Shown piece by piece: positions 1 to 64,000 of a stretch of DNA of 64,000 nt. Within the stretch, counting starts at the first letter, position 1, and each line of letters begins with the position of its first letter. This stretch comes from a virus. Taxonomy: Duplodnaviria > Heunggongvirae > Uroviricota > Caudoviricetes. The notes beneath the pieces are model-generated. The model saw only the letters and a list, made by a program, of their open reading frames with translations, searched no databases and was not told the origin of the DNA. The DNA is taken from the IMG/VR virus record IMGVR_UViG_3300006899_000574; one strand, 5' to 3'. The translations under genes and the position numbers were made by a program.

Positions 1-121
1 CCGCATGTTCGATGATCAATTCGCGCGTAACTTCGACTTCATCGCCGAATAACGTCTGAAATAATTTCAATTGGTCCTCACAGGCCTGGAGTTTTTGTAG
101 TTGTTCGTATGTGATTTTCAT
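1..121 (-). CDS. hypothetical protein, 3' end runs off the window (start ATG at 121-119 overlaps the upstream stop as ATGA)
   Basis: Hand translation of the minus strand gives MKITYEQLQKLQACEDQLKLFQTLFGDEVEVTREIIEHA...; translational coupling to the FliN-like ORF. Confidence 0.3.
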   Translation of the reverse strand, partial: MKITYEQLQKLQACEDQLKLFQTLFGDEVEVTRELIIEHA

Positions 122-489
122 TTCTGGCCCTGCGGAGATTTCCACACCATACTGAACGGCACGAGTTCGTAAATGCTCTGGTATTTAATGCGTTCGTCAG
201 GTGGAATAAGAGATGTAACCCTAACTCCGTAGTGGTCCCTGTCTGCCACGACTTCCCCCTGGGCATAGGGCATGCCGTTGAGTCGGATAAGAACTGGAGT
301 CCCTGCGGGTTGCTGTAGCATTACCAGAGATCCGTCTCCCAGAAGTTTGATTTGTTCCAGCGTGAGATCCGCTGTGCCCATCTCCACGGAGATACGGACC
401 GGCATGGCATTGAGTTGTGCGTCATTCATGGCACACAGCATGAGAAGAGACGCGGAGTTGTCAAGATTTTTCTGCGACACGTCAAGCAC
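118..489 (-). CDS. SpoA (surface presentation of antigens) domain protein, FliN / SctQ-C like
   Basis: C-terminal LTLEQIKLLGDGSLVML..PVLIRLNGMPYAQGEVVADRDHYGVRVTSLIPPDER matches the FliN/YscQ SpoA fold consensus; 123 aa. Confidence 0.65.
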   Translation of the reverse strand: MLDVSQKNLDNSASLLMLCAMNDAQLNAMPVRISVEMGTADLTLEQIKLLGDGSLVMLQQPAGTPVLIRLNGMPYAQGEVVADRDHYGVRVTSLIPPDERIKYQSIYELVPFSMVWKSPQGQK

Positions 490-652
490 GGATTCTCGTC
501 AGAACTGCGGCGCACTTCTCGGAGCACGTAAAGGTTGGACTGAGGTTTCCGCAGATCAGACACGCCCAGGGCTGGGGTCTGGTATAGGCGCGGCGGATTG
601 GATACAGGAGTCTCTTTTTGATAGGCGACTTTCTATGTCTTCAAGAAGGACG

Positions 653-1183
653 TCAAGAAAAATCTGGGAGCACGGCTCGAACGTGCCTACGATAGGCCCT
701 GCCATGTCCTCTATTCCTACCTTTGTAAGTAGACGTCAAACTATGACAATTTGGACATAAGAGGGTCAGATTGTCCTCCACATTATTTAAGTGGTTCCCA
801 TCTATATGGTCTATCTCCAGTGGAATTTTCTGTGTATATGGATTCCTTTCGGACCACCCACATCGGGAACATTTCGCATGATACTTCTCAAATAGATACC
901 TACGTATCATGGACGATACTTGAGAAGCGGTATCTGGTGCCCGGAGGCCTGTCTCATGTCCTGAGTGCCATTTACGTATATACTCGGAATATTGGTGATC
1001 AGCCTGACATTTGTTGGAGCAAAATTTAGGGTTAGCTGTGACACTGAGACACGTCGGGCAAGTTGTGGAAAATGATTTCCTTCGGGTCGGAACTTGATTG
1101 TTTACAGTGGCCGCACAAGAGTGGGAACAATAAAGTCTTTGCTTTTTGGTAAGCGCTTTGGTACAGCATTTGCACGTTGCCAT
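653..1183 (-). CDS. HNH homing endonuclease
   Basis: EIDHIDGNHLNNVEDNLTLLCPNCHSL HNH motif with flanking Cys pairs (zinc-binding). Confidence 0.75.
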   Translation of the reverse strand: MATCKCCTKALTKKQRLYCSHSCAATVNNQVPTRRKSFSTTCPTCLSVTANPKFCSNKCQADHQYSEYIRKWHSGHETGLRAPDTASQVSSMIRRYLFEKYHAKCSRCGWSERNPYTQKIPLEIDHIDGNHLNNVEDNLTLLCPNCHSLTSTYKGRNRGHGRAYRRHVRAVLPDFS

Positions 1184-1234
1184 CCTACGTTAGGAGATGA
1201 TGGGTTAGAGGAGACTACGATAAGGTAGCGTCTG

Positions 1235-1267
1235 AAAACAAAAAAGGCCGGGGTTTCAGTCCCGGCC
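1235..1267 (-). terminator. rho-independent terminator (minus strand)
   Basis: GGCCGGG-gtttcagt-CCCGGCC hairpin preceded on the plus strand by an A-run (a T-run on the minus strand). Confidence 0.55.
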
Positions 1268-1373
1268 TTCCAGAAGATCAAGTGCAGATCGCTCTACATT
1301 GCTTCTCCGGGAAGGCGTGCGGTATCCTCGGCATTCGCCGTATTCTGGAACTGAGCAGTGCGGTCCCGGTGCA

Positions 1374-1643
1374 TCATGTGTCATTAGTAGAGTTGCTGTG
1401 CGCCATGTCAACTCCGATTTCTCTGTTTTCGTATTCGTACTTCTTCAGATAAAAAACCATATCCGTTGGCGCGAGCATGGGCTGGGGCTGGATGTCTTCT
1501 TGTGTGGGCGCGGGGTAATCGGGCTTCCACAAGTCGGGGTCAGTCGGGTAGTCCTGCACTCTGACGTATGCTTCTCGATAGACCTTACCGCGCTTGCGAT
1601 GCAGATACAGGCCATTCTTGACTTCAAGCCGGGGGCCCGGCAC
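1374..1643 (-). CDS. hypothetical protein
   Basis: 89-aa ORF, minus-strand operon context. Confidence 0.3.
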   Translation of the reverse strand: MPGPRLEVKNGLYLHRKRGKVYREAYVRVQDYPTDPDLWKPDYPAPTQEDIQPQPMLAPTDMVFYLKKYEYENREIGVDMAHSNSTNDT

Positions 1644-1690
1644 GCGTGCGACTGAGAACTGTGCTTCCCCCTCTGGCCACAGTGGTTCGT

Positions 1691-1882
1691 CTACGGGAAC
1701 GAAGTCTTTTCTGTGAGTGTGACGGGGATCTTCGCAAGGGCGGCAGTGATGGCCGCAAGACAGCCGCCGCAGTATTCTACGTTGCCTTCATAGGTGCCTG
1801 CGGGAGGCTTGTAACCGCTGTAGGACAGCAGTGCGGTATAGGGTTTGCCGCAGTGCTTACAGTTGCATTTCGCCAGTCTCAT
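1691..1882 (-). CDS. small zinc-ribbon protein (start trimmed to MRLAKC)
   Basis: CNCKHCGKPY ... CGGC four-Cys arrangement. Confidence 0.35.
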   Translation of the reverse strand: MRLAKCNCKHCGKPYTALLSYSGYKPPAGTYEGNVEYCGGCLAAITAALAKIPVTLTEKTSFP

Positions 1883-1886
1883 GCTC

Positions 1887-2336
1887 TTACCTCCGGAGGA
1901 TGCGCCACCACTTCTGCAGTGGTCGCCACCAGGGCTCTGCCGGTGCAACCGGAGGCGGGAATTTTGTGTCCGCCTCTCGGACTATGCTTTCAGCCGTCAG
2001 GCGCTGAAGCGTCTCCCTCTGTCTTGCCTCTTCTCTGGCGTCGTATAGGAGTTCCTCCAGAGTCGACATCAACTCGCGCTCTGCCCTGCAGTTGATCTCC
2101 ACTACGGAGTCAAAGAGGGCCTTGAGTCTCTTGTCTTCCGTCAGTCCAAGAATACGCAGGGCCTCATATACATCGGCACCCCACTCTGTGATGACTTCGC
2201 TGAGGTGTTCACACAACGGACTTTGTATGCTGGACTGGATTCTGCTGTAAATCAGATGTATTTCGTGGGCGGACAGAGCGCGCGCTTTCCGCTCGCTGGA
2301 TTTCCGCTTGCTGGTCTTCTTCTTGTTGGTCTTCAT
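1887..2336 (-). CDS. hypothetical protein
   Basis: 149-aa ORF; its start codon overlaps the stop of the phosphoesterase gene (ATGA). Confidence 0.45.
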   Translation of the reverse strand: MKTNKKKTSKRKSSERKARALSAHEIHLIYSRIQSSIQSPLCEHLSEVITEWGADVYEALRILGLTEDKRLKALFDSVVEINCRAERELMSTLEELLYDAREEARQRETLQRLTAESIVREADTKFPPPVAPAEPWWRPLQKWWRILRR

Positions 2337-2923
2337 TCGTCGCCCTCGTATGTGTGATGGTCATGAGTTGTGATGATCCGTGTCGCCATGACTTTTACTA
2401 CGTGCTCCAGATTCACGGGATACAGACTGTGGCAGTCAACGCCGACGTCCATGACCTTGCGCAGGTAGTAGTCACCTTTCAGCGTGCCATGGCTGTGTCC
2501 GTGGAGACAGATGGCGCCACGATGATGCTTGTTCCACACCAGCATCGGAAAATGACAGACCTCAAACTCATGGCCCAGGGCTTTGAACCACATGAGATTC
2601 TCATTTCGCTGGAACAGCTTCCTGTAGCCGCGCTTGCGGTCGTGATTGCCCGTCACGAGAATCTTCTGGCCCTTCAGCCTCTTGAAGATTTCCTTACTGC
2701 GTTCTTCGTTGTGAAAGCTGAAGTCACCGACGTGATACACGGTGTCACGCTCTCCGACGCAGGAGTTGTAGCGGCCAATGATGTCGTCGTCATGTGCCGC
2801 AAGCGCCTGGCGGAGTTCATCTTCTCCCCAGGTATCGCCGGGTTCCAGGGCACGGAGATAGCCACGCAGGACCGCCATCTTCTTGTGGCCGAAGTGCTGA
2901 TCAGAAGTTGCCCAGATATTCAT
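2333..2923 (-). CDS. calcineurin-like metallophosphoesterase
   Basis: SDQHFGH (DxHxG), VTGNHDR (GNHD) and HGHSHG (GHxH) motifs. Confidence 0.7.
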   Translation of the reverse strand: MNIWATSDQHFGHKKMAVLRGYLRALEPGDTWGEDELRQALAAHDDDIIGRYNSCVGERDTVYHVGDFSFHNEERSKEIFKRLKGQKILVTGNHDRKRGYRKLFQRNENLMWFKALGHEFEVCHFPMLVWNKHHRGAICLHGHSHGTLKGDYYLRKVMDVGVDCHSLYPVNLEHVVKVMATRIITTHDHHTYEGDE

Positions 2924-2968
2924 ACTGCGGAAATCTCTCCTATCGAAATCAGCCCGGCGCCGATGCGT

Positions 2969-3226
2969 TCAGACCTGACACAGCCTGTGCGGGGGAAACT
3001 GCATGAAGAATACATACCGCCAGACGCCGCAGAGTTCGTCAAGTCTATGTCCACGATCTAACAAAAATCTTCTGCACATCTCTACTACTAGAGGCTCTTC
3101 CAGCGGCTCCAGTAGAAGGCTCCCATCGTGGCCGATAGTAGATTTGGGGGTGAAGTAACGGAACTGCCGCACGACCTGCGATTCCGGGAAGCAGAAATAC
3201 GTGTATTCTGACAAGGGCGTGATCAT
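2969..3226 (-). CDS. hypothetical protein (start at internal MITPL, ATGA overlap)
   Basis: ORF; coupling geometry with the upstream gene. Confidence 0.3.
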   Translation of the reverse strand: MITPLSEYTYFCFPESQVVRQFRYFTPKSTIGHDGSLLLEPLEEPLVVEMCRRFLLDRGHRLDELCGVWRYVFFMQFPPHRLCQV

Positions 3227-3693
3227 CTTCTGCCTTCGTGCTGGTCCAGCACCTGCCTGGCAAGGTCTCGCTGTTCCTCGCAATAGGCGATGTAGGATTG
3301 CAAAACGTCAGACGTGATGGGCGTGAGGCTTTTCATCTTCACATCGAGACGCTCTACCCCGGACTCGCGCAGAGCGCAGAAGGCTCCAATGCGTGAGTGC
3401 AGGACCATGACGTTATGTTGTTTTTGCAAGTCGTCGCGGTTGAGTTCGGAGTTGTAATCGTATATCTGTTTTTTGACCTGGTTCCAGATCGCACGAAGTG
3501 TCCAGTGTTTTGTGAGGTCGATTTTCACATAAATGCTACCGCACAGCGGTTCGTGATCCATGTTGGTTGCGCCGCTCCACAGAACAGCGGTCTTCTCCCG
3601 CTTGCTGATCTTGAACCCCATCCAGCGCAGGATGAGTGTTATCTCCTCTTGAGACGTGCGGCCGGCTATCTTGATAAGCTGTTTCATTGTCAT
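3223..3693 (-). CDS. hypothetical protein (start at MTMKQ, ATGA overlap with the AAA gene stop)
   Basis: ORF plus coupling geometry. Confidence 0.4.
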   Translation of the reverse strand: MTMKQLIKIAGRTSQEEITLILRWMGFKISKREKTAVLWSGATNMDHEPLCGSIYVKIDLTKHWTLRAIWNQVKKQIYDYNSELNRDDLQKQHNVMVLHSRIGAFCALRESGVERLDVKMKSLTPITSDVLQSYIAYCEEQRDLARQVLDQHEGRR

Positions 3694-5009
3694 GTCTTGA
3701 TTTTCTCCCACAGCAGTTGTTGCGCCACGTCTCGACACATCTCCTGGAACTCCGCCCCCGACATCCCTTCGCCTTTACTGATAAGATCCTCAAACCAGGT
3801 CTGATGCTCGTCTCCAAGAATTTTCCTTACGATAACCATGCGACCTTCGCGAGACGGAAGAGGGAAGTCGAGCACACGATCAATGCGGCCCGGACGTATC
3901 AAGGCGGGGTCGATGGCAGACTCGTCATTCGTTGTCATCATGGTCAGCACTCCATGCCGTGCTCGGGCTCCATCCAGCACATTCAGCAGGCAGTCGAATG
4001 TAATGGGATTCAGGTCTCCACGGGCCTGCGTATTGACCCTGCCATGGAAGATGTTATCGATGTCTTCAAAAACTGCTACGATTGTCTGGTCTGATGTATA
4101 ACGCTCCCATAGCAAGACCAGATCCGCATTTGTCATAGAACCTAAATCAAATACGATGAGAGGCAACTGCAATGTCTGAGCCAGTGCCCGAATGAAACTT
4201 GTCTTGCCATTCCCGGGTGCGCCCTTCAATAGAAAACCGCGCTTCCAGGGGATGTCGCGAGCCGCATACCAGTCACGGTGGGCGAACCAGAATTTCACTT
4301 CCTCGATCGCCGTTCGCATATCATCTGTCATCGCCAGACTGCACTCAATGGTAAGTCGGTTCTGATCTGCTGGCTGAACGTCCTCGCGGCGATAAGTTAC
4401 AGGAAACAATGTGTTTCCATCGGCGGTAGTGTCTTCCGGTTCTTGGGAGTCAGGCGATTTTGAACCTTTAGTAGAAGGGGAGTTAGCACGTCCTAGCGGA
4501 ACGTTCAGATTCCCGCCTCCAAGACTACCTGTGACTGTGCGTGTCGTGAACCGGCTGATAGCCATATCAGCACTGTCCAGATCCTCCTGAATCTCCCGGA
4601 GCATGCGATGCACGCCAAATCTCAGGGGTCGAAAATAGTACAGACGCGTATGCCCATAATCTCCGTCCGCCAACACGGAAAAAATCCAGGGCGCGCGCCG
4701 AGACAGATGTAACACCGGTAAGTACGTGGTTCTTAGATGATACAAGAATGCACTCACCAGTTTCTGCGTGGGCTTGTAAAACACGCGCCTGGTAAAAACT
4801 CTTGGAGGACTCAAGGAGAATCGGTAGGACGTCGCGCAGAGATACCGGAGAATAGCATTTGCGTCTCCTGAAACCTGCATCTCGGCGATGACAATTGCTA
4901 CTACTTTGCCTGCCCACAGGAGCATCTTCTCCCTGGCGGCGACCATCACAGTCAGTATGCCTCCAAGCCCCGCAGTTGCGGCGAGCGTTGAAAAATCAAT
5001 CGGTCCCAT
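3690..5009 (-). CDS. AAA+ ATPase with N-terminal transmembrane segments (BCS1-like architecture)
   Basis: Walker A GAPGNGKTS, Walker B VFEDID, second region of homology PALIRPGRIDR; hydrophobic N-terminus. Confidence 0.8.
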   Translation of the reverse strand: MGPIDFSTLAATAGLGGILTVMVAAREKMLLWAGKVVAIVIAEMQVSGDANAILRYLCATSYRFSLSPPRVFTRRVFYKPTQKLVSAFLYHLRTTYLPVLHLSRRAPWIFSVLADGDYGHTRLYYFRPLRFGVHRMLREIQEDLDSADMAISRFTTRTVTGSLGGGNLNVPLGRANSPSTKGSKSPDSQEPEDTTADGNTLFPVTYRREDVQPADQNRLTIECSLAMTDDMRTAIEEVKFWFAHRDWYAARDIPWKRGFLLKGAPGNGKTSFIRALAQTLQLPLIVFDLGSMTNADLVLLWERYTSDQTIVAVFEDIDNIFHGRVNTQARGDLNPITFDCLLNVLDGARARHGVLTMMTTNDESAIDPALIRPGRIDRVLDFPLPSREGRMVIVRKILGDEHQTWFEDLISKGEGMSGAEFQEMCRDVAQQLLWEKIKT

Positions 5010-5226
5010 TTATCTCTCCTGTTGTCAAAATACTCAGTGCTTGCTGTGCGTCGCCGTCAGACGCAAACCACGCCTGTAGGATGTCGATCTCCGGTCTCCC
5101 GGTCTGCTCCTTGAGTCTGTGGATACTTGCGTTGGCGCGGTTGACGGCCTCGTGATAAGCATTGCGCTGGTCCTCTGCAACGCGACGTCGAAGCCAGTGT
5201 TCGGCTTGTTCGTAGATATCAGTCAT
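4996..5226 (-). CDS. hypothetical protein
   Basis: 76-aa ORF. Confidence 0.3.
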   Translation of the reverse strand: MTDIYEQAEHWLRRRVAEDQRNAYHEAVNRANASIHRLKEQTGRPEIDILQAWFASDGDAQQALSILTTGEINGTD

Positions 5227-5492
5227 GACTCGCGCTGGGTTCCAGCGTCAGCGCAATCCTGGTGCGTACGGAATTTTGCCACACCCAGGCATACCATTGC
5301 CCGTTCTCCAGCCAGATGATCTTCTGGACCCCCGGCTGATCCCAGGCCGCCCTTACGGAATCCGGAAGTGATACGCGGTGTCCACATCCGCCGCAAAACT
5401 GCGTAGCCCCGCTCCTGCCAGACCAGCGAGAGCTTCTCGTAGGTCTCAAGTCTGGCTTCTTGTTGTTGAATAAAGAACGGTGAAAGGCTCAT
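5223..5492 (-). CDS. hypothetical protein (start at MSLSPFF, ATGA overlap with the ThyX stop)
   Basis: ORF plus coupling. Confidence 0.35.
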   Translation of the reverse strand: MSLSPFFIQQQEARLETYEKLSLVWQERGYAVLRRMWTPRITSGFRKGGLGSAGGPEDHLAGERAMVCLGVAKFRTHQDCADAGTQRES

Positions 5493-7393
5493 GATTTTTT
5501 CTCCAGAATCTTCCTGAATTGTACTACCCCAGCAGGTAGATTGCCTGACATCCATGGGTCAAGAACAATTTTCTTGTCAACTCCCCAGTCGCTACGCGGG
5601 GCCAGCCAGAACGCCAGGTCGGGATGCATGACCTGCATTTCAGCCGGTGAGTTCCCTGACACACAAGTTTTTCCATTTCTACGAACAATGAGTAACCCAG
5701 TCGAAACTGTGGCACAGTAGACCTCTCCTGTATATTTGATCTTAGAGAAGTTCTTACGTAGATGTCTGGAGTCGTTGAGGATCGACGAGGGCCTACGGCA
5801 CAGATTTAAGGAGAACACGGGTTGGGACTTGTGTGAACGTCGGTGTCGGTTCCCTTGTCGTAACGAAAAATTGTATCCATGTAGTGCCCCCAAGGTTTGG
5901 ATCTGATCTGCTAGTTTCGGACTAGTAGTCGCATACGTCCAAGTGTGCCTTTTGATGCTTCCGTCGGAATTTTTCAAGCCGTCCATCAGTGCGTGAACAA
6001 ACTCTGGAGAAGACTCATATATCCCATCAGGGAGACATTTTTGCCGATTGATATCATATAGCAAAGTATGGAATTCCTTAGCGAGACCGTCTCTCGCAAC
6101 CCAATAGGTGTTGTAATGCGGTTTTTCTACTAACTCAAAATTCAGGGTCTTACATATTGCGCGCAGATACGCAATTTTGCGAGGTTTCTTCAAATGGAAA
6201 GTTAACCTGCGGCCTCCGTGTTGCCCTATATCACGGGGGACACTCCCATCTCCAAGAAAAAATCCAACCAGTTTACCGAACTGGGGGTCGTCCTCGCTCC
6301 ACATCAAACAGTCTACATAGTTTGCTTTGGACGTAAGCGCGCAGTTGAGCATTTTTAAAGGAGAGGCCACGACTACTTCAAAAGGCGATTTTGCTACCCT
6401 TTCATTTGCAGGCCTGAGAGAGAAAACCTGACTCCCCCAAGGTTTTGAGGCATAGATCTGATGAGAGGGAGTGATCATCAAATTAAACCGGTGCGAAACT
6501 ATATGATACATCTCTTCATTGATCAGGCTATAGGACAGGAGTTGAGCTGGCCGTTCGAACCCCTGAAATTTTGAATCCCGAGGGTCCACGGTAGCTAAAC
6601 TATCATTTGTCTGAACGTTAGGCCACTTGATGAACCCTCTAGTTGTAAGCACCTCTGTCTCCGCGTCATAACAGGCGTGGATCGGCTGACTGCCGACGAG
6701 CTTCTGGTAGGTCCAGAGGTCATCTGCTATGGTGCTGGGCTTGTTGTTGCGCAGATACGAAACCCTCGCACAGCGTGCCACTGATGTCCGGATGTCTTGC
6801 AGGATCTCCGGTACGTTCTTTTCTACATACAATCTGTACGCATGCGTACGGCGGTCATCCACGTAGGGCAGGTGGATTTCGCGACGTGTCGGCGTGCTTA
6901 CGGCGAACGCATCGGCCATCTTCCGGGCCAATATCTGCATGTCGTGCTGGGCATCGCCATGGAGTCTGAGGTTGAAGAAGTTCTGTAACCCCGGAAGGCC
7001 AGTCGTCATTACAACTCTGACGTAGAGAAAGGGCTCCAGGAGCCTGTTGCAGATTTCCTTGTGGACCCCGAGTGCGTGCAGACATCCGGCGAACATCTTC
7101 GCACAACGCATGGCGGCTTTCCATGTCAGCCTGGCGACGGCATCCCGCCAGCCCGTCATATCAGCCCGAGGTTGCATGCCGGGGCCATTGACGGGGAACT
7201 CCGCCGGCACGTAGCAACAGCTCAATAGCAGAGTCTTGTGTGGCACTGCACGAGATGACGCCGCCGAGCGCGAGAACGTTCTGTGCGTATTGAGTTGCGC
7301 CAATAGGAAGCGCGGGAAGCACAGCTCGAACGTCAGAACGCGGACGCCATTGATGCTGGAGTCCAGGATGAGCTTTGCAGACGTCACGTTCAT
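5489..7393 (-). CDS. thyX: flavin-dependent thymidylate synthase ThyX, interrupted by an intein
   Basis: N-extein FELCFPRFLLAQLNTHRTFSRSAASSRA and NFFNLRLHGDAQHD align to the ThyX core (T. maritima [29 protein letters not shown] / NFLNLRADSHAQWE); the intein is described in the next feature. Confidence 0.6.
   Translation of the reverse strand: MNVTSAKLILDSSINGVRVLTFELCFPRFLLAQLNTHRTFSRSAASSRAVPHKTLLLSCCYVPAEFPVNGPGMQPRADMTGWRDAVARLTWKAAMRCAKMFAGCLHALGVHKEICNRLLEPFLYVRVVMTTGLPGLQNFFNLRLHGDAQHDMQILARKMADAFAVSTPTRREIHLPYVDDRRTHAYRLYVEKNVPEILQDIRTSVARCARVSYLRNNKPSTIADDLWTYQKLVGSQPIHACYDAETEVLTTRGFIKWPNVQTNDSLATVDPRDSKFQGFERPAQLLSYSLINEEMYHIVSHRFNLMITPSHQIYASKPWGSQVFSLRPANERVAKSPFEVVVASPLKMLNCALTSKANYVDCLMWSEDDPQFGKLVGFFLGDGSVPRDIGQHGGRRLTFHLKKPRKIAYLRAICKTLNFELVEKPHYNTYWVARDGLAKEFHTLLYDINRQKCLPDGIYESSPEFVHALMDGLKNSDGSIKRHTWTYATTSPKLADQIQTLGALHGYNFSLRQGNRHRRSHKSQPVFSLNLCRRPSSILNDSRHLRKNFSKIKYTGEVYCATVSTGLLIVRRNGKTCVSGNSPAEMQVMHPDLAFWLAPRSDWGVDKKIVLDPWMSGNLPAGVVQFRKILEKKS
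5651..6673 (-). mobile_element. intein with LAGLIDADG homing endonuclease inside thyX (about residues 241-581)
   Basis: Block A CYDAETEVLTTRG, block B TPSH, two LAGLIDADG motifs (LVGFFLGDGSV, HALMDGLKNSDGSI), block F/G VYCATVSTGLLIVRRNGKTCVSGN followed by Ser. Confidence 0.55.
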
Positions 7394-7605
7394 CTTGCCT
7401 CCTTCTGCGCCAGCGCCGCTATTACTTTTTCTTTTAACGGTTGGAATCTTATATCCTGTTTATTCAGGATGTAGTTCTCATGATGAGACTCGCCGTCAAA
7501 ATGAGGCGTGTCATGGATTTTGTGCATCTTCTTCAGATACGTCCGTAACCGCGCTTCAGACATACGGGAAATCTCGACATCAGTAACAATACGCACGGTC
7601 TTCAT
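7390..7605 (-). CDS. hypothetical protein
   Basis: 71-aa ORF, ATGA coupling on both sides. Confidence 0.4.
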   Translation of the reverse strand: MKTVRIVTDVEISRMSEARLRTYLKKMHKIHDTPHFDGESHHENYILNKQDIRFQPLKEKVIAALAQKEAR

Positions 7606-7973
7606 CTTGATATCTCTACGGCGGCTCGATAGGCCTCAGCGATTTCACGCAGACTGTAGATATCCAGTGGGTTTTCTTCCTGTGCTCCTCTTGCAGTCAA
7701 CATCCTCGGTCTGACGATCTGTTCGATGGCTTCCGTAGTAGGAAGTATCTCAAAGCCCTCGCCCCAGGTTTCGTCGTTGATGTCATCCAGTTCGACGAAG
7801 TTAAACTCATACTTGAACGCCTTCCAGGCGAGATCGGAACTGCTCTCCCATTGCGGCCACTCGTCGTCTTTGCTGACGAACTGCTCGTAAGTGATGGGCG
7901 GCGTGATTACAGGCAAGTCTTTCAGTTTGACGACTCTGCCCTTGAACTTGTCTTCATATGTATTGTAAGTCAT
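7602..7973 (-). CDS. hypothetical protein
   Basis: 123-aa ORF, coupled. Confidence 0.45.
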   Translation of the reverse strand: MTYNTYEDKFKGRVVKLKDLPVITPPITYEQFVSKDDEWPQWESSSDLAWKAFKYEFNFVELDDINDETWGEGFEILPTTEAIEQIVRPRMLTARGAQEENPLDIYSLREIAEAYRAAVEISR

Positions 7974-8461
7974 GCTGGTTTGTCCGTGGATTTCTCCTCT
8001 GAAGTCCGCAGAGCCGGCCAGGGGTATCGTTTATCATTTCCAAGTTCGTCTAACGCCGCTTGTAAGGCGTCGCGCCGGGCAAAATATATCTCTGTGTTTG
8101 TCCGATTCTTAGAATAGCCGCAACATATGTAAGTTTCTCCTACATGATTCAGGTTTAAGTAGTAAGGGTAAGGCACACGGTCGAGATTAGGCGGGTTCAG
8201 CTTATCTGCGTAGTAGCGAATAATCGCCCACGCGATGGCATGCTTGCTGGCCCAGATAACTTGCGCTCGGGTTGTATAGGCCCAGCGCAGGCCGAGTTGC
8301 GGCCCTGTATAGCCGAGACTCGGGTCCAAAAGAAAGCCCGGCACATACCCGGGTGCCCCCCAGGGTAACTCCAGTGCGGGGCTCTTCATCATCAGCCGCT
8401 GGAGTTCCTCCTGTATGTCTTGCAATTGTTTCTGAAGCTCTGCGATTCGTGTTGAGTCCAT
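7970..8461 (-). CDS. hypothetical protein
   Basis: 163-aa ORF. Confidence 0.45.
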   Translation of the reverse strand: MDSTRIAELQKQLQDIQEELQRLMMKSPALELPWGAPGYVPGFLLDPSLGYTGPQLGLRWAYTTRAQVIWASKHAIAWAIIRYYADKLNPPNLDRVPYPYYLNLNHVGETYICCGYSKNRTNTEIYFARRDALQAALDELGNDKRYPWPALRTSEEKSTDKPA

Positions 8462-8464
8462 CTT

Positions 8465-9346
8465 TTACTCCTCGATGACATGCTTGCCGTAGAGCGCAAT
8501 CAAAATCTCCCACCACTTGCGCTTCCACAACGGAAGCCTTTCGCCCACGTGTGTGGCGATCTCTTTGATCTCTCTGGCAGAGAAGAGGTAGAAAACGGTC
8601 GTAGGTTGTTGCACGGGCTCCGAGTGCTCTTGCAGGATGAGTCTCCAGGGATGTATACCGGACTCCACCAGGCCCCGGTATGGCCCTCCTGTGATTACCA
8701 GTTGTCGGAACGTGCGGTGAGCGGGCGGTGGATCTATTTTGACAGGCTGGACTTCCACCCAGGCGTGAGCAAGCAGTTGCGTCGGGTAACTCGTGCGAAC
8801 AATGCGTAATACGTTTTCCGCAGTCACATTACCTTCGGGGGTGACTTTTGATACCGACTCCTGGTGATACTTGCGCTGGTTTTCCAGCAGGGTTTGTGCA
8901 ATGCGCTGTCTTTCGGCTTGACGCTCTGCGCGCCTGCGCTCCTCGTCCTGCCGACGTTCTGCGGACATCGGGACAACAGTGCCCTGGCGTGAGAGCAGGT
9001 GGAAATCCGGTAGTCCGAAACCAAAATTGCCGTCGTTATCCAACTCGACGAATTGATCATCGACGGAAGTCGCAAAGTTTCCGATAAACTCGGGTGTGAT
9101 ATCCGAGTGCTGGAGGGACTCCGTTGGCCAGTAATAGTAGAAACCTCCGATCTCGAATTCAATTTCTTCGGCTGTCTCCGCAGAGGTATCCCAGTGGACA
9201 CTGACCTCGTGGTCTTTGACTGTACGCAGACACAAGCCGTCGCTGTCAATATTGAAAGCCACTCCATTGATCACGCCGGCGTTAATACTGCCGCGCTTGA
9301 TGGCGCCAAAGATGCGCTTACTCGGGTAGTTGATGTCGTCTGGCAT
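8465..9346 (-). CDS. hypothetical protein
   Basis: 293-aa ORF. Confidence 0.5.
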   Translation of the reverse strand: MPDDINYPSKRIFGAIKRGSINAGVINGVAFNIDSDGLCLRTVKDHEVSVHWDTSAETAEEIEFEIGGFYYYWPTESLQHSDITPEFIGNFATSVDDQFVELDNDGNFGFGLPDFHLLSRQGTVVPMSAERRQDEERRRAERQAERQRIAQTLLENQRKYHQESVSKVTPEGNVTAENVLRIVRTSYPTQLLAHAWVEVQPVKIDPPPAHRTFRQLVITGGPYRGLVESGIHPWRLILQEHSEPVQQPTTVFYLFSAREIKEIATHVGERLPLWKRKWWEILIALYGKHVIEE

Positions 9347-9401
9347 GTCGTCCTCCGGGCGAGCGAGGCTTCAGCGTTTCCCGAAGCCCCACTCTGTGTT
9401 C

Positions 9402-10214
9402 TTACTTAATACCGATGAACGGCAGAGGCGCTTGTTCTCCGAGATAAATAGGCATGACACCGTTCCATTTCTTGATGGCTTCCGCCTGATTCATGACGCG
9501 CAGATACTCCAGAGTCTGGCCTCCGGAGCTTTGAGTGCGAAGCCTGTTGGCTTCTGACTCTCCTCGTGCGCGTGCAATGTTGGCTTCTGCTTCTGCCTTG
9601 GCGGCCTCGGCATTTTGTTGCGCCTTCATCTTGTTGTTGAGCGCTTCTTGAACTTCTTCGGGCGCCTGAATGCGGCCGAGGATCGTGACGTTCTCGACGT
9701 CAAACCCCTCAGCAGAGACGGCTTCTTTCACCATACGGTTCACGCGTGCGATGAATTCAGTCTTCTTGGGACCATTGATTTCATCGTATGCCATCGTGGA
9801 GGCCGCTTGATTGAACTTGTCCTGTACGATGTTTCGTAGATAGACATTGGTGATGAAGTCCATGCCGTTGCGGTGACGCTGGAAAATAGCAGATACAGAT
9901 TCCTTTCTGATTGAATACGATACGCCCACATCAACCTTCAGGCTCAAGCCGTTGAAGTCGTTGAAACGAATGGCCTCGTCTCCTGGGTTGCCGTCACTAC
10001 TGTCTGCTGACCATCGCACGGTTTGCACGAAGATCGGAAACGTGTAGAGTTCTGTATTCCAGCTCGGCCAGTAGCGCCCCACACCAAGAACCTCCTGGTC
10101 CACTCCTTTATCACCTCCCAGCTTGTTGACTCTGATGCCAACGTACCCGGGCTCCACGTAATTGCAAGCCGACAGCATGACTGCTGTCATCAGCAATAGA
10201 ATTGATTTTCTCAT
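9402..10214 (-). CDS. SPFH / band-7 family lipoprotein (HflC/prohibitin-like)
   Basis: Lipoprotein signal MRKSILLLMTAVMLSAC; SPFH core followed by an Ala/Glu-rich coiled coil (KMKAQQNAEAAKAEAEANIARARGESEANR). Confidence 0.7.
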   Translation of the reverse strand: MRKSILLLMTAVMLSACNYVEPGYVGIRVNKLGGDKGVDQEVLGVGRYWPSWNTELYTFPIFVQTVRWSADSSDGNPGDEAIRFNDFNGLSLKVDVGVSYSIRKESVSAIFQRHRNGMDFITNVYLRNIVQDKFNQAASTMAYDEINGPKKTEFIARVNRMVKEAVSAEGFDVENVTILGRIQAPEEVQEALNNKMKAQQNAEAAKAEAEANIARARGESEANRLRTQSSGGQTLEYLRVMNQAEAIKKWNGVMPIYLGEQAPLPFIGIK

Positions 10215-10465
10215 TTTGAATCCTCCTCTGGTTTCAGAAATTTGTTATAGATCCAGTAACCCGCCCCCACTGCCCCGAGGATCAGTAGCAGTGCTGGCCA
10301 GACGAACGACAGCACGCTTAACGCCACGGAGCCGATAACCAGTCCGCCGCCTAACTCCACGGCGTCAATCTTCTTCCGGTCGTAAAGACGGAGAAGCAGG
10401 ACAGTGCCGCCTGCAATGGTGGACACTCCGGTTATGATCGCTCCCATCAGCCACCACCAGGGCAT
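10211..10465 (-). CDS. small integral membrane protein (start taken at internal MPWWW)
   Basis: Two to three hydrophobic helices; ATGA coupling. Confidence 0.4.
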   Translation of the reverse strand: MPWWWLMGAIITGVSTIAGGTVLLLRLYDRKKIDAVELGGGLVIGSVALSVLSFVWPALLLILGAVGAGYWIYNKFLKPEEDSK

Positions 10466-10650
10466 CAGGGGCTCTCCCGAAAGAATTTCCGCACTCGGCC
10501 TGCGATCCACGCAATCGCGAGGTAAACCAGAACGATAATAATTCCGGCTCCCGCAACCACAAATTCCGTCTGCTGAGAAGATATGAGTTCGGGCAGGACC
10601 AGGCCCACCAGTATCAGGAGCCCGATTGTCAGTAACAAAATTTTATGCAT
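10465..10650 (-). CDS. small membrane protein
   Basis: 61 aa with two hydrophobic helices. Confidence 0.4.
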   Translation of the reverse strand: MHKILLLTIGLLILVGLVLPELISSQQTEFVVAGAGIIIVLVYLAIAWIAGRVRKFFRESP

Positions 10651-11206
10651 GTGACACCTCCTCTTGGGAGCCGGCGGCCAGTCTGCGGCTCGCGAGTTCC
10701 TGCATTTCTTCCGGTGTTAATTTCGTAACCGGGTGTTCTGCGGCAAACTTCTTGATGGCTTGCGCTAGGTGCCTGCCCTTGGACTTTGCACTCAGCATCT
10801 CCTGGTAATGCTCGTTTGAAACGTTGCTGTATCGATAGACGTGTCCGGAGCGGAATTCCACAAACAGTGTGTTGGCTTCGTGGGCGATGGCCCTGATGTT
10901 GCTGGACTGTACTTCTGTGAATTGAATCATTTGTCCAAACCTCTTTTTTTCTCTTTTTTTCATCCACCAGTCAAAAGCTCTTGCAGGCGGAAAAAATTGG
11001 CGACGCACTACCAGCTTGAGCAGAATAACGGGCAGTATGAGAAACCAGATCAAAGCGAGCATTACATTCTGCTCGTAGTCAATACCACCTCCGTCTCGTC
11101 GCCACCAATCGTAATTTTGGAGATCCAGATAGCAGATCACCCAGTAACCCAGAGTGTAACCTGCCGCATAGATGACGACGATGATAGCGACAACAAGCGC
11201 AGTCAT
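10643..11206 (-). CDS. membrane protein with C-terminal KTSC domain
   Basis: VQSSNIRAIAHEANTLFVEFRSGHVYRYSNVSNEHYQEMLSAKSKGRHLAQAIK fits the KTSC consensus; the N-terminus is hydrophobic. Confidence 0.6.
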   Translation of the reverse strand: MTALVVAIIVVIYAAGYTLGYWVICYLDLQNYDWWRRDGGGIDYEQNVMLALIWFLILPVILLKLVVRRQFFPPARAFDWWMKKREKKRFGQMIQFTEVQSSNIRAIAHEANTLFVEFRSGHVYRYSNVSNEHYQEMLSAKSKGRHLAQAIKKFAAEHPVTKLTPEEMQELASRRLAAGSQEEVSHA

Positions 11207-11466
11207 CACGGCTCCACCACGCACACAATGCTCGTGGCTTCGAAGATATAGAAATTCTTGCCCTCGACTGTGATCGTCGCCATCCTGGCGCCGCGTGCCC
11301 ACATCACTCTGTCTCCAACCGCGATGCCTTCCACTTCTTGCCCTACCGAGACCACGGTAGCAACCCGGGTTTCGTCGGGCTGTAACTCCACGATTCCCGA
11401 TGCCCGTGTGTGTTCGGTCTTTACTTCATCCAGTTCCAGGATGACTCTCTTACCCAGTGCTTGCAT
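11206..11466 (-). CDS. GroES-like co-chaperonin (Cpn10 / T4 gp31-like)
   Basis: 86 aa; the pattern LGKRVILELDEV...ASGIVEL...ATVVSVG...VGDRVMW mirrors the GroES beta-barrel layout. Confidence 0.5.
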   Translation of the reverse strand: MQALGKRVILELDEVKTEHTRASGIVELQPDETRVATVVSVGQEVEGIAVGDRVMWARGARMATITVEGKNFYIFEATSIVCVVEP

Positions 11467-11478
11467 TTGTGTATCCTC

Positions 11479-12933
11479 CTACTGCATGCGGAAGGCTCCC
11501 TGGATGGCGTTGATCATTGACCGCTGGCCATTTGCATACAGGAGACAACTGCTGTGAAGCCAAGAAGATGCGTGACCCTTTGTGTAGTCAAGATTTAATC
11601 TTGTTGTGGTGCCCACCACCCAGAGCGGTGACAGGATCTGTGGAGAGTGGAAGTGCCCGCAGATCGCCGGCCCAATGTTGCGCAGACTCTGCACGCCGCC
11701 ACGACTGCCGTTGGGGCCCTTGTCGCCGTGGCTTGCAAGCTGAATGCCGCAGACCTTGTAGTCCTGGTCGCGGCGCAACCACGTCGTCTTTTCGTCTTTG
11801 AAGCCCCGCTCCTTCAGGAACCACTCGATGGGATTGGAATGTCCGCTGAACATTGCTTCCAGCATGCGGTTACCGATGCGCAAGTTGTGGTCTTCCTTGA
11901 AGTGCTTGAGTGCCAGGATATGACGGTCCAGGAATTCGTTGTGGTTGGAGGCCACCATGAGGAACTCCGGTTTGGGAAACTTCCTTCTCCATAACTCCAG
12001 CGTGCTCTGCACGGCTTCGATCTCGGTCTCAATGCTTCTGAACTTCTCGGGCCTGCTGAGTCTCGCCACGACGTTGTGCTCCAGATGGTGGTTGGTAGAC
12101 AGCTGGTCAGCGAAGTCGTGAAACGCGATCCTGCGGGGCTTCACAAGCGCCGCGAGTTCTTGCCAGGCGAGGACCGCCATGGGGTCTTCACTGCCAACGT
12201 GGTAGTCGCCAATTACGAGAGCCTCCACTACAGCAGGCTTCCTCGTGTTTTCGACATAATAGGTTTCGAGATCATTGAAGCCACCGCTTTCATCCGCCTG
12301 GATCTGCCGGACGTGGAACAACACATTGTCCTCTACCTCCACGATGAGGCCGCCTACGACGTGGTCCTGCTCCGCCAGCATCCCCGCTCGTGTGCGGGCG
12401 TAGTTGTCGGCTACCGTGATGGCGCCTGTAGACAGCAGGAGATGCGGAGTGGCGAGATTGCTCACGGGCGTTGTGCGCATGTGCTGTTTGGGGTGCGCGA
12501 CGATCAGCGAGCGGTCTTTCTGACCCAGGCGGTCGAGTCCCAGGAGCGGCTGTTGTTGCTGTGGATACAGCATGAGATCCAGCGCCTTCAGGTTGGAGTT
12601 CAACACGTAGTCACTGACGAAGTGATTGGCGAATTGCTGAAGCTCCCGTGGATACATCTGGTTGGTCTTCGAAACCCCGCGCATCGGCAGGATAACGAGC
12701 TGTGCCTGTCTGTGCTTGCAGTAAGCCTGGGCTGTAGCAAAAAAGGCGTGATGCAGGGCCTGGCCGCCTACGGCCGATGCAAGGAGATAACGGCGGCGAG
12801 ATTTTCTCCGGCTGTCGTCTCGACTGACGTCAAACTCCTGACGACTGAAAGGCTGATCTTCTACTGGGATGTCTTCTGATTGAGGGGTAGGCTTCTTGTT
12901 GGAGATTGTCGATTTCGGCTTCTTCCCGCGCAT
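11479..12933 (-). CDS. calcineurin-like metallophosphoesterase (SbcD/Mre11-class fold, function unknown)
   Basis: VIGDYHVG, ASNHNEF and ICGHFHSP motifs. Confidence 0.55.
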   Translation of the reverse strand: MRGKKPKSTISNKKPTPQSEDIPVEDQPFSRQEFDVSRDDSRRKSRRRYLLASAVGGQALHHAFFATAQAYCKHRQAQLVILPMRGVSKTNQMYPRELQQFANHFVSDYVLNSNLKALDLMLYPQQQQPLLGLDRLGQKDRSLIVAHPKQHMRTTPVSNLATPHLLLSTGAITVADNYARTRAGMLAEQDHVVGGLIVEVEDNVLFHVRQIQADESGGFNDLETYYVENTRKPAVVEALVIGDYHVGSEDPMAVLAWQELAALVKPRRIAFHDFADQLSTNHHLEHNVVARLSRPEKFRSIETEIEAVQSTLELWRRKFPKPEFLMVASNHNEFLDRHILALKHFKEDHNLRIGNRMLEAMFSGHSNPIEWFLKERGFKDEKTTWLRRDQDYKVCGIQLASHGDKGPNGSRGGVQSLRNIGPAICGHFHSPQILSPLWVVGTTTRLNLDYTKGHASSWLHSSCLLYANGQRSMINAIQGAFRMQ

Positions 12934-13017
12934 GCGTCCTCCGCACTTAACGTGCGTTTACTACACACAACTAGCGGAATCTCTGATAGCCTGTCAACGC
13001 ATATCTGTTGAAATTGT

Positions 13018-13758
13018 TTAGTTTTTTTTACGATCTGGTGTGTATGTGATCATCGCGCTCACCTGGTCGTCGTGCGCATCTCCGTAGATCACGCCATCTG
13101 AGGCCACGATCAAGTTGTCGCCAGGATTCAAAGACATCGATAACGGCATCAGTGAGATGTCCTGTTTGCCAATGATAATGTGGTGCGTCGGTAGCTCCTC
13201 CACGGGGCCGCCGGTGCACCGCTGGACGAATAATCTGTCGATACCGCCGGCATACAACACCTGTCCATCTGCGCGTAACCACATCACCAGAGCCAGGGCT
13301 TCTCCGCCATTTTCTCTGCCGATATCATACAGTCCGCGATTCATGGCCTTGAGGATTTCTACCGGGTCTTTCTCCCGTAGCGCGAGGAACACCACCAGAC
13401 ATGCAAAGGCCCCGGGGAACACATTCTCGCCATGACTGATGACGTCGCCCGCCACCACGAGCAGATCGCCGCCGGGGATTTCCTTGATGCGGAAAAAGTC
13501 TCCGCCCGGTAGCTGAGTGCGCGCACTGCTCCGAATATAGCAAAAAGCCGTGTAGTTGGAATAGGAGGACAGATCCTCGGGCTGAAGAAGAGACTTATGC
13601 GCCCCCGACAGCAGGGACAGCGCACGCAGGCGCTGAGCGTCGGGCAGTAATGCGGGTGACACGGGCGTCGTGCTGGCACTTGAGTCCCCAGCCGTTTTCG
13701 AGAATAGAGATAAAACCGAATCCACCCCTCTCTTTACTGCGCTCCAGAATTTTTCCAT
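13018..13758 (-). CDS. PP2C-family Ser/Thr phosphatase (SpoIIE/RsbU-like)
   Basis: GDVISHGE (DVSGHG-type motif) ... ASDGV; fold length fits a PP2C domain. Confidence 0.6.
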   Translation of the reverse strand: MEKFWSAVKRGVDSVLSLFSKTAGDSSASTTPVSPALLPDAQRLRALSLLSGAHKSLLQPEDLSSYSNYTAFCYIRSSARTQLPGGDFFRIKEIPGGDLLVVAGDVISHGENVFPGAFACLVVFLALREKDPVEILKAMNRGLYDIGRENGGEALALVMWLRADGQVLYAGGIDRLFVQRCTGGPVEELPTHHIIIGKQDISLMPLSMSLNPGDNLIVASDGVIYGDAHDDQVSAMITYTPDRKKN

Positions 13759-14032
13759 TTTGCTTCTCGTCCACTACCTGCTGAGCCGTGTCTATCTTTT
13801 GTGCTATAGCAGGCCCCATAGTAGTGTCGATCTCAGAAATAACCTCACTGCCGTTGACCTCGATTTCCCCCTTTTCTCCTGCTTTTGCTATATTCGAGGC
13901 CAGCTCAGCGGCAACGTAACGGGTATCCAGAGCAGTGTGAGGGAAGTCCCGGATCGTGCGTTGCATGTCCTGTACATCGGAGATTCCGTCAATACGGAAT
14001 CTCGCACGGTCACCTGATTTCCAGAGTAACAT
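13595..14032 (-). CDS. probable N-terminal region of the PP2C gene, separated from it by a +1 frame change at a T5 run (13750-13754)
   Basis: Removing one T from the T5 run joins ...VVDEKQNGK to FWSAVKRG... in frame; the 3' overlapping tail of this ORF is low-complexity. Confidence 0.35.
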   Translation of the reverse strand: MLLWKSGDRARFRIDGISDVQDMQRTIRDFPHTALDTRYVAAELASNIAKAGEKGEIEVNGSEVISEIDTTMGPAIAQKIDTAQQVVDEKQNGKILERSKERGGFGFISILENGWGLKCQHDARVTRITARRSAPACAVPAVGGA

Positions 14033-14600
14033 TGGACTCTTTCCCCTCTTCTGGTTTGAAATAGCTCAAGAGCTTCTGCTGGTCTTCACTGCACACCACC
14101 GTGATGGCCGGTAGCTTACGCGCTTTGGAATCTATGATGGAGATGATAGGGCTTGTGATGTTGGCGTTGACGAGGTTGATGTGAGTTTGCGTGCTCCACT
14201 GATCTTCGAGCTTCTGGTAGCCTTCGTCGCTCACGCGGTCACTGCCCCACATATCGCCGAAGATGAAGATCGCGCCTCGTGGTACCGCAAAGCCGATGTA
14301 GTCTCCCGGGCGGTCTCCCACGGGCTTTGTCCAGGCACACTGGATGGCCTGCAAGGCGGCTTCGTGCTCGCGCTTCAGCGCCTGCAACTCGGCTTCCAGT
14401 GCAGTGAGTTTCTGTGCGTGATCTCCGGCCTTGCTGATTTCCAGCGGGCCGAGTTTAATACTGGCTGAAGTCCGCAGGATCTTCCAGACCGCTACTCCGG
14501 CAACCACTACGGCGGCCAGCATGACGATCGAAGTAACCCGGGCCCCCCATGCTGAGATCATTACGTCCCAGAAAGCTTCCGGCATGCCCACAGATTCCAT
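14010..14600 (-). CDS. membrane-anchored hypothetical protein
   Basis: N-terminal TM helix followed by a coiled-coil segment. Confidence 0.45.
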   Translation of the reverse strand: MESVGMPEAFWDVMISAWGARVTSIVMLAAVVVAGVAVWKILRTSASIKLGPLEISKAGDHAQKLTALEAELQALKREHEAALQAIQCAWTKPVGDRPGDYIGFAVPRGAIFIFGDMWGSDRVSDEGYQKLEDQWSTQTHINLVNANITSPIISIIDSKARKLPAITVVCSEDQQKLLSYFKPEEGKESNVTLEIR

Positions 14601-14620
14601 CCTGAGGTTAGTGCGGACGG

Positions 14621-16627
14621 CTATTGGATTTGCATCACTTTGAATGCCTGTCGTGCGGCATCTATCCGTTTGCGGAAATCGACGTCCGCAAAATCCGGCT
14701 TCTTGCCGCTGGCCTTATATGCCAGGCGCGTCTGTTGCTGTTCATAGCTCACCGATGGCATGTAGCCGACTTTGTGTATGCTGAAGGCGGCGTGTGCCAT
14801 GGCATCACTGACGTCCTTTGCGTGAACTCCGCATTTCGAATTCTCGAAGTCACCTCTGTAGTCGTTGACTCTCATGCCCTTGCTGTGATCAATCTTCTCC
14901 GGGCCCCTTTTGTTCTTTGCTCTCGTGCGGTAGAGGCTGTCGAGATTGTTCCTGACGAAAACATTGGGCCCCACTTTGAGTCTGCCGCTGAGCATTCTGG
15001 AGTAGAGCTGTGTATAGGGCTGGATGTCGATATCCACCGAAGACCTTACGGCATTGATGTCGTTCCTCACCAGATACTGGATGAGGTTGGCGCTTTGGTA
15101 CTGGTCAACACTGACCTGCTCGATGTGAACTCTGCCTTTGTCCCGGAGATCACGGATGAACATCTGGATGGCTTCGAGGTTGATGCCGTTGGGGCCCGGT
15201 GCCACCGCAAATGCGAAGTCGAAGATCGTCGTGGCGGTACCATCTTCCATTTGTTCCTCGTGAGCCATGGCGATGCCTGCGACGTCTCCTCGAACGCTGG
15301 TTGCCAGATCCACTCCGATGTAGCGCGGCGCTGACGGCGCGCGGATCAGCGACAGATCAACTCCGTTCCCTTTTGAAAAGAACAGGTGGCTGACGGCGTT
15401 CCAGATCAAATCCTCCGGGATGGACTTGCTGTCGGCCACAACTGAGGCTTCGACGTTGGGAAGCGTGGGGTCGAAGATCGACGCAATCAGACTGCGTTGT
15501 TGCAGGAACTTGCTCTCGCTGGTGGCGGGCTGGCCCGCGATGTCTTTGATGGACTTCAGCAAGTTGTCTTCAAAAGCCTGTTTGACATCAATTGGAGGGG
15601 ATACCACCAGACCGGGGGCGTAGTTGTGTTCCTCTCCGGGTTCCAGGATACGAGCGGGAGTCTCGCCATCCCCCACGCAGACATGGAAGACCTGGGAGTT
15701 GTCTTTGTGGTATGCGGGGAAAAACTTCTCACAGAGTTCCGGAGCATCCCACTGCTTGCGCCAGCGGAAGTATACCTCTGGCCGGTATTGCATCTTGCTG
15801 ATGATGTGCTGTTCGATCTGCGACTCCGCCAGGTTTGCCGACGTATCCAGCAGTGTGAACGCCAGGTAGTTGTTGCCAACAGTGCCTCGAATACGACTGA
15901 CGGTATCGGTGTAGATGCGGAAAATCTGCTCCTCGGTGGCCCCGGCTTTCTCGATAAAGAAGCCGATCTCTGAGATGAAGGCGCAGATGATGTTGGCGCC
16001 GATGATTGACAGCGCGTCGTCATTACCCGTCACGAGTTGCAGGCCAGATGCCAGCGTGATCTCCCCGACTCTCGCGGCCTCTGAATACACGATGATGTCG
16101 TCTCCAGCGGCTTCCTGCTCTTCTCGCACGTTGTCGCGGAAGTGTGTCTTCTGGAACCTCGGGCTCTGCTCTAGAATCTCGAACAGCGGCTGAATGTAGA
16201 GTTCATACACCTTCTCATACTTGAAGCTCATCAAGTAGATGGAAAGCGCGGAGGTTGAGATCAAATTGTAGGCCCCCGCCATGCTGGTAAGGTGGTGCAT
16301 GTAGACTATGACATACGCCATGAGCAGGACAGATCCCACGCTTTTTCCCATACGGACAGCGCCGTATAACGCCACCTGCGAATACTTTCCGCTGAGGATA
16401 TTACAGAAGTCCTCCTTGACGTGTGCAAAGAGTTTGTTGGCCACTCCCTCCGGAAGCCAGCCGTTGCGGGGGTCGAGGAACTCCTCCGGGCTGGGGGGCG
16501 GTTTGCGAAATGTGTGTCCCTGCAACTGGCGGAGCAACGCAGTGTTGCCGCCGAGGATCTCCTTCACTGCCTGCTGTTCGACGGCACTGAGCTTGTTGAA
16601 ATCAGCGGCAAGATTTTCTGGCAACAC
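14621..16627 (-). CDS. terL: terminase large subunit
   Basis: Walker A-like ATPase GAVRMGKS, C-terminal nuclease-like YIGVDLA..D; 668 aa, a gp17-like size. Confidence 0.85.
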   Translation of the reverse strand: MLPENLAADFNKLSAVEQQAVKEILGGNTALLRQLQGHTFRKPPPSPEEFLDPRNGWLPEGVANKLFAHVKEDFCNILSGKYSQVALYGAVRMGKSVGSVLLMAYVIVYMHHLTSMAGAYNLISTSALSIYLMSFKYEKVYELYIQPLFEILEQSPRFQKTHFRDNVREEQEAAGDDIIVYSEAARVGEITLASGLQLVTGNDDALSIIGANIICAFISEIGFFIEKAGATEEQIFRIYTDTVSRIRGTVGNNYLAFTLLDTSANLAESQIEQHIISKMQYRPEVYFRWRKQWDAPELCEKFFPAYHKDNSQVFHVCVGDGETPARILEPGEEHNYAPGLVVSPPIDVKQAFEDNLLKSIKDIAGQPATSESKFLQQRSLIASIFDPTLPNVEASVVADSKSIPEDLIWNAVSHLFFSKGNGVDLSLIRAPSAPRYIGVDLATSVRGDVAGIAMAHEEQMEDGTATTIFDFAFAVAPGPNGINLEAIQMFIRDLRDKGRVHIEQVSVDQYQSANLIQYLVRNDINAVRSSVDIDIQPYTQLYSRMLSGRLKVGPNVFVRNNLDSLYRTRAKNKRGPEKIDHSKGMRVNDYRGDFENSKCGVHAKDVSDAMAHAAFSIHKVGYMPSVSYEQQQTRLAYKASGKKPDFADVDFRKRIDAARQAFKVMQIQ

Positions 16628-16734
16628 CTGGTATTAGGGAATTTGTTTGACAGCTCGGTGTGCTGTCGTTGTAGTGCAAACCATGAATCAAGACGCAATC
16701 AGCTTCGGAACCTACCGGGGCTTCCACATCACGC

Positions 16735-17052
16735 ATGACAGAGACCCTCCGCGCATCCGTGGATCTGCACTACAAATCCCGGCTCACGGCCAGAGAGCAG
16801 AAAGTCTTTCGACTTACCCGCGAAGGAAAGCTCCAGGCTGGGAAGCTCACCAGCTACATCTCGCGAAAAAGCACATGGCGCGACGGACAGGACTTCACTT
16901 TTCGGGTTCTCTGGGGCACAAGTAAGGCCGCCTGTCAGGAAGGCTATCTTCAATCGTGCATCGACGAATTCTCCTGGAGATTTTCAAATCGAAAAAACGA
17001 GAATATTTTCCACGATTACATGAAGCGGACGGTGCTTGTTAAAACAGCGTAA
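16735..17052 (+). mobile_element. IS1595-family (ISXO2-like) transposase C-terminal tail remnant, copy 1
   Basis: YLQSCIDEFSWRFSNRKNENIFHDYMKRT matches the IS1595 Tnp C-terminus (Y.dEFxFRxNxR). Confidence 0.5.
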
Positions 17053-17056
17053 GAAA

Positions 17057-17611
17057 CTATCTAAATTCATCAATTCCGATGGGTATTGCTTTTGAAGAAT
17101 GGACACGAACTTGATTTATGCGACCGTAAGTATCTTCTACTTTTGGATGCACAGGCAAATCGCTTCGTCCGCCAAATCTGTTCCTATCATTCTTCCTGTA
17201 ATGCTCCCAATCTGGGCCATCGTCTGGTTGTAGATCGCTTTTTCTTGCTTTGAAAACAAGAAATACAGGATCACGCCCAGCGTGAGCTAAGTATGTTCCA
17301 AGACCATTCTTAGAACCAAGAAAAATAAACTGCCCAAGTGGATTCTTCCACACAGATTTTTCTGTTGCAACATCTCTATTCCAGCCAGAATCCAAAATTG
17401 CCTGAGCGTTCTCTCTGCTTGTCGCATGGTATAGAGCTACATAATTATCATCTGGAATGCTGGCTAATCGTTTCCAGTTTCCATTTGGATCGATTGCACC
17501 GTCAATGATGTAGTACCTACCAAAATCATCGTGTTTTTCAATTCGAGAAAAATTTGCTTCATACAGCGATCCGCCGCTCTCATAAAGCCTTTGCAATTCT
17601 ACCAGACGCAT
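17057..17611 (-). CDS. putative H-Y-E class ADP-ribosyltransferase fold protein (PARP/Tpt1-KptA/DarT-like); cargo 1
   Basis: VALYHATSRENAQAILDSGW resembles the HG(S/T)...IL..G NAD-binding motif of PARP/Tpt1/DarT; N-terminus MRLVELQRLYESGGSLYE is shared with the ORF at 18583-18957. Confidence 0.45.
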   Translation of the reverse strand: MRLVELQRLYESGGSLYEANFSRIEKHDDFGRYYIIDGAIDPNGNWKRLASIPDDNYVALYHATSRENAQAILDSGWNRDVATEKSVWKNPLGQFIFLGSKNGLGTYLAHAGRDPVFLVFKARKSDLQPDDGPDWEHYRKNDRNRFGGRSDLPVHPKVEDTYGRINQVRVHSSKAIPIGIDEFR

Positions 17612-17681
17612 ACCTGTATCTTTAGTGATCTGAGGCGATTCTAATGCGTCATAAGCCTGTGTACACTGAGGGATAATTCCG
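17612..17681 (-). promoter_or_regulatory. conserved upstream region of cargo gene 1, including a candidate sigma70-like promoter (TGTACA-16-TAGAAT) and the GGGATAATTCCG motif
   Basis: About 85% DNA identity to the region upstream of cargo gene 2. Confidence 0.3.
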
Positions 17682-17682
17682 T

Positions 17683-17707
17683 AAAAAAAAGGCGGAGGTT
17701 ATCCGCC
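17683..17707 (-). terminator. rho-independent terminator
   Basis: GGCGGA-ggtta-TCCGCC hairpin with an A8 run on the plus strand (T8 on the minus strand). Confidence 0.5.
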
Positions 17708-17733
17708 TCTTGAACAATGGACCGCTCTGCCTG

Positions 17734-18348
17734 TCAGCCGTAGATGACCTCCCCGAAAATCGAGAGTTGCAGTGCGACATCCGCCATAACGGCATCCCAG
17801 TCTCCGGCGTCGTAGAAGCTCGCGGGAGCATCGCCGCGCCACTTACCGTTCTGGATCATGAGGTGGTAGAGTTCGAGGCCCTTGGCGAAGCTCGCGTAGG
17901 TCACCGTCCAGAGCTTCAAGCCCGTCCGCTCATCGGTTTCCTCAACATGCTGGGCCACAGACGCTTTGTAGTCCATAAACTGATCTACTGTGGTCATGTC
18001 CTTTGTGGCGTCTGCGCAGGAGGAGCACAGGCACAGCGCAACGTCGGCCCAGGGCTGACCGTCGCTCCCCTTGCAATCCGAAAGCGGATGTGAGTGGTAG
18101 AGCGAGCCTCCGGGCTCATCAGCGGCGTCTTTACCGCAGGCATAACAGGTGAATTCCGCCCCCAGAGTCTCCTGATCGTGGAACTTAAATCTGCCTTCGC
18201 CTTCGTAGGAGAACTCTGTGCAGATCATGCAGAAACTGTATTCCGGGTAGTTCTCCATGACGTCTTTCGCGAGCTGGAGATAGGTCATGCCTCCCTGACG
18301 TTCTTCCGCAATGCGCTGATCAATTGTTTTTGTCGCTGTTGTTTCCAT
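17734..18348 (-). CDS. Cys-rich hypothetical protein (possible zinc-binding)
   Basis: 204 aa; CMICTE, CYACGK and CLCSSCAD clusters; bracketed by an inverted GGGATAATTCCG pair. Confidence 0.5.
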   Translation of the reverse strand: METTATKTIDQRIAEERQGGMTYLQLAKDVMENYPEYSFCMICTEFSYEGEGRFKFHDQETLGAEFTCYACGKDAADEPGGSLYHSHPLSDCKGSDGQPWADVALCLCSSCADATKDMTTVDQFMDYKASVAQHVEETDERTGLKLWTVTYASFAKGLELYHLMIQNGKWRGDAPASFYDAGDWDAVMADVALQLSIFGEVIYG

Positions 18349-18402
18349 GGAGACACCATATCCCCCGGCACAAAGTTGTCAACACAAAATGCAAAAAAAA
18401 AA

Positions 18403-18414
18403 CGGAATTATCCC
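18403..18414 (+). repeat. GGGATAATTCCG motif in inverted orientation (also at 17670-17681 and 19028-19039)
   Basis: Exact 12-mer three times within 1.4 kb. Confidence 0.6.
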
Positions 18415-18419
18415 GAAAC

Positions 18420-18572
18420 ATGAAGCGTGGGATTATCGGCTCGTATCACCACATCAGCCCGAAGTACCTGCAAGCATACATCGACGAATTTTCCTGGAGG
18501 TTCAGCAATCGGAAGAACGAGAACATCTTTCACGATTTTATGAAGCGAACTTTGCTGGCTACTGCGGCGTGA
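18420..18572 (+). mobile_element. IS1595-family transposase C-terminal tail remnant, copy 2 (50 aa)
   Basis: MKRGIIGSYHHISPKYLQAYIDEFSWRFSNRKNENIFHDFMKRT is the canonical IS1595 Tnp tail. Confidence 0.55.
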
Positions 18573-18582
18573 ACTGGTTTGG

Positions 18583-18957
18583 TCAGTTTACAGTATGATT
18601 TCCAGAGTTCAGTTCGTCCATTTCGGTACCTTCTTTGATCTCAAGTTTATGTTTTCGTGCTATTGTTTCAATAGCTTTTTTCTGCACCTTATTCAAGTGA
18701 TCCCATCTCATTCGCAACCACAGTTTTTTATCATTGGTAATGATGAAATCACGCCAGCCAATGGCTCTCGCATCTGCTCTTATTGAATCATGAAGATTAT
18801 CATTTTTATCTCGATTAAGAATTGTAAAAGCACCAAGACGATGATTCTCCCATTTTGACACTTCACCTTCTGGTGAAAGCCAGAACGATTCATAAGTAAA
18901 AGATTCATACAATGATCCGCCACTCGCATAAAGTCGTTGTAGTTCTACCAGTCTCAT
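18583..18957 (-). CDS. hypothetical protein; cargo 2 (N-terminus shared with the ART-like gene)
   Basis: MRLVELQRLYASGGSLYE then divergent sequence; 124 aa. Confidence 0.5.
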   Translation of the reverse strand: MRLVELQRLYASGGSLYESFTYESFWLSPEGEVSKWENHRLGAFTILNRDKNDNLHDSIRADARAIGWRDFIITNDKKLWLRMRWDHLNKVQKKAIETIARKHKLEIKEGTEMDELNSGNHTVN

Positions 18958-19039
18958 GTCCTTTGTATCTTTAGTAAACAGGCAGGCGATCCAGTTCGAT
19001 CAGACGACATAACTGGATGTACTCTGCGGGATAATTCCG
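18958..19039 (-). promoter_or_regulatory. conserved upstream region of cargo gene 2 with the GGGATAATTCCG motif
   Basis: Duplicate of 17612-17681. Confidence 0.3.
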
Positions 19040-19072
19040 AAAAAAAATCCCCCGGCTGTGACCCCGGGGGAT
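19040..19072 (-). terminator. rho-independent terminator downstream of the capsid gene
   Basis: TCCCCCGG-ctgtga-CCGGGGGA hairpin with an A8 run on the plus strand. Confidence 0.55.
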
Positions 19073-19097
19073 TGCTCAAGTAGGCTCTTCAGAGGGA

Positions 19098-20654
19098 TTA
19101 CTTGATGTTGTTGATTTGCAGGAGCTTGATGAAGCCCGGCTGAATCACGTTTTCGCCCTCAACATGCGCGAGGACAACTTCACGATACATCTGTGGGTAG
19201 TCCAGACCAGCACTGAGTTCTGTCAGTGTGCCGAACGCCAGAGACGGTTCGCCTTCTTCTTGCGCGTTTTTGTATACACAAATCGCTTCTCCAGAAGATG
19301 AAGTTCCCGCTACTGTTGTGGAGTGACTTGGAGTCACGTAGACGTCGATGTCCGCAAGTTTACCCGCGAGATAGGAAGCGCCAACCTTCTGTTGAGAAGA
19401 AGCGGATTTCCACTGGAGGTTCTTACGGAAGTAGTTCACGGCTTTCGGGTTGCCCACGATTTTCGTGATCTCACCACGTTGCAGTGCATCGAAGATATCG
19501 CCACCGATGTTATCGATGGTTGTCAGGATACGCTGAGCGTGGTTAAAGTCGTTGTCGTCGTTTCCACTTGCCGGATCTGCGTCGAACACATATGGAGTGC
19601 TCTGTCCCGCTACGCGTCTTGCGAGCTGGAAGGCTTTGAAGTCACGGCGTTTTGCCATCTCGTCGCCTGCGCGCTTGATGATCTGCTCGTCGAAGTCGCC
19701 GAGTCCAGTGGTCTCGAACGTCAGTTCGGACATCTTGGAGTAAGCGATGCGAATCGGATGCATCATGAGGTGGAATGGACGCTTGTAGACTTTCAGCTGA
19801 ATGTCGTTGTAAGACGAGTAGTTCGCGCTGTTTTCTGCATCCCATACTGCCTGCGCACGGATTTCAACACCAAGTGCTGGAGCCGTAGTCAGAGTCACAG
19901 AGAATGTTCCCGCTGTGTAGCTCACGGTTCCCGAAGACACAGTGGCTGTTGTGCCGCCGCTACCGTTCGGAGTTCCGATGAGGTTTCCCGCACCGTCGTC
20001 TGTGCCCACAAACGCATTACCTACAACGATTTGCACGCTGTGTGGCTTGATATTTGTAGGAGAGAATGTTCCTGTGAACGTTGTAGTCGCGCCGTCACCT
20101 GTGGAAGGTGTGCCGTTGATGGTCTGGAAAGCTCCGCCGTAATCCGCAGTTACTGCGCCGTAATCGTAGATACGATTGCCAGCTGTAGCGCCGCGAATAG
20201 ATGTTCCGTAGACTCCGTCTACATAGAAGAGCGCGTCGTTTACAGACGTAAGTGCCCATTCTGTGAAGACGTCAGCACGGTTGCTGTTCGCCACGCCGAT
20301 GCGGACGATGCGCAACACGTTCTCTGGAGACGTGCCGAAAGCCGAGGAGATTTGGGTTCCGGATTCCCGGATGTGAAGCATGTGTCTGCGCTGGTTTTCC
20401 AGGAGCAGTGCTGTGTTCCGTGCAATGGTAGGAGACTTGGCGTAAACGCTTTCCAGATATTGTCCTTCTGGTCTGCGGTTCCATTCTTCTACAAGACGGT
20501 CCAGAGCTACAATGCGTTTTTCGATGTACTGCTCGCGAGACGCGGCAGGACGATTTTCAGTCAGTGACTGCTGTGCAGGAAGTCGGCGTCCGTGCTTGTA
20601 GGCAACGGGTGCTGGGAGACGACCGGCAACAGGCGCATTTCTGAGTCGTTGCAT
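19098..20654 (-). CDS. putative major capsid protein
   Basis: 518 aa; the ORF is bracketed by strong terminators at 19040-19072 and 20792-20826 (the upstream one separates it from the scaffold-like gene); Gly/Thr-rich insertion domain; lies downstream of a scaffold-like gene. Confidence 0.5.
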   Translation of the reverse strand: MQRLRNAPVAGRLPAPVAYKHGRRLPAQQSLTENRPAASREQYIEKRIVALDRLVEEWNRRPEGQYLESVYAKSPTIARNTALLLENQRRHMLHIRESGTQISSAFGTSPENVLRIVRIGVANSNRADVFTEWALTSVNDALFYVDGVYGTSIRGATAGNRIYDYGAVTADYGGAFQTINGTPSTGDGATTTFTGTFSPTNIKPHSVQIVVGNAFVGTDDGAGNLIGTPNGSGGTTATVSSGTVSYTAGTFSVTLTTAPALGVEIRAQAVWDAENSANYSSYNDIQLKVYKRPFHLMMHPIRIAYSKMSELTFETTGLGDFDEQIIKRAGDEMAKRRDFKAFQLARRVAGQSTPYVFDADPASGNDDNDFNHAQRILTTIDNIGGDIFDALQRGEITKIVGNPKAVNYFRKNLQWKSASSQQKVGASYLAGKLADIDVYVTPSHSTTVAGTSSSGEAICVYKNAQEEGEPSLAFGTLTELSAGLDYPQMYREVVLAHVEGENVIQPGFIKLLQINNIK

Positions 20655-20791
20655 ATAGTAACCTTTTGGTTTGTTTGATTGAGGGCCGAACTCACTCTCT
20701 CAGCCTGCGAGCCTTGGTCCGAAAATCTTAGCCGGGCTGTCGGATTCAGCCCCCTTGCGCTTTTAGTGTGGGAAGATTTCAGAGATCAGGG

Positions 20792-20826
20792 CAAAAAAAA
20801 AGCCCGGGGCAACCCGGGCTTTTCGT
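20792..20826. terminator. bidirectional rho-independent terminator
   Basis: A9-GCCCGGGG-caa-CCCCGGGC-TTTT. Confidence 0.55.
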
Positions 20827-20836
20827 CTGCCGACAT

Positions 20837-22699
20837 TTACAGTCGGTCTCTGAGCCAGGATGGTCGATTCGCCGCCCGGCTGGACTCCGTGAAGCTGGTT
20901 CCACTGTCTTCGCTGGCGCGAATCACGGGGTCTTCACCATTCCTTGTCATGGCTTCCACTACGCGCACGGCTTCGAACAACGTCTTGCTGTTCAGCACGG
21001 CATCGCGATGGCGCTGGAGTGCGGGGTATTCTGCGGCTTTCTGCTCGTAGAAGCTCCGGATCTCGTTGCGCACCACGGACTCCTTGATTCCCTCAGCAGG
21101 CGCTTTGCGAGAAGCAGAGTTTGCGCGCTCACCCATTGTGTAGCCCCGAGAACTTGCCTGACGGCGCATGGCGGGACTTGCGGTCTCCTGTCCCTTGCCT
21201 TCGGAATTTTCCTGCGGGAACCTGGGGTTAACAGCACGCGGAGCCCCGATGACTTCCGCATACGGATCGTCTTCCAGGCCGGCTTCGCGCAGTCTGTTGC
21301 GAAGGATAGCAATGCTCTCCTCTGCGACTGCGAGGTCTTCCGTGAGGTTGGTCACGCTGGCCACGAGCTTCAACACATCGCCTTCCATAACCATGCGGTC
21401 TTTGAGGGATTTCTTGATGTCGCCGTCGCGAGCCTCAAGTTGTTTCACCAGGAATTCGTTGTCGGCCACGAGTTCGCGGTTTTCGCCTTCGTAGACCTTG
21501 TTGTCTTTGGAGATTTTGTTGATTTCCTTCTCGTAAATCTGAAGATCAGCGTCTTTGATTTTTTCGTTGAGCTTGTATTTGGCTTCATTGGCCTTGAAGG
21601 TCTCGATGGACTCCGCCATGTCGTCAACTACCTTGAGCTTGTCCAGAGTCTCTGGAGTTCCGCCCAGGCGTTCGATTACCGCCACCATCTGCTTGTTGGC
21701 CTTGCGGGCTTCCACCAGCATCTGCTCGGCAAGAGCGAGTTTTTTTGCCGTGCCCTGGAGCGCTACCTGAGCGTCCTGACCCTTGAGAGCGGCTTCGCTG
21801 ATTGCGGCTTCCAGTTGCTCGCGGGCTTCTGCGATCTTCTGGCGTTCAGCCGGCATGCTTTCGACTACGACCGCAAAGCCTTTGAGGTCTTCGAAACGCT
21901 CTGTGAGTTCTTGCAGATCGCCGGACTTCAGAGCTTTGTTTGCGAGCTTCACGCGCTCGGATGTCTGGTACTTTGCATTGCCTTCAAGCAGTTTTACTTG
22001 ATCCATATTATTGCTGTTCCTCGCTTCTGATTTAGAAGTACTTCTGTCATTAGTATTTTGATTTTCCCGAAATCCCGTGTTTTCACCGAGATTTGCGATG
22101 GTTGCAAATACTCCCTGACTGGGCTGAAACACGCAGTCCGTGCGCTCATAGATGAAGGTCTCGGGATCAACAACTCCCTCAAGGATGAAGCCGTTGGCGT
22201 CGTAGTAGTTCTCCTTGATCTGGCCGAATCCCACTGTTGACAGCCCCACGCCTTTGGCGCCGGCTTGCAGGGTTTCGAGGATGAGCTTGCCGATGGGGCC
22301 CACGAGATACCAGTCCACGTATCCACATTCCTCTCCCAGCCTGGCGTTGTGGAAGACGCCGCAGATGCGCTCCATACTGCCGTCGCCGCTGTGCGGGTGG
22401 TAGTTGGTGTTCTCCAGTGGATGGTCGCAGAACGACAGACTGCCTTCGATGGTCTCCAGCACGCGTTGCCATAGCTCTCTGAGATACGTGCGGCCGTTGC
22501 GGTTGCGTGTGAACCTCGTGAACGGCACGTTGCGTACGATTGCGAGTGCCTGGTATTTGCCCTGCGTGCCTTCAGTCAGGACTCCGGGCTCACAGCGTTC
22601 AATGGTTACTCCGGTGTCGCCAAGGCTCACCTGAGATGATTCTACGAGCACGCGTAAACCGAGTTTAGCCGCTCTGGACTCCAGATATGTGGTGGTCAT
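20837..22699 (-). CDS. putative prohead scaffolding protein with long coiled coil (N-terminal globular domain, possibly a protease)
   Basis: About 300 aa of heptad-rich E/K/A/L sequence in the centre; position just upstream of the MCP. Confidence 0.4.
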   Translation of the reverse strand: MTTTYLESRAAKLGLRVLVESSQVSLGDTGVTIERCEPGVLTEGTQGKYQALAIVRNVPFTRFTRNRNGRTYLRELWQRVLETIEGSLSFCDHPLENTNYHPHSGDGSMERICGVFHNARLGEECGYVDWYLVGPIGKLILETLQAGAKGVGLSTVGFGQIKENYYDANGFILEGVVDPETFIYERTDCVFQPSQGVFATIANLGENTGFRENQNTNDRSTSKSEARNSNNMDQVKLLEGNAKYQTSERVKLANKALKSGDLQELTERFEDLKGFAVVVESMPAERQKIAEAREQLEAAISEAALKGQDAQVALQGTAKKLALAEQMLVEARKANKQMVAVIERLGGTPETLDKLKVVDDMAESIETFKANEAKYKLNEKIKDADLQIYEKEINKISKDNKVYEGENRELVADNEFLVKQLEARDGDIKKSLKDRMVMEGDVLKLVASVTNLTEDLAVAEESIAILRNRLREAGLEDDPYAEVIGAPRAVNPRFPQENSEGKGQETASPAMRRQASSRGYTMGERANSASRKAPAEGIKESVVRNEIRSFYEQKAAEYPALQRHRDAVLNSKTLFEAVRVVEAMTRNGEDPVIRASEDSGTSFTESSRAANRPSWLRDRL

Positions 22700-22729
22700 A
22701 CCTGAAGTTAGTGAAGACCGTAGTTGGCT

Positions 22730-23113
22730 TCAGGCCTGAAGCGTGCAGGGAGTCGTCATCAGAGATGAGAAGCTCAAGGCATGTGCGGTGACGTTTCGGA
22801 GGCCGCGCAGTGCTTGTTGTTGCCGCAGGCGGCCCGAGGGGTTCATGGAGTGCAACACCACAACAGCGGGGCACAACAGTTCGTGCGCCTCCATCCACAA
22901 CGTGACTTCGTAACCGGTGTTCTCCACCCTGGTCACCATGACTTCACCACCGAGATCGTGATCGAGAAACGCGATGTCGAAACTCTGGGACGTCAGTGCC
23001 TGTATGGCTTCAGCCGCTGTGTGAACAAAGACAACGTCGTGTCCGGGCGTCAGCCATCTGCTGAAAGCCCGGTGCCGGTTGTCATCATCGTCAAGAAAAA
23101 GGATGCGCATCAA
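22730..23113 (-). CDS. stand-alone CheY-like receiver (REC) domain protein
   Basis: ILFLDDDD acidic pocket, phospho-acceptor FLDHDL, VVLHSMNP; 127 aa. Confidence 0.55.
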   Translation of the reverse strand: MMRILFLDDDDNRHRAFSRWLTPGHDVVFVHTAAEAIQALTSQSFDIAFLDHDLGGEVMVTRVENTGYEVTLWMEAHELLCPAVVVLHSMNPSGRLRQQQALRGLRNVTAHALSFSSLMTTPCTLQA

Positions 23114-25305
23114 TCTTTCAGCGGCTTCTGCGCGTCTCTCATCATGGAGTTGATTTTCATTCTGGCTTCATGCCAGGAGTTGGCTTTCGCCAGGGGTTCC
23201 GCACCTCTCATGGACTTGTCGAAGATGCCGAACTTCCCGCCGGCAAGCATGCGGATTTCCATTACCTGACGTGCGAGTTTCTCCTGGACTTTCTCGCCTG
23301 CCTTCTCGGCTGATTGAGTCTCAACCACGCGCTGGAGCTGAAACAAGGGTTCTCTGGTTTCGGCGTCATTGATGCCGATGTCGTTCTCCCCCAGGTCTTC
23401 GACTTCGATCTGATGGGCTTTGACGTCACGCCTCAGCTCACCTGCGGCAATCAGGATGTCAACGAGCTGTTGCTCTTCTTCTTCTGTAATGCCCATCGCC
23501 ACTTCTGGAGGAAGTTCTACGAACCTGCCGGTATGATGCGCGTCATTGACTTCAAAACCTTCTTCTGCATTTCCCCAGACATCAAGCCAGATGACTTCCC
23601 ACCGGTTGTTGCCTTCTGTGGATTCCCGGATACCTCCTCCTGCGGGCTGAGTGCTTACGTCTACAGACACGTAGTAGTAGAGATCGCCGCCTTCGTCTTG
23701 CAGAACGTCTTCGATCATCCCCTCTAACTCATCTGCTTTGTCTTCATAGACATCGTCGGTTTCTGGATCTATAAACTCTGGATTTTCCGCCAGGATTTCG
23801 TCGCGAATTTGTGTTTTCAACTCCTCCACTGCGGATGAAGATGCGCCAGCGCTTGCGGCTTCTGTTGCGATTGCGGACTCGATCTGACTTAAATCCCAAT
23901 CATCTGAAGCCAGTTGATCAAGTGCGTCTTCCAGAGCGTCTTCAAATGTGTCTCCGGCTCCAGTTGCGGTGTCCTCCATATCGGAATGCGCGAGACCGTG
24001 GCCCCGGAAATATTGCGCGTGATCAATTCCGTGATCGTGGATGACATAGCTACGAGCTACTTTGCCTTCTGTGGATTCCTGAAGCATGGAGGTGCCATTA
24101 GAAATGCGAGAGATGATGTCTTCAGCAACATTGAAGAGAGTTACGTCCAGTCCTTTCACTTGTGGGCGAGGAGAACCCACCTCCTTGTAAACCGTTGCCA
24201 GAGCGGGATCATCTGTAGGGCCTACGCCATGATTGAGGATCGGACCCATTATTACCAACCACAGTGCTCGATCATCTACGTCCTGGAGTTTGCCCAGGTT
24301 TTCGGAGCCAATTTGTTCTGCAATTTGTCTCACGAGTTCTTCGACTGGCGCAATGTAACTATCTATGTCAATCCCGTGTTCTTGCAACCCTATAGGCACA
24401 GTTTCCGTAATGTCTTCCTGAGACCTGACAAAATCGGATAGCGCGTCATGGTTTTCGCGTTCCAGCGCATCCGCTACCGACATAGAAATAAGATCGCGTG
24501 CTACTTCTTTGATCAGTAAGGATGATCCTTCTACGGATTCCTGAAGCGAGGATGGATCATCACCAGAGAGTCTGTCTCCGTCTTCGTTAACCCGCGCGCC
24601 GGAGGGAACCATGTCCCGCTTCAATTGCGAAGTGATGGAGGTCCGAGCTTTCTGGAACCCGCGTCCATTTGCTGACATCTTCGGAGCGCCTGCAATCTGC
24701 CACTGGTAAGTATCACCCTGTTTGGAGAGGTTGATATCAATGCCGTAGTCATCCAGAACTGCGGAGAGTTGCTTGAAGTTTTTTGCCGCGTTCATGCGGG
24801 CTTCGAACTCAGCGGGGTCAATTGAACTCAGTTGTTGCTGAACATGCGTCAGTGACTCGTTCCATCGCGGGGCCGGAGACTGTGCCACTCTAGCGGATTC
24901 CATCATGCCGTCTTCTGCTTCGCCCTTGCTGGAGTAGATGACGGTGTCGTTTTGCATATGCTTTGCGGCGAGATCAGCGGCCTCGTAGCCGTCGCCTACG
25001 CTGGAGGAGGCCTCGGAGTTCGTGAAGCTCAGAAGGTCTTGTGCTATGGCCGCAGGGAACGTGGCCTGCACGATGTCCATGCCTTCATCTACCCCGGCCC
25101 AGTAGCTGGGGGATCTTGCGGCGTCGTTGTCGCTGACGCCATACAGGTAGCCGTCGCCGATGTAGCAGAGGTAGAGTTGAACGGTTTGACCTGACTCAAG
25201 ATTTTCCACCACCTGGCGTTCTTGTAGCACGCGCTGAGCGCCGGCTACAGCACGAAGGTATCTCTGGTATTGAGGATCACGGGGGTCACGAGTAGAGGGA
25301 GTCAT
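23110..25305 (-). CDS. large highly acidic hypothetical protein (portal or virion protein candidate)
   Basis: 731 aa, D/E-rich; positioned upstream of REC, scaffold and MCP. Confidence 0.45.
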   Translation of the reverse strand: MTPSTRDPRDPQYQRYLRAVAGAQRVLQERQVVENLESGQTVQLYLCYIGDGYLYGVSDNDAARSPSYWAGVDEGMDIVQATFPAAIAQDLLSFTNSEASSSVGDGYEAADLAAKHMQNDTVIYSSKGEAEDGMMESARVAQSPAPRWNESLTHVQQQLSSIDPAEFEARMNAAKNFKQLSAVLDDYGIDINLSKQGDTYQWQIAGAPKMSANGRGFQKARTSITSQLKRDMVPSGARVNEDGDRLSGDDPSSLQESVEGSSLLIKEVARDLISMSVADALERENHDALSDFVRSQEDITETVPIGLQEHGIDIDSYIAPVEELVRQIAEQIGSENLGKLQDVDDRALWLVIMGPILNHGVGPTDDPALATVYKEVGSPRPQVKGLDVTLFNVAEDIISRISNGTSMLQESTEGKVARSYVIHDHGIDHAQYFRGHGLAHSDMEDTATGAGDTFEDALEDALDQLASDDWDLSQIESAIATEAASAGASSSAVEELKTQIRDEILAENPEFIDPETDDVYEDKADELEGMIEDVLQDEGGDLYYYVSVDVSTQPAGGGIRESTEGNNRWEVIWLDVWGNAEEGFEVNDAHHTGRFVELPPEVAMGITEEEEQQLVDILIAAGELRRDVKAHQIEVEDLGENDIGINDAETREPLFQLQRVVETQSAEKAGEKVQEKLARQVMEIRMLAGGKFGIFDKSMRGAEPLAKANSWHEARMKINSMMRDAQKPLKD

Positions 25306-25341
25306 GCTGGTTTAGTCTCCTTCTGCCGCTGGAGATCGTAG

Positions 25342-25650
25342 TCAGAACAGCAGAGATTCCCTTATAGCCTGACACGTATTTATGTCAAGCGAGAAAAACA
25401 ACAGGCCCTGGATCTTGGCGTCATTGCATTGCAACACCACCCAGCCGGCTTTCCAGTCCCAGGCCTTGACGTCACACCGAAAGCCATTGAGCGCGTGAGC
25501 CGGAGACAGCTTCTTCGTGCCCGCCATTGCGGGGATACATTCTCCTGTCTTTCCGTTGAACACAAACCAGTCGTGATTGTCCTGGGGTTCCTCCTGAGCG
25601 CTGAGGGCCATAGGCCACAACAGCGCCAGGGTAAGAAGCAGGGCTTTCAT
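25342..25650 (-). CDS. small secreted protein
   Basis: Signal peptide MKALLLTLALLWPMALSA. Confidence 0.45.
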   Translation of the reverse strand: MKALLLTLALLWPMALSAQEEPQDNHDWFVFNGKTGECIPAMAGTKKLSPAHALNGFRCDVKAWDWKAGWVVLQCNDAKIQGLLFFSLDINTCQAIRESLLF

Positions 25651-27251
25651 TACTTTCGGACCTCGCGGAACTTGGCGTGACGGCTGGACTCTGTCTTACT
25701 GAGCAGTTTGTTTAAGACAGAACGGACTTTCTTCACGGCCATAACCAGGCGATCTTCAAGATTATTGACTGCACCTTCATTCTTTTGAATGATTGCTGTC
25801 CATTGCGGTAAGCGAGTGCTGGGTAACGCTTCCAGACTGTATCGCATCTCGCCTCCTGGTAGCTTCTGAATTTTGACGTCCAGTTCGACTGGAGCAAATC
25901 TAGGCCCTAGCCCTGAAGGCTGAATCTGAATGCTCATGATCGCGAATGGCAGACCGAGTTCCTTGTTATGGCCTGCACTCTTTAACTCAAAGCTGACGTC
26001 GTCCTCGTTGAAAAACGTACGCTCCAGAAAGTCGATTGCGTTATCCAGGTCGATATAGAGCGTATCCACTGGAGACGCTTCCCGGAACTTGAAGCGGTTC
26101 TTCACAAGAGCGTCGTAGATGTCCTTGCGGCTTCCCGACGCCAGGCGAACATCCTTACCGTCTGGAGTCTTTGTCCAGAGGTCGAGATATCCGTAGGAGC
26201 CAGCGAGACGGAAGTCGGAGCCCTCCGCATTGAACCTCGCGATCATGTCTTCGAGATCGGCTTGTGACACCCGGCGGTTCTCCTTCAGATCCTCGGGGTA
26301 GTCTACGATGAAGTAAGCGGTTCCCTGTGGTTGGAACTTCAGCTTCGCTGTGGTGAGAACAGATTTGACTTTGTCCGCCCAGGTCTTCTCTTCCGCTTGC
26401 TCCAGTGCTTCTGCGGGCTTCACAACGGCTTGCTTATCGGTGTTGGGCTCCACAATTGCCTTGAGGTTCTGGGGGCCAAGGAGACCAGAGATCCGGTTCT
26501 GAAGCGCAGTGACTTTCTTGTCATCGGCTTCCTGGAATCCGCTCCAGTCATCACTACCTGCTGGAAGTGTGCGCTGAGCCGCGCCACCTCTACTGCGGTT
26601 CTTCTTGTGGATGAAGTTCATGTAGAAGTCCTTGAGTTCCTGCACGGCCCTGGGGTCTGCGGCGATCTCCGGAATCGACTTGTGGTGTGCGGCATCTGCA
26701 TTTCCGTTGGTCTGGATGCCCACTGCGCGGTTGGCGCCTTTGGAAATCGTTACGCGCCAGTTGCCATTGACATCGAATCCACTGTCGTGGATGTAGAATC
26801 CGTCGCCAATGTCTGTGCTCCGGCGTGCTTCTCCGATCCACTTCGCGGCACGACTTCCTCGCGGATACGGAGCATGGCCGCCAACAGAGGGCCTCCGTGC
26901 TTCTGCGTCGTATTTGGCATCCAGACGCTTCCGTTTCCGATCCCAGTTCAGGGCCTGTCCAGCCGGGTATTCTTCGCTGGTCTCCCAGCGGCCATTGTGT
27001 AGAACCTCTACCGTAACCTGGTTGTTGTAAGGCGCGCCATCGGCTTTCTTCATGCGCGACAGCCACACACGAGTCCTGCCATCATCAAACTTCAGATTGT
27101 CGGCCTGACTTTGACTGAGAGTAGGCATGGCACGGAGTTCATCCAGAGTGTAGTGACTGTGTTGGCCTTCGATAAGCTTGCGTTCCTGGAGTGCCCAGAG
27201 TTCGTCTTTAAGGGGCTGTTGGAATTCGGACGACAGATGACTGAAGTTCAT
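25650..27251 (-). CDS. hypothetical protein
   Basis: 533-aa ORF. Confidence 0.5.
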   Translation of the reverse strand: MNFSHLSSEFQQPLKDELWALQERKLIEGQHSHYTLDELRAMPTLSQSQADNLKFDDGRTRVWLSRMKKADGAPYNNQVTVEVLHNGRWETSEEYPAGQALNWDRKRKRLDAKYDAEARRPSVGGHAPYPRGSRAAKWIGEARRSTDIGDGFYIHDSGFDVNGNWRVTISKGANRAVGIQTNGNADAAHHKSIPEIAADPRAVQELKDFYMNFIHKKNRSRGGAAQRTLPAGSDDWSGFQEADDKKVTALQNRISGLLGPQNLKAIVEPNTDKQAVVKPAEALEQAEEKTWADKVKSVLTTAKLKFQPQGTAYFIVDYPEDLKENRRVSQADLEDMIARFNAEGSDFRLAGSYGYLDLWTKTPDGKDVRLASGSRKDIYDALVKNRFKFREASPVDTLYIDLDNAIDFLERTFFNEDDVSFELKSAGHNKELGLPFAIMSIQIQPSGLGPRFAPVELDVKIQKLPGGEMRYSLEALPSTRLPQWTAIIQKNEGAVNNLEDRLVMAVKKVRSVLNKLLSKTESSRHAKFREVRK

Positions 27252-27294
27252 AGAGGTTTAGTGCGAACCCTCATCGTGATTTGTCACGCCCTTT

Positions 27295-27606
27295 TTACAA
27301 AGTGTCCCTGCACCAGGCCTTTCTTAATCGCGAGTTGCAGAGCCTGTTGGCCGGGGCGAGCAGATTGTCTTCCTGGCGTGGGGCCGGCAATCTGGCGCCG
27401 TGCTTTCGCAGATAGTCGTCATCGCTGACGCCTGATGTGCGCGGCGAAGCTAGTGGATTTTTGGACGCCAAGTTCTGAAGATTGGTTGGCGTATGTTTGT
27501 AATCCATTACGCCTTCGCGTAGTGCGCGCATCTCGCGGTCAGTATCTCCCTCGCGAAGGAAACGCATGTCTGCGGCGTATCTGGAGTCGATCATAGTCTC
27601 TCTCAT
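27295..27606 (-). CDS. hypothetical protein
   Basis: 103 aa; ATGA coupling. Confidence 0.3.
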   Translation of the reverse strand: MRETMIDSRYAADMRFLREGDTDREMRALREGVMDYKHTPTNLQNLASKNPLASPRTSGVSDDDYLRKHGARLPAPRQEDNLLAPANRLCNSRLRKAWCRDTL

Positions 27607-29096
27607 ACGTAACGCGCAAGTTCGCCAAATACCCAGCGTTTGGCATCATAGCCGTCAATCTGCCAGTATTCTCCGGGCTCAACCCACTCATCGCCGTCTT
27701 CGAAGCCTTGCGGCTCGTCGGTCATTACTTCTCCGGTTTGCTCGTCGTAATAGACATCGAAGATATTGGCGTCTGCCCATTCCTTGACAATTGCCGTGTT
27801 GCTCTGGAAGGTGCCCTCTCCGGCGGAGGGACCGTGCATGAGATTGGCGCTGGCGTTTGCCCAGGCCTGCTGGACTTCTTCTGGCATTTTCGCTGTGAAG
27901 TACGCCACGACGTCTTTCTTCAAGGTGTCCTGCGCGCTCTCGGTGAGAGATGACATGATTTCGCTCACGTCATCAGGGGAATACAGAAATCGATAGAGCC
28001 CTTTTGAGGCCTGCTCCATAAGTGTAACGCCCTTCAGAAACTGTTCTGAAGTTGCCTGATAAACGGTTTCCAGCTCACTTACATAAGTGGGCTGTGAGGT
28101 GGCGTCTGCCAGATGTTTCTCAGCGGTTGCCGCCAGGTCTCCAAATTTCTGGACCGCGTCTGCTGTGCGCTTCTGTAAGGCAGGGACATCTGCATGAGCC
28201 TCCACGTATCGCGCCTTGCTTTGGACCATGAACAGTGTGCGACTTTCCTCTACTTTGGTGTCCTGCACGCTCTCAGTAAGTTCCTCTTCGTCATCAAAAC
28301 TATCGAGGACTGCGTACAGTCCCTTCACGTCTTCGGATGGATACCAAGTCCACAAGTTGGATTCTTCCTGAACAATCATGTCGTGCCCGTAGGTTACTTC
28401 CACGGAGAGAAATGCTGAAGAAGTACTTCCACCGGGCGTAGAGACACTGTCGGGAAGTGGCTTGCGAATCCAGCCGCCACTCACTACGAAGCCATGCGAC
28501 TCAGCATGGGTGATGCGAATAGTCTGGCTGAACTTCTTTGTGGTGAGTTGCTGTTCGCTACGCATTTTCTGGCGCAGTTCTTTCACAACTTCAGGATGTA
28601 ATTTGACTTTGATGGTGCCGAGGTCAATCTCGTCGTTCCTCTCGTCTTCTGAGGAGATTGAATCGTTGTAAGATATCAGTTGGATTTCTCCTCGCATGGA
28701 GTAAGTGTCGGGTTTACCAGCTGGCGTGAGGTGCGCTTTGAAAAACACCTGGACGCCGGCACCGCCGCCTTCCTGTAATTTTCCTTTGGCTTCCACGTAT
28801 CGCGCCTTGCTTCGGACATCCACAACCTCCGAGAAGCCCCGCATGGCGGCGATCTCAAAGCCGTGCTGAAGGGACTCCAGAGTTGCGATCTTCTGGCCCC
28901 TGGCATTGAAAGCCTGCCGGCCGTCGATAAACAGCGTGCGACTTTCCTCGACTTTCTCCGGAATATCGGCGCCGGCTTTACGCGCCATGGTGAGGCCCGC
29001 CGCCAGGCGTTGCTCGGGCTTCATTTTCTTCCCGTGCTTGCTGTGTTTGAGATGAGAGATGTTTTTCCCCGGATCGCGGGAGGCTTGGAATGGCAT
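27603..29096 (-). CDS. hypothetical protein
   Basis: 497-aa ORF. Confidence 0.5.
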   Translation of the reverse strand: MPFQASRDPGKNISHLKHSKHGKKMKPEQRLAAGLTMARKAGADIPEKVEESRTLFIDGRQAFNARGQKIATLESLQHGFEIAAMRGFSEVVDVRSKARYVEAKGKLQEGGGAGVQVFFKAHLTPAGKPDTYSMRGEIQLISYNDSISSEDERNDEIDLGTIKVKLHPEVVKELRQKMRSEQQLTTKKFSQTIRITHAESHGFVVSGGWIRKPLPDSVSTPGGSTSSAFLSVEVTYGHDMIVQEESNLWTWYPSEDVKGLYAVLDSFDDEEELTESVQDTKVEESRTLFMVQSKARYVEAHADVPALQKRTADAVQKFGDLAATAEKHLADATSQPTYVSELETVYQATSEQFLKGVTLMEQASKGLYRFLYSPDDVSEIMSSLTESAQDTLKKDVVAYFTAKMPEEVQQAWANASANLMHGPSAGEGTFQSNTAIVKEWADANIFDVYYDEQTGEVMTDEPQGFEDGDEWVEPGEYWQIDGYDAKRWVFGELARYV

Positions 29097-29111
29097 GTAG
29101 CTTTAGTGGGC

Positions 29112-29140
29112 AAAAAAAATGCCCGCTATGTCTAGCGGGC
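29112..29140 (-). terminator. terminator hairpin (first of about four hairpins in the 29097-29277 spacer)
   Basis: A8 run then GCCCGCTATGTCTAGCGGGC. Confidence 0.4.
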
Positions 29141-29277
29141 GGAGACAACATCCCCGGGGTCGTAACCCCGAGGGGACCGGAGAATCTCCGGCGACGACAG
29201 CAGAAACCCCGGCGTGGAATTTCGCGCTCCGCACCATAGCGCGGAGGTTTTCAGATCATTAGGAGTAGGAGGCGCCC

Positions 29278-30075
29278 TCATTCCCAGTCAGGCTTAGACC
29301 CCCGCCAGGTTAACACACACGTCATGGCAATCAGCAGGCCCGCAAGTCCGTGCTGGAATTCACTGCGTTGTTCCACTGACAACCAGATGGGGTCGCCGGT
29401 CTGGTCAGACTTCCTGACGTGGAAATCTCTCATCCGCTGGCCGCAAAACATAGTGTGACCGAGATCAAACTCCAGGCCCAGCCGCTGGCATTCGGAGTCC
29501 AGTGCGTCAAGCGATGTCAACAAGGCCTCCGCTGGCAACTGACTCTGCGATACCGCCCGGTAGGCGGCTACCAGCTTCTGGGGGGCGAAGTCCGCATAGT
29601 CACAGAGTTCCTGCAACAAGCCGGACTCCTGCAATGCGTGCAACTTATCTATGTGACTGGGCTTTCCGGGTTTGCTCATTTCTTCGCCGACTCCTTTCCA
29701 CGGGGAAGCCTTCCCGTGGACTCGTAATAGAGTCGCGCGCGGCCGCAGGCCTGCCCCTGTACGGATTTCTCGCTGAAGCCCGCGCAGTCCCTGTAGCCTG
29801 CGCCATTCATAGACTTCGAGTTGAGGCTCACAGGTAGTCACGCGCAACTTCAAGGAATGGTCTGCGCACTCATCAATGATGTCTTCTTTCTGCTCCAGCT
29901 GAGCCGCTGAGGTTTGCAGTGATGACGTCTGAGTCTTCACACAATCCAGAATCCACTGGCGCCGTGATATCACGCTGTCAGCTGTCTCGGTTTCCCTGCA
30001 AGTCAAAGCCGTTGCGGGCTCCTCTTGACAGGTTATGCACAGCGCAAGGAACACAATCAGGGAGAAAGATTTCAT
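29278..30075 (-). CDS. secreted hypothetical protein
   Basis: Signal peptide MKSFSLIVFLALCITC; several Cys residues. Confidence 0.5.
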   Translation of the reverse strand: MKSFSLIVFLALCITCQEEPATALTCRETETADSVISRRQWILDCVKTQTSSLQTSAAQLEQKEDIIDECADHSLKLRVTTCEPQLEVYEWRRLQGLRGLQREIRTGAGLRPRATLLRVHGKASPWKGVGEEMSKPGKPSHIDKLHALQESGLLQELCDYADFAPQKLVAAYRAVSQSQLPAEALLTSLDALDSECQRLGLEFDLGHTMFCGQRMRDFHVRKSDQTGDPIWLSVEQRSEFQHGLAGLLIAMTCVLTWRGSKPDWE

Positions 30076-30557
30076 TTCGGCTCTCCTGCTGAGGAACGTC
30101 TCGCTCTCCCACGCTTGACCTTCACTACGGGGCCCGGTACGGACTGGGATTCTTCTACCGGCGAGTTATACTTCGCCCTGACTTTTGCCTGCGCCCAGTT
30201 CCTCTTTATCCAAAGAAGAAACTCCCTGATCCAGCCAGGGAAGAAGTCTTTCACTAGGAGCACGGCGAGTAGTGCAAGGACCGACATGCTGAAGATCAGG
30301 GTGGCAACGATTGGTAGCAAGAGCACTCTGAGGAGAAGAAACTCCAGCCAACCCGAGTCTCCGCAATTGGGGCACTTTAGCTCGCTCCCCATGTATTCTA
30401 CGGGGATCAATATCCCGATATAGAGCCAGAGCCACCAGGTCTCCCTGAGTTTCTGCTCTGCGAAATAGATCACTGCTCGTAACAGACTGTAATCACGCTT
30501 CATTACTCTTCTCCTGCTGTGCTCTGAGGGGCCCACAGTTCGTGTCATGGGTTTCAC
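30072..30557 (-). CDS. integral membrane protein
   Basis: Multiple hydrophobic helices. Confidence 0.45.
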   Translation of the reverse strand: MKPMTRTVGPSEHSRRRVMKRDYSLLRAVIYFAEQKLRETWWLWLYIGILIPVEYMGSELKCPNCGDSGWLEFLLLRVLLLPIVATLIFSMSVLALLAVLLVKDFFPGWIREFLLWIKRNWAQAKVRAKYNSPVEESQSVPGPVVKVKRGRARRSSAGEPK

Positions 30558-30986
30558 TCATTGAGGTTCTCCCGGATAGACAGTATCGTAGTTTTCCAGA
30601 TATATCGAAAATCCCGCCTCGTTATCTCCCTCGTCAAGACCGCGATTCAAACTGCGATGCTTTGTCATAACAAAGGAGTAATAACCATGAATCTCACTGG
30701 ACGAATCTTCAGGAAGAACGATAACATTTGTCGCAACCACGGGAAGCGGCAACCTGAGTTCGCTTTTCTTGTAGCACGCCAGCTTTCTGACATAGGTCAT
30801 CACACGGGGCGAGACTTCGATATTCGCAAAGAGCGGGTAAGCAAAAGGCTGATGGTATCGAATCCTACCCAACAGAATTTCGAAAGCCTCCATCAAAACA
30901 GCGTATAGCTTCTGCGCATGGCTGAAGTCGTTGTCCTCGCCTGCCGCCTTGAAGTCCACATCAAATGTGTAATGGTAGTGCTTCAT
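30558..30986 (-). CDS. hypothetical protein
   Basis: 142 aa. Confidence 0.45.
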   Translation of the reverse strand: MKHYHYTFDVDFKAAGEDNDFSHAQKLYAVLMEAFEILLGRIRYHQPFAYPLFANIEVSPRVMTYVRKLACYKKSELRLPLPVVATNVIVLPEDSSSEIHGYYSFVMTKHRSLNRGLDEGDNEAGFSIYLENYDTVYPGEPQ

Positions 30987-31297
30987 GATTTATATCTCTG
31001 CACTACGAGATCACGATCGAGAGACTCTGGCAGAGGACACCACTTAGGCAGTGTATCGTTGTCATAAAACTTCGTGACATTCTTGTCACGACGGGAACCC
31101 GGTAATCCACAAAAGACGTGTTCCGGGTCTATGATACGAAAGGGACAGTTGGAGCAAGAGGAGATCGAGAAGGGCGATGATATGGTAAGCGACGGTTCTC
31201 CTGCGGGCTCCTCGGTGTTGTAGCCTTCCATCATGCCGCTTACCCAGCGTTGCTCCTTCTGGAGCAAGCGCAATAGGAGTTTACGGATTGCTTTCAT
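30983..31297 (-). CDS. Cys-rich hypothetical protein (start at MKAIRK, ATGA overlap)
   Basis: CSNCPF..C..C pattern. Confidence 0.35.
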   Translation of the reverse strand: MKAIRKLLLRLLQKEQRWVSGMMEGYNTEEPAGEPSLTISSPFSISSCSNCPFRIIDPEHVFCGLPGSRRDKNVTKFYDNDTLPKWCPLPESLDRDLVVQRYKS

Positions 31298-32022
31298 CGG
31301 CGATCTCCTTCCTTGATTTCTTCGAAGACCACTCTTTCCACAATCCCAAAGCCGCATGCGGCGTTGAGAACTGTGAGATCGGAGTTGCCCACAATGCGGT
31401 CGCGAAACAATTTTTCTACTTCTTCCGGGGTGACGTCGATACCTCCCACAAGTTTACCCGGTATGCGAAAACGAGGAGTCAGTCTGTCGTCATGGGTAAC
31501 GGATACGTATCCAAACAACTGTGCCAGCTCCTGCGCCGAGTCTGCAATGGTTTCCCGATCGATCTGCTTCAGCACCACGTCTGAAACCCTGTGTGTTTGT
31601 GTGAACATTTTGTTTTCTCCTTTATTTTTTGTTTCAGATAGATTAAGGTTCGCGTCAGATGGCGCATCCTCAATGAGGTGCCAGTCACCGCTGAGATAGA
31701 ATGTACCTCGTTTGCTCTCTGCGCGGAACAGCTTCATGGTAGCTCTGTTATACCAGAGCTGTCCGGGTTTGAATTCTATGCGTGGGAGGGATAGTAATTG
31801 CCACACCTCCGATTTCGTGGGGACTTCGAAGACCAGCGCGCCGCCTGCTGGAGTAGGGTGGCCATAGCTACCACCAAGTCGCATGATAGAGACCTCGGAT
31901 AAAACTAGCCATATCACATCGAGAGTAAGCTCGTCATAACGGGAGTGCTTGACGATCTCCCGCCAGACCTGACCGACTTCGACTTTATCAGGACGAGGCG
32001 GGAGGTGAGAGGTGTAATCCAT
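31294..32022 (-). CDS. hypothetical protein, paralogue of 50911-52032
   Basis: Shared VGQVWR N-terminus and FGY..(8-9 aa)..PGKLVG.(1-2 aa)..VTPE...LFR.RI block. Confidence 0.5.
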   Translation of the reverse strand: MDYTSHLPPRPDKVEVGQVWREIVKHSRYDELTLDVIWLVLSEVSIMRLGGSYGHPTPAGGALVFEVPTKSEVWQLLSLPRIEFKPGQLWYNRATMKLFRAESKRGTFYLSGDWHLIEDAPSDANLNLSETKNKGENKMFTQTHRVSDVVLKQIDRETIADSAQELAQLFGYVSVTHDDRLTPRFRIPGKLVGGIDVTPEEVEKLFRDRIVGNSDLTVLNAACGFGIVERVVFEEIKEGDRR

Positions 32023-32059
32023 GCGGACACCCTATCTCCGCCGTGGTTTTTTGTCAACC

Positions 32060-33067
32060 CTATTTCAGTTTGCTCTGGATGTCCTTCAGAAGCTGTCCGG
32101 GATAGCGAGTGAGCTTGGTTGTCATCGCCATGCCGTGCTTGCAGAGATTGGCGCCGCGCGGTTGTCCACTGCGCTGAGCCCAAACTGGATCAGGAATGTT
32201 GGTCTTGTAGATCGCTGTATTGGTCTGTGTGTTCTGATACTTCAGCATAAAGTGCCAGGCAGGACACGAGCAGAAGAACTGCACGTCGCAGACTTTGAGG
32301 AAGTCCTTAAACTCCTCCAGAGTTACCTTGCGCCAGTCCTCAAACCAGGATTTAAAATCTACGAAGCGCACTTCGAGTGTGTAAGCCGAAGTCGCTCCTT
32401 TTGGGTTTCCTTGAAAATCCAATTCGTCGGCACTGAATTTCCTGGTAGGCTCTGCGAGGAAATACGCTATCCCCAATAGAGGATCAAAGTTCACGAACTG
32501 CAAGCCGCGCTCCATCACGCCCTTGATCTTACGACGCTCGCCTGCGGTGCGCTTGATGACTTGATTGACGCGCTTCTGCAAGTCGTATATCGTGAACTCC
32601 TCGATCTTCTTGATCTCTGTGTAGTAGATGGGGTTCTCCAGAAGATGTGAGGCGGCGATCCTCGCGGCGGTCAGCCACTCCTCACTGCCTCGGCCCGGAA
32701 TTACGTCCAGGTCTCCTGCGGTGTCGCCGTGCTCCTTCAATTCTGCCATGATGCCTTGCCAGAGCTGAGCCAGCGAGATGTCGGCGTAGGCCGGCCCCAG
32801 GGTGTCGCGGAGTTGTCTTGCGTCTTCGAGTGTGGGAGCCCTGCGAAACGCTGGCTCCCCGGGGTCATCTGCAACTACGTGACGACTGAGGATCATGCCG
32901 TTGGTGAGGCCCACCATGTAGTCGTCGTAGTTCCAGTTGCCGTCGCGGAGCTGGACCTTCAGGAGTTCATCCAGAGAATTCAGGTCTTCCCGGGTCTTGA
33001 ATAAGCCCCTGGGTTTCTGTTTGCCGACAGAACTCATTTTCTGATTTCTTTTACGATCAGGTAGCAC
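32060..33067 (-). CDS. hypothetical protein with C-terminal SWIM-type zinc finger
   Basis: CSCPAWHF...CKH (CxCxnCxH). Confidence 0.4.
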   Translation of the reverse strand: MLPDRKRNQKMSSVGKQKPRGLFKTREDLNSLDELLKVQLRDGNWNYDDYMVGLTNGMILSRHVVADDPGEPAFRRAPTLEDARQLRDTLGPAYADISLAQLWQGIMAELKEHGDTAGDLDVIPGRGSEEWLTAARIAASHLLENPIYYTEIKKIEEFTIYDLQKRVNQVIKRTAGERRKIKGVMERGLQFVNFDPLLGIAYFLAEPTRKFSADELDFQGNPKGATSAYTLEVRFVDFKSWFEDWRKVTLEEFKDFLKVCDVQFFCSCPAWHFMLKYQNTQTNTAIYKTNIPDPVWAQRSGQPRGANLCKHGMAMTTKLTRYPGQLLKDIQSKLK

Positions 33068-33333
33068 ACCAGCATGCAGACAACGAAGACCCAGCCTCCT
33101 GACTGCGCAGTAGTGGAGACGAACTCCAGAACTTCTTTGCCTACGCCAATCAAGAACTTGATGACACCAAAGCGTCCGATAGTCACGGCGTCTGCTGTTA
33201 TCATCACAAGCGTCGCGGCTACTGCGATTTCCTGCGGCGTATCAAGGCGCTTGATCTGCGCTGTTGCCCAGTCAAGAACGGTGTGCAACATTACTTCGAG
33301 TTTCGCACCTACGGCTTTCAGTTTTTCCATCAT
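33034..33333 (-). CDS. small membrane protein
   Basis: 99 aa, hydrophobic. Confidence 0.4.
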   Translation of the reverse strand: MMEKLKAVGAKLEVMLHTVLDWATAQIKRLDTPQEIAVAATLVMITADAVTIGRFGVIKFLIGVGKEVLEFVSTTAQSGGWVFVVCMLVCYLIVKEIRK

Positions 33334-33356
33334 AACAACATCACCTCTCTTCTGTC

Positions 33357-33758
33357 TTAGTCGGGTTTGAAGAGGCTCAACTGCTCCCGGGGTTGTGTAA
33401 CGGCTTTCTTCATCGCTGACTGCGGTGCCACGGCATCTGGCTTGCTGTTGGGCTCCGGGGCGCCGACAAGCTCGGGTTGCACGTCCTGTCCGGATTTGCT
33501 CGCAATTCCGGCGCCGGACAGCGCCGCCACAGCCGCATCTCGTTTGCTGTCGTCGTAGAACACGAAGAAAACCTTGTCGTGTACGTTGCGCTCCTCGTCA
33601 GCACTGCCAATGAGCTGGCGTGCGGCTCTCTTGTCTTCAAGATCAACTCTGATGTAGAAACGATCTCTGAAGTCCTGCACGGACTCCTTGCGACTGCCGC
33701 CGTTGGCTTCGAAGACGGGTTTGTAATCTGCTGGTGGTTTTCCCGGAGAGTAGTTCAC
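33357..33758 (-). CDS. hypothetical protein
   Basis: 133 aa. Confidence 0.45.
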   Translation of the reverse strand: MNYSPGKPPADYKPVFEANGGSRKESVQDFRDRFYIRVDLEDKRAARQLIGSADEERNVHDKVFFVFYDDSKRDAAVAALSGAGIASKSGQDVQPELVGAPEPNSKPDAVAPQSAMKKAVTQPREQLSLFKPD

Positions 33759-35443
33759 GCCGCTTCCTCGTCTGCTTTGGGCTTGAGTTCCACGATGTTG
33801 GCGTCTCTGTCGTGCGCGCGGTTCATCGCCTGGATCTGATTCAGGATGATCTTGCGGAATTTCTTGCCAACGCGCTGTGCGATCTGCTGGCCCTCTGGAG
33901 TCTGTCTCCAGTTACGGAACCTCTCGTCAGCGGCATCAAGAGTCTCGTCTTTCTGCACGTAGGGGGAGAACTCCGGAAACTCGGGGTTCTCTGCCCGGGC
34001 TTCTTTGACAGTGTCTTCGATCATCAGCGCATATTCATCGGCAAGCAATACGAAGGTCCGGAAGTCGAACTGCTTGAGTTCTCCCTGGTCGGAGAACTTC
34101 TTGAGGATGTTGCGGATGCCAGTCAGCACAACAGGTGGCAGGTGCGGCAGGTCGTTGCTCTGAATCTTTGGCAGGATATCCCGGAGTCTGTCGAACAGCT
34201 GATCCAGCGAGAGATAGAGTCCGTAAGACGCCGAGCGCGTGCGGATGGCGTCGTCGAAATCCCTGGGAGTGAGGTTGGTGGTGATCACCATGCGGCCGGA
34301 GTACCAGAAGCTGTCGGGCAGGATGAAGCCGTTGATCTCCGCAAAGCCCGACTTACTGCCGGAAGACAGTCGGCGGAACTGCTTGTTATCGGTGACGATC
34401 TTCATCAATGGGTTGGACTTCGACAGGAAGTAGTCGCCTTCGTCGATGAATGTCGTAGCGGCGTTGCTGACATAGCACTGGAAGTAGAGGTCTTCATTGG
34501 ACATCTCGTTTGGAGCTTCCATCCAGCCATTCTCCTGGTGGTAGGGTTGCTTGGCGTCGTCGCCGCTGAGCTTCTTGAGTTTCTCCACGGGATCGCTTGC
34601 GGTCTTCTTGACGCGAGTTCCGTGACCTTCCACGTCGTCTAACGTAAGTTCATATCCATAGAGCTGATCCTTCAGGACGTCCTTCACCTTCTCCAGAGCT
34701 TTGTTCTTGAGATCGGCATCGGTTTCCGGAACCAGTGTGTCTTCTTTTCTCGACAACGTGTAGTTGTGCAGATAACGTGTGTAGAGATTACGGGCTTGAT
34801 CTCGTGCCTGGTTGGCGGCCATTCTGACCTTGAAGTCCTCGGGATCAAATGCGATGGATTGTTTGAGACGTTTGTGGATTTCCGCACTGCTGGTCTCTGC
34901 TCCGCACTCCGCAAGCAGAGCTTCGCGTGCCGCAATCGACTTACCCACGCCAGCCTGGCCGTATAGTACAAACAGCTGTTGCTTGCCAAGGCCTCCTGCT
35001 CCTCGAAGGAACAGTCGTATCTTGCGCTCGGCATCCTTGAAGACATCGCTACCGCGCAAAATGTCCTTCGCATAGGCGTCGGATTTCAGAACAGGAAGCT
35101 CGGGCTCGACTGCGGCATCCTTTGCGGCGGCTTTTTGTTTTCCCAGGAGGTTGTTCACAAACCCCGAAACCCCCGATGCTTCAGTGATCTTGCGGGTGGC
35201 AACACGCTGGCCGTCCTGGAGTTCGGCGATCCTGAATGGCGTTCTGCCATGCGGAAGGAAGTCCACCGCGACCTTCCGACCTTCGCAGAGAAACACCACG
35301 CGGTTGAAGTCGGTATCGCCGCGATAGCTGTGCAGGCTGTGGCCGCCGGATACTCGCCCACGGTAGCCACGCAATATCTGTCTTGCGGCTTCAAGCTGGG
35401 TTTGACTGAGATCGCGGGTTGCGCGGTGAAGATTACGTGCCAT
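33755..35443 (-). CDS. P-loop NTPase of unknown function
   Basis: Walker A GQAGVGKS. Confidence 0.55.
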   Translation of the reverse strand: MARNLHRATRDLSQTQLEAARQILRGYRGRVSGGHSLHSYRGDTDFNRVVFLCEGRKVAVDFLPHGRTPFRIAELQDGQRVATRKITEASGVSGFVNNLLGKQKAAAKDAAVEPELPVLKSDAYAKDILRGSDVFKDAERKIRLFLRGAGGLGKQQLFVLYGQAGVGKSIAAREALLAECGAETSSAEIHKRLKQSIAFDPEDFKVRMAANQARDQARNLYTRYLHNYTLSRKEDTLVPETDADLKNKALEKVKDVLKDQLYGYELTLDDVEGHGTRVKKTASDPVEKLKKLSGDDAKQPYHQENGWMEAPNEMSNEDLYFQCYVSNAATTFIDEGDYFLSKSNPLMKIVTDNKQFRRLSSGSKSGFAEINGFILPDSFWYSGRMVITTNLTPRDFDDAIRTRSASYGLYLSLDQLFDRLRDILPKIQSNDLPHLPPVVLTGIRNILKKFSDQGELKQFDFRTFVLLADEYALMIEDTVKEARAENPEFPEFSPYVQKDETLDAADERFRNWRQTPEGQQIAQRVGKKFRKIILNQIQAMNRAHDRDANIVELKPKADEEAA

Positions 35444-35468
35444 TACGGCAATTAGTTACAAAGCAGGC

Positions 35469-35921
35469 CTACGGAAACCAGGTGTGAGGCCTGGGTTTAT
35501 TCTTGTCTCTGCCCTTCCCTCGCTTTCCGTGGATAACACGGAGCGGGTCAAAGCCCGTAAGCCGGGCACGAAGCTTATCTATAAACGCAGTGGGAGCGTT
35601 CTCCCGACGTATGCGCTCGATCTCCGCCTGCCCGGGTTTGATGTTGGGGTTGATCTTCAGCAGATCATCCAGCGTGGTGGCAAGAGTTGTGGCGCGGTAG
35701 TCCGGCGGCGGCTCAACTTCCCAGGAGCCGTCCGGAAGCACAGTGATTTTCTCAAAGCTGTCTACCGCGTCTTTCAGGCCCCAGAAGTTTGCCACGAAGA
35801 AGTGGGTTTGCAGGAACCTCAAGAACTCCCAGTAGGGCAGAGTATCTGGAGACTCCATGTCAGATGTCTGGTACTGCACAAGCCCGCCTCTGGGCATTTG
35901 CTGGCAGATGATGTATTCCAT
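35469..35921 (-). CDS. hypothetical protein
   Basis: 150 aa. Confidence 0.45.
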   Translation of the reverse strand: MEYIICQQMPRGGLVQYQTSDMESPDTLPYWEFLRFLQTHFFVANFWGLKDAVDSFEKITVLPDGSWEVEPPPDYRATTLATTLDDLLKINPNIKPGQAEIERIRRENAPTAFIDKLRARLTGFDPLRVIHGKRGKGRDKNKPRPHTWFP

Positions 35922-35925
35922 CTGC

Positions 35926-36291
35926 CTATACGTCGGCGGACGCCAGACGCTCTGCGAAATTCCCGTTGATCTTCGCCTTGAGATACTTCTTCACCTGAGT
36001 CTCGCGGCCCGCCAGGGTGTCGTGGAGCACGCTGGATACCAGCGTGTTGGGCTTGACGAATATCTGCTCCGCGACTTCGAACTCGCCGTTCTGTAGCGGA
36101 ATCTTTTCGTAGGCCAGCTTGAAGTCCCCGAAGAACGGGATGCTGACCTGGTTGGTGCCGCGCTGAATGTTCTGCGACAGTTCGAAGAGTAGTGCCATGA
36201 ATACGGAGTTGACCTGTGCCTGCGTGAGACGCGTCGCAATGCAGACAGACTCCACTACGTGTTTTTCGAGATCGTTCAACTTTATCGTCAT
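35926..36291 (-). CDS. hypothetical protein
   Basis: 121 aa. Confidence 0.45.
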   Translation of the reverse strand: MTIKLNDLEKHVVESVCIATRLTQAQVNSVFMALLFELSQNIQRGTNQVSIPFFGDFKLAYEKIPLQNGEFEVAEQIFVKPNTLVSSVLHDTLAGRETQVKKYLKAKINGNFAERLASADV

Positions 36292-36566
36292 CTGCTCCCC
36301 GAGCCTCAGCTCTTCAGTTTATCGAGTTTGCGAAGCCCGCCGTCGTCTTCCTGTACCAGCCGGATCTCACTCTGTGCCTCGCGTTCCCGCAGGGCCCGAA
36401 GCTCGTCCTCGCTGATCTCCCGACTCTGATCGCCTTCTTTCAATACAATTCCCATGGCACATTAGGCCGACTCCCGGCTTTCATGTCTCCCCAGGCTACC
36501 ACGGCCTGACTTGCATTTCATGTTATTTTTATCGACGCCTGTGACTTTTTTCTTCAGGTTGACGGT

Positions 36567-36944
36567 ATGCGTATTCACAAAGACCTGGGGACGTGGTTCG
36601 GACTGTCCTACGCCTCCTTCTGCGTAATGCCTCGCGTGCTTATGGAGGACATGCCAGAGACCTGGCAACAACGGATGGCGGAATTGCTCCACGAATTTGA
36701 TCATGCCTTCGATGGGCATGCTTTCACGGAATTGACGGGAATCGACGGATGGCAGGTGCGCGCTACGGCGCGCAGGAAACTAGTCTCTATCCCTTCTTCC
36801 CTGAAGAACTACCGCCATCCGGAGATGTCATTTATCCAGAAGATCCGCCATACGCGCTATTGGAAGGCACAGGATTACCTGGCGCGACGGCGAGCAAGGA
36901 AAGAGGGAGAGCCTCCGCAGGCGGACAGCTCTCCCTCGGTTTGA
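36567..36944 (+). CDS. hypothetical protein (isolated plus-strand gene)
   Basis: 125 aa; divergent from the minus-strand block. Confidence 0.45.
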   Translation: MRIHKDLGTWFGLSYASFCVMPRVLMEDMPETWQQRMAELLHEFDHAFDGHAFTELTGIDGWQVRATARRKLVSIPSSLKNYRHPEMSFIQKIRHTRYWKAQDYLARRRARKEGEPPQADSSPSV

Positions 36945-37035
36945 GAGGATATATCATTTCTTCATATAGCTACCCTCCTCCCCGCATGGGGCACTTGCGA
37001 CTATATAACTGCCTGCTATTTTTGTCAAGATTTTT

Positions 37036-37248
37036 TCACAGGGAGACAACCACCCAGGGGCGCTTGATGCCAATCAGGAGTTCATCTGCGTGCCTGTCAC
37101 AGAGGCGGGTTTCGGTACGCAGGCCGTCCTCATTGAGATAGCGAATTTTCCAGCGTGACTCGTGGGTGCAGTCGTAGTCAAAGCACTGGTCGTTCTCCAG
37201 CTTCTTGTGGAGCTGTGACATCTTGAATTTTCGTTTGTTTGCGCTCAT
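37036..37248 (-). CDS. hypothetical small protein
   Basis: 70 aa. Confidence 0.3.
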   Translation of the reverse strand: MSANKRKFKMSQLHKKLENDQCFDYDCTHESRWKIRYLNEDGLRTETRLCDRHADELLIGIKRPWVVVSL

Positions 37249-37420
37249 CTCGGGTTCCTGTGAAGAGTAAATCTGCCAGTCTGCGGTTGGCTTCGCAAAT
37301 CTCTGCGGGGGTTAATGCAAGCCAGAGCCGATCCAGTAAATCATTTACTCTGTCTCGCTCATCATCGGGCAGATTGCGACTACGAAATGTCAGCGCGACG
37401 TATTTGTCTACTCTGGTCAT
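37178..37420 (-). CDS. hypothetical protein
   Basis: Start trimmed to MTRVDK, ATGA coupling. Confidence 0.3.
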   Translation of the reverse strand: MTRVDKYVALTFRSRNLPDDERDRVNDLLDRLWLALTPAEICEANRRLADLLFTGTRDERKQTKIQDVTAPQEAGERPVL

Positions 37421-38034
37421 GCTCTGCCCCGCAGATTGAACAGGATTTTTTTGATCATACGTGATTGGTTCCGTTTGTAGAACTGCCGGAACTCCGTTGA
37501 GCTGTAAAGCCATTTTACAACTGCGGATTCGGTTTTCAGTTTCCCCTGGGCGCGACGGCGCAGGATGTCTATGAAGAAGTCCTGCGTCCAGGGCTCGACC
37601 TCATCGCGGTCGTTAAAATACGCCCGTGTGCGCACCAGAGTGTCGCCTCCATAGGGCCGTGAGGCCTCCTCATCTTTGCGCGCCAGCAAGAACTGCACGA
37701 TGTGAACGAGTTCATGTGCAAGGATCTGCACGCGCCGCGCTCTACGTCTGACAAAGAACCCCCGGTACAGGATGATCTCGTGTTCCAGGGTCTCTGCTGT
37801 CCACCAGGACTGCTCGACGTCCGGCTTCACGACGATGCGGAATTTTTCCCGAAGGTTCCGGAGCCTGCGCGTGCGATCGGGGATCTTGCGCTTTGTGCGC
37901 CGCAGATAGGCGTCGAACAGCTCGCGGAACCCCGTGTCTTCGAAGGGCCGGATGACTGCGGTTTTCCTGAACTCCAGCATGTCGTAGATGCGCTCCGGCA
38001 TCCCGGTATCGACTCCCAGCAGGAACTTGGACAC
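37417..38034 (-). CDS. putative zinc metalloprotease (HExxH)
   Basis: ILAHELVHIVQF. Confidence 0.45.
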   Translation of the reverse strand: MSKFLLGVDTGMPERIYDMLEFRKTAVIRPFEDTGFRELFDAYLRRTKRKIPDRTRRLRNLREKFRIVVKPDVEQSWWTAETLEHEIILYRGFFVRRRARRVQILAHELVHIVQFLLARKDEEASRPYGGDTLVRTRAYFNDRDEVEPWTQDFFIDILRRRAQGKLKTESAVVKWLYSSTEFRQFYKRNQSRMIKKILFNLRGRA

Positions 38035-38062
38035 GGCAGACCTCCGCCGCTAGCCAGGCTTT

Positions 38063-40285
38063 TCAGGAGTCCAGACTGGGGTCCGGAGACAGGGTATCCG
38101 GAGGGATGGTGGGTTCCCCCTCCCCTCTGGCCGCGTATGTCTCACGGTATTGCTGGTCCCGGGCTTCGCGGTTCTCCCTTAGTTTGCGGTCCCTGGCCTC
38201 TTTGGCCTCTCTGAGCTTGGCGCTACGCTTCTTCAGGACGTCGATATACTCACGCTTGCCGTCTTCCAGGGGATTCTCAACCTCTTGGCCGAACATCCAC
38301 ATATCGCGTTTGTGCGCGGCCAGGCGGTGCTCTTCAGTCAGCCTGGCGATGCGCTCATCCTTGAACTGCCACAGCATTTTGGGATCGAAGCCCCCCACGG
38401 GTTTGTTGCGCGAGGAATAGAAGTGCCGGCCGCCTATACTGCCCTCAGACATCACGCGGTTCTTGGCTTTGAAAACTTCTTCACTCACGGCTTCGTTCAA
38501 GATCACGGGGTCAACGGTCTCGAAGAACTTGCGGATCTGTTTCTGCGTCGGCCTTCTGCTTCTGGTGCTCTCCTGCGCTTCGCCGCCGAGTCCCAGCGCT
38601 CCGGCTTCTTCCGGCGGCTGTTCGCCTTCAGGAGCTGGAGTTTCTCCAGGTGGCGGGGCTTCTGCGCCGCCCGCAGGTGCAGGGCCTCCGCCGCCTCCGC
38701 CTCCCAGGGGTTCGCTTTGTGGCGCCGGAGCGCCGCCTGCGGCCGGCTGGTCACCGAGATCAATGCGGGACACCAGAGCGGAGTTCATCCAGCGCTTGAT
38801 GGTGTCGCCGTCCCATGGCAGGATCTTGGTAAGCACCTGCCGCACGAGATCCGGAGGAAGCAAGGCATTGGGGTCGCCAACAATACGCTGGCCAACCATA
38901 TCAAAGATTTTGTTGCTGAGGTCCAACAGGTCACCCTGCGCGCCGATCATGTCGCGGTCAATCTGTGACTCGGGGTACGGCATCGTCAGCTGGAATTCAA
39001 TTTCTTCTTCCTTGAATTTGCCGCTGAGGATGAGATGAATCTTGTCCATCTGCGAAATGCCTTCGAGAAGGATTTGCTGGACTCTGTAGACGCGTCTTCC
39101 GAATGGCCGGAACTGTTGTGCCAGAGCGTATCCCGAATTTCCGAAGCTTCCTTTGTTGGCATCGAGGAAACTGCGTGGCAAGCCCGTAGCCATGTCGAGT
39201 CCGTCCAGCAGGGCCTCGATGTCATCCATTCTGCCGAGGTCGATGTCAGGCGTCTCCTGCGTGTAGTCGTAGAGGCCTTTGATTGTAACAACGTGTTCTC
39301 CTACTCCGGGCTCTTCTTTTCTGCTGTCCAGCATACCTGACTGCTGAAGAAGATTCACGAACCTCACGGCATGCGCTAGTTTGTCGCTGGGCGGCACATT
39401 GGGGAGATCAATTTCGTGCTTGAAGATTGGAAACCTGGCGGATCTCGCGGCTACCTGAAGCGTCATCGCGGCGTCGTATTGACGATAGGGAGCGATGGCG
39501 TGCAGAAACATCGGCTGACCGAAGGGCGCAAAGGGGCTGTTGTTGATGAGATTGCGGAAATGAATGAACTTCCATGGCGGCAGAATGAAGTCTCCTACCT
39601 GGAATCCGAACAGGTAGGTTTCGAGATATGTCTCGACATTCGTGGTCTTCAGCACGTTGTCAATCAGCATCTTCATCTTCTGTGAGTTCGTCATGCGATA
39701 GATGTTGGATTTCGTGTCTTTGATCTTCTGCCTCAAATGATGAGCGCTGAACTCAATGCGGTCCACGAGATCGAAGATATTGATGGGGATGATCTTGGAG
39801 ACTCCGGTGTCGTTGGTCCCCAGCACCCAGCCGTGATTTCCGTACTTGACAATACTATCTGCGGCATCGGGGATGTGCTGTTCGAGGCCGATGTTGTCGT
39901 GGTGCTCCAGAAGAAAGTCTCTTACTCTTGGACTTGCGTCTACGCCGATGGTCTTGAAATTCGCATCAGCCTGATAGGATTCATCTCTGGTGATGTCAAT
40001 CCCGCGCGACAGGATCGGACTGTTGAGATAGATCATGTCGATGTCGCTGTACAGCAGTTCGCGGTTCTCGAAACTCGCGGCGTCGTCATGACAGCTGTTC
40101 ATCCAGTAGTCATAGAACTTCTGTGTCTGTGGCGGCAGGTCGAAAAACGTAGTATGGCCAACATTGTTGCCGTCAGTCGTCTTCTGCGTGGGGCGCAGTT
40201 CGTTGCGGCTCTTGTCCAGCCCGAGGTTGAAAAACTTGAAAATGCGGTTCAGGATTGTACGCTTATTTTCAACAGAGGCCATTGA
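38063..40285 (-). CDS. large hypothetical virion protein (portal candidate) with Gly/Pro-rich linker
   Basis: About 740 aa from MASVENK; low-complexity GGGGGGPAPAGGAEAPPPG; charged C-terminus. Confidence 0.45.
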   Translation of the reverse strand, partial: SMASVENKRTILNRIFKFFNLGLDKSRNELRPTQKTTDGNNVGHTTFFDLPPQTQKFYDYWMNSCHDDAASFENRELLYSDIDMIYLNSPILSRGIDITRDESYQADANFKTIGVDASPRVRDFLLEHHDNIGLEQHIPDAADSIVKYGNHGWVLGTNDTGVSKIIPINIFDLVDRIEFSAHHLRQKIKDTKSNIYRMTNSQKMKMLIDNVLKTTNVETYLETYLFGFQVGDFILPPWKFIHFRNLINNSPFAPFGQPMFLHAIAPYRQYDAAMTLQVAARSARFPIFKHEIDLPNVPPSDKLAHAVRFVNLLQQSGMLDSRKEEPGVGEHVVTIKGLYDYTQETPDIDLGRMDDIEALLDGLDMATGLPRSFLDANKGSFGNSGYALAQQFRPFGRRVYRVQQILLEGISQMDKIHLILSGKFKEEEIEFQLTMPYPESQIDRDMIGAQGDLLDLSNKIFDMVGQRIVGDPNALLPPDLVRQVLTKILPWDGDTIKRWMNSALVSRIDLGDQPAAGGAPAPQSEPLGGGGGGGPAPAGGAEAPPPGETPAPEGEQPPEEAGALGLGGEAQESTRSRRPTQKQIRKFFETVDPVILNEAVSEEVFKAKNRVMSEGSIGGRHFYSSRNKPVGGFDPKMLWQFKDERIARLTEEHRLAAHKRDMWMFGQEVENPLEDGKREYIDVLKKRSAKLREAKEARDRKLRENREARDQQYRETYAARGEGEPTIPPDTLSPDPSLDS

Positions 40286-40314
40286 GGTCTTAGTGAGGCC
40301 TCCGGGAATCACGA

Positions 40315-41634
40315 CTAGACGAGGTCTTGCTGTATTTTTGCGAGCGTCCGGGTGCCGGTGTTGATTTTCATGCCACTTCGCACGAGTTCCATCTGCGTCA
40401 TCAGCAGACGCTGGTCTCCGGTGAAGACATGCCGGCTCGCGCCGATCAGCCATTTGCCGGCGTACATGGAGTGCTTTCCGGAGGGCCCTTTGATGTCGAT
40501 TTCCATCGTGCGGCCCGCAACAGCTTCCTGGTTGAAATGCACGACTGCCCGCAGACGGTGCGCGGTGAGCGCCGACAGGTGCCGGCTCGCCATCCAGCCT
40601 TCGTAGTTCTTCTGGTGGTTCTTGTTGTCCAGGACGCCATAGGTCTCGATGTTTCTGAGGAGCCCGAGATCGGTGTTGCGCACCATGTAGGTGCGATCGC
40701 TGGTGCCGATTTCCCGGGGCTGAACCGTGGGCGCCACGTAGGATGTCTTCGGAGTGGCCTCGACCAGCTCATAACCGCCATCCGGCCGCAGGGCGTAGAA
40801 TTGCGACCGATACACGCTTTCGCCAAAGGGAACGCCGGCGTGAACCACACCGTATTCCTGGATCTGTGAGGTGTCGAGTTGTCGGTCAGGCGTGATGCTC
40901 ATCTTGTAGCGCAGTTGCGGCATGACCTTCTGGCTCTCCAGATTCTTCAACGAATCAAAGTAGAACTCTCCCCGAAGATTTATGAATGTCAGGTAGGGGC
41001 TGTTGTTGGAGTTCACGGCGATATCTGCATGTCTGGCGAGAAATTCGAAATCGAATTCGTTGCACTGATACCAGAGATCGGAGTTCAGGATGCCCCCGGG
41101 ATTACCCAGGCCGTCAATCTGTACTTTGGAGAAATCGTAGTCAGAAACGATGGTGTTGATGACGGTCTTCAATGGTGTGCCGAGAGCCGACGCACTGCTG
41201 TAGCCAAAACTTCGACTATGGCCGCCATCTAGCTTGCGGTAGCGCGACAGCAGTGTCCACAGCTGAGATCCGGAGATGTGATCGGAAGCCACGGTATCGA
41301 GAATCTCTGAAGTCGCCCAGTAGAAGTCGTGGCTGATGCTCTGGTTGTAGCGCAGTTTGCCGAACATCACGCCGAGATTCAGAGACTCGATGAACGGCCA
41401 GTTCTCTGCCAGCTCGCCGGTGGCGTCCCGCAGAAGCAGGGTGCCGTGCGGAAACGGGAAGCCATCGGCCCTGTAGATGCTGTCGGAGAACGACGCCTCG
41501 GTAAAAAGACCTGCCTCTCCATCATTGAAGAAGAAGTAGTCGGGGTCGTCGATAAATCCAAACCGCGCGCCGGTGCCTATGCGTAGCGTTGCGCCCTGCG
41601 CGTTGAGCTGTGTCTTGGGAGTGTTGACGGGCAC
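40315..41634 (-). CDS. hypothetical structural protein
   Basis: 439 aa. Confidence 0.5.
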   Translation of the reverse strand: MPVNTPKTQLNAQGATLRIGTGARFGFIDDPDYFFFNDGEAGLFTEASFSDSIYRADGFPFPHGTLLLRDATGELAENWPFIESLNLGVMFGKLRYNQSISHDFYWATSEILDTVASDHISGSQLWTLLSRYRKLDGGHSRSFGYSSASALGTPLKTVINTIVSDYDFSKVQIDGLGNPGGILNSDLWYQCNEFDFEFLARHADIAVNSNNSPYLTFINLRGEFYFDSLKNLESQKVMPQLRYKMSITPDRQLDTSQIQEYGVVHAGVPFGESVYRSQFYALRPDGGYELVEATPKTSYVAPTVQPREIGTSDRTYMVRNTDLGLLRNIETYGVLDNKNHQKNYEGWMASRHLSALTAHRLRAVVHFNQEAVAGRTMEIDIKGPSGKHSMYAGKWLIGASRHVFTGDQRLLMTQMELVRSGMKINTGTRTLAKIQQDLV

Positions 41635-41640
41635 CTGGTC

Positions 41641-42183
41641 TTAGGGCTCAGGCTGACTCTGGGCGTAGTGTCGCCGCAACTCCTGTAACTCCTCGCGCAA
41701 AGCCGAGAATCGCTGGTTGTTGAGATGCGCCTTCAGGCTCCAGATGCGCATGGCCGCCAGATGGTAGAGATGCGCCTTCATATCCGCAGGCAGTGGCACT
41801 GCGTTGCGGTTCAGCTTTGCCTGGCGCTCCCAGCGCGCGACGCATATGCCGCGAAAATCTCTTTTCACAGAGATGATGCCGGCCCGCTCCGGGACATCAG
41901 CGCGGACTTTCTCCATTACGTCTTCCGGCATGGCATACGACAACTTGCGGAGATAGATGCTGTCGTGGCTGTGGTTTTTCTTCAGGTCGGCGCGGAAGTC
42001 CGCAACGCTGATCTTGAGTTCGATCTCCGCAAGGTAGCCGCTGTCGGGATTCAGCACCACGAGATCACACTCGTGCCGAAAGCCCAGTCCCCAGGAGACG
42101 TTGGGTACGATGGTCTGACGACGGTAACCTATGAGGCCAACGACGGCCAGCTCAAGCTCAGGAGTTGAGATTTTCTTCCGCAC
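41641..42183 (-). CDS. hypothetical protein
   Basis: 180 aa. Confidence 0.45.
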   Translation of the reverse strand: MRKKISTPELELAVVGLIGYRRQTIVPNVSWGLGFRHECDLVVLNPDSGYLAEIELKISVADFRADLKKNHSHDSIYLRKLSYAMPEDVMEKVRADVPERAGIISVKRDFRGICVARWERQAKLNRNAVPLPADMKAHLYHLAAMRIWSLKAHLNNQRFSALREELQELRRHYAQSQPEP

Positions 42184-42259
42184 TGGCCGTCAGTTCTGGC
42201 GCCATAATCCGCTCTGGCAATCGGTTTTTGAAGCCGGTATCTGCCGGGACTAACACGCT

Positions 42260-43378
42260 GTGGCTGAAAGATACTACCCGGATTCCGACCAGACTCCTCA
42301 GATCGTAAAACTCGTGCTTTACCGCGTGTTGCTGTTCGTGGCCGAAGTGCTGTATCCATCTGAATACGACCCCAGCAATCCCGACTGCCGGGCCAACAAG
42401 CGCGTCATGGCGTCGTCCATGCAGGGCGGCAATGACTTCCATATGAGAAGAAGCGTGGAGGCCAACGCGCTGGACCCCATACAAACTGCCGTAGCACAGT
42501 TCGACAACTTCATGCAAAACGACGTCTTCCCCTTCACGGCCTACAGTGTGGCGGAAGAGCAAGACGGTGAGATCAAGAACTGGCTGGCGCAGAGCGGCAC
42601 GGTATGGATTGACGAGATCGGCCGCTATGGCGGCGCAATCCACCGAACCATCACGTTTCCCATGGTGACGTTCTTCGCGCGCGAAGCCGATTACCACACG
42701 GCTATCAACGCACTGCGCTTCAGCAACTCCGTGCTGACAAGACTCGATGTGCCAATTGTGTTCAATAAAGAACTCGATGCCGTGAGCCCGCAGAAGCAGG
42801 CCAAACGGCTGTCGAAATTTCCTATCGACATCAGCATCGAAATCTCCCAGGGAGACTATGCCTACGACTTCCAGGCGTATCTAACGAAGAACAAAATCTG
42901 GGACGTCAAGCATGACATCAAGATACGCTTCTACGATCTGAACTTCGGCGCCTACCTGGCAGATCAAACGATCAACGACATCATGTTGAACCTCTGGGAA
43001 ATGCACACCGGTGCGGCGGATCTGCTGACGTTCAGCACAACGATCGACTCCCAGCAACCCGTGCTCACAAGTTCCAATCCGGCGAACGGCGCCACAGCTG
43101 TTGTTGTGAACCCCGCGAGCATCGACTTTGTCTTCAGCCAGCCCATGGACATGGCGGCACTTGTGAAAATCGCCACCGTGAGCCCTGCTATCGAAGCCGA
43201 TGTGAGCTACAGTGATGACCACCTCACGCTGTCCTACGTGCCGCAGGAAAATCTCCTCGCCAGCACCACCTACACCTTCACGTTCCCCGGGCCCTCCGGC
43301 AACAAGAAGGGCACGACGAACTACTGGGGCAGGCCGGTTGCAGACAGTATTGTCGTTGGCTTCAGCACGGCACCGTAG
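42260..43378 (+). CDS. hypothetical protein with C-terminal bacterial Ig-like (Big/SbsA-type) domain
   Basis: TIDSQQPVLTSSNPANGATAVVVNPASIDFVFSQPMD... Confidence 0.5.
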   Translation: MAERYYPDSDQTPQIVKLVLYRVLLFVAEVLYPSEYDPSNPDCRANKRVMASSMQGGNDFHMRRSVEANALDPIQTAVAQFDNFMQNDVFPFTAYSVAEEQDGEIKNWLAQSGTVWIDEIGRYGGAIHRTITFPMVTFFAREADYHTAINALRFSNSVLTRLDVPIVFNKELDAVSPQKQAKRLSKFPIDISIEISQGDYAYDFQAYLTKNKIWDVKHDIKIRFYDLNFGAYLADQTINDIMLNLWEMHTGAADLLTFSTTIDSQQPVLTSSNPANGATAVVVNPASIDFVFSQPMDMAALVKIATVSPAIEADVSYSDDHLTLSYVPQENLLASTTYTFTFPGPSGNKKGTTNYWGRPVADSIVVGFSTAP

Positions 43379-43391
43379 CGGACTAACAAGC

Positions 43392-43673
43392 ATGTCAACT
43401 GTGCGAATCCACTCACCTCTCTATGAATACGACAGCCGCCAGGGGCAGGACGTCATCAGCACACAGGTTCTTGACATCCGCAGAAACAAGAAGCGAGCCA
43501 TTACCATGACACGCGCGGATTTTGAGAACGACGACAGTCTGCGCGGCATTCTGCAAAGCAACAGCATTCTCGACAGCAGTGATGAAGAGATCCAGATGAC
43601 AAGGCCGACAGACAACAGCGCCGATGTTCGCGAAGGCAATGACCTCATCCTGCGGGTGATCAGAACGACATGA
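43392..43673 (+). CDS. hypothetical protein (start at MSTVRIH)
   Basis: The ORF follows the stop of the preceding gene. Confidence 0.35.
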   Translation: MSTVRIHSPLYEYDSRQGQDVISTQVLDIRRNKKRAITMTRADFENDDSLRGILQSNSILDSSDEEIQMTRPTDNSADVREGNDLILRVIRTT

Positions 43674-44251
43674 AGTCAGCTCTGGACAAACTCTCCGCCT
43701 ACCTGGCACCGGCTATCCGCACCATGGGCGACTTTGAGATCGACCTCACGGGAACCGAAACCTGTGTGGTGCGCATCAAGAAAGAAACAGTAGACGCCTG
43801 GGCAGGCAACTCATCGGAACACGGCAAGCGCGATGTCTTTGGCGACGCCGATGAGCGCGCAGTGGGCGCCGCAATCATCGACAACATCATCATCAACTAC
43901 AACGGCTACGATAAGATCGAAGCCTTCGGAAAAGCCCCGGGGAAAACCAGTCCGCGCCTGAATGTGAAAGACCCGGAGAAGCCCATCGAATTCCTTCTGC
44001 GGATCTCGGGTCAATACCTGGAGAACCCCGTGAGCCTGGGGGAAGGTGATCTGCTGGTGGATCACTTTATAGACGAACGCGGTGCCGCAATTCCCGTGTA
44101 CCTCCAGGTGGGTCCGGTGTCAGCGAGCTTCTTTGCCAAGCACCTCGTGGCAAAGCAAGGCGTTCTGGTGCCCTACCACGGCAGGATGGAGAAATCCATA
44201 CGCCAGGCAATTGAAGTCTACGTCAGGAAGATCCGCGCCGGCCTGCTGTGA
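43670..44251 (+). CDS. hypothetical protein
   Basis: 193 aa, ATGA coupling. Confidence 0.45.
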   Translation: MKSALDKLSAYLAPAIRTMGDFEIDLTGTETCVVRIKKETVDAWAGNSSEHGKRDVFGDADERAVGAAIIDNIIINYNGYDKIEAFGKAPGKTSPRLNVKDPEKPIEFLLRISGQYLENPVSLGEGDLLVDHFIDERGAAIPVYLQVGPVSASFFAKHLVAKQGVLVPYHGRMEKSIRQAIEVYVRKIRAGLL

Positions 44252-44290
44252 AATAAAAAAGCCGCGCCTTGTGGGACGCGGCTTTTTGCG
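44252..44290. terminator. bidirectional terminator between convergent genes
   Basis: AAATAAAAAA-GCCGCG-ccttgtggga-CGCGGC-TTTTTG. Confidence 0.55.
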
Positions 44291-44309
44291 AAAGTAAGAA
44301 AAAAAGCGC

Positions 44310-44729
44310 TTACGCTCCTTCTTCCTGGGAGACGTCCTCCAGAATACTGCGCGCGACTTCATACCAGTCAACCTGGCTGAGACCGGCATTCATCAGATCC
44401 TGATAGACGCCTGGAAGTTCCGGCAACTCAGCGTCTGTGTCGTAGTGTGACTTCAGCTGATCGGCAAGCACGCCTTCTGCTTCTCTGCCTTCGTGTGCGG
44501 GGTCATCCATGTTAGCGAGAACCGCGCGAGCTTCTTCCAGCCAGAATTCATACGTCTCACGGCCGTCGTAGTTGCCACCTACCTCCATGGCCATGACCCA
44601 GGTTTCGTAATTTTTCCAGCCGTTGTAGCTCTGATCGTTTTCCTTGACCTTCGCCGCTGGTGCGTTTGCCTGGGGCTTACGCGGTGCTGATCCAGATGGT
44701 TTTACGTGACGTCTTTGATGAACTCTCAT
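44310..44729 (-). CDS. acidic hypothetical protein
   Basis: 139 aa; NGWKNYETW motif. Confidence 0.45.
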   Translation of the reverse strand: MRVHQRRHVKPSGSAPRKPQANAPAAKVKENDQSYNGWKNYETWVMAMEVGGNYDGRETYEFWLEEARAVLANMDDPAHEGREAEGVLADQLKSHYDTDAELPELPGVYQDLMNAGLSQVDWYEVARSILEDVSQEEGA

Positions 44730-45469
44730 TCCTGCTCTCCTTCGTCTCCGGATTCTTCGTCGCCTTCTTCCTCTTCGTCTTCAGACTCCTCTTCGCCTTC
44801 GGATTCGTCGCCTTCTTCAGACTCTTCCTCTTCTTCGCCTTCCTTGGACTCTTCTTCGACTTCGTCGAGAAGTGCTTTGCGCTCTTCATCGCTCAGGGAC
44901 TTCAAGAATTCAATTGCCTCTACGCGCTGGCTTTCCTGCTCGGCGTCTTCTTCGCCTTCTTCGCCTTCTGCGCCGGGCTCGCCTTCCTGTCCTTCGGGAG
45001 CAAGGTCTCCGGTCTCGGACTCCATGCCCACTCCGATGTCCTGGTCGTCGGAAAGAAAGTCATCCTGCTGATCGAGGTCAAAGTCCTCAGCGTGTTGCTC
45101 CACCAGAACGTAGCGCTTGCCTGCGGCTTCAATCATGGGAAGCTCGCCCTGGTGCTTCATGCCCGGCATGCCGGGATAGTTGCGAACCTTTGTCGCCATG
45201 GCGGACTGGTATTTATGGGGCTTGAGTTTCACACCGGGGCGCGGACTGCGGTTACCGGTTTTTGCTCGGGTCTGGACCGTGGCGCCAGTAACGGCACGTT
45301 TTTCCGCCGAACCCTTCTTGCCGAAGTTTGAGGCGTCGGCGCCCGTGCCGGCTTTGTCTTTGCCGTCTACGGTGTAAGAACCGACTCCGGCTTCTTTGTA
45401 GAAGCTGAGGTTCTCCGACAGCTTGCCGCCAGCAAACAGAGATATCCAGGTAGTAAGAACAGGTTTCAT
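44726..45469 (-). CDS. hypothetical protein with poly-acidic C-terminal tail
   Basis: About 70 C-terminal residues almost entirely E/D/S/G. Confidence 0.5.
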   Translation of the reverse strand: MKPVLTTWISLFAGGKLSENLSFYKEAGVGSYTVDGKDKAGTGADASNFGKKGSAEKRAVTGATVQTRAKTGNRSPRPGVKLKPHKYQSAMATKVRNYPGMPGMKHQGELPMIEAAGKRYVLVEQHAEDFDLDQQDDFLSDDQDIGVGMESETGDLAPEGQEGEPGAEGEEGEEDAEQESQRVEAIEFLKSLSDEERKALLDEVEEESKEGEEEEESEEGDESEGEEESEDEEEEGDEESGDEGEQE

Positions 45470-45501
45470 ATACTGGGATTAGTGACGCCGGGGCGTTGAA
45501 A

Positions 45502-45915
45502 TCACTTCTTCTTTTTCTTCTTTTTCTTCGCGGTAGTGATCCTTACCACGCCGCCGCTGTTTTCCGGCACGGCTCCAATGCTCGCCGACACCTGCACGCC
45601 GTCTTCCAGAAGCTCTTGCACGCCGGCATCAGACGTCAACCAGCGCTCCACTACGGACTTCAGGCCGCGCCTGAGATTCAATACATCCTTCAGGCTGGTG
45701 TCGGGCCCCAGGATCTCCCTGACCTCTGGTGACCGCCATTCGATCTCAAACTGCCGCAGAGCCTCACGTCTCACTGCCTCGTCGTCAGTGGTGTCTACTC
45801 CCTTGCGGCCTTGAAGCTGGTCGATGACGTCCGTCAGTAATTGCTCCGTGGTCATGGAGTTGAGATGCTGAAGCGCATCGCTGTAGCCCGGGTAGTGTGT
45901 TTCTTCTGCCGTCAT
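45502..45915 (-). CDS. hypothetical protein ending in a K9 tail (AKKKKKKKKK)
   Basis: C-terminal lysine run encoded by CTTCTTTTTCTTC repeats. Confidence 0.4.
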   Translation of the reverse strand: MTAEETHYPGYSDALQHLNSMTTEQLLTDVIDQLQGRKGVDTTDDEAVRREALRQFEIEWRSPEVREILGPDTSLKDVLNLRRGLKSVVERWLTSDAGVQELLEDGVQVSASIGAVPENSGGVVRITTAKKKKKKKK

Positions 45916-46283
45916 GGAGTGTTAGTCCCGAGCATCAGTAACGCCGTGGAGGTTTTGACTCGCGTGCGGCAATTCCTGCAAGTCTTATAGAATTCACCGG
46001 GCTTGATTTTATGAAAATCGGGCTTGTGACAACACAAGGGCTTCGGTAATGGATTCGGACAGCCCCGAGCCTCTCTCGTCATGCAAACAAGTCTGAGACT
46101 CTTGTGGTAGCTCGTATAGCCGCGACCAGGAGAATACGAACCTTTGTCTTGATGGACATGCAGACAACTGCGATGCAGGCAATGCACATCGCAGACCTCC
46201 ACGTCACCTCTCTCGTGTCTGACAATCACTCTATCGGCCTCCACTGTGATGGGTAGTGTCTCCAGCCCTCGACGTCTGTCCAC
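45912..46283 (-). CDS. Cys/His-rich hypothetical protein
   Basis: 123 aa. Confidence 0.4.
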   Translation of the reverse strand: MDRRRGLETLPITVEADRVIVRHERGDVEVCDVHCLHRSCLHVHQDKGSYSPGRGYTSYHKSLRLVCMTREARGCPNPLPKPLCCHKPDFHKIKPGEFYKTCRNCRTRVKTSTALLMLGTNTP

Positions 46284-46549
46284 TGAACTCCATCGTAATC
46301 GGCTGTAAAGGGCTCATACCATCCGCCGGAGGTTTTGCCCACGCGCACCAGAACGGTTACACAGATCATGTTGGCAGTCGGAGGCTCGGTCTCGCAGTCT
46401 CGCCACCTCAATTTGTCGCGTTCGGCATCCAGCGCGGCCAGCAGTTCTCCTCGGTGTAAGTGAATGTCCCAATGAGCGGCATGAGAGCGTAAGCCGTGCT
46501 CTTGATGATGCGCGTGGGCTTCTCGGATTTCCTTCTCACGTTTTGTCAT
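46226..46549 (-). CDS. hypothetical protein
   Basis: 107 aa. Confidence 0.35.
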   Translation of the reverse strand: MTKREKEIREAHAHHQEHGLRSHAAHWDIHLHRGELLAALDAERDKLRWRDCETEPPTANMICVTVLVRVGKTSGGWYEPFTADYDGVQWTDVEGWRHYPSQWRPIE

Positions 46550-46848
46550 CTTCTATGATCTCCCCGGGGGTCATTCTGTCCCTCTGTTCCGAAAAAATCG
46601 TTATTTAACATATCGTCCAGTATATCGTTAAGGCTCTCGAACCAGCACTGTCTGCGATCGTTGTCCCCATCTGCGATCTGCTTCGCTATGTTATCCAAAA
46701 CTTTTCTGTAGTTCTTCCCATTGATCTTCATGTGTGAGCCTCTCGTCCTCCCATTACTACCATCATAAATGCGCTGTCGAGATTCCAAGGTCTGAGAAGA
46801 TAATCTGATACTCCGCTTCCGACAACGGCCAGAGATCCCTGAAATCAT
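46546..46848 (-). CDS. hypothetical protein
   Basis: 100 aa. Confidence 0.35.
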   Translation of the reverse strand: MISGISGRCRKRSIRLSSQTLESRQRIYDGSNGRTRGSHMKINGKNYRKVLDNIAKQIADGDNDRRQCWFESLNDILDDMLNNDFFGTEGQNDPRGDHRR

Positions 46849-47101
46849 CTCGACTGAGATTTTTGGCCGCGAAATAGGCCAGCAGAATGGCGGGTTGTCG
46901 GAATAACGGATTGCTGGAGTGACGGATTACGACTTTGTCCCAAATCCACGAGTGATCTGCGCTGAACATCTGAAGTTGATCTGCGGTCGTGAGTCCAGAG
47001 ACAAACTCCAGAAGCAAGTCATTGAGCACGTTGGGGTCCGCCGGTAGAGCGGACATTTTTCCGTATAGCTTTGATAGAAAATCCATCATCTCGACCTTCA
47101 T
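46763..47101 (-). CDS. hypothetical protein
   Basis: 112 aa. Confidence 0.4.
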   Translation of the reverse strand: MKVEMMDFLSKLYGKMSALPADPNVLNDLLLEFVSGLTTADQLQMFSADHSWIWDKVVIRHSSNPLFRQPAILLAYFAAKNLSRDDFRDLWPLSEAEYQIIFSDLGISTAHL

Positions 47102-47355
47102 TTACGGATCTCCTCTGCCACGCCCATTGCTATCAATTTCTCTGCAAGAGTTCGCGTGAAATAAAACTCCACTCCAGCCGCAACCAGCTTCCTACCTGAT
47201 TCTCCCAGGATGCCGGTCAGAAATATCGCTTCCGGGTCGGTAATGCGTATCCGCAGGGGGTCGCGAACTACTGCACGGCGGGAAAGTTCTTCGGGGACCA
47301 CCATGAAATCGAGTTCTATCATTTCTCCAGATCCTTGCGCCAGCATCAAAGTCAT
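47098..47355 (-). CDS. hypothetical protein
   Basis: 85 aa. Confidence 0.4.
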   Translation of the reverse strand: MTLMLAQGSGEMIELDFMVVPEELSRRAVVRDPLRIRITDPEAIFLTGILGESGRKLVAAGVEFYFTRTLAEKLIAMGVAEEIRK

Positions 47356-47525
47356 TTACGGGCCTCCCACCTTCTCATCGTAACCGGAACCCCTGAAGCC
47401 GGGCATCCCTTGGTGCAACACTTGACAGTCTCATCCCAGGTGTCCCAGCGGTAAGGTCGTTTACCGCAGAACGGACACAGTTTTGCATTCAGCACTCGAT
47501 CATTCTTGTCTGTTTGGATCTTCAT
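47352..47525 (-). CDS. small zinc-ribbon protein (57 aa, below the ORF-track cut-off)
   Basis: Hand translation MKIQTDKNDRVLNAKLCPFCGKRPYRWDTWDETVKCCTKGCPASG... Confidence 0.3.
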   Translation of the reverse strand: MKIQTDKNDRVLNAKLCPFCGKRPYRWDTWDETVKCCTKGCPASGVPVTMRRWEARK

Positions 47526-48513
47526 ACAGTCCTCCTACTGGGATAAATTCCACAACCCAGACCCACGGGTTTGATTCCCATGATGCGCGATCTTTGTTGA
47601 TTGAATCCCACAGCGCACGAAAGGCTCCGGTAGCTGTCGCATACCCATGCGGTGCGCCGCCAGCAAATCCATAAGCCAGACCGTCCTGCCACGGCCAGGA
47701 CACCAGACCTTCAGCTAATGCATCTTTTTCGCTGATGTCCTGCAAGCGCTCCATTCTTACGTCAGTGATTTCTAACGTTATGCGGGATGCCCAGCGAGGC
47801 GAACAATCTATTCTATTATCGAAAGGAATCCATGTCTCATTCTTCAGTATGCGGGCTATCGTCTTGGGTGATAGATTATATTCTTTCGAGAGAGTCCATG
47901 CGCTTTTACCGGACACCCGCATTTCTTCAGCCTTTTGCATGGTGCATTTAGCATTATGATGGTCTTCATGGATTCCTCGCCCATGGGCTTTTCTGTCCAA
48001 CCAATTGCTTTCGTAATTACCCCAGTCAAGGTTTTCCGGGGCGTTGTCCAGCCTGTCCCCACTCAGATGGCGAACGCATGGCTTAACTATTGACTTTGGT
48101 GCTGGTCCATACCATGCCTCACATACAACAACATGGACACTTACGTTTACGTCTGCGCCACCTTTTCGAAGAGTAGTTCGCTCATACCCAGAGTTCGAGA
48201 TATGTGATTTTATTGGTTTCCAAATGCCTGTAGATTGCGACCACAATCGTCCTTTAATATCTGCCGCATACTTAGCATCGTAACCGGTTAAGACCATCGC
48301 TGGGATCAGACGATCGCCTTGCTGGCCGTAAGGGCAGACGATGCGTGAGCCCAGACCGTGATTAAACCTGTCTACCTCGTCATTGAAATAGCCATCATCT
48401 GCGATCCGCCGCGTCTGCGTCTTGCGTCCTTCGAGAATTGCGCGGACCATCGGCCCGGAGAATAAGATTGGTCGTTCCTTCATTTCGAAGGATGCTCCTT
48501 CGCACGGACACAA
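47500..48513 (-). CDS. ASCH-domain protein interrupted by an in-frame HNH endonuclease domain
   Basis: N-terminus ILFSGPMVRAILEGRKTQTRR and C-terminus ITLEITDVRMERLQDISEKDALAEG...VWVVEF form an ASCH fold; the central VHVVVCEAWYG...VRHLSGDRLDNAPENL is an HNH_3-type nuclease. Confidence 0.55.
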   Translation of the reverse strand: MCPCEGASFEMKERPILFSGPMVRAILEGRKTQTRRIADDGYFNDEVDRFNHGLGSRIVCPYGQQGDRLIPAMVLTGYDAKYAADIKGRLWSQSTGIWKPIKSHISNSGYERTTLRKGGADVNVSVHVVVCEAWYGPAPKSIVKPCVRHLSGDRLDNAPENLDWGNYESNWLDRKAHGRGIHEDHHNAKCTMQKAEEMRVSGKSAWTLSKEYNLSPKTIARILKNETWIPFDNRIDCSPRWASRITLEITDVRMERLQDISEKDALAEGLVSWPWQDGLAYGFAGGAPHGYATATGAFRALWDSINKDRASWESNPWVWVVEFIPVGGLYEDPNRQE

Positions 48514-48683
48514 TCTATCCCTGTCTCAGTCATCAACTTCCAAAATGCCGCGTCTATAGCTTGATCTTGAGTCCAATTGTTGTCCCGCATGATCTGCTCT
48601 TTCAACATCCACGACACTTCAGCACGAAGCCTGCGAGACCACTCCACAAACTCTTGCTTCTCAAACGCAACATACTGTTTCAT
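48480..48683 (-). CDS. hypothetical small protein
   Basis: 67 aa. Confidence 0.3.
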   Translation of the reverse strand: MKQYVAFEKQEFVEWSRRLRAEVSWMLKEQIMRDNNWTQDQAIDAAFWKLMTETGIDCVRAKEHPSK

Positions 48684-49023
48684 TTCGGGTTCTCTCTCTC
48701 TTCATCATCGTGGAAAAGGCCTCTGCGAATCTCTGGTCTCTGATATTCCGCGCATCTCTCAGAGATGCCTCGATGTCGTAGTGTGCAACCCGCTTCCTGC
48801 TTTTCTGTAGCGTATAGCCGTGGCTCGCCATGAACCAGAGAAAGCAGTCTACGGTGTAGATATGCGCGTCTACCCAGGTGACAGCGTTGATCGAGGTCTC
48901 CGAGGCTTCACTTTTATACGCTTCATGTATCGTCTTGAACAAATCCTTCTGGTCGTGGAAGTCCCGCATGAATTTTGGCAGATACTCTCCGCTCTGCCTC
49001 CAGGCTTTATTGTCGTTGCTCAT
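48661..49023 (-). CDS. hypothetical protein
   Basis: 120 aa. Confidence 0.4.
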   Translation of the reverse strand: MSNDNKAWRQSGEYLPKFMRDFHDQKDLFKTIHEAYKSEASETSINAVTWVDAHIYTVDCFLWFMASHGYTLQKSRKRVAHYDIEASLRDARNIRDQRFAEAFSTMMKRERTRNETVCCV

Positions 49024-49382
49024 GACTCTCGGCGAAGCACAGGAATACGCTCCATTACCTGCGGGGAGATTACGGATACGGTTTCAAGCGCGCTGTCGAA
49101 CAGACTCTGCTGGGCCTCGCGCTGTTCCCTGCGAGTCATCCTGCGCGGCGGGCGCGGGCCCATGATGAAAACTGACTTGCGCAACTCCAGGATGCGATCT
49201 TCGTAATCGCTGTAATCGGCACCGTGGAACGCAACTATCATGTCCACAAGGGCGATGTCCGCCTGGCAGGTGATGACGATGAAATCCAATGGCTGTCTGG
49301 CCACAACTGCGGGCAGAGTGGAGCGGATCTCCCGTCTGGCGTCCGCTGTCAAAAGTTCTGTTGTAACGACTCCGATGAGCAT
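49020..49382 (-). CDS. hypothetical protein
   Basis: 120 aa. Confidence 0.4.
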   Translation of the reverse strand: MLIGVVTTELLTADARREIRSTLPAVVARQPLDFIVITCQADIALVDMIVAFHGADYSDYEDRILELRKSVFIMGPRPPRRMTRREQREAQQSLFDSALETVSVISPQVMERIPVLRRES

Positions 49383-49454
49383 AAAGTTCTCCTTGTGTAA
49401 GGGATACTACCGGCCCACCTGTTATTGTCAAGCAGGAAAAGAAAGAAATTTCCT

Positions 49455-49922
49455 CTACTCGTTGTCCCGGACTGAGGAAGCCCGGTCGATGTAGAGCACG
49501 CCATCGAGATGGTCGATTTCGTGCTGGATCACGGTGGCATCCCAACCCGTCAGTGTTTCACGGCGGTGCTCCCCCAGAACATCGTAGTACATGAGGTCTA
49601 CGGTCTCCCGCCGCCTCACCCAGCCGTGCTTGCCGGGAACCGATAGGCAGGCTTCCCAGTTTCCCATCAGCTCGCCGCTGATTTGCGTGACCACGGGATT
49701 GACGTAGACATATGCCTTGTCCGCTCGAACGACAACCACAACACGCAGGAGTACGCCGATCTGCGGCGCCGCGAGACCAATGCCGCCGGCGTTTCGCATG
49801 ACTGTAATCATGTGGGTCGCCAGGCGCATGAGCGGCGCACCGAACCAGGGCCGCGCTACCTCTACGGCCTGTCGTCTGAGAGTCGGATGCTCAGAACTCA
49901 GGATGATGTTACTGTAAGTCAT
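49455..49922 (-). CDS. def: peptide deformylase
   Basis: GIGLAAPQIG, EACLSVPG and HEIDHLDG motifs; start taken at MTYSNIIL. Confidence 0.8.
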   Translation of the reverse strand: MTYSNIILSSEHPTLRRQAVEVARPWFGAPLMRLATHMITVMRNAGGIGLAAPQIGVLLRVVVVVRADKAYVYVNPVVTQISGELMGNWEACLSVPGKHGWVRRRETVDLMYYDVLGEHRRETLTGWDATVIQHEIDHLDGVLYIDRASSVRDNE

Positions 49923-50344
49923 GGACTGCGGTTCCAGACGAACAGAAGATCGAGTTTGGTTTGTTTCCAGTCTGAGCCAGTAGAGCGATACGGAGTGGAG
50001 ACGCCGCACAACGTGTTGGCGCACTTGATGCGTAAGCCCTTCCAGAAACTTTCGTCATACCGGGCATCGCACCCGCAGTGCTTGCAGGGGCTCGGGCGAG
50101 AATAGTCTGCGGGTGTCGGGGAATCTTTCCCGAGGCTCTCTGCTCGCAACTTCCAGTGGTCGCGGGCCGTCTCCAGTTCGAGGATTACATGCCCGATGCG
50201 GAGTCTCGTGGTCAATGACAGCGGCGACAGGTCCAGATACCTGTTGAGCGCTTCCAGTGCGGCTTGCTCTTTTTCCGTGAAGAGCCGCAACCTGCGGTCG
50301 TAATCACGGTCCACCATTTCGTCTTCATTTAGAGGTGTATTCAT
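49919..50344 (-). CDS. hypothetical protein (start at MNTPLNE)
   Basis: ATGA coupling; C-terminal CKHCGC...C..C. Confidence 0.4.
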   Translation of the reverse strand: MNTPLNEDEMVDRDYDRRLRLFTEKEQAALEALNRYLDLSPLSLTTRLRIGHVILELETARDHWKLRAESLGKDSPTPADYSRPSPCKHCGCDARYDESFWKGLRIKCANTLCGVSTPYRSTGSDWKQTKLDLLFVWNRSP

Positions 50345-50706
50345 TCCGGGTTCTCCCTGTCGGCATAGATTCGCTTGTTGATGATGTCTTGCTGATATCT
50401 GCGCAGAGCGTCCGACGTATTGATAACATAACGGAGCATCTTCTTGCGGTCTGCTCTTCTGCACTGCCGGAATGGTTTCCCATATACCAGCGATGCCACT
50501 TGAAGCTCACTTTTAAGAATCTGTTTGCAGGAGAGTTCCCGCATAAACATCGATATGACTTCCGCCGGTAGTCCGTCAGGCGCACTACAGAACTTCGTGG
50601 CCTGCGGATGCATGTCGCGAATCAGCGCCTTCTCTTCAGGAGATAGGATCAGCATAATGGGCTGATCGTTGGAATCATAGATTTTATTTCCGATTTTGAC
50701 TCGCAT
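50341..50706 (-). CDS. hypothetical protein
   Basis: 121 aa. Confidence 0.4.
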   Translation of the reverse strand: MRVKIGNKIYDSNDQPIMLILSPEEKALIRDMHPQATKFCSAPDGLPAEVISMFMRELSCKQILKSELQVASLVYGKPFRQCRRADRKKMLRYVINTSDALRRYQQDIINKRIYADRENPE

Positions 50707-50914
50707 CTCTCACCCTCTGCACTGCTTCCTGTCTTACAACTACATCGCATAGATACAAATCATAGACGGCACACCTGTTCGCTTCTCGCATGGCATGCTC
50801 ATAAAAACGATCCGTGATCCGTAACTGTCTGCGAGTGGTGCGCAGACGTTCCGCTGTGCGCTGGCGCGCTTCTGCATTCCAGAACGTGTCTCCGCGAACC
50901 GCGATTCGTTTCAT
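50684..50914 (-). CDS. hypothetical small protein
   Basis: 76 aa. Confidence 0.3.
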   Translation of the reverse strand: MKRIAVRGDTFWNAEARQRTAERLRTTRRQLRITDRFYEHAMREANRCAVYDLYLCDVVVRQEAVQRVRDASQNRK

Positions 50915-52032
50915 GAGAGGTCGTCCTCAAACTCCAGTGTTCCGAGATCCTCTGGAGCACGGGGGATCAGGATGTGCTGAGAGAGGATCTCCTTGATACG
51001 CTCCCGCGCACGATTGACAGACAGCGAAACCTGGGCTGGGGCCTTGCTGTAGCAGTCCTCCTCTACTCCGGTAAGGAGGTGAAGAATCTCGTCAGCGGGC
51101 TTGTCGAGTCTGCTGTCGCGGCCACAGCGGCCACAGCGATAGCCAGCGGTATAGAAGGCCTGACCGCAGTTCTTACAGGTGTAAAGGTAGCTACTGCTTG
51201 GTGACACAAAGCGACCTCCAGTAAGAACGCCGCACTCGATGGCGAAGGTGATAACGTTTGGATCGCCTTCTGTAATACGCTTACGGAAAAGCTCTTTTAA
51301 GGATTCCGGAGTGACTTCAAATTCTCCTACCAGTTTCCCGGGAGTGCGAAAATAAATCTTCCCGTCCACTTCTTCTCCGGAATATCCGAATGCATTTGCC
51401 AGTGAGTCGTATCTGGCTTTGATGATAGAAGGCTTGACATCCTCCAGTGTTACTTCCGTGATCTTTAGTCTGTTCATGTTGTCTTCTCCAGTGTTGTTTA
51501 AGGCGTCATTTTTCCAGAATTCAAGTGGCAACCCCGCAAGTTTCAATAATTGCTCCCGGTAAGCAGAGATATCATCGAAAGACGAAGTATCATCCGGGGC
51601 GCTCTCTACTCGTAGAGACGCCTGTCCGCGCATTTCGTTCTCCGTTGCCTCTCCAAGATATCTCAGGAATTCAAGAGGCTGTTGTAAATGAGTTCGGCAG
51701 TGGTTTTGCAACGAGGTCTCTGAATACTGATCAAGAGGAAGTTGTCCCTCGGGAAGCTTCGGGTAACAGGAGTGATCAATGGTGAATTCTACCCAGTTAC
51801 CGCAAGAGCCGGGCCGCCATTCCCATCTCTGCCCCGGTCGTAGTTTGCCGTCCCACTCAGAGAGGAGGTAGTGGTCCTGCAAATTCTGGAGCAGATCAAA
51901 ATCATATACTTCTCCCTCATTGTTGCGGAGTTTAGGAACACCAGTTCTGCCAAACCCCACAATCAGCCAGTCCTGCACGGGAGGCGAGTGGGTTTTGTAT
52001 CTCCATACCTGACCAACTTTCAATTTGGCCAT
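50911..52032 (-). CDS. hypothetical protein with C-terminal zinc ribbon; paralogue of 31294-32022
   Basis: KVGQVWR...FGYSGEEVDGKIYFRTPGKLVGEFEVTPESLKELFRKRI; CKNCGQ...CGRC. Confidence 0.5.
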   Translation of the reverse strand: MAKLKVGQVWRYKTHSPPVQDWLIVGFGRTGVPKLRNNEGEVYDFDLLQNLQDHYLLSEWDGKLRPGQRWEWRPGSCGNWVEFTIDHSCYPKLPEGQLPLDQYSETSLQNHCRTHLQQPLEFLRYLGEATENEMRGQASLRVESAPDDTSSFDDISAYREQLLKLAGLPLEFWKNDALNNTGEDNMNRLKITEVTLEDVKPSIIKARYDSLANAFGYSGEEVDGKIYFRTPGKLVGEFEVTPESLKELFRKRITEGDPNVITFAIECGVLTGGRFVSPSSSYLYTCKNCGQAFYTAGYRCGRCGRDSRLDKPADEILHLLTGVEEDCYSKAPAQVSLSVNRARERIKEILSQHILIPRAPEDLGTLEFEDDLS

Positions 52033-52036
52033 CTGA

Positions 52037-52696
52037 TCAGTCCTCGACCTTCATTTGTCCTATCAGGTCAAAGTCAAACAAGCTCGCGTCCTCCACAAGC
52101 TGGTCGAACTCTTCGATGCGGGCTTCCGCATAACGCTGAACAAGTTTTCGCGCGGCCTGAATGACTGCCACATCTACCGACTTCAGTACGTAGAGGATAT
52201 CTCGATGATCCTTTTCGCGCCCCGCGATTATCTTCATTGTCAGCAGGACTTCTGGTGCGACCACTTTTACCAGTGCGCCGTCCAGAGACATTGCGCGAGC
52301 ATCAGCTATGCCCTGACGAGACAGGGAGTCGCTGGCAATAGCGATGTCTACTTCCTGCGTGGCGTCAGCGGGTCCGCTGGTCCCATAGGCAAACACCAGC
52401 CAGGATTTCCCGTCAAAGTCATTGTGGCGCATAAAGACGAACCCCTGTGCGCGCATTGCCGCAGATACAAACTCTACTTCGGTATCGCTAACCAGCAGGT
52501 CCATGTCATTCCTGGAGATCGTTCTGCGTCCGCCGGAATACAGCGAAACCGCACCTCCTCCAATCAAAGCATAGGAGAGCCCCTGAATTGCTTGAAGCAA
52601 GGCCGCGACTATCTGAGGCTGTGCTGTGTATTCCAGAAGTCGATAAAGAAGAGCGGTCTCTTGTCGCTCTGAGATCCTGAAGTTCATTCGTCTCAT
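52037..52696 (-). CDS. nucleotidyltransferase-fold protein (AbiEii/DUF1814-like)
   Basis: LIGGGAVSLYSGGRRTISRNDMDLLV (GGxAL...R.S.D.DL pattern). Confidence 0.4.
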   Translation of the reverse strand: MRRMNFRISERQETALLYRLLEYTAQPQIVAALLQAIQGLSYALIGGGAVSLYSGGRRTISRNDMDLLVSDTEVEFVSAAMRAQGFVFMRHNDFDGKSWLVFAYGTSGPADATQEVDIAIASDSLSRQGIADARAMSLDGALVKVVAPEVLLTMKIIAGREKDHRDILYVLKSVDVAVIQAARKLVQRYAEARIEEFDQLVEDASLFDFDLIGQMKVED

Positions 52697-52744
52697 AGAA
52701 ACAACTATATCTCTCGTAGAGATTTTGTCAACACTTTCCCGAAG

Positions 52745-53074
52745 CTAGTAGAAAAGATCGAGGTAGAGCGTGGGGTCCGCTTCTAGTTGCTTCAACAGAT
52801 ATGTCCAGCGATCCATGTTGTGGATAGAAAATTCCGGATGCCGGTATAACGCCTCCCACACGGTTTCAAAATTCCTTGGGCGCCAGATCGACCCCAGCTC
52901 CCCTTCGGCCTTGATCTCAGAGTTGCCGCCGCGACATACCTCACACAACCAGTCATAGAACTCTTCTTCCAGAGCGCATATCGACACCGGCTCCGCCAGA
53001 ACAAAGTTTCCCCGGGAAAATCGAACAAGTTGTAGTTGCATAAAAAACCTCCTCTCCGGGAGGTTTCCCGCCAC
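52745..53074 (-). CDS. hypothetical protein upstream of the NTase (possible cognate partner)
   Basis: 109 aa; R-x6-H (YRHPEFSIH) weak HEPN-like motif. Confidence 0.35.
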   Translation of the reverse strand: MAGNLPERRFFMQLQLVRFSRGNFVLAEPVSICALEEEFYDWLCEVCRGGNSEIKAEGELGSIWRPRNFETVWEALYRHPEFSIHNMDRWTYLLKQLEADPTLYLDLFY

Positions 53075-53120
53075 GGAGAGTAGTGAAGTGACCCAGCTAA
53101 ACTCAAACGTTGAAAGAGGA

Positions 53121-53417
53121 CTACCGCCGGGATTTTCTGCCCTGTCGCGCCGCCCTTTTGGCGATGCGTTTCTGGCTCAGGGTTTTGACAGCTGGCTTGC
53201 GGGACACCGCTGGAACAATCGGCTCGCGACGAAATTCGGACCACAGTAAAGTCGGGAAGTTCTGAAATCTAACCGCCTGCACAATGTGCCGGTAGCGCCC
53301 GTCTTCTCTGGTTTTCTGTACACGCGCGAGAGTAGACGACGCCGCTGTGTATTCCAGCGCAAATGACCGCTCGTTCAACCGCTTCCACAGGCGCCGTGCG
53401 AATGCCCTGGCTCTCAT
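53121..53417 (-). CDS. basic hypothetical protein
   Basis: K/R-rich C-terminus. Confidence 0.35.
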   Translation of the reverse strand: MRARAFARRLWKRLNERSFALEYTAASSTLARVQKTREDGRYRHIVQAVRFQNFPTLLWSEFRREPIVPAVSRKPAVKTLSQKRIAKRAARQGRKSRR

Positions 53418-53773
53418 TGGGCAACCTCCAACGGAGAGCTGTCGCGCGATGCCGTCCCCATTTGCTCCAGCAACCATGCTTTCTGCAAAATCAGGTAGCA
53501 CAGTGCGTCTCCAAATTTTTCATCGATCACCGCAGGCGTGGCTGGCGTAACTCCTGTAGTGATGTCGTAAATGGATGTCCAGTGCTTGCGCGCCATACCC
53601 ATGAGAGCTTGACCCGGGGAATCGTCTGAGCCCATGGGGAACTGCTTATGAGCATTCTTGAAATTGTGCAAGACATCTCGATCTGTCGCGTATTCCCCGC
53701 GCTTAGCGCGCATGGTTGTATTGATTAGATTCAGAGTGTTGTCCAGTATCGCATTGAACTCGTCTACCTTCAT
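53414..53773 (-). CDS. hypothetical protein
   Basis: 119 aa. Confidence 0.4.
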   Translation of the reverse strand: MKVDEFNAILDNTLNLINTTMRAKRGEYATDRDVLHNFKNAHKQFPMGSDDSPGQALMGMARKHWTSIYDITTGVTPATPAVIDEKFGDALCYLILQKAWLLEQMGTASRDSSPLEVAQ

Positions 53774-54543
53774 GCTTTTGCCCTCCCCGGTTTGTCTAAG
53801 ATTTCCATGACCTTCTGCGTCTCGTGTTGAAGAGACCTGACGTCGTCCTCAAACAACAAGGGCAGACAATGTCTGTCCAGCAACGCAAAAATCCCCCGAG
53901 ACCACGCCCTGGATTTCTCCAGCTCAACGTTGGAGAGGAAAATCGTTCGGCGACCGTTGGAAAGACGACTTCGCAACATCCTGTCCCAGGCCGCAATCAT
54001 TTTACTTCGGTTCTGATATAAAAACGACTTGGTTTCATCAAAGACTTCGTCGATGATCAGCAGGTCCACCAGCTCTGCCGCACGCAGATCCTGCTTGAGA
54101 TCCTGTGCTTCATATGAGAAGCTCTCATGGAAGAGGAGCGCGAGGTCTCCGGCCAGCACGTAGCGCACACTCAGGCTGGCTTTCAGAAACCCCCGGCCGA
54201 TAGCGCATGCCACGCTGGTCTTCCCGCTGTTATTTGGCCCCCAGAGATACAGGGATTTCTTCTGTACTGCGGGGTCGTGCAGATGGCGGATGTAGTTCAT
54301 GGCCCGCAGGAAGCTCTGCTTCGACTTCACAAAATTCTTACGGATGTCTACAAATTCCAGATTGTGATACTCGCGCGGGATGCCGCTCTTCTCTAAGAGA
54401 GATTTGTAGAATTGCTTTGGGGGATTGAAGTTCGGGTTCCGCGCGGAGTAGGTCTCGCCAGTGGCGGGATCAATTTCGTAGATGTAGGGCTCATCAGATT
54501 TTGTCCGGGATGCTGTAGTCATATTTGATTCTCGCGAGTGCAA
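53770..54543 (-). CDS. DnaC/IstB-like AAA+ helicase-loader ATPase
   Basis: Walker A LWGPNNSGKTS, Walker B LLIIDEV. Confidence 0.55.
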   Translation of the reverse strand: MHSRESNMTTASRTKSDEPYIYEIDPATGETYSARNPNFNPPKQFYKSLLEKSGIPREYHNLEFVDIRKNFVKSKQSFLRAMNYIRHLHDPAVQKKSLYLWGPNNSGKTSVACAIGRGFLKASLSVRYVLAGDLALLFHESFSYEAQDLKQDLRAAELVDLLIIDEVFDETKSFLYQNRSKMIAAWDRMLRSRLSNGRRTIFLSNVELEKSRAWSRGIFALLDRHCLPLLFEDDVRSLQHETQKVMEILDKPGRAKA

Positions 54544-54925
54544 AGTTCATACGTTCAGGACTGATCTCGTTCTTCCCTCTGGCCAGGCTGGCTTCAGGAA
54601 CCGGGATCTCCTTGCCGTTGATGGTAATAGTACTGGCCGGCAGGTAAACACATTTCCAGTCGTTGCTTAAGGAGTTGACTGTCGCACGGTTCACCGGCGC
54701 ATTCTGCTGGCGAAGAACCCAGGACACATACATGAACCAGATGTTGCGCTGAATGTCCTCTATTTCTTCCGTGCGCTTGGATAACTTTACCTCGAAGCTC
54801 AACAGCCCTGGCTCATCGACCAGCTTCATGATGTCGGCAATCGTGTCCTCGGTCAGGAACGCGAGATCCAGAATCAGCCGCTGTTTCTCCAGATCAAATT
54901 CACGTCCTGCGGCATGAATCTTCAT
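54494..54925 (-). CDS. hypothetical protein
   Basis: 143 aa. Confidence 0.4.
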   Translation of the reverse strand: MKIHAAGREFDLEKQRLILDLAFLTEDTIADIMKLVDEPGLLSFEVKLSKRTEEIEDIQRNIWFMYVSWVLRQQNAPVNRATVNSLSNDWKCVYLPASTITINGKEIPVPEASLARGKNEISPERMNFALARIKYDYSIPDKI

Positions 54926-55554
54926 CTCTCTTCTGCCGCCTTGATGAAAGTTGAATTGAGCAGGATAAAATCTCTTCGTTCGCGCTCATCCTGAATCTTC
55001 CGCACGGCCTTGAGAAACATGATCACGGGTTGATGTGCGATGCGGATCTCTTGCCTGTCGTCATCTCCAGTGAAACTGCGAGCCAGCAGGAACTTATCAT
55101 TCATCCAGATGAACATAATACGGCCGGTCTCAATTCGTGGCACCTCACGCTTTTGATTGAAGATATCTTCAGCGTGGATCTCCCCCGAGCGCACCATCTC
55201 GGCAAGTTCGGCGGCATCCAGCAGAACAGCAACTGTTTCTCCAGTGTCTACACGATAATGCGGGAACCGGTCCTCAAACGCCGATGTGAGTTTCTGGTGT
55301 ATGTCCTCAGGAGCCGGATTGTCTTGCAGATTGATGTCGTACGTATAGGGGCCTACATTGCACCGGATCACTCGATTGCTGTTGTCATAGGTGGTTACCA
55401 GTGGAACCGGGAAGCCGCTGACACATCGCTTGACTTCGTGCGCCACGCTTTGCAGGTAGTCGCGATCCAGTCCGCGCCTGGAGTTGAGGTATGCCTCATC
55501 CGATAGCCAGGAGTTTTTCGGCGGCGTTTCTTCTGGTTTGCCGTGTCGTGTCAT
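54922..55554 (-). CDS. hypothetical protein
   Basis: 210 aa. Confidence 0.45.
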   Translation of the reverse strand: MTRHGKPEETPPKNSWLSDEAYLNSRRGLDRDYLQSVAHEVKRCVSGFPVPLVTTYDNSNRVIRCNVGPYTYDINLQDNPAPEDIHQKLTSAFEDRFPHYRVDTGETVAVLLDAAELAEMVRSGEIHAEDIFNQKREVPRIETGRIMFIWMNDKFLLARSFTGDDDRQEIRIAHQPVIMFLKAVRKIQDERERRDFILLNSTFIKAAEER

Positions 55555-56648
55555 TTGCGGAACCCCATCACGAAATAAAAATTCTCATCATCTCGATGTA
55601 TCCGTGTGGCATGAATGTGGTGCCCGGGATCACGAAGATGGAATACGATGTTTCCACTCCCTTTCTTCAGGGCGCCTAACGCTCGTTTAAGATACAGGCC
55701 CGGAATTGCTCTATCGAAACCAGTCAGCGCGTCGAGATCCCCGCTGGCCTGTAACTGCTCGGACGCGAATGATTTCGAGCTTCGATGCTCCAGTGCTACA
55801 CCTTCCGGCCTGATCGTCAGAAACAGCTGGTGGTCCATGCTTTTGTCTGCGGCCACCAGCAAGCGCGTAAGTGCAGTGACAGTGCTGTCGTATGAGAGAC
55901 ACAGTCTGGATGGATGATCGAATATCTGTCTGCGCTCGTCAGCCGGCGTGTTCTGAATCGCAAGAGTTTGCCGAAGTGGAAACCAGAATTCCATCCCTTC
56001 GGCACTGAAGTTTTGTATCACGGTGTCTGCGGCTCGCAGGTAGTTCACCGTCACGGACTCCGTGAGTCCCAGAGCCGCCAGGGTCTTGATAATCTCCACG
56101 CCGTATAATACGGGTTGCGCCACCTTGTGCCCGGTATGTTGCCTGACTACAGCCAGTGTGCGGCTGTCGCTGGCAATAGCGGTTTCGTCGCAGAACAGCG
56201 CGACACCGGCATAGCCATGCGTTTTTCCGGTAAACGGTAACAGGTCTGCAAGGCTCTTCACGTCGGCCAGATGGTCGGTCTGGAACGGCACCAGAGTCTC
56301 CAGAACATCACATAACGACTTCTCGGGGTAGCGCATCTTGAAAGCCGGCATGCTGTAAGTGGCTCCGGAGAACTTCAGATCGCGCACCCCCAGCGTCACC
56401 AGCTCCTGGTGCGCATCAGTCAGTCGGCTCAAGGAAGCCAGGGTGGCTACCGGATAGATGGCTTCGAACGGCGTAGCGGTCTCATGCGGCGCGGTGTAGC
56501 GCACGATCGCCGCCGCAGACAGCAGTTGAATTTGCAATTGCTGTTCGGTTACTCGAACACGGATACGATTGTGATGAGCCTGTAGCTGATCCGCCAGGCG
56601 CGACATCACAGCTACCACTCGTGCCAGAACTTCTGCTCGGATTTTCAT
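55551..56648 (-). CDS. hypothetical protein immediately downstream of the SbcC-like gene (not Mre11-like; clamp-sized)
   Basis: 365 aa; no DxH/GNHE phosphoesterase motifs. Confidence 0.45.
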   Translation of the reverse strand: MKIRAEVLARVVAVMSRLADQLQAHHNRIRVRVTEQQLQIQLLSAAAIVRYTAPHETATPFEAIYPVATLASLSRLTDAHQELVTLGVRDLKFSGATYSMPAFKMRYPEKSLCDVLETLVPFQTDHLADVKSLADLLPFTGKTHGYAGVALFCDETAIASDSRTLAVVRQHTGHKVAQPVLYGVEIIKTLAALGLTESVTVNYLRAADTVIQNFSAEGMEFWFPLRQTLAIQNTPADERRQIFDHPSRLCLSYDSTVTALTRLLVAADKSMDHQLFLTIRPEGVALEHRSSKSFASEQLQASGDLDALTGFDRAIPGLYLKRALGALKKGSGNIVFHLRDPGHHIHATRIHRDDENFYFVMGFRK

Positions 56649-58516
56649 TCCACAACCTCCCCGTTGCGTAACTCCACAACATGGGCCCCAAAGTCGGAGA
56701 CCAGCATGTCAACGGTGTCCTGCCGATGCGTCACAATGATCCACTGCTTGACGCCTGGAGCGAAAGCCACCGCATTGGCGAACAGTCTGGCACTGTTGCT
56801 TTCAGTCGTGCTGGCGTCAACTTCATCAAGAATGATGAATTCCGACCCCTGCAATGCGCAGAGCGCGAGCCGGAACGCCATGGAAAGGATCTGTCGGTAG
56901 GCGCCGCCCAGCAAAACAGCTGGCGTGAACTGGCCGTCTCCACTGCTGAAGAAGAACTCCACGCTCTTATGGTCGCGCTTGATGCTCACGCGATGGTCGC
57001 TAAACCTCGCGAAGAACTCATTCATACGTTTCTCCACGAATGCCAGGCCAGACTCCAGCAGGTAGGCACTGAACTCTTTCTCCAGCAGGCCACGGGATTT
57101 TTCCGCCACTGTCTGGGCCTGAGTGAGTTCCTCCAGTTCCGCAGTCTTCAGCGTGATATCTGCGGCATTCCGCAGGCGCTGTTTCTCTTGCGCGAGGTTG
57201 AAGTCCAGTGCGGCTCTTACCTCGCGTTCGAAATCCCGATAGGCACGGGCACGCGCTTCCAGTTTACGATAGCCTTCGATATCAAATTCCGGCGGCGGGG
57301 GATAGGATAGAGGCTCCTGAGTTGGAGCACCTCCGGGGTCGGGAAGCGCTTGTAATTCCTTGCGCAGTTTCTCCAGCTCAACCTGTGCTTGTTGAATCAC
57401 GGCCCGCACCTGCTGATTCTTAACGTACGCCGCGCGCAGGGTCTTGATCTCCGCACTCAGAACTTTCACCCTGGGTTGCAACACCTGGAGTTCCGAGCGA
57501 AGCTCCTCAACCTGCTTTTGCAACGGCAGGGGATCGCCGATGTAGTCCTGCGCGCACTGCGAGCATTTTCCGGAGGCGATGAGCTTGAGCTTCGTTTCAC
57601 ATGAAACGATCTCTGACTGGATCTGCTGTATGCGCAAGGTGGCTGTGCGTTCTTCTGTTTCCAGAGGCTGGACATCCGCTATCGCAACCAGCTTGACTTT
57701 CTCCGACGCCAGCAGGGAAGCCTTCGATGCCACGGCGTCCTGGGCTTTTTTGTAAGCACGGCACTGACTGTCGTGCGCCTGCCTGGCTTTCTCAAACTCC
57801 TGTCGCTTCTGGTCTACGGCCGCAATGGCCTTTACGTGTTCTTCTCTGAGTTTCAGATACTCTTCGTAGGCCTTCTGCGCTTCCTGAAAGCGATCGATCA
57901 CCTGTGGGTCTTCCCGGGACTCCGGGATCTGCATGTCGTCAAACCGCATGGCCTGAAGGGTCTTCAGGACCGCCCGGGCTTCGGACGCATTGTCTTTGCA
58001 GGTCTTGGCACGGGCCTTCAGGAGTTCAACTGCCTTGCTTACGGTGTCCATCCCCAGTACGGACTTCAACCGCTGAAGACGTGGCGCGGCGTCATCAAAG
58101 ATGACGGATGTCGTGCGATGCTGGAGCGCAATGCTTCCGTACAGTGCGAGGTCTGTATCCATCAAGGTACCGAGAATCTCATTCACTGCTGTGGCGCCTT
58201 CGGCCAGCAACTCTCCGTTGCGCGAAAGAGTTTTTTTGGTGCGCTCAACACCGGCCTGGAGGTACAGCGCGTAGTCAGCTCCGTCTTCGACGAAATCTGT
58301 CTCTATCTCGTAGGTTTTTGCTCCACTGCTGTCATTGACGAAATCCGCCAGATTGGACTCGGCGTAGCCAGTGACAGCCAGGGTGAGCCCCTCAATGGAG
58401 GAAGTTTTCCCGCTGTTGTTGTCCCCGCGCAAGACGTTCACGCCTGGCCGGAGGAGGATGTTTACCTCCCCCGGAATGCGTTTGAATCTCCGCAGACTCA
58501 GGCGACGGAAGATCAC
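56645..58516 (-). CDS. Rad50/SbcC-like ABC ATPase with zinc hook
   Basis: N-terminal Walker A GDNNSGKTS; central coiled coil with GKCSQCAQ (CxxC hook); C-terminal signature and Walker B FIILDEVD. Confidence 0.7.
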   Translation of the reverse strand: MIFRRLSLRRFKRIPGEVNILLRPGVNVLRGDNNSGKTSSIEGLTLAVTGYAESNLADFVNDSSGAKTYEIETDFVEDGADYALYLQAGVERTKKTLSRNGELLAEGATAVNEILGTLMDTDLALYGSIALQHRTTSVIFDDAAPRLQRLKSVLGMDTVSKAVELLKARAKTCKDNASEARAVLKTLQAMRFDDMQIPESREDPQVIDRFQEAQKAYEEYLKLREEHVKAIAAVDQKRQEFEKARQAHDSQCRAYKKAQDAVASKASLLASEKVKLVAIADVQPLETEERTATLRIQQIQSEIVSCETKLKLIASGKCSQCAQDYIGDPLPLQKQVEELRSELQVLQPRVKVLSAEIKTLRAAYVKNQQVRAVIQQAQVELEKLRKELQALPDPGGAPTQEPLSYPPPPEFDIEGYRKLEARARAYRDFEREVRAALDFNLAQEKQRLRNAADITLKTAELEELTQAQTVAEKSRGLLEKEFSAYLLESGLAFVEKRMNEFFARFSDHRVSIKRDHKSVEFFFSSGDGQFTPAVLLGGAYRQILSMAFRLALCALQGSEFIILDEVDASTTESNSARLFANAVAFAPGVKQWIIVTHRQDTVDMLVSDFGAHVVELRNGEVVE

Positions 58517-59181
58517 CGCAGATCCTTACGAAGCGCGTTGATACGCTTGTGGTCCTGCTTGATGACGGCCTGAAGCGCCACGATCCTCTCTTCATTGACT
58601 GCGATGCGCGTGGTCAATCGCTGAATCATGGTCTGCGGAGACACGACGTTTTTCACTGCCCGAAGTTTGCCATGCGCGGTCATGATGAAGTGACTCTCGG
58701 GGATCTTGTGTTCCTTGATGAGTTGAGCGCGTATGCTCTCCACGATTTTTGGATATACGCCGCATGCTCTGGCAATCGGCCGGTTTCCCTGCATGTAATA
58801 CTCCATGAGCATAGCTCTAACGAGCCCGCGCTTGCTCTCAATGGTCATCTGCCGGCGATGAGTATTTTCCGTCGCCGCAAAGAATGCTCTTTGTTCGCCT
58901 CCGGCGATTTCTACTTCCTCACATGGAAGTTTGATCCCGGCTTTAATGGCGCCCTCACGTCGCGTCCAGCCCGACAAAATGAAGAACGTGTTGTCCTTGA
59001 AATATCCCTTGACCGAGTCTCTTACGCGGCCTTCGCGTGCGATCGACTCAAAGATCGACTCCTTGTCTTCGGGCGCAGTTGGCATGGCCTTCTGGATGCG
59101 GGCGAGTTCCGGCGCGAGCCGACACTTCGCGGGATCTAGTAGAAAGACCTTGCGTGTTTCAGTTTGTGTCTTGGTTGTCAT
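58513..59181 (-). CDS. ParB-like nuclease N-terminal domain protein (tentative)
   Basis: FFILSGWTRREGAIKAGIK resembles the ParB/Srx motif. Confidence 0.35.
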   Translation of the reverse strand: MTTKTQTETRKVFLLDPAKCRLAPELARIQKAMPTAPEDKESIFESIAREGRVRDSVKGYFKDNTFFILSGWTRREGAIKAGIKLPCEEVEIAGGEQRAFFAATENTHRRQMTIESKRGLVRAMLMEYYMQGNRPIARACGVYPKIVESIRAQLIKEHKIPESHFIMTAHGKLRAVKNVVSPQTMIQRLTTRIAVNEERIVALQAVIKQDHKRINALRKDLR

Positions 59182-59386
59182 TTACTTGCTCCTTATTTCG
59201 CTGAGACTTCAGGACCAGCGGTTTGACATATCCGCTCTGCCTGTATTGCTTGCTCAGAAAACTCTTCTGAATGTTTTTACGAAATTGTTCCGGTGTCAAG
59301 CCGGATTTTCGTTTCTCTCTGTGTTTCATCAGTGACCCTCTTCTATAATTTGGCTCGTCCTGACAGATAGGCGATGTAATCCTCAT
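59159..59386 (-). CDS. hypothetical small basic protein
   Basis: 75 aa. Confidence 0.3.
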   Translation of the reverse strand: MRITSPICQDEPNYRRGSLMKHREKRKSGLTPEQFRKNIQKSFLSKQYRQSGYVKPLVLKSQRNKEQVNDNQDTN

Positions 59387-60311
59387 CTGTCAGTAAAAAT
59401 CCTGCGGCGGCGCGGTGCCCACCGCCACCATACTGGCGCGCGATGGTATTGACGGCGACATCGGGCCGTGATGTGCGAAGACTGAACTGATTGCGGTCGT
59501 TATTCAGCATGAGCTTCACACACGCATAGTCGGCCTCAAGGAACTCCTGCTGAATCAGATAGGCCATCAACGATGCCTGTGCGCGTTCCGCTTCTATGTA
59601 GACATAGGGCCGGCCGGAGCGATCTTCTTTCATAACAGCAGTGCGCTTAACGCGCTTAAAGGACTGATTTTCTTTCTGACGAGCATTGTGAATGATGTAA
59701 TCCTCAGCATCTGTGAAATACCACTCGTCCTGGAATCGGACTTTCTCCAGCTGGGTTTCTACGAAACGATTCAAACCGTCCGGATTGCGATCCGTGTAGA
59801 AGTACAGGATGTTGTTGAGATCCAGCGCCGCGCGAAAATCCGGACTGCCCGACTGCCAGGTGTCGTAGACCTGAGTGAGTTCTACCAGACGACGTAACAC
59901 GGGGTTTGTGTCGTCCGCCATCCAGTTGTATACCAGCATTGCGCTACAGTGCTCCGCCGACCAGAAGACGTCGGGACTCTGGAGAATTTCTGGCGCACGA
60001 GGATGGTGATCCCAGAGCCAGAGGCGAGATTTATTCTGTCGGTCACGTAGATCACTCCAGTGCTCGGGCGTCACGCATAGATCCACGAAGCCGATGCTTC
60101 CATAGCCCACAAGAGAAGAGCTACGCACCACCTCATCTACCTCGGCGGCATGAGTCTGTATGATCTCGCATGGCATGCAGAAATACTGGAAGCACAAACG
60201 TCCCACTGTGCCGTCGAGATCACTGTCGCAGAACAACAGTGTTTGCGTATAAAATCTGCCGTTCATCGTCTGAGAATCAGGGCGACTCGTCTTCTGACGC
60301 ATGGTCTTCAA
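59343..60311 (-). CDS. DHH/DHHA1 phosphoesterase (RecJ/NrnA-like)
   Basis: FCDSDLDG (motif I), LWDHH (DHH) and GGGH (DHHA1). Confidence 0.7.
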   Translation of the reverse strand: MKTMRQKTSRPDSQTMNGRFYTQTLLFCDSDLDGTVGRLCFQYFCMPCEIIQTHAAEVDEVVRSSSLVGYGSIGFVDLCVTPEHWSDLRDRQNKSRLWLWDHHPRAPEILQSPDVFWSAEHCSAMLVYNWMADDTNPVLRRLVELTQVYDTWQSGSPDFRAALDLNNILYFYTDRNPDGLNRFVETQLEKVRFQDEWYFTDAEDYIIHNARQKENQSFKRVKRTAVMKEDRSGRPYVYIEAERAQASLMAYLIQQEFLEADYACVKLMLNNDRNQFSLRTSRPDVAVNTIARQYGGGGHRAAAGFLLTDEDYIAYLSGRAKL

Positions 60312-60645
60312 GGCGAGCAGACTGAGAAGGTTTCGAATTGAAACGTATATTACTGGCTCGCAGGGCCCAGCTGTATTGCCTCTTGCCCTCCTGGTCCTGC
60401 CAGGACCGCTGAACCATGCTCCCCGTTACCGTCACGGAACTGCCTTTTTTCAAATACTGTGCGGCCGCTTCTCCGGGCTTCCCCCAGACCTCAACCTTGA
60501 AATACGAAACATCTGGCTTATCTGACCACGATCTGAGATTATTGGCAACAGTGAAGTTGCAGACCGCCGATGAGCTGGAGACGTGTTTGTATTCCGGGTC
60601 GGCCGTCAGATTTCCGTCGATGACGATGAGGTTCAGGTTTTCCAT
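60277..60645 (-). CDS. ssb: single-stranded DNA-binding protein
   Basis: OB fold resembling bacterial SSB (LIVIDGNLTADPEYK...FKVEVWGKPGEAAAQYLKKGSSVTVTGSMVQRSWQDQEGKRQYS); acidic C-terminal tail. Confidence 0.65.
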   Translation of the reverse strand: MENLNLIVIDGNLTADPEYKHVSSSSAVCNFTVANNLRSWSDKPDVSYFKVEVWGKPGEAAAQYLKKGSSVTVTGSMVQRSWQDQEGKRQYSWALRASNIRFNSKPSQSARLEDHASEDESP

Positions 60646-60680
60646 GAACGCACTTATGTCCCGGAGACCTGGGTTGTCTA

Positions 60681-60839
60681 CTTCTTTTTGTCGAGTTCCT
60701 GAGCTATCCGGGATGACAGCCGTTGCAGGAAATCACTTTCGCGGAGCAGTTTTCGAGCTTTGACTTCGTCATCGACATGGTCCTTGATTTCGGCAAAGAT
60801 GCAGTCCAGCATCTCTTCAAATACTTCATCTTTCATCAT
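60681..60839 (-). CDS. small acidic hypothetical protein (52 aa, hand-found)
   Basis: MMKDEVFEEMLDCIFAEIKDHVDDEVKARKLL...; ATGA coupling with the upstream stop. Confidence 0.25.
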
Positions 60840-61123
60840 ATCTTGTGCTTCGCCTCGCGCTTCTCGCGCTCTGCCGCACGTAGTTCGAGATACTCCAGTC
60901 GATCCGCAACTTTTTTGCTGAAGCCTGCGATAAATTTGTCATCCGTAAGAATACCGTGAATCAGGCTCTTGAAGATGTAGTAGGTTGCTACAGTGCCCCC
61001 CACAATTTTCAATGCCTTCACCACACCGGCCGAGAACTCCTGCAACCGCTCTGGTTCTCGGATCTCATCGCGGATGCACGCTTCTACAACGGACCTGATT
61101 TCTTCGCTACGCATGCCTTGCAT
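60836..61123 (-). CDS. hypothetical protein
   Basis: 95 aa. Confidence 0.4.
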   Translation of the reverse strand: MQGMRSEEIRSVVEACIRDEIREPERLQEFSAGVVKALKIVGGTVATYYIFKSLIHGILTDDKFIAGFSKKVADRLEYLELRAAEREKREAKHKI

Positions 61124-61126
61124 TAG

Positions 61127-61996
61127 TTACCGGGTGGGAATTTGGAGTCCGCCTCCTCGCTCGAAGACATCCGGGGTATCGCCGACATCAACGCCTCGAT
61201 TCGGTGCCTGCGCTGTTCGGCGGGCCTTACTTTCGGCGCTGGTTTGTTTTGCGCGTTGGAATTTTTTTTTTACTCTGGGACTACGAACGGGAGCAACCTG
61301 AAGTGCGGGAGCATTCTCCTGATGAGGTTCCTCCTCATCAGGCTCCCCCACGGGAGTCGTTTCCACATATACTTCGGGGGAGACCGTCGTTACGGACTTC
61401 TCTCTCAAGTCCTTCATGCCGGCACGCTGTAATTTACGTGCATCCCTTACGGCCTTCTGCTCAGCCAGCCTGCGTTGCTTGGCCTCCTGAATGCGCAACG
61501 ACATCTCCTCGGATTTCAGACGCTGGTGGAATTGTGATCTGAGAGACGACATCGTGATGATCATGATTGGCAACACCACAGAAAACAACAGGGACGACAA
61601 AATCTTGAGACCGTCGATCATCTGCACGTCTTTCCACACCAGCTGTTGAACGTCCGCGATGTTGGCGAGCGTATAGGATGCATTGCCGTAGAAGTTGACG
61701 ACGGTAAAAAATCCCAGGGACCAGTAGAGCCCCTGCGCACTCTCTCCTCTGCGCTTGCGGTCAGCGATACCGGAGGAGATGAACAACACTCCGGATTCCA
61801 CCGCGATGGCGAAGATCCATGCGGTGAGCCCCGGCGGTAGCCAGCCCTCGGCGACTTCATACGCCGCAACAGCTACTGACAGGTGATAGAGTGACACCGC
61901 CAGAGCGGAAATCAGCGACACCACCATGCCCCAGTATAGCCACCAGGTTGTGCGCAGAGACGAAGGCGATACAGAGAGAGCGACTTTCTTTGCCAT
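61127..61996 (-). CDS. membrane protein with basic cytoplasmic tail
   Basis: Five to six hydrophobic helices, then a K/R-rich region. Confidence 0.45.
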   Translation of the reverse strand: MAKKVALSVSPSSLRTTWWLYWGMVVSLISALAVSLYHLSVAVAAYEVAEGWLPPGLTAWIFAIAVESGVLFISSGIADRKRRGESAQGLYWSLGFFTVVNFYGNASYTLANIADVQQLVWKDVQMIDGLKILSSLLFSVVLPIMIITMSSLRSQFHQRLKSEEMSLRIQEAKQRRLAEQKAVRDARKLQRAGMKDLREKSVTTVSPEVYVETTPVGEPDEEEPHQENAPALQVAPVRSPRVKKKFQRAKQTSAESKARRTAQAPNRGVDVGDTPDVFERGGGLQIPTR

Positions 61997-61999
61997 AAC

Positions 62000-62398
62000 T
62001 TATTCCTTGGGCAGATACTTCTGCTGTTCCTGGATGATCTTCCTTACCAGCATGTCGGCCTGCGCTCCTCGGGTTGTGATGTCGAGCTTATGCGCGATTT
62101 CCAGTAACTCCTCGCGCGTCATTACGCCAAGCTGGTCTCTGGTGTAAATGATCGTAGGCGGCGTGAGCGCTGGAGTGGCGTACACCTCTCCCGTGAAGGG
62201 GTCAAACTCCTGCATCTCAACAAGCCCTTTTGGATTGTTCAGAGACCTGACGTGTTTTGTCAGGCGATCAATTCGGGTTCTTGAGATAAGCCACTCCGTC
62301 TGACTCAGGTTGGTGCCATCAACTCCCATACGAGAAGCCGGAGCCATGCCGTCATCTCTGAGTTTGTAACGATAATAAACAGTTTTGCTGTTAGCCAT
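62000..62398 (-). CDS. hypothetical protein
   Basis: 132 aa. Confidence 0.45.
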   Translation of the reverse strand: MANSKTVYYRYKLRDDGMAPASRMGVDGTNLSQTEWLISRTRIDRLTKHVRSLNNPKGLVEMQEFDPFTGEVYATPALTPPTIIYTRDQLGVMTREELLEIAHKLDITTRGAQADMLVRKIIQEQQKYLPKE

Positions 62399-62413
62399 AG
62401 AGAGTTAGGAAGA

Positions 62414-63544
62414 CTACCAGCTATCGTCTGCGAGGAATCTATCCATTTCCTCAAGGCTCCGCCGCAAGGCCTCGTCTTCATGCGCCTGCAAAGTGTCTCG
62501 GGGAGCGTTCACCATTACAGCATGCCCCCCAAAAGGATCGTCCCAGCCCTCCCAGTCGTCATCGGCCGGCGGCAGAGCGGCGGATTCAGGAGCCTGTGCG
62601 GCCTTACGACTGCTCGATATATCACTCTCTTTTTCGTCATGCTTTTTGAAAGCCGTTGATTTCCACTGCATGCCTGAAGGAGGTGTAGGTGATTTTTCAG
62701 ATTCTCTGCTTCTGAAAGCTTTCGGTACACGTACACTTCTTGTGTTTGTCCAGTTTTTCGCGATTAGGAACAACATCTTTTTGTTTAAGAGTTTGGTACC
62801 AGTACGTGTGGTGGAATAGATTTTGTCCGCGTGCCGGTAGAGCCGATCCGCAAGCTCCGCCAACATTTCTGACTCGCAGGGCGCGAAATACTGCCGGGCG
62901 TAGCGGTAACCTTCTCCCCAGCACCAACCCTGCTTGTTGTGTTTGATCTGGTGATGAAACAGGACTGCCGTGAGCAGAAGGTGCTCCTCGCGGCAATCGG
63001 TGTGTAAATCATGGTATTCGTTGATGCGCTTGTGGAATTCCAGACCGAGCATCACATCATTCTCCAGCGCTCGCGCCTTGACTTCTCCGATGCGAGCCTC
63101 AACATCTGCCCTGATTGATCGCGGATTGCCTGCGTAGACGTGTCTGGCTTTCCCCACAATTTCGCAGGCCCTCAGATACAACGATCGGTTCTTCGTGTCG
63201 TAACGACGGTGCCCTGGCCGACCATATCTGACACATAGCAGATCTACGATACGCTTGAGGTTGTGTTTGTCGGACTCGCTGAGGAGCTTGATGTTGGACA
63301 CGAACTCTCCGGAAAATCCGGATGATTGGAATGGTCCCGGGATGCCGGGCATCGGGGCCAGTTGCTTACCAGGTGATTGTTTGCGGCGCCTGTCTTCTTC
63401 GTCCTCGGGATCGGGGTCTGGAAGAACGCGGAGTTCTCCGGTTTCCGGGTCCACCTCATTGAGGCCATCGCATTGAGGCTCGTCAAGGTGAGCGGGCCGT
63501 AATCGCTTGAGCTTGAGGGAGTAAGGACTCACGGAAGGAATCAA
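62414..63544 (-). CDS. hypothetical protein
   Basis: 376 aa. Confidence 0.5.
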   Translation of the reverse strand: MIPSVSPYSLKLKRLRPAHLDEPQCDGLNEVDPETGELRVLPDPDPEDEEDRRRKQSPGKQLAPMPGIPGPFQSSGFSGEFVSNIKLLSESDKHNLKRIVDLLCVRYGRPGHRRYDTKNRSLYLRACEIVGKARHVYAGNPRSIRADVEARIGEVKARALENDVMLGLEFHKRINEYHDLHTDCREEHLLLTAVLFHHQIKHNKQGWCWGEGYRYARQYFAPCESEMLAELADRLYRHADKIYSTTRTGTKLLNKKMLFLIAKNWTNTRSVRVPKAFRSRESEKSPTPPSGMQWKSTAFKKHDEKESDISSSRKAAQAPESAALPPADDDWEGWDDPFGGHAVMVNAPRDTLQAHEDEALRRSLEEMDRFLADDSW

Positions 63545-63758
63545 AGTTACTACCAGCGCCTGGTGTCAAGTTCTTTTACTGCAATAGCAAACTCTTAAAT
63601 GAAATTCTGCAAGCCACGCGCATTTCCAGGGGGTTTTCACGAAGATCAGCTCTATTCGCGAGCAAACGCTTTTATGAGTTGACGTCGGGTAGAATTGTTC
63701 CGCTACTAACACCGTGGACTCATGATGAGTTCAACTTTAACACAGGAGGTGGGCAAGA

Positions 63759-64000
63759 TGTCCACAACACAATCACAGGAACAGCTCCTGGCCAAATTCA
63801 AGGCCGCCGCTGATCAGAAAAAACAAGCCGAGGCTGAATCGAACAAAAAGTCAGAACAGCCGAAGGATAAAAACACAGATCGCACCAGAATTTCTGTGCT
63901 ACCAATCCACCACGCCGACCACGCCAAGGAGTTCACGACGTTTCGAATCCTCGGGCTTCCGGCATCTGTCCGCGAACTCCCTACGGATGCCAAACGTATC
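63759..64000 (+). CDS. hypothetical protein, 3' end runs off the window (start of a plus-strand block)
   Basis: Good RBS AGGAGGTG 6 nt upstream of the ATG; MSTTQSQEQLLAKFKAAADQKK... Confidence 0.45.

Follow-up and report, generated by a model that had tools for sequence, protein, structure and literature searches.

What is the origin of a 12-nucleotide sequence, GGGATAATTCCG, that recurs unchanged beside several small genes of a phage? The window examined here is a single stretch of 64 kb of phage DNA, in which an initial annotation had noticed the 12-mer three times and proposed that it could be a binding site for a regulator or recombinase, or the boundary of a mobile unit. An exact scan of the window recovered the same positions and orientations, 17670-17681 (+), 18403-18414 (-), and 19028-19039 (+) (copies 1, 2, and 3), and no site beyond these three, so the sequence is not frequent at random positions. 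Not even one copy appeared in any of 100 dinucleotide-preserving shuffles of the window, which rules out a chance origin of the three sites. When up to two mismatches are allowed, the window contains 12 sites (3.7 expected), and the nine additional sites have no context in common with the exact ones. A search of the window against Rfam returned no family.

We conclude that the 12-mer, which reads CGGAATTATCCC from the outside in, is very probably the tip of an IS1595-family inverted repeat, and that two decayed, passenger-carrying copies of such an element landed in terminator T-tracts. This makes the find a new case of an established type of element rather than a novel regulatory signal.

Cassette A

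The segment bounded by copies 2 and 3, and its immediate flanks, contain the following features.

18403..19039: cassette A, 637 bp, a transposase-deleted IS1595-family element of the mobile-insertion-cassette type with both inverted-repeat tips
18403..18414 (plus strand): motif copy 2, the left inverted-repeat tip, which reads CGGAATTATCCC on the plus strand and matches the left tips of the related elements L033, L052, and L105
19028..19039 (plus strand): motif copy 3, the inverted-repeat tip on the right; L033, L048, and L052 have an identical right tip
18393..18402: A10 run on the left flank, in which the final 8 nt make up one target-site duplication copy
19040..19047: A8 run to the right of the cassette, which is the second duplication copy and doubles as the U-tract in the terminator of a 518-aa gene
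18420..18572 (plus strand): transposase remnant A, the last 50 codons of an IS1595-family transposase gene
18583..18957 (minus strand): passenger gene A (124 aa), convergent with remnant A
19046..19073 (minus strand): terminator hairpin of the 518-aa gene (10 pairs, -20.2 kcal/mol), whose U-tract is the putative insertion target of cassette A

The true pair of ends is formed by copies 2 and 3, not by copies 1 and 2: the tips face outward, and A8 is present on both flanks. These ends constitute a perfect inverted repeat of 13 nt (CGGAATTATCCCG and CGGGATAATTCCG), and are flanked on both sides by AAAAAAAA, an 8-bp target-site duplication. Such a homopolymer at a terminator could have matched in part before insertion, which makes the duplication weaker evidence than a complex 8-mer. 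The GC content of cassette A is 0.419, compared with approximately 0.55 in its flanks. The identity of the tips, the remnant of the transposase, the duplication in the flanks, and the boundaries in composition are observed.

Copy 2 had been described as abutting the ATG of a small open reading frame that encodes a transposase tail, and this ATG is indeed found at 18420, with 5 nt (GAAAC) in between. The encoded remnant matches the Pfam family DDE_Tnp_IS1595 (PF12762) at positions 121-152 of 153 (39 bits, with a cut-off of 27; E 1e-9). In a tblastn comparison with the transposases of L033 and L032 (303-304 aa), it aligns with residues 258-303, and it matches annotated IS1595 transposases in plasmids. 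It is only 42-65% identical to any transposase found. The transposase-derived sequence therefore belongs to DDE_Tnp_IS1595, which places the cassette in the IS1595 family as a derived member. At 13-17 nt, the left repeat of cassette A is shorter than the 25-38 nt seen in intact relatives.

Genes of this region are on the minus strand, on which a strong hairpin with a U8 run stands immediately before copy 3 (-20.2 kcal/mol) and another before copy 1 (-15.6 kcal/mol). The earlier observation that copies 1 and 3 are downstream of hairpin terminators and about 60 nt upstream of passenger start codons was borne out, with measured distances of 58 nt for copy 1 and 70 nt for copy 3. The T10 run on the minus strand at 18393..18402 is preceded only by a weak hairpin, which arises from the inverted-repeat tip itself (-3.3 kcal/mol, z -0.66). 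Runs of A or T of at least 8 nt are found at only seven places in the 64-kb window, and three of these seven adjoin copies of the motif. No search supported the names "capsid" and "terminase" for the neighboring 518-aa and 668-aa proteins.

Cassette B and the Cys-rich gene

The remaining copy of the motif, copy 1, belongs to a second and more damaged cassette, which is separated from cassette A by a Cys-rich gene.

16945..17681 (approximate): cassette B, a related element in a second copy that is truncated on the left, with its right tip, a passenger, and the last 36 transposase codons
17670..17681 (plus strand): motif copy 1, the inverted-repeat tip at the right end of cassette B, which on the minus strand follows the hairpin, U8, and one A of the Cys-rich gene terminator
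16945..17052 (plus strand): transposase remnant B, the last 36 codons, with 78% protein identity to remnant A
17057..17611 (minus strand): passenger gene B (184 aa), with an ADP-ribosyltransferase-fold domain after an 18-aa leader
17691..17712 (minus strand): terminator hairpin of the Cys-rich gene (-15.6 kcal/mol, z -4.06), whose U-tract is the putative insertion target of cassette B
17734..18348 (minus strand): 204-aa Cys-rich gene, which matches phrog_2355; context only, located in neither cassette

Cassettes A and B have three repeats in common (D1-D3, 75-81% identity), and the GC content of cassette B is 0.415. A left tip of cassette B was sought and not found; its left end is missing. 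Between the two transposase remnants, 15 of 36 codons differ only synonymously and seven nonsynonymously. The remnants diverged under purifying selection, in keeping with an origin from two elements that were once functional. The 64-kb window has no further IS1595 transposase match.

The Cys-rich gene had been viewed as cargo bracketed by copies 1 and 2. This view was not upheld: the gene lies in phage DNA of native composition (GC 0.549 for segment 17682-18402, and 0.549-0.553 when its flanks are considered) between two low-GC cassettes (0.419 and 0.415). Because copies 1 and 2 belong to different cassettes, the inverted pair around this gene consists of the facing ends of two neighbors. In a strain variant (L029) from SRR8797213, the tail of cassette A is joined directly to a UTR and gene start resembling those of cassette B, and the Cys-rich gene and both inner motif copies are absent. 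This junction indicates that recombination has occurred in the region.

Full-length relatives with the same tips

An element in Treponema succinifaciens plasmid NC_015386 (L033, 1063-3031) carries the exact 12-mer at both tips and is flanked by an 8-bp duplication, TTCCAAAA; WP_013700533 is a Treponema transposase of this clade. The closest transposase relatives among IMG/VR viral contigs are L047, L048, L051-L053, and L105, and in these relatives TTGACA or a near variant comes after each tip. In L048 (1379 bp, duplication AATTTTAA), the right tip is the exact 12-mer, and the left tip has one mismatch. Tips one position off the 12-mer are found in L047 (3078 bp, tip CGGAACTATCCC, duplication AATTGTTT), at the right end of L051 (2465 bp, tip CGGAATCATCCC, duplication AAAAAAAA), and in L053 (3386 bp, tip CGGAATCATCCC, duplication AAAAAGAT). 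The left tips of L052 and L105 are the exact 12-mer, as is the right tip of L052; the 8-nt flanks of L052 agree at only six of eight positions (TTATATTT and TTAATATT) and are not a clean duplication.

In total, five elements (that of Treponema plus L047, L048, L051, and L053) combine the 12-mer or a one-mismatch tip with a perfect 8-bp duplication. Where both ends could be read, duplications are perfect (8/8) in L032, L033, L040, L041, L047, L048, L051, and L053. More-distant relatives in Megaera, Geminicoccaceae, and Sulfitobacter have tips of the form nGnnATyATCCC and perfect 8-bp duplications, and they also have a transposase gene facing a convergent passenger beside the right repeat. Relatives of this transposase occur in 488 IMG/VR contigs, and IS1595-type transporters may therefore be an under-appreciated route by which accessory genes enter phages and prophages.

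Passenger genes

The proteins encoded by the two passenger genes begin with a common 18-residue leader, MRLVELQRLY(A/E)SGGSLYE, which contains three L-x-E motifs and is modelled as detached from the domain that follows it. Passenger A shares 35% identity with the N-terminal half of passenger B, and a homologue of passenger A (79% identical) is found in a contig of 42% GC without insertion sequence context. A shared 5' UTR and 18-codon leader on one side, and the transposase tail on the 3' side, surround passenger bodies that are much more divergent. The shared 5' UTR and leader are not accounted for by transposition alone. The sequence ACTAAAGATACA is conserved upstream of both passenger genes, and when tested as a wider phage motif, it exhibited no enrichment.

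Members of the ADP-ribosyltransferase (ART) superfamily use NAD+ and have a catalytic triad of H-Y-E or R-S-E. Passenger B has the ART fold, and in an alignment of 11 sequences, H62 and Y107 are invariant, whereas no third member of a triad clearly stands out; D130, D134, and Q167 are invariant as well. Searches of the passengers against Pfam, PHROGs, PADLOC, and NCBIfam gave nothing significant, the sole match being a weak one to KptA (E 0.04), and a single-sequence AlphaFold2 prediction of a passenger reached a pLDDT of only 33.

Searches for close relatives and empty sites

A megablast search with positions 16500-20800 for related annotated phages returned no match, and protein-based searches of IMG/VR with the 518-aa and 184-aa proteins found no syntenic site. 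Exact-protein look-ups identified the same phage only, in JGI samples 3300005002, 3300005039, and 3300045330 and in SRR8797213, and the contigs of these four samples contain no version lacking the cassettes. An empty-site version of the locus was likewise not found in related phage contigs; we therefore infer the insertions rather than observe them.

Searches for other copies were similarly negative. A scan of IMG/VR with CTGNGGGATAATTCCG gave 26 matches, all in unrelated contexts, and patterns combining the tip with the UTR or with the inner repeat had no matches in IMG/VR or in metagenome contigs. A word-indexed protein search with the 50-aa remnant had no match, and none of the searches yielded a close full-length transposase, defined as one with more than 65% identity to the remnant. 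The sole match in a scan of genome contigs was a decayed fragment of 46% identity, located in a Chloroflexota MAG and without matching ends. No second copy of cassette A or B was found in another context.

Proposed history and alternative explanations

These observations identify the 12-mer as the outermost 12 bp of terminal inverted repeats in an IS1595 clade, at which the DDE transposase of the element is predicted to bind and cleave. The order of events is one that we infer, as would be any present-day mobility. Two related transporter insertion sequences would have inserted independently into the T-tracts of two intrinsic terminators, with 8 bp presumably duplicated at each insertion. Cassette A would then have lost about 0.8 kb, comprising the inner left repeat and roughly the first 253 transposase codons, so that the pair of tips would remain, together with the A8 duplication, the final 50 codons of the transposase, and the convergent 124-aa passenger. 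Cassette B probably lost its left end as well, and would have kept the right tip, the 184-aa ART-fold passenger, and 36 transposase codons.

A bolder extension, which we regard as unlikely, is that cassette A and the intact ancestors of both cassettes represent IS1595-derived cassettes that are still active through host-encoded transposases, and that move ART-type genes for counter-defense or host takeover between phages. Such elements might prefer terminator U-tracts as harmless sites with a ready-made transcription context, and the 18-aa leader might be a targeting or processing signal, for example, for packaging into virions.

The location of copies 1 and 3, just after terminators and 58-70 nt before start codons, is also what might be expected of a phage promoter element or operator that restarts or controls transcription of the passengers, as in T4-type cassettes made of a promoter and a stem-loop. 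A weak sigma-70-like sequence (TGTACA-16-TAGAAT, 9/12) starting 5 nt inside copy 1 is consistent with this idea, and the TTGACA that follows the tip in full-length relatives suggests that the repeat may carry an inward-facing -35 element. However, a promoter or operator would recur in a fixed orientation before several transcription units, whereas the 12-mer has only three copies, none of them before any other gene in 64 kb, and copy 2 is inverted and adjoins a transposase remnant. Promoter-like sites are not in excess in the region (4 versus 2.8 in shuffles), the GC boundaries coincide with the motif, and in unrelated bacteria and viral contigs, elements that encode a transposase and have target duplications end in this 12-mer. 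A regulatory role is thus highly improbable, and of the functions initially suggested for the motif, those of recombinase binding site and boundary of a mobile unit are the ones that stand.

Which mobile unit the motif bounds was a separate question. Copies 1 and 2 do form a perfect 13-nt inverted repeat, 719 nt apart, around the Cys-rich open reading frame and its terminator, and the initial annotation was correct about this arrangement. Nevertheless, their CGG tips aim at the gene, which is the wrong direction for the ends of one element, given that the tips aim away from the interior in every intact relative. Moreover, the enclosed segment has native GC content and matches a phage protein family, and no duplication is formed by the sequences just outside copies 1 and 2. 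A composite transposon in which both cassettes together move this gene would require the outer left end of cassette B, which is missing. Mobility of the Cys-rich gene by either arrangement is exceedingly improbable.

Alternatively, the motif might mark the boundaries of cassettes that are exchanged by a route other than IS1595 transposition, such as homologous or site-specific recombination between conserved flanks, with the transposase fragment merely a flank. The conserved UTR, leader, and transposase tail around divergent passengers are compatible with this possibility, as is the junction in the L029 variant. Yet exchange of this type leaves unexplained both the identity of the tips with IS1595-family ends and the A8 duplication, and no recombinase gene was seen among the neighboring open reading frames scanned. 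As a full replacement for transposition, it has very little likelihood. Recombination after insertion is compatible with our preferred explanation, two decayed IS1595-family elements, and is not an alternative to it.

Comparison with known systems

The interpretation as IS1595-family elements replaces a mystery motif with two remnants that have defined ends, target sites, and passengers, and corrects the pairing of the repeats. It suggests that passenger-carrying insertion sequences bring accessory genes into a phage genome at terminator T-tracts, and that one such passenger is an ART-fold domain otherwise found inside giant polyvalent proteins. The tip CGGAAyyATCCC-TTGACA provides a practical signature for such elements, including those that survive as decayed remnants.

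Subgroups of the IS1595 family are assigned according to the transposase catalytic motif (DDEK, DDER, and so on), which is in the part deleted from the window copies. The ends of the ISNwi1 and ISNha5 subgroups of ISfinder have the consensus sequences "ggnnatTAT" and "CGGnnTT", and CGGAATTAT fits both; the end-consensus string was not found in the literature searched. These subgroups have 8-bp direct repeats and include passenger-carrying members, and both features fit the window elements.

ART domains of the polyvalent proteins of phages and conjugative elements (Pfam ART-PolyVal context) were compared with passenger B only. The latter differs in that it is a stand-alone protein with an 18-aa leader and matches no Pfam ART model.

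Transporter insertion sequences of the CGGAAyyATCCC-TTGACA clade (L033, L047, L048, L051, L052, and L053) resemble the window copies in their identical or one-mismatch 12-bp tips, their AT-rich 8-bp duplications (one of which is AAAAAAAA), their homologous transposase C-terminus, and the placement of passengers between the transposase gene and the right repeat. Unlike these elements, the window copies are missing about 85% of the transposase gene along with the inner left repeat, and cassette B lacks any left end. The ART-fold protein and its shorter paralogue, which are the passengers in the window, have no relationship to those of the relatives examined.

Members of the IS1595 family usually have 8-bp flanking duplications (PMC8101967), and transporter insertion sequences, mobile insertion cassettes (MICs), and also solo inverted repeats are recognized classes (PMC3129680, PMC11891212). 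MICs and MITEs are nonautonomous derivatives of insertion sequences that are mobilized in trans (PMC3129680). An autonomous IS1595 element encodes a full transposase that includes an N-terminal zinc finger and a DDE catalytic core, whereas only the last 50 (A) or 36 (B) codons are present here. Cassette A has terminal inverted repeats with clade-specific tips and an 8-bp target-site duplication, though a homopolymer at a terminator, and has the layout of a transporter insertion sequence or MIC in that the 124-aa open reading frame lies between its repeats and the transposase gene is deleted. It differs from typical MICs in its shortened left repeat and in that no second copy was found that would indicate mobilization; copies with new duplications were absent from the window, IMG/VR, metagenome contigs, and genome contigs, a weak negative result because these collections evidently lack this phage. 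Cassette A fits the definition of a MIC in that it ends in inverted repeats, has a target duplication, lacks a transposase, and carries one passenger; its length of 637 bp and its coding gene make it a MIC, not a MITE.

Occurrence and gene setting of the 12-mer

The initial annotation had placed the 12-mer GGGATAATTCCG at three sites, and our count in the 64-kb window gives exactly three copies, at 17670-17681 (plus strand), 18403-18414 (minus strand) and 19028-19039 (plus strand). The 12-mer is absent from every dinucleotide-preserving shuffle. When up to two mismatches are allowed, nine additional scattered sites appear, with no common context. The window is a phage genome, with a T4-like portal match, a tail protein, ThyX, an SbcC-like protein and a DNA-transfer protein.

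All credible genes around the copies lie on the minus strand. On this strand, a strong hairpin and a U8 run precede copy 3 and likewise copy 1, as had been described. The spacing to the next start codon, reported as about 60 nt, is 58 nt for copy 1 (before the 184-aa ORF) and 70 nt for copy 3 (before the 124-aa ORF).

Features around the 12-mer copies (window coordinates, strand, description, GC content where relevant)
14621-16627, minus, 668-aa ORF, no function assigned by searches; GC 0.553
16628-16944, intergenic DNA; GC 0.552
16945-17681, cassette B; GC 0.415
16945-17052, plus, transposase remnant B
17057-17611, minus, 184-aa ORF (passenger B)
17670-17681, plus, copy 1
17682-18402, segment with the Cys-rich gene; GC 0.549
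17734-18348, minus, 204-aa Cys-rich ORF
18403-19039, cassette A; GC 0.419
18403-18414, minus, copy 2
18420-18572, plus, transposase remnant A (50 codons)
18583-18957, minus, 124-aa ORF (passenger A)
19028-19039, plus, copy 3
19098-20654, minus, 518-aa ORF, no function assigned by searches; GC 0.535

The edges of cassettes A and B are sharply drawn by the change in GC content. The profile therefore indicates two low-GC cassettes, with the Cys-rich gene between them in DNA of native composition. The 317 nt of native GC from the truncated end of cassette B to the start of the 668-aa gene (16628-16944) are long for phage intergenic DNA, and contain no convincing ORF and no Rfam match.

Ends of full-length relatives

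We searched for full-length relatives of the remnant transposase and examined the ends of the elements that encode them. An IS1595-family element of the Treponema succinifaciens plasmid NC_015386 is bounded by a 28-nt inverted repeat tipped at each end with CGGAATTATCCC, and the flanks carry a perfect 8-bp duplication, TTCCAAAA. The left repeat of this element is tandemly duplicated (L033, the plasmid locus, 1063-1124), with two copies 36 nt apart; the 8-bp duplication pairs with the outer copy only. With a profile built from five of these transposases, relatives turned up on 488 IMG/VR contigs, and IS1595-family elements appear common in viral or prophage contigs. The table covers the closest relatives, 54-60% identical to the Treponema enzyme.

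Ends of the closest IMG/VR relatives (locus, tip, flanks, element length)
L047: tip CGGAACTATCCC; flanks AATTGTTT, perfect 8 bp; 3078 bp
L048: right tip exact 12-mer, left tip one mismatch; flanks AATTTTAA, perfect 8 bp; 1379 bp
L051: tip CGGAATCATCCC; flanks AAAAAAAA, perfect 8 bp; 2465 bp
L053: tip CGGAATCATCCC; flanks AAAAAGAT, perfect 8 bp; 3386 bp
L052: each tip matches the 12-mer exactly; flanks TTATATTT / TTAATATT, 6/8; no length delimited by the search for repeat plus duplication
L105: exact 12-mer at left tip; contig ends before right end

The ends of these relatives match, and the literature agrees (8-bp duplications are usual on the flanks of IS1595-family members; PMC8101967); the 12-mer is therefore the clade-specific tip of an IS1595-family terminal inverted repeat. 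The two short plus-strand ORFs encode the C terminus of a DDE transposase of the IS1595 family. Remnant A matches positions 121-152 of 153 of Pfam profile PF12762, above the curated cut-off, and aligns with residues 258-303 of 303-304-aa transposases; remnant B is a second copy, 75% identical to it. In both cassettes, the passenger ORF is convergent with the remnant.

Arrangement of the two cassettes

Intact elements all have their CGG end on the outside. By this rule, copy 2 (CGGAATTATCCC on the plus strand) is the left end of an element that extends rightward and is closed by copy 3, and copy 1 closes, on the right, a different element located to its left. The suggestion of a mobile-unit boundary or recombinase site was therefore correct in kind but not in geometry, since the pair is formed by copies 2 and 3. 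The proposal that copies 1 and 2 bracket the Cys-rich gene as a unit fails, because their CGG ends point towards the gene, not away from it, and the gene is a bystander in native-GC DNA. A regulator site is unsupported.

Cassette A comprises 637 bp with a perfect 13-nt inverted repeat, and AAAAAAAA directly adjoins both tips. This duplication is a homopolymer, which limits its weight as evidence; A/T runs of at least 8 nt number seven in the whole window, three of them abutting 12-mer copies. Removal of the cassette and one 8-bp copy restores 'hairpin-T10-gcattttgtgTTGACA...', in which a canonical terminator leads into the region's best sigma-70-like match (10/12), just upstream of the Cys-rich gene. 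The left tip lies 49-68 nt from the transposase gene start in full-length relatives, but only 5 nt from transposase codon ~254 in cassette A, so a deletion of about 0.8 kb has removed the intervening DNA together with the inner part of the left repeat. With its left repeat shortened, the cassette's mobility today is doubtful. The tip at 18403-18415 (minus strand), flagged by a terminator scan, folds as a small hairpin, CGGGA-UAA-UUCCG, followed by T10; at -3.3 kcal/mol, it folds no more stably than shuffled sequence does.

Cassette B retains its right tip, adjoining hairpin-U8-A. Everything left of transposase codon ~268 is gone and no left tip is detectable; this cassette is certainly immobile.

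Remnants A and B differ at 28 nucleotides over 36 codons, with 15 codons changed only synonymously and 7 non-synonymously, and in the passenger leader 6 codons differ synonymously and 1 non-synonymously. This synonymous excess indicates divergence under purifying selection. We infer that two related, once-functional elements inserted independently, rather than that one arose by recent internal duplication. Neither an empty site, a second copy of either cassette nor a close autonomous element was found, a weak negative given that the collections scanned by pattern lack even the source phage.

Two contigs show variation at the locus. A strain variant, L029 (Logan SRR8797213), matches the window from 19413 to 18494 and breaks inside the cassette A transposase tail; in its last 45 nt, 15 novel nucleotides lead into a cassette-B-like UTR and start (CACTAAGATACAGGTATGCGTCTGGTAGAAT; compare window 17627). 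This strain thus lacks, or has other sequence in place of, the inner ends of both cassettes (left tip of A, right tip of B) and the Cys-rich gene with its terminator. The junction indicates that the cassettes recombine. L028 (JGI 3300045330), from the same phage, shows no difference from the window across cassette A, but all similarity ends 50 nt inside the Cys-rich gene (window 18299, last 44 nt); the break is due to strain variation or else to a join made in assembly.

Passenger genes

Both passengers have a common 5' UTR block, ACTAAAGATACA (17612-17626 and 18958-18975, minus strand), and a common 18-codon leader, MRLVELQRLY(A/E)SGGSLYE, with two or three L-x-E motifs, that is not present on homologous domains elsewhere. 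Outside the leader, the two proteins are only 35% identical. At 29096-29140 (minus strand), a hairpin-T8 terminator is followed after 4 nt by ACTAAAGCTAC, which differs from the UTR block at one position and directly abuts the ATG of a 497-aa gene. At two mismatches the block is not enriched (7 sites versus 7.2 expected), so this likeness may be coincidence. Separately, a 126-aa gene upstream of a 620-aa gene (about 22730-23110, minus strand) has a precomputed Pfam match to PF20274 (cREC_REC) in the public record.

Residues 24-180 of the 184-aa protein form a domain that recurs in giant polyvalent proteins with ART-PolyVal, NUDIX, GNAT and sigma-70 domains. An AlphaFold2 model from an 11-sequence alignment has a pLDDT of 82 and places the leader, at low confidence, apart from the domain. 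All sequences in this alignment share H62-A-T64 and Y107. Foldseek and NCBIfam yield only weak hints of an ART kind. The 124-aa protein aligns with the N-terminal half of its 184-aa counterpart at 35% identity. Its homologue (79% identical) on a 42%-GC contig (L045 / L046; ENA ERZ17987536, ERZ27283013) has a start that overlaps the upstream gene's stop and is followed by two tRNA-Leu genes; no inverted-repeat tip, transposase tail or other insertion-sequence feature occurs in this context. Such a genome may be the origin of the 124-aa passenger.

Comparison with known elements

IS1595-family members with passenger genes are called transporter IS (PMC11891212, PMC3129680). Several of the IMG/VR elements (among L047-L126) carry one or two passenger genes of 182-783 aa, and none of the passengers examined in related elements is a relative of the 124-aa or 184-aa protein. 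In more distant elements, from Megaera, Geminicoccaceae and Sulfitobacter, the tips follow the pattern nGnnATyATCCC and the 8-bp duplications are perfect; between the left and right repeats lie first the transposase gene and then one or more passenger genes convergent with it. The locus thus holds the remnants of two transporter IS of the IS1595 family, and one of them has the form of a mobile insertion cassette. That these elements reside in phage terminator T-tracts and carry putative ART-fold accessory genes is of modest side interest; the kind of element is already known.

Follow-up and report, generated by a model that had tools for sequence, protein, structure and literature searches.

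An I-HmuI-like HNH endonuclease nested in frame within a phage YqfB-like ASCH gene, a likely unspliced homing cassette

In the early-gene block of a Caudoviricetes virus (IMG/VR record IMGVR_UViG_3300006899_000574), we identified a chimeric gene that is likely to be a phage YqfB-like ASCH gene in which the variable middle has been replaced by an in-frame I-HmuI-like endonuclease gene, the insert behaving as a homing cassette that is not spliced out. The stretch of DNA that was analysed (hereafter the window) is 64,000 nt long. An open reading frame at 47500-48513, pointed out in an earlier note on this DNA, proved to be real and runs on the minus strand from a TTG; however, an ATG at 48481-48483 is the likelier start because AAGGAG lies upstream of it (Table 1). 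Read from this ATG, the protein begins with MKERPILF..., the same N-terminus as in all homologues, and the ATG overlaps the stop of an upstream 67-aa ORF (ATGA). A protein identical to that of the window (P0001) is present on 3 JGI contigs. The GC content of the cassette is 46.0%, compared with 53-56% in the flanks.

Table 1 Features of the chimeric ASCH/HNH gene, in window coordinates
Feature	Position	Strand	Details and basis
Chimeric ORF (ASCH N-part, HNH cassette, ASCH C-part)	47500..48483	minus	327 aa plus stop; TGA 47500-47502
Shine-Dalgarno AAGGAG	48495-48500	minus	11 nt upstream of ATG 48481-48483; read from the sequence
ASCH N-terminal segment, residues 1-59	48307..48483	minus	Alignments; GRKTQTRR motif and conserved CPYGxxGDRL left anchor
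GRKTQTRR residues	K21 48421-48423; T24 48412-48414; R26 48406-48408	minus	Align with YqfB K21/T24/R26
Mobile cassette, residues 60-228 (169 aa)	47800..48306	minus	Complete I-HmuI-like HNH endonuclease in the host frame; alignment
Endonuclease N-terminal beta-sheet region, residues 60-115 (IPAMVLTGYDAKYAADIKGRLWS...)	48139..48306	minus	phmmer against I-HmuI; strands in model
Internal ATG, M63	48295-48297	minus	Common in the junction class of the window gene
HNH catalytic core, residues 116-166	47986..48138	minus	Pfam HNH_3; aligned to the I-HmuI catalytic motif
HNH core residues	H139 48067-48069; N147 48043-48045; N151 48031-48033; N160 48004-48006	minus	
Endonuclease C-terminal three-helix (helix-turn-helix-like) DNA-binding region (predicted), residues 182-213	47845..47940	minus	Model helices 182-191, 195-202 and 206-213
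ASCH C-terminal segment, residues 229-327	47503..47799	minus	Alignments; right anchor PRWASRITLE, then VRMERLQDISEKDALAEG and NPWVWVVEF
C-segment residues D254 and E258	E258 47710-47712	minus	E258 aligns with YqfB E74

The earlier note had read the two termini of the protein as a single ASCH/PUA-like domain, and our results agree with this. When compared with PHROGs, family phrog_874 matched the window protein in two separate stretches, one N-terminal and one C-terminal. Uninterrupted homologues of 190-240 aa, which include F116p07, Mx8 p14 and the P1-like PmgT, aligned with the N and C parts only, and the insertion could be mapped to residues 60-228. In an AF2 model of the chimeric protein (pLDDT 88.7, pTM 0.78), the flanks are predicted to form one ASCH fold that is as complete as in the uninterrupted relatives: the ASCH beta-barrel is built from one polypeptide in the predicted structure, and the strand that spans the junction (RLIPAMV) is modelled as part of the ASCH sheet. 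The window protein had no match to the Pfam ASCH profile (PF04266) at E<=1, and uninterrupted homologues scored 17.1 and 19.8 bits, below the cut-off of 21.2. Since the gathering score was not reached, ASCH membership rests on the fold and not on the profile. Sequence searches of the PDB, with a profile of the uninterrupted homologues and with the flank-only sequence, also gave no match, and the ASCH assignment was therefore made by the structure route.

The catalytic residues of YqfB are Lys21, Thr24, Arg26 and Glu74 (PMC6972931). By BLASTP, K21, T24, R26 and E258 of the window protein align with YqfB K21, T24, R26 and E74. These YqfB-type residues are retained by nearly all chimerics (K21 in 70/71, T24 in 71/71, R26 in 69/71 and E258 in 71/71). 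The phage phrog_874/PmgT-like family nonetheless differs from the YqfB-type ASCH amidohydrolases (e.g., E. coli YqfB, an ac4C amidohydrolase) in being twice as long, with a middle that varies and an added helical region at the C-terminus, and in falling below the Pfam ASCH threshold. We note that a match in a P1-like phage named '3'-phosphatase, 5'-polynucleotide kinase' is an uninterrupted PmgT homologue, and that this name is doubtful.

With regard to the insert, an HNH_3-type domain had been placed at 47749-48261. The HNH_3 domain is present (Pfam PF13392, residues 116-155; E 4.6e-7, 29.8 bits vs. a gathering cut-off of 24.8), but the limits of the insert are 47800-48306, which puts the earlier placement ~15 codons off at each end. 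HNH family phrog_59 extends across residues 66-251, with matches to PHROG HNH families down to E 6e-31. By phmmer, the insert aligns to free-standing I-HmuI with insert residue 6 at I-HmuI residue 6, and over ~90% of its length it shares 27-35% identity with HNH homing endonucleases that phages carry as free-standing genes. Its layout is that of the I-HmuI-like fold (N-terminal beta-sheet, HNH, helical/HTH tail); weak GerE/HTH matches were found at residues 182-213, and HTH_psq matched in the homologue of phage ST4 and in others. The catalytic positions align with the I-HmuI motif VDHKDGN...N, where H139, N151 and N160 are kept in 71/71 chimerics and N147 in 66/71. The insert corresponds to an entire endonuclease of the free-standing type, its catalytic residues being invariant, and its substitution pattern (pN 0.068 vs. 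pS 0.85; pair P0035/P0041) indicates that it is under strong purifying selection.

I-HmuI and related HNH_3 endonucleases are made as polypeptides in their own right, from intronic or intergenic genes, whereas the cassette lacks its own start and stop and is joined covalently at both ends to another domain. On DNA, I-HmuI is elongated with its termini far apart, which counts against easy two-end tethering. In Mx8, a homologous HNH (p15) comes as a free-standing gene after the uninterrupted p14. Elsewhere in the 64,000-nt window, the nuclease has no second copy and no free-standing relative. The 'HNH endonuclease' adjacent to the uninterrupted ASCH gene of Burkholderia phage Magia was considered as a relative and rejected, being of an unrelated HNH type and overlapping that gene.

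The same nested architecture occurs in ~77 clusters at 90% identity (~65 representatives at 50% identity), including those of cultured Aeromonas phage ST4 and of Serratia and Acidovorax genomes, and such recurrence in the sequence collections is far beyond chance. Chimerics are rare within the family, accounting for 1/268 phage records and ~77 of at least 8000 scored clusters. Their junctions fall into at least five classes (A-E), located within ~15 codons of the conserved CPYGxPGDRLWVRE motif, and the classes keep or delete different host segments. The earlier description of an HNH domain inserted in frame inside an ASCH gene holds for the frame and the nesting, but not for a simple interruption: in the window gene, the cassette replaces the variable middle, WVRE included, between strand beta3 (CPYGxPGDRL...) and the PRWASRITLE strand, and is not a pure insertion. 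The WVRE motif is invariant in uninterrupted members and is lacking in junction types A and B, to which the window gene belongs. All 71 aligned chimerics have a C-terminal flank that is full length and in frame, and the YqfB-type flank residues are still kept among chimerics whose inserts have diverged to 35-50% identity. Forms with degenerate flanks (P0181 and P0184) show that the host part can decay.

An in-frame insertion with sporadic distribution in a conserved gene might suggest an unrecognised HNH-containing intein, removed by protein splicing, as the earlier note had proposed as one option. HNH-containing inteins are known in phages (bioRxiv 10.1101/2025.01.02.630785). However, Pfam and NCBIfam gave no Hint/intein match at E<=1, and the 169 aa of the insert are fully used by the endonuclease fold, whereas a Hint domain would need ~130 more residues. 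The junctions offer no splicing nucleophile: across the 71 chimerics, insert position 1 (residue 60) is V in 27, I in 26, L in 5, C in 4 and F in 4, the +1 position is Pro in 61/71, and residues 227-228 are N (43) or H (18) and then M (49), with no His-Asn followed by Cys, Ser or Thr. The position of the junctions also varies across classes A-E. On these sequence features the intein reading is scarcely credible and is effectively refuted. Phage group I introns often carry HNH ORFs, of which I-HmuI is one, and a group I or II intron with an HNH ORF that is in frame with both exons by chance would be a further way to account for the insert. We consider this very improbable, given that Rfam 15 gave no match in 47000-49000 on both strands (E<=1), that the endonuclease coding sequence begins and ends at the junctions and leaves no room for a ribozyme core, and that the frame is unbroken across both junctions in >70 diverged relatives. 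The strong purifying selection on in-frame translation and the predicted placement of the junction-spanning strand in the ASCH sheet argue in the same direction.

Comparisons between chimerics showed that the cassette has had a history independent of its host gene. In 19 pairs, the inserts are at least 95% identical while the distal flanks are 51-78% identical, and other protein comparisons paired inserts of 99-100% identity with flanks of 56-71%. Over 2926 pairs, insert and flank identity were uncorrelated (r=0.16). The C flank of the window protein is 75% identical to the uninterrupted P0065, whereas with any other chimeric the flanks of this protein reach at most ~61% identity. At the DNA level, loci L007 and L008 share a ~570-nt block (99.3% identical) whose limits are the CPFG and ITLEI coding DNA, and L011 and L012 have a pS of 0 over the N flank and insert compared with 0.5-0.9 downstream of GDRLWVRE. 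The breakpoints between a filled Serratia prophage and the empty phage BZS1, which came from the phage-collection search, were mapped to the base and lie after GGCGATCGGCT and before ACATGCCGCG; the gene that lies upstream of the Serratia chimeric one was found at 6 loci in a scan of genome contigs, none of which held the ASCH gene. These DNA comparisons place the recombination boundaries in two conserved anchor motifs and show that the cassette moves between diverged copies of the ASCH gene. For the window phage, no near-identical DNA to 47000-49000 was found in phage and E. coli collections, nor was a closely related empty-site genome; the closest uninterrupted relative of the window gene (P0065/L004) has only ~74% DNA identity.

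The other option in the earlier note, a domain-insertion route for homing endonuclease mobility, gains support from the flanks that model as one fold and from the independent history of the insert. A failure of the flanks to model as one ASCH fold, which the note had named as its refutation, was not observed. We infer that the movement is endonuclease-driven homing, while ordinary mosaic recombination at the conserved motifs could also move the cassette without help from the nuclease. In the homing scheme, the chimeric protein would be made unspliced, and its HNH domain would nick or cut cassette-free alleles at or near the conserved GDRLWVRE DNA, which the cassette would disrupt in its own allele. 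The cut region expected on an uninterrupted allele would lie around the point where GGCGATCGGCT meets GTGGGTGCGTGAG. The occupied allele would then template the repair, anchored in the CPYG..GDRL and MPRWASRITLE coding DNA, and repair would copy the cassette in, with the heterologous middle of the recipient being discarded. The ASCH domain may tolerate the cassette because the latter probably occupies an excursion on the surface that is variable by nature. In that case, the host gene would be at least partly functional, in line with the retention of K21, T24, R26 and E258 in at least 97% of chimerics, so that such an element would need neither an intron nor an intein.

It is possible, on these conserved residues, that ASCH activity is retained in the chimeric protein. 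Nonetheless, this argument needs some care. ASCH function may be impaired in types A and B because the invariant WVRE is lost, and conservation of the K/T/R/E residues is not proof of function, because frequent homing into intact alleles would also keep the flanks conserved. Both pairs examined for flank dN/dS inside the chimeric state are themselves mosaics. A dead host gene would be the extreme case: the endonuclease would have captured the ASCH promoter, RBS and start, and the flanks would be non-functional remnants that look conserved as the invasions are recent. We regard this as quite unlikely. The loss of WVRE in the junction class of the window gene, the decayed-flank variants, the many recent invasions (inserts 99-100% identical) and the dispensability of the family in many phages are all consistent with it, but the C flank is full length and in frame in 71/71 chimerics, the four YqfB-type residues are retained at the counts given above, and the ASCH fold is predicted to be no less complete than that of uninterrupted proteins. 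Moreover, a stop right after the HTH, which would be costless to the nuclease, is unseen among full-length matches.

Conserved key residues in both the ASCH and HNH parts, together with a pTM of 0.78 that suggests a defined two-domain arrangement, would also be expected of a domesticated enzyme in which the ASCH domain senses a modified base or an RNA/DNA feature and the nested HNH is the effector (a modification-dependent nuclease or a phage-versus-phage weapon), the cassette pattern then reflecting ordinary mosaicism only. We think that this is unlikely. The insert makes up an entire endonuclease of the homing type, in which beta-sheet and HTH DNA-binding modules are included, it moves independently of the putative sensor, and at least five junction geometries are hard to square with one co-adapted enzyme. 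The rarity of the architecture (see above) also argues against it, and PADLOC returned no defence-system match, its sole match being 'homing endonuclease'. A PUA-superfamily sensor with an HNH domain is an established modification-dependent restriction architecture (PMC7897488). The known PUA-HNH enzymes (e.g., EVE-HNH VcaM4I) have tandem domains and a different HNH subtype, whereas the ASCH cassette is nested. Those enzymes also occur in a cellular defence context without cassette mobility, in contrast to the phage early-gene setting of the window gene.

For the reading that we prefer, an unspliced homing cassette, the closest precedent is the ShiLan domain of DNA methylase genes in actinophages, described as an actively homing insertion element that hides an HNH (Arsenault, Gosselin & Gogarten 2025, PMC11855218). 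Like the ASCH cassette, it is inserted into a phage gene in frame and without stops, shows neither intein nor intron features, has a sporadic distribution that points to active mobility, and forms a predicted excursion that may spare host function. The two differ in that the ShiLan HNH lies in an alternative reading frame, with its translation unexplained, whereas the HNH of the ASCH cassette is read in the host frame as a nested domain of the host protein, so that no initiation of its own is required. Further differences from ShiLan are the host (ASCH instead of methylase), the presence of several junction classes and the replacement of a host segment. Free-standing homing endonuclease genes insert between genes or split a gene into two polypeptides (e.g., Aeh1 nrdA, which is split by mobE), whereas the ASCH ORF stays single and continuous. 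The 'intronless homing' of T4-type mobE/seg genes proceeds by gene conversion with flanking co-conversion, as would that of the ASCH cassette, and the free-standing genes resemble the cassette in placing a nuclease gene at a boundary of genetic exchange (PMC2790892; PMC10448857).

We hold it about evenly balanced whether these elements represent 'domain homing', a third intragenic route in which in-frame entry into a permissive variable loop produces a nested domain of a still-functional host. The ASCH/PmgT-like gene would in that case be a hotspot, entered in at least five separate ways by I-HmuI-like nucleases directed at the best-conserved motif of its coding sequence. In the textbook view, intragenic homing endonuclease genes survive via intron or intein removal, or else sit between genes. 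The nuclease of the ASCH cassette is predicted to be made in one piece with the host protein, and it evidently continues to spread among alleles that have diverged. The cassette complements the 2025 ShiLan report in being, most likely, unspliced as well, but the translation problem of an out-of-frame HNH is absent here. The chimerics also show, as natural cases, where a small beta-barrel enzyme can accept an insertion, and they supply related nucleases whose presumed target is a defined, conserved DNA motif. Homing can be tested directly on pairs of filled and empty alleles, for instance those of the Serratia prophage and phage BZS1. Database entries labelled only 'HNH endonuclease' conceal a predicted ASCH enzyme. 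Should the ASCH domain of the host remain active, intragenic residence would not require splicing, and the architecture could plausibly represent an intermediate step towards nested-domain nucleases.

An HNH endonuclease cassette lies in frame inside an ASCH-fold gene of the window (the chimeric gene), as an earlier note had observed. The open reading frame listed in that note is present, but its TTG is almost certainly not the true start. An ATG downstream of AAGGAG shares bases with the stop codon of the preceding ORF (ATGA) and gives the N-terminus MKERPILFSG..., which is common to every homologue and to an independent gene call on JGI contigs of identical sequence. The resulting product is 327 aa long. 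In Pfam, HNH_3 matched residues 116-155 above threshold, while in PHROGs the HNH families matched residues 66-251 and phrog_874 (unknown function) matched twice, in separate stretches at the two termini. NCBI entries of such chimeric proteins carry the name "HNH endonuclease" only. The AlphaFold2 model, for which 71 chimeric homologues were the input, was confident (pLDDT 88.7, pTM 0.78). Mutagenesis has shown Lys21, Thr24, Arg26, and Glu74 of YqfB to be essential (PMC6972931); these align with K21, T24, R26, and E258 of our protein (YqfB sequence entered by hand), which are retained in 69-71 of the 71 chimerics.

Features of the chimeric gene, its neighbourhood and its junction classes (slashes mark junctions)
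Feature	Window position	Strand	Details
Listed ORF	47500-48513	-	TTG start
AAGGAG	48495-48500	-	5' of the ATG
ATG, almost certainly the true start	48481-48483
Foreign segment (alignment)	47800-48306	-	residues 60-228
Internal ATG (M63)	48295-48297	-	four codons inside the cassette
57-aa ORF	47352-47525	-	CPFCG...CC..GC cysteines; 26-nt overlap with 3' end of chimeric gene
Peptide deformylase gene	49455-49922	-	Pfam Pep_deformylase, E 2e-42; phrog_2890
Upstream block (locus L005, 1-4714)	approx. 53770-58483		SMC_N/AAA_23 protein (623 aa); IstB_IS21-like (DnaC-type) ATPase
Class A			GDRL/xPAM...NMPRW; window, ST4, Serratia prophages
Class B			GDRLWV/xTxKxIP...
Class C			GDRLWVRH/...AFKMW/RPSIHMPRW
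Class D			CPYG/IPPPL...NMPRY/QRPPGDRLWVRE; entire host middle kept
Class E			HNH directly before LWVRE; CPYG..GD segment lost

The peptide deformylase gene, which lies ~1 kb upstream and belongs to the same gene block on the minus strand of this viral contig of roughly 73-75 kb, looks like an auxiliary metabolic gene. The two genes named for the upstream block fit an early/replication region, and most other neighbours at that locus are without a family match. The 57-aa ORF had no Pfam or PHROG match; JGI called it on one contig and not on an identical shorter one. In a Serratia prophage (L008), a Lar_restr_allev (Zn-ribbon) gene is the second ORF downstream of the chimeric gene (5156-5368).

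Searching 50,697 phage records with tblastn returned relatives in 268, almost all of them genes of 190-240 aa whose resemblance to the query is confined to its two ends, including F116p07, Mx8 p14, P1-type PmgT, and many from Pseudomonas (pro)phages. The P1-type PmgT homologue of Escherichia phage vB_EcoM-813R1 (L013, 2417-3145), an uninterrupted family member, is annotated "3'-phosphatase, 5'-polynucleotide kinase", a name that nothing here backs. The full chimeric architecture was found in one cultured phage, Aeromonas phage ST4 (40% identity), and is rare (1/268 phage records; ~77 of at least 8000 scored clusters; ~65 representatives in 1.84 billion). Alignment placed the foreign segment at residues 60-228 (47800-48306), and the coordinates in the earlier note (47749-48261) are ~15 codons off on each side; the left junction is immediately 3' of the GDRL codons and the right one immediately 5' of the PRWASRI codons. 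Between these anchors, uninterrupted proteins have the WVRE strand, which is invariant, plus 45-75 aa of variable sequence. Both are absent from the window gene, which rules out a clean insertion there.

The isolated 169-aa segment aligns with I-HmuI from residue 6 of each, across the catalytic VxH...N...N motif, and over ~90% of its length with "HNH homing endonucleases" (150-170 aa) that phages encode as free-standing proteins; a homing-endonuclease model was the only PADLOC match. H139, N151, and N160 are invariant (71/71 chimerics), and for the inserts of chimeric proteins P0035 and P0041 pN was 0.068 versus a pS of 0.85, indicating strong purifying selection on the in-frame reading. By these alignments, the insert is a whole homing endonuclease. 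Myxococcus phage Mx8 has uninterrupted p14 followed directly by p15, a homologous free-standing HNH, an arrangement that could plausibly be a precursor. This Mx8 HNH is apparently split (L003, 2564-3219): its typical N-terminal beta-sheet part (MKPCPSFPGYSVTEDGRVIS...) lies at 2564-2773, in a frame different from annotated p15 (2830-3219), which could reflect a frameshifted or decaying homing endonuclease gene or a sequencing error. M63 may be a remnant of the start codon that the endonuclease had when its ancestor was free-standing, or else an alternative internal start that yields a free HNH-plus-C-flank product. There is no obvious Shine-Dalgarno sequence 5' of its ATG; the xPAM motif carries M in 22/71 aligned chimerics, mostly class A, and protein P0122 (248 aa) begins exactly at this position.

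The intein that the earlier note offered as one alternative was rejected. No Hint/intein family matched at E<=1 in Pfam or NCBIfam, the endonuclease uses all insert residues and leaves none for a splicing domain, and the junction residues are wrong (V/I/L/C/F at position 1, N/H-M at the end, Pro at +1 in 61/71). An intron was also rejected: no Rfam family was detected in 47000-49000 at permissive settings, and the frame is continuous across both junctions in >70 relatives diverged to 35-50% identity.

The note's other alternative, mobility by domain insertion, gained support. Judged by sequence comparison, insert and flank histories disagree and the cassette is mobile. Five pairs of chimerics (P0027/P0030, P0039/P0048, P0047/P0062, P0057/P0061, P0024/P0040) have inserts 99-100% identical versus flanks 56-71% identical. 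Across 2926 chimeric pairs, insert identity hardly tracked that of the distal flanks (r=0.16); in the 19 pairs whose inserts reach 95% identity or more, the distal flanks show only 51-78%. The identical block always reaches slightly into the host gene (CP(Y/F)G..GDRL to PRWASRITLE), as expected for co-conversion tracts. In DNA, L007 and L008 share a ~570-nt block 99.3% identical between divergent flanks; for L011/L012, pS is 0 over N flank and insert and then 0.5-0.9, switching exactly at GDRLWVRE. Against uninterrupted P0065 the flanks of the window protein reach 68% identity overall and 75% for the C part, whereas against other chimerics they stay at or below 61%. GC is 46.0% in the insert, 53-56% in the flanks, and 53.8% in the window. 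A filled and an empty allele can be compared in Serratia, where the prophage allele L008 and p46 of phage BZS1 match at 92-97% identity as far as ...GGCGATCGGCT and once more starting at ACATGCCGCG..., with ~505 nt of cassette in the former versus ~145 nt of host middle in the latter. The P0035 and P0041 loci (L009/L010) form a reverse mosaic: their C-flank DNA is almost identical (pS 0.08, zero amino-acid changes), yet the inserts differ at practically all synonymous sites while remaining 89% identical in protein, so that two long-diverged cassette alleles occupy one host backbone.

At least five junction classes (A-E) can be told apart among the chimerics, with all junctions at most ~15 codons from CPYGxPGDRLWVRE, the family's longest near-invariant run. 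This pattern points to one spot having been colonised several times independently, and classes D and E show that true insertions, in which no host sequence is lost, occur as well. P0181 and P0184 (237-251 aa) have an intact cassette and degenerate, shortened ASCH flanks lacking GRKTQTRR and LAEG; they look like host-gene decay following invasion. In P0160 (548 aa, class C), the HTH is followed, in place of the ASCH C flank, by ~300 aa that are unrelated and in part hydrophobic, which may be a frameshift, misassembly, or further rearrangement.

We propose that the unspliced chimeric protein would bear an active I-HmuI-like nuclease. Its cuts or nicks in alleles that lack the cassette would fall within the GDRLWVRE coding motif or close by, and the cassette would disrupt this motif in its own allele. 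Repair templated by the occupied allele, anchored in conserved CPYG..GDRL and MPRWASRITLE DNA, would then copy the cassette in and discard the heterologous middle of the recipient. The host may tolerate this since the cassette would sit in an excursion that varies naturally and lies beyond the ASCH core. Whether chimerics retain host ASCH activity is uncertain: classes A and B lack WVRE, and if intact alleles were often invaded anew, this alone could keep the flanks looking conserved.

Full-text searches of the literature turned up no account of an ASCH gene that has an HNH nested within it. Related ideas are the intron-encoded and free-standing HNH homing endonuclease genes, of which I-HmuI is an example. 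Others are free-standing homing endonuclease genes with intronless homing (PMC2790892, PMC10448857), HNH inteins, and tandem PUA-HNH restriction enzymes (PMC7897488). Closest among known cases comes the ShiLan element, found in methylase genes of actinophages (PMC11855218) and likewise an unspliced, stop-free, homing-like insertion; its HNH, however, is out of frame and its translation unexplained, whereas the nuclease in the ASCH gene is the in-frame product. The ASCH-nested HNH is a new form among elements of an already known kind, of real interest for mobile-element and phage biologists, and one that is directly testable because filled and empty allele pairs exist.

Follow-up and report, generated by a model that had tools for sequence, protein, structure and literature searches.

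Gene content of the locus

The window, by which we mean the whole 64-kb stretch of viral DNA analysed here, carries a chain of tightly overlapping genes that encode, in order, a single-strand DNA-binding protein (SSB), a DHH phosphoesterase, a 222-aa protein, a Rad50/SbcC-like ATPase, a predicted beta sliding clamp, a 210-aa protein, a 143-aa protein, and a DnaC-like helicase loader (Table 1). The ATPase gene starts at a GTG that overlaps the stop codon of the gene upstream, the clamp ORF starts MKIRAEVLARVV and shares 4 nt with the ATPase stop, and the 210-aa ORF start shares 4 nt with the clamp stop. Coordinates and sizes of the ATPase and clamp ORFs agreed with the original prediction. The 222-aa protein is confined to the window and a close relative, L001. 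A scan for promoters and terminators gave a result no better than chance.

Table 1 Features of the window, with coordinates counted from its first nucleotide
Feature	Coordinates	Strand	Remarks
Rad50/SbcC-like ABC ATPase, 623 aa	56645..58516	-	Pfam, PHROG, PDB, and NCBIfam matches
Walker A GDNNSGKT, residues 31-38 of the ATPase	58403..58426	-	
Zinc-hook motif GKCSQC, residues 316-321 of the ATPase	57554..57571	-	Predicted; centre of the coiled coil
Walker B FIILDE, residues 560-565 of the ATPase	56822..56839	-	Followed by D-loop (VD) and H-loop (VTHR)
Predicted DnaN-type beta sliding clamp, 365 aa, three clamp domains	55551..56648	-	PHROG 947, AF2, Foldseek
Third conserved gene, 210 aa	54922..55554	-	Homologues 3' of the clamp gene in relatives
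222-aa protein directly upstream of the ATPase	58513..59181	-	phrog_17439; weak ParB-like similarity
DHH/DHHA1 phosphoesterase, 322 aa	59343..60311	-	Superfamily of RecJ and NrnA
Single-strand DNA-binding protein	60277..60645	-	Pfam SSB 1.7e-25
143-aa protein	54494..54925	-	Same overlapping gene chain; homologues also in L001 and L003
DnaC/IstB-like AAA+ helicase loader	53770..54543	-	PHROG 50 5.3e-24; Pfam IstB_IS21
T5 A1-like "DNA transfer protein", 484 aa	11479..12933	-	phrog_1745; outside the cassette
Small metallophosphoesterase, 196 aa	2333..2923	-	DxH / GD / GNHD motifs; outside the cassette

The 623-aa ATPase has the architecture of Rad50, with an N-terminal lobe (residues ~1-165), a coiled coil (~166-470) bearing a central hook, and a C-terminal lobe (~471-623). 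Both lobes align to Methanocaldococcus (M.) jannaschii Rad50 (E 2e-16; N lobe 1-164, C lobe 417-604), and the closest PDB sequence matches are archaeal Rad50 heads (2e-16). The protein matches PHROG 77 "SbcC-like" (6.5e-34) and Pfam SMC_N (4e-12, 46.5 against a gathering threshold of 40), and it also passes AAA_23. Rad50 models score best among NCBIfam entries, yet stay below their cut-offs (35-48 bits for the Rad50 equivalogs against 700-1087), and the family thresholds passed by the ATPase are thus those of the superfamily-level Pfam models SMC_N and AAA_23 only.

At the level of motifs, the sequence contains the following elements of a split ABC head: a Walker A in which G31, G36, and K37 are invariant (family alignment A3), a Q-loop (LQ132), a Walker B, a D-loop, and an H-loop. 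A CSQC at residues 318-321 lies midway between the two lobes (165 and 417-470), the sequence on either side has much A/E/K/Q/L and little glycine, and GK(K)CxxC is found in all five full-length relatives, a pattern read as a predicted zinc hook at the centre of a long antiparallel coiled coil. The identification as a Rad50-like ATPase with a zinc hook thus held, while the description of the protein as having all Rad50 hallmarks was slightly overstated: Walker A and B, the Q-, D-, and H-loops, and the hook are there, but the ABC signature is degenerate. It reads (L)GGAY in the window, L001, and L003 (the last a fragment) and SGFE in AT-rich relatives, compared to SGGE in canonical Rad50, with a single glycine invariant throughout. 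Since the signature serine is lost in GGAY, the engagement of the heads by ATP may be weakened or otherwise changed.

The 365-aa protein encoded next had been characterised as beta-clamp sized. An AF2 model of the monomer, built after distant relatives from an exhaustive HMMER search had been added to the alignment, reached a pLDDT of 86.6 and a pTM of 0.83 (a two-sequence alignment gave a pLDDT of 30.7). Foldseek matched this model to bacterial DnaN in the PDB along its full length (E 4e-18, TM 0.72-0.75), the best 50 PDB matches were all DnaN (TM 0.68-0.75), and phage DnaN was matched in BFVD. Profile comparisons pointed the same way: PHROG 947 "processivity factor" was matched over the full length (8e-8), DNA_pol3_beta_3 was matched by three of seven clamp relatives (4e-6), and the family profile matched PDB beta clamps at 5e-5. 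The window protein itself had no Pfam or NCBIfam match. An hhalign alignment to E. coli DnaN was collinear and weak, and in it the pocket segment IASDSRTLAVV faces VATDGHRLAV, which is suggestive only. As the modelled structure matches DnaN along its whole length, the 365-aa protein is predicted to be a sliding clamp with a three-domain beta-clamp fold and not a divergent Mre11, an identity that the original prediction had named as counting against it. As that prediction had also stated, the protein lacks calcineurin-like motifs: a motif scan and a custom SbcD HMM recovered none of motifs I-V (DxH, GDxxD, GNH[DE], H, GH).

Search for an SbcD/Mre11 partner

No SbcD/Mre11 was found by custom HMM, T4 gp47 query, or motif scan in the 64-kb window or in L001, L002, L007, L008, and L093, and at clamp-linked ATPase loci SbcD lay beside the ATPase in none of the lineages. 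The same approach recovered SbcD in all five control loci, as the direct neighbour of SbcC in four and at a distance of 3.5 kb in the remaining one; these controls (L010-L014) are generic phage SbcC loci from IMG/VR and do not belong to the subfamily of the window ATPase. In T4, the gene for gp47 is two small ORFs from the SbcC-family gene 46. The claim that no Mre11/SbcD adjoins the ATPase is therefore borne out.

Two phosphoesterase candidates elsewhere in the window were rejected as the missing Mre11. The 484-aa protein at 11479-12933, previously taken for an Mre11-like enzyme and for the only one of its kind in the window, is instead T5 A1-like: it matches phrog_1745 at 1.1e-94 over residues 12-481, has no SbcD HMM match, and in tblastn retrieved 1131 records, from T5-like and other phages, that carry the annotation A1 or DNA transfer protein. 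The GroES-like gene said to lie beside it is indeed there (Cpn10 2.2e-7). Nor was the 484-aa protein the only phosphoesterase candidate, as a 196-aa enzyme is encoded closer to the start of the window. The size of this second protein, an SbcD HMM E-value of ~1, and a match to phrog_547 (5.5e-46) all argue against SbcD.

These searches bear on a conventional reading of the locus, namely an ordinary Mre11-Rad50 system whose canonical SbcD/Mre11 is encoded beyond the sequenced stretch, with the neighbouring clamp gene reflecting an ancient T4-like layout (47-46-45-44/62-43). The T4 gene order is consistent with this scenario, as are the top PHROG of the ATPase, which is the gp46/SbcC family, the alignment of its N-lobe to gp46, and the partial nature of the genomes (<=64 kb). 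However, SbcD is beside SbcC in 4/5 controls, 3.5 kb off in the fifth, and two small ORFs away in T4, but none turned up in the 64-kb window or in the 12-21 kb flanking the pair in four other contigs, and the position preceding the ATPase gene is occupied by different, unrelated genes from lineage to lineage. We hence regard an unseen canonical partner as improbable.

Conservation of the ATPase-clamp gene pair

In all six lineages for which upstream DNA is visible (window/L001, L003, L004/5, L002, L007/8, and L093/97/113), the ATPase gene is followed by the clamp gene. This recurring order, together with a 210-aa protein behind the clamp in four of the six, is the new observation of this work. 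Identity between lineages is 11-40% for the clamp and 22-35% for the ATPase, GC content ranges from 26 to 54%, and the two proteins have diverged in parallel, so that the pair, judged from these comparisons, is co-inherited. Stop and start codons of the two genes overlap in four lineages, which suggests translational coupling in those of higher GC, and one to three small ORFs lie between them in L002 and L093. The remaining neighbours are reshuffled, including unrelated genes in the slot upstream of the ATPase in each lineage. RecA is just upstream in the AT-rich lineages, and PolA and the DHH protein are common across lineages, adjoining each other in L007/L008.

Homologues of the 210-aa protein are encoded directly 3' of the clamp gene in L001, L003, and L002 and one ORF further in L004, with no detectable homologue in L007/L008. 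The window protein had no match in Pfam, PHROG, NCBIfam, PADLOC, or PDB sequences and none to T4 gp62. This third conserved gene was not mentioned in the original prediction.

Most wider searches for relatives returned little. Tblastn of both proteins and distant members against 50,697 phage records yielded nothing useful with respect to cultured relatives, and scans of IMG/VR and JGI with the clamp alignment found nothing. Searching with a degenerate DNA pattern designed for the ATPase gave only chance matches in IMG/VR and GTDB genomes, and one new lineage (L093/L097/L113) in JGI metagenomes. Across nine other phage beta-clamp neighbourhoods, an SMC/Rad50-like ATPase adjoined the clamp in none, which indicates that the link is specific to this family. 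Phage clamps elsewhere belong to early replication/recombination modules and adjoin other genes of these processes, such as RecE/RecT (Ralstonia phage Gerry), RecT (Thermus phage Lalka27b), or PolA (BcepC6B); in some cases the clamp gene directly follows RecE/RecT. Clamps of Gerry, Lalka27b, and Salinibacter phage M1EM-1 share the predicted fold of the window clamp, but their identity to its family is below detection by clamp HMM or tblastn.

The suggestion that the clamp is a non-canonical Rad50 partner thus fared unevenly: linkage in six lineages and parallel divergence speak for it, whereas T4 has the same order along with an Mre11, and other phage clamps keep company with other recombination and replication genes.

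Comparison with known systems

The closest parallel in gene order is T4 (47, 46.2, 46.1, 46, 45.2, rpbA, 45, 44, 62, 43), in which the Rad50 gene is followed by small ORFs and then the clamp gene, much as here, and gp46 (560 aa, against 623 aa) is in the same PHROG family as the window ATPase. T4 nevertheless encodes Mre11 (gp47) shortly before the Rad50 gene and an AAA+ clamp loader right after the clamp gene; searches of the window gave neither. The T4 clamp, at 228 aa, is also of the trimeric PCNA type rather than a three-domain DnaN-type one. We know of no gp46-gp45 complex. Given that the gene order is the same in T4, adjacency by itself does not prove a partnership between ATPase and clamp. 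Bacterial SbcCD and archaeal/eukaryotic Mre11-Rad50 share the split ABC head, antiparallel coiled coil, and CxxC hook with the window ATPase, which differs in having no adjacent partner gene, a short coiled coil (~300 aa in total), and a degenerate signature.

Other systems join a Rad50-like ATPase and a clamp in different ways. In E. coli dnaN-recF, an ABC ATPase resembling a Rad50 head adjoins the beta clamp as here, with the gene order reversed. Direct binding of RecF to DnaN has been reported in bacteria (PMC10287930). E. coli RecF is also picked up by the profile of the ATPase family (E 2e-12). An assignment as RecF was rejected, however, as Rad50 models outscore RecF models and RecF (357 aa) is devoid of the 250-300-aa coiled coil and hook inserted in the window ATPase. 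In P. furiosus, PCNA binds and stimulates Mre11-Rad50 (PMC6009593), coupling a clamp to a Rad50 machine at DNA ends, although this occurs through an Mre11 motif missing here and the genes form no fixed pair. In B. subtilis, SbcC forms foci at the same sites as the replisome (PMC1533848).

Rad50-like proteins of ~600 aa that function without Mre11, as proposed for the window ATPase, include Lamassu LmuB, RecN, and RloC, the last of which carries a zinc hook (PMC3458546). One alternative is that the ATPase is not a repair or replication factor but an SMC-like sensor that the phage carries for defence or counter-defence (similar to Lamassu LmuB, or a decoy for such systems). The PADLOC LmuB model matches at full length (2e-15 for the window ATPase, 1e-23 for the L007 protein), PADLOC also matches mad3, AriA, and GajA heads, and an origin of Lamassu in Rad50-type repair machinery has been described (PMC12663957), which we counted in favour of this alternative. 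Yet PHROG SbcC-like and Rad50 scores are higher, and no significant defence-model match was obtained for five neighbouring proteins, the sole PADLOC listing among them being a marginal Cas10d match of the 222-aa protein (E 0.006). Lamassu membership was rejected on the same grounds, with LmuB model matches and neither LmuA nor LmuC among these five. Compared to LmuB, RloC, and RecN, the window ATPase has no LmuA/LmuC or fused nuclease, its context is one of replication (SSB, DHH, helicase loader, RecA, PolA), and its partner gene encodes a beta clamp. Within the phage group, the cassette further resembles core genes that are passed on vertically, and a defence role appears highly implausible.

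A candidate Mre11-independent replication-recombination cassette

With no Mre11 gene adjacent and the clamp pairing kept in six distant lineages, the Rad50 relative of the window probably works without Mre11. Our main reading, to which we assign a probability of about 50%, is that the ATPase, the clamp, and usually the 210-aa protein constitute an Mre11-independent cassette within an early operon for replication and recombination, in an uncultured tailed phage whose polymerase belongs to family A. Functional links between cassette members are drawn here from gene order, in genome parts covering up to 64 kb. In such a cassette, the ATPase would dimerise through its hook and ATP-bound heads and recognise or tether DNA ends or branched intermediates, while the clamp would act as a genuine ring-shaped processivity factor. 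Both would serve one pathway, either recombination-dependent replication or fork restart, in which the ATPase would hold an end or junction and pass it on to a clamp-bound polymerase. Candidate sources of a nuclease acting in trans would include the DHH and ParB-like proteins encoded in the operon and the 210-aa protein. Direct contact of the ATPase or the 210-aa protein with the clamp is plausible by analogy to RecF-DnaN and to PCNA with Mre11/Rad50. Several points weigh against this main reading: family-A polymerases are, to our knowledge, not generally clamp-dependent, no clamp loader was recognised, the ATPase signature is degenerate, and L007/L008 have no detectable 210-aa homologue.

A more far-reaching version, which we consider rather unlikely, is a physical complex in which the clamp, with or without the 210-aa protein, is a dedicated head-bound partner of the ATPase in the place of Mre11. 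The zinc-hook ATPase, the clamp, and the 210-aa protein might then, equally tentatively, form one machine with the clamp as the obligate partner of a Rad50-family protein. The ring would anchor the ATPase at DNA ends or junctions and keep it there, or the SMC-type ATPase, perhaps with the 210-aa protein, would load or unload the clamp as an unconventional, non-AAA+ enzyme in a phage that uses a family-A polymerase. The invariant gene order (6/6) with parallel divergence, the stop/start overlaps in four lineages, the third co-conserved gene right behind the clamp, and the 0/9 count in other phage clamp neighbourhoods are all consistent with a complex. So is the lack of a visible AAA+ clamp loader, as a T4 gp44 query gave no match and no RFC- or DnaX-like gene was recognised. 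The reported RecF-DnaN interaction serves as a precedent. Against a complex, T4 has the same order with an Mre11, a normal loader, and no known Rad50-clamp complex, small ORFs split the pair in L002 and L093, and inspection by eye for a clamp-binding motif revealed nothing convincing.

Rad50 is generally held to be inseparable from Mre11, and the Mre11-less exceptions known to us (RecN, RloC, and LmuB) have each changed function. If the link between ATPase and clamp were mere gene order, the Mre11-independent cassette would be an unusual but unremarkable replication module. The data define a small group of uncultured phages with deep divergence, united by PolA, the DHH protein, the clamp, and the Rad50-like ATPase, and they add the 210-aa protein as a new orphan protein family. 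A hook-bearing, Mre11-less phage Rad50 relative fixed beside a beta clamp would, if confirmed, mean that end-tethering is coupled directly to clamp-dependent synthesis, or that phages possess a new route of clamp loading.

Linkage of a Rad50-like ATPase and a sliding clamp

Across the contigs carrying relatives of the 365-aa clamp and the 623-aa Rad50/SbcC-like ATPase (L001 to L113), an ATPase of this kind closely precedes the clamp gene wherever the upstream DNA is available, and this conserved linkage is the main new result of our analysis. Three of the contigs (L093/L097/L113) came from a degenerate DNA pattern search of JGI metagenomes, and L006, too short to show the upstream gene, was left out of the linkage count. 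GC content in these lineages runs from 26 to 54%, and between lineages the ATPases share 22-35% identity and the clamps 11-40%; the two proteins diverge in parallel, so the pair is co-inherited rather than put together repeatedly. The remaining neighbours vary: L002 and L007 carry RecA on the upstream side, a dUTPase or an SNF2 helicase gene is found downstream, and the DHH gene adjoins PolA in L007 but SSB in the window. The RecA gene of L002 is split by an intein that includes a LAGLIDADG endonuclease domain (Pfam RecA_N, Intein_splicing, LAGLIDADG_2, RecA_C). So far, all known examples of the cassette come from a few phage contigs of metagenomic origin.

Arrangement of ATPase and clamp genes in related contigs
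Contig	Clamp identity	ATPase	Spacing
L001	82%		1-nt overlap
L003	40%	fragment GAYRQIL...ILDEVD...VTHK, clearly the same ATPase	8-nt overlap
L004/L005	21%	43-aa fragment, family HMM E 8e-8	4-nt overlap
L002	16%	667 aa, GKCDKC hook	one 80-aa ORF between
L007/L008	17%	617 aa	40-nt gap
L093/L097/L113		705 aa, with GKKCPTCGQDYIGDPL	three small ORFs, then clamp

In the window, where nearly all long ORFs lie on the minus strand, the pair belongs to a chain of ORFs with 4-nt stop/start overlaps that runs from ~60.6 kb to ~53.4 kb. From SSB to the DnaC-like gene, this chain is a tailed-phage operon for early replication and recombination; the structural genes, a portal-like one among them, are found elsewhere in the window. 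Directly past the window's right end, L001 carries part of a family-A DNA polymerase (PolA) gene homologous to the PolA of L007 (2.7e-48); the phage of the window is thus likely to have its own PolA gene there, on the opposite strand. In L001, L002 and L003 a homologue of the 210-aa protein comes directly after the clamp, and in L004 it is one ORF farther away, while none was detected in L007/L008. This family (~210-276 aa) has invariant residues including N14, W16, E116, E119, E142, G144, D153 and R171, and the 210-aa protein had no match in Pfam, PHROGs, NCBIfam, PADLOC or PDB sequences, or to T4 gp62.

Coordinates of the features discussed
Feature	Sequence	Position (strand)	Evidence
196-aa metallophosphoesterase	window	2333-2923 (-)	phrog_547, 5.5e-46
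439-aa AAA+ ATPase	window	3690-5009 (-)	NCBIfam 'anti-phage ATPase IteA', 3e-15
634-aa thymidylate synthase-like protein	window	5489-7393 (-)	phrog_85, 1.5e-60
GroES-like protein	window	11206-11466 (-)	Cpn10, 2.2e-7
484-aa T5 A1-like protein	window	11479-12933 (-)	phrog_1745, 1e-94
337-aa HNH endonuclease	window	47500-48513 (-)	phrog_59, phrog_874
DnaC/IstB-like helicase loader	window	53770-54543 (-)	
143-aa protein	window	54494-54925 (-)	
210-aa protein	window	54922-55554 (-)	
Beta clamp, 365 aa	window	55551-56648 (-)	
Rad50-like ATPase, 623 aa	window	56645-58516 (-)	
222-aa protein	window	58513-59181 (-)	weak ParB-like similarity
DHH/DHHA1 phosphoesterase	window	59343-60311 (-)	
SSB	window	60277-60645 (-)	Pfam SSB, 1.7e-25
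Multi-pass membrane protein	window	61127-61996 (-)	
Its match	L007	12314-13513 (+)	1.2e-16
PolA fragment	L001	3-878 (-)	
210-aa family	L001	10823-11458	
210-aa family	L003	1365-2066	
210-aa family	L002	11101-11931	
210-aa family	L004	1598-2203	
RecA, 726 aa	L002	3970-6150 (+)	

Further genes of the window were also annotated. The multi-pass membrane protein, which has a Lys/Glu-rich tail, is kept between the most distant lineages of the group within the replication gene region. The thymidylate synthase-like protein may be a fusion, as its best-scoring match covers residues 5-240 and leaves the C-terminal part unexplained; a second matched stretch was reported. The AAA+ ATPase is of the classic clade (PAN/CDC48/FtsH-like) and is not a clamp loader, and the HNH enzyme is possibly a homing endonuclease.

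Identity of the two proteins

The 365-aa protein had been described as beta-clamp sized, and structure prediction showed this hunch to be right. A word-indexed search yielded only one close relative, and an exhaustive HMMER search, run against 1.84 billion representatives, only six related proteins. Pfam gave no match for the protein itself; three members of the clamp family matched DNA_pol3_beta_3, and PHROG 947 ('DNA polymerase processivity factor') matched the 365-aa protein end to end (8e-8). A profile of these HMMER relatives matched solved beta clamps collinearly (7evp at 4.9e-5, and others). AlphaFold reached a pLDDT of 30.7 with two sequences, and a seven-sequence alignment was used instead (pLDDT 86.6, pTM 0.83). 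The 50 best Foldseek matches of this model in the PDB were bacterial DnaN clamps only (E down to 4e-18, TM 0.68-0.75, full length), and many phage DnaN proteins were matched in BFVD. By its predicted fold, the protein is thus a beta clamp of three domains and is not a nuclease.

The 623-aa ATPase has passing matches to Pfam SMC_N and AAA_23; among PHROGs it fits the gp46/SbcC family best (6.5e-34), and among solved structures archaeal Rad50 heads (2e-16; N lobe 1-164, C lobe 417-604). The interlobe stretch of ~300 residues is A/E/K/Q/L-rich and nearly Gly-free, with CSQC in its middle (318-321) and a Pro-rich break in the descending coiled-coil arm (393-417, 7 Pro in 25 residues); GKCxxC is unchanged across all ATPase relatives found. 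The original prediction credited the protein with all Rad50 hallmarks, which holds for the lobes, Walker A (G31DNNSGKT), the Q-loop (Gln132), Walker B (FIILDE from 560), the D- and H-loops and the zinc hook, but not for the ABC signature motif (residues ~536-541). This motif is degenerate, reading GGAY, with the serine lost, in the higher-GC lineages (window, L001 and the L003 fragment) and SGFE in the AT-rich lineages, compared with SGGE in canonical Rad50. Because lobes, motifs and hook are present while the signature is degenerate and curated Rad50 equivalog thresholds are missed, the ATPase is Rad50-like by architecture and not an orthologue by score. Full-length similarity to LmuB is the sole pointer to a Lamassu-like defence role, which is contradicted by the gene context and is very improbable.

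Search for Mre11/SbcD

An HMM built from E. coli SbcD and phage SbcDs was run over all ORFs of 60 aa or more. Among five control loci (L010-L014, generic IMG/VR phage SbcC loci from another subfamily), all contained SbcD (E 2e-8 to ~1e-150), directly upstream of SbcC in four and 3.5 kb off in one; in T4, gene 47 likewise lies upstream of gene 46, with two small ORFs between. In contrast, the best E was ~0.7 in the 64-kb window, L001 (15 kb), L002 (15 kb), L007 (21 kb) and L008 (12.7 kb), and a T4 gp47 query found no match in these five sequences, which bears out the reported lack of Mre11/SbcD beside the ATPase. The 484-aa protein, previously taken for the window's only Mre11-like phosphoesterase, is instead a homologue of the phage T5 pre-early protein A1 ('DNA transfer protein'), with tblastn relatives in 1131 phage records (best, Ochrobactrum phage vB_OspM_OC, 31%); it does adjoin a GroES-like gene, as noted. 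The 196-aa metallophosphoesterase, unlisted until now, has DxH, GD and GNHD motifs and weak YfcE/PdeM similarity, and is not SbcD-like by the SbcD HMM.

Specificity and interpretation

Phage beta clamps are common, with 321 phage records matched by E. coli DnaN in tblastn. The other phage clamps that we read are located in recombination or replication modules: dnaN follows RecE, RecT and a small ORF in Ralstonia phage Gerry, and RecT and a small ORF in Thermus phage Lalka27b, while the clamp lies between a ParB-like gene and a helicase in Serratia phage Eta and after PolA in BcepC6B. An SMC/Rad50-like gene adjoined the clamp in 0 of 9 annotated phage clamp neighbourhoods, so the ATPase link is a property of this clamp family.

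The order of Rad50, small ORFs and clamp is that of T4 (transcribed as 47, 46.2, 46.1, 46, 45.2, rpbA, 45, 44, 62, regA, 43), which differs in having Mre11 and a clamp loader. A T4-like order could have been inherited together with a canonical Mre11 encoded beyond the visible DNA; set against the null searches in the window and its relatives, we consider this improbable. To our knowledge, no gp46-gp45 complex is known in T4 despite the shared order, and gene order alone is therefore no proof of partnership. The proposal of a non-canonical partner for a phage Rad50 is partly supported, gaining from the conserved clamp linkage and losing from the T4 comparison, and a true complex of ATPase and clamp, perhaps with the 210-aa protein and including an SMC-type ATPase as clamp loader, is the less likely reading. 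Clamp contact with Rad50-type ATPases has precedents in RecF-DnaN (PMC10287930) and PCNA-Mre11/Rad50 (PMC6009593), and SbcC forms foci at the B. subtilis replisome (PMC1533848).

We favour, with a probability of about 0.5, a Rad50 relative that acts independently of Mre11 and shares a pathway with a genuine sliding clamp. In this pathway, which would serve recombination-dependent replication or fork restart, the ATPase would recognize ends or junctions and tether them, the clamp would recruit the polymerase, and a nuclease would be supplied from elsewhere, by the DHH, ParB-like or 210-aa protein. The initial observation of a Rad50-like ATPase lacking an adjacent Mre11 is confirmed, after correction of the hallmarks claim and of the identity of the 484-aa protein. 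It concerns a zinc-hook Rad50-like ATPase that comes without Mre11 and shares a conserved cassette with two other proteins, a DnaN-type clamp and an orphan.
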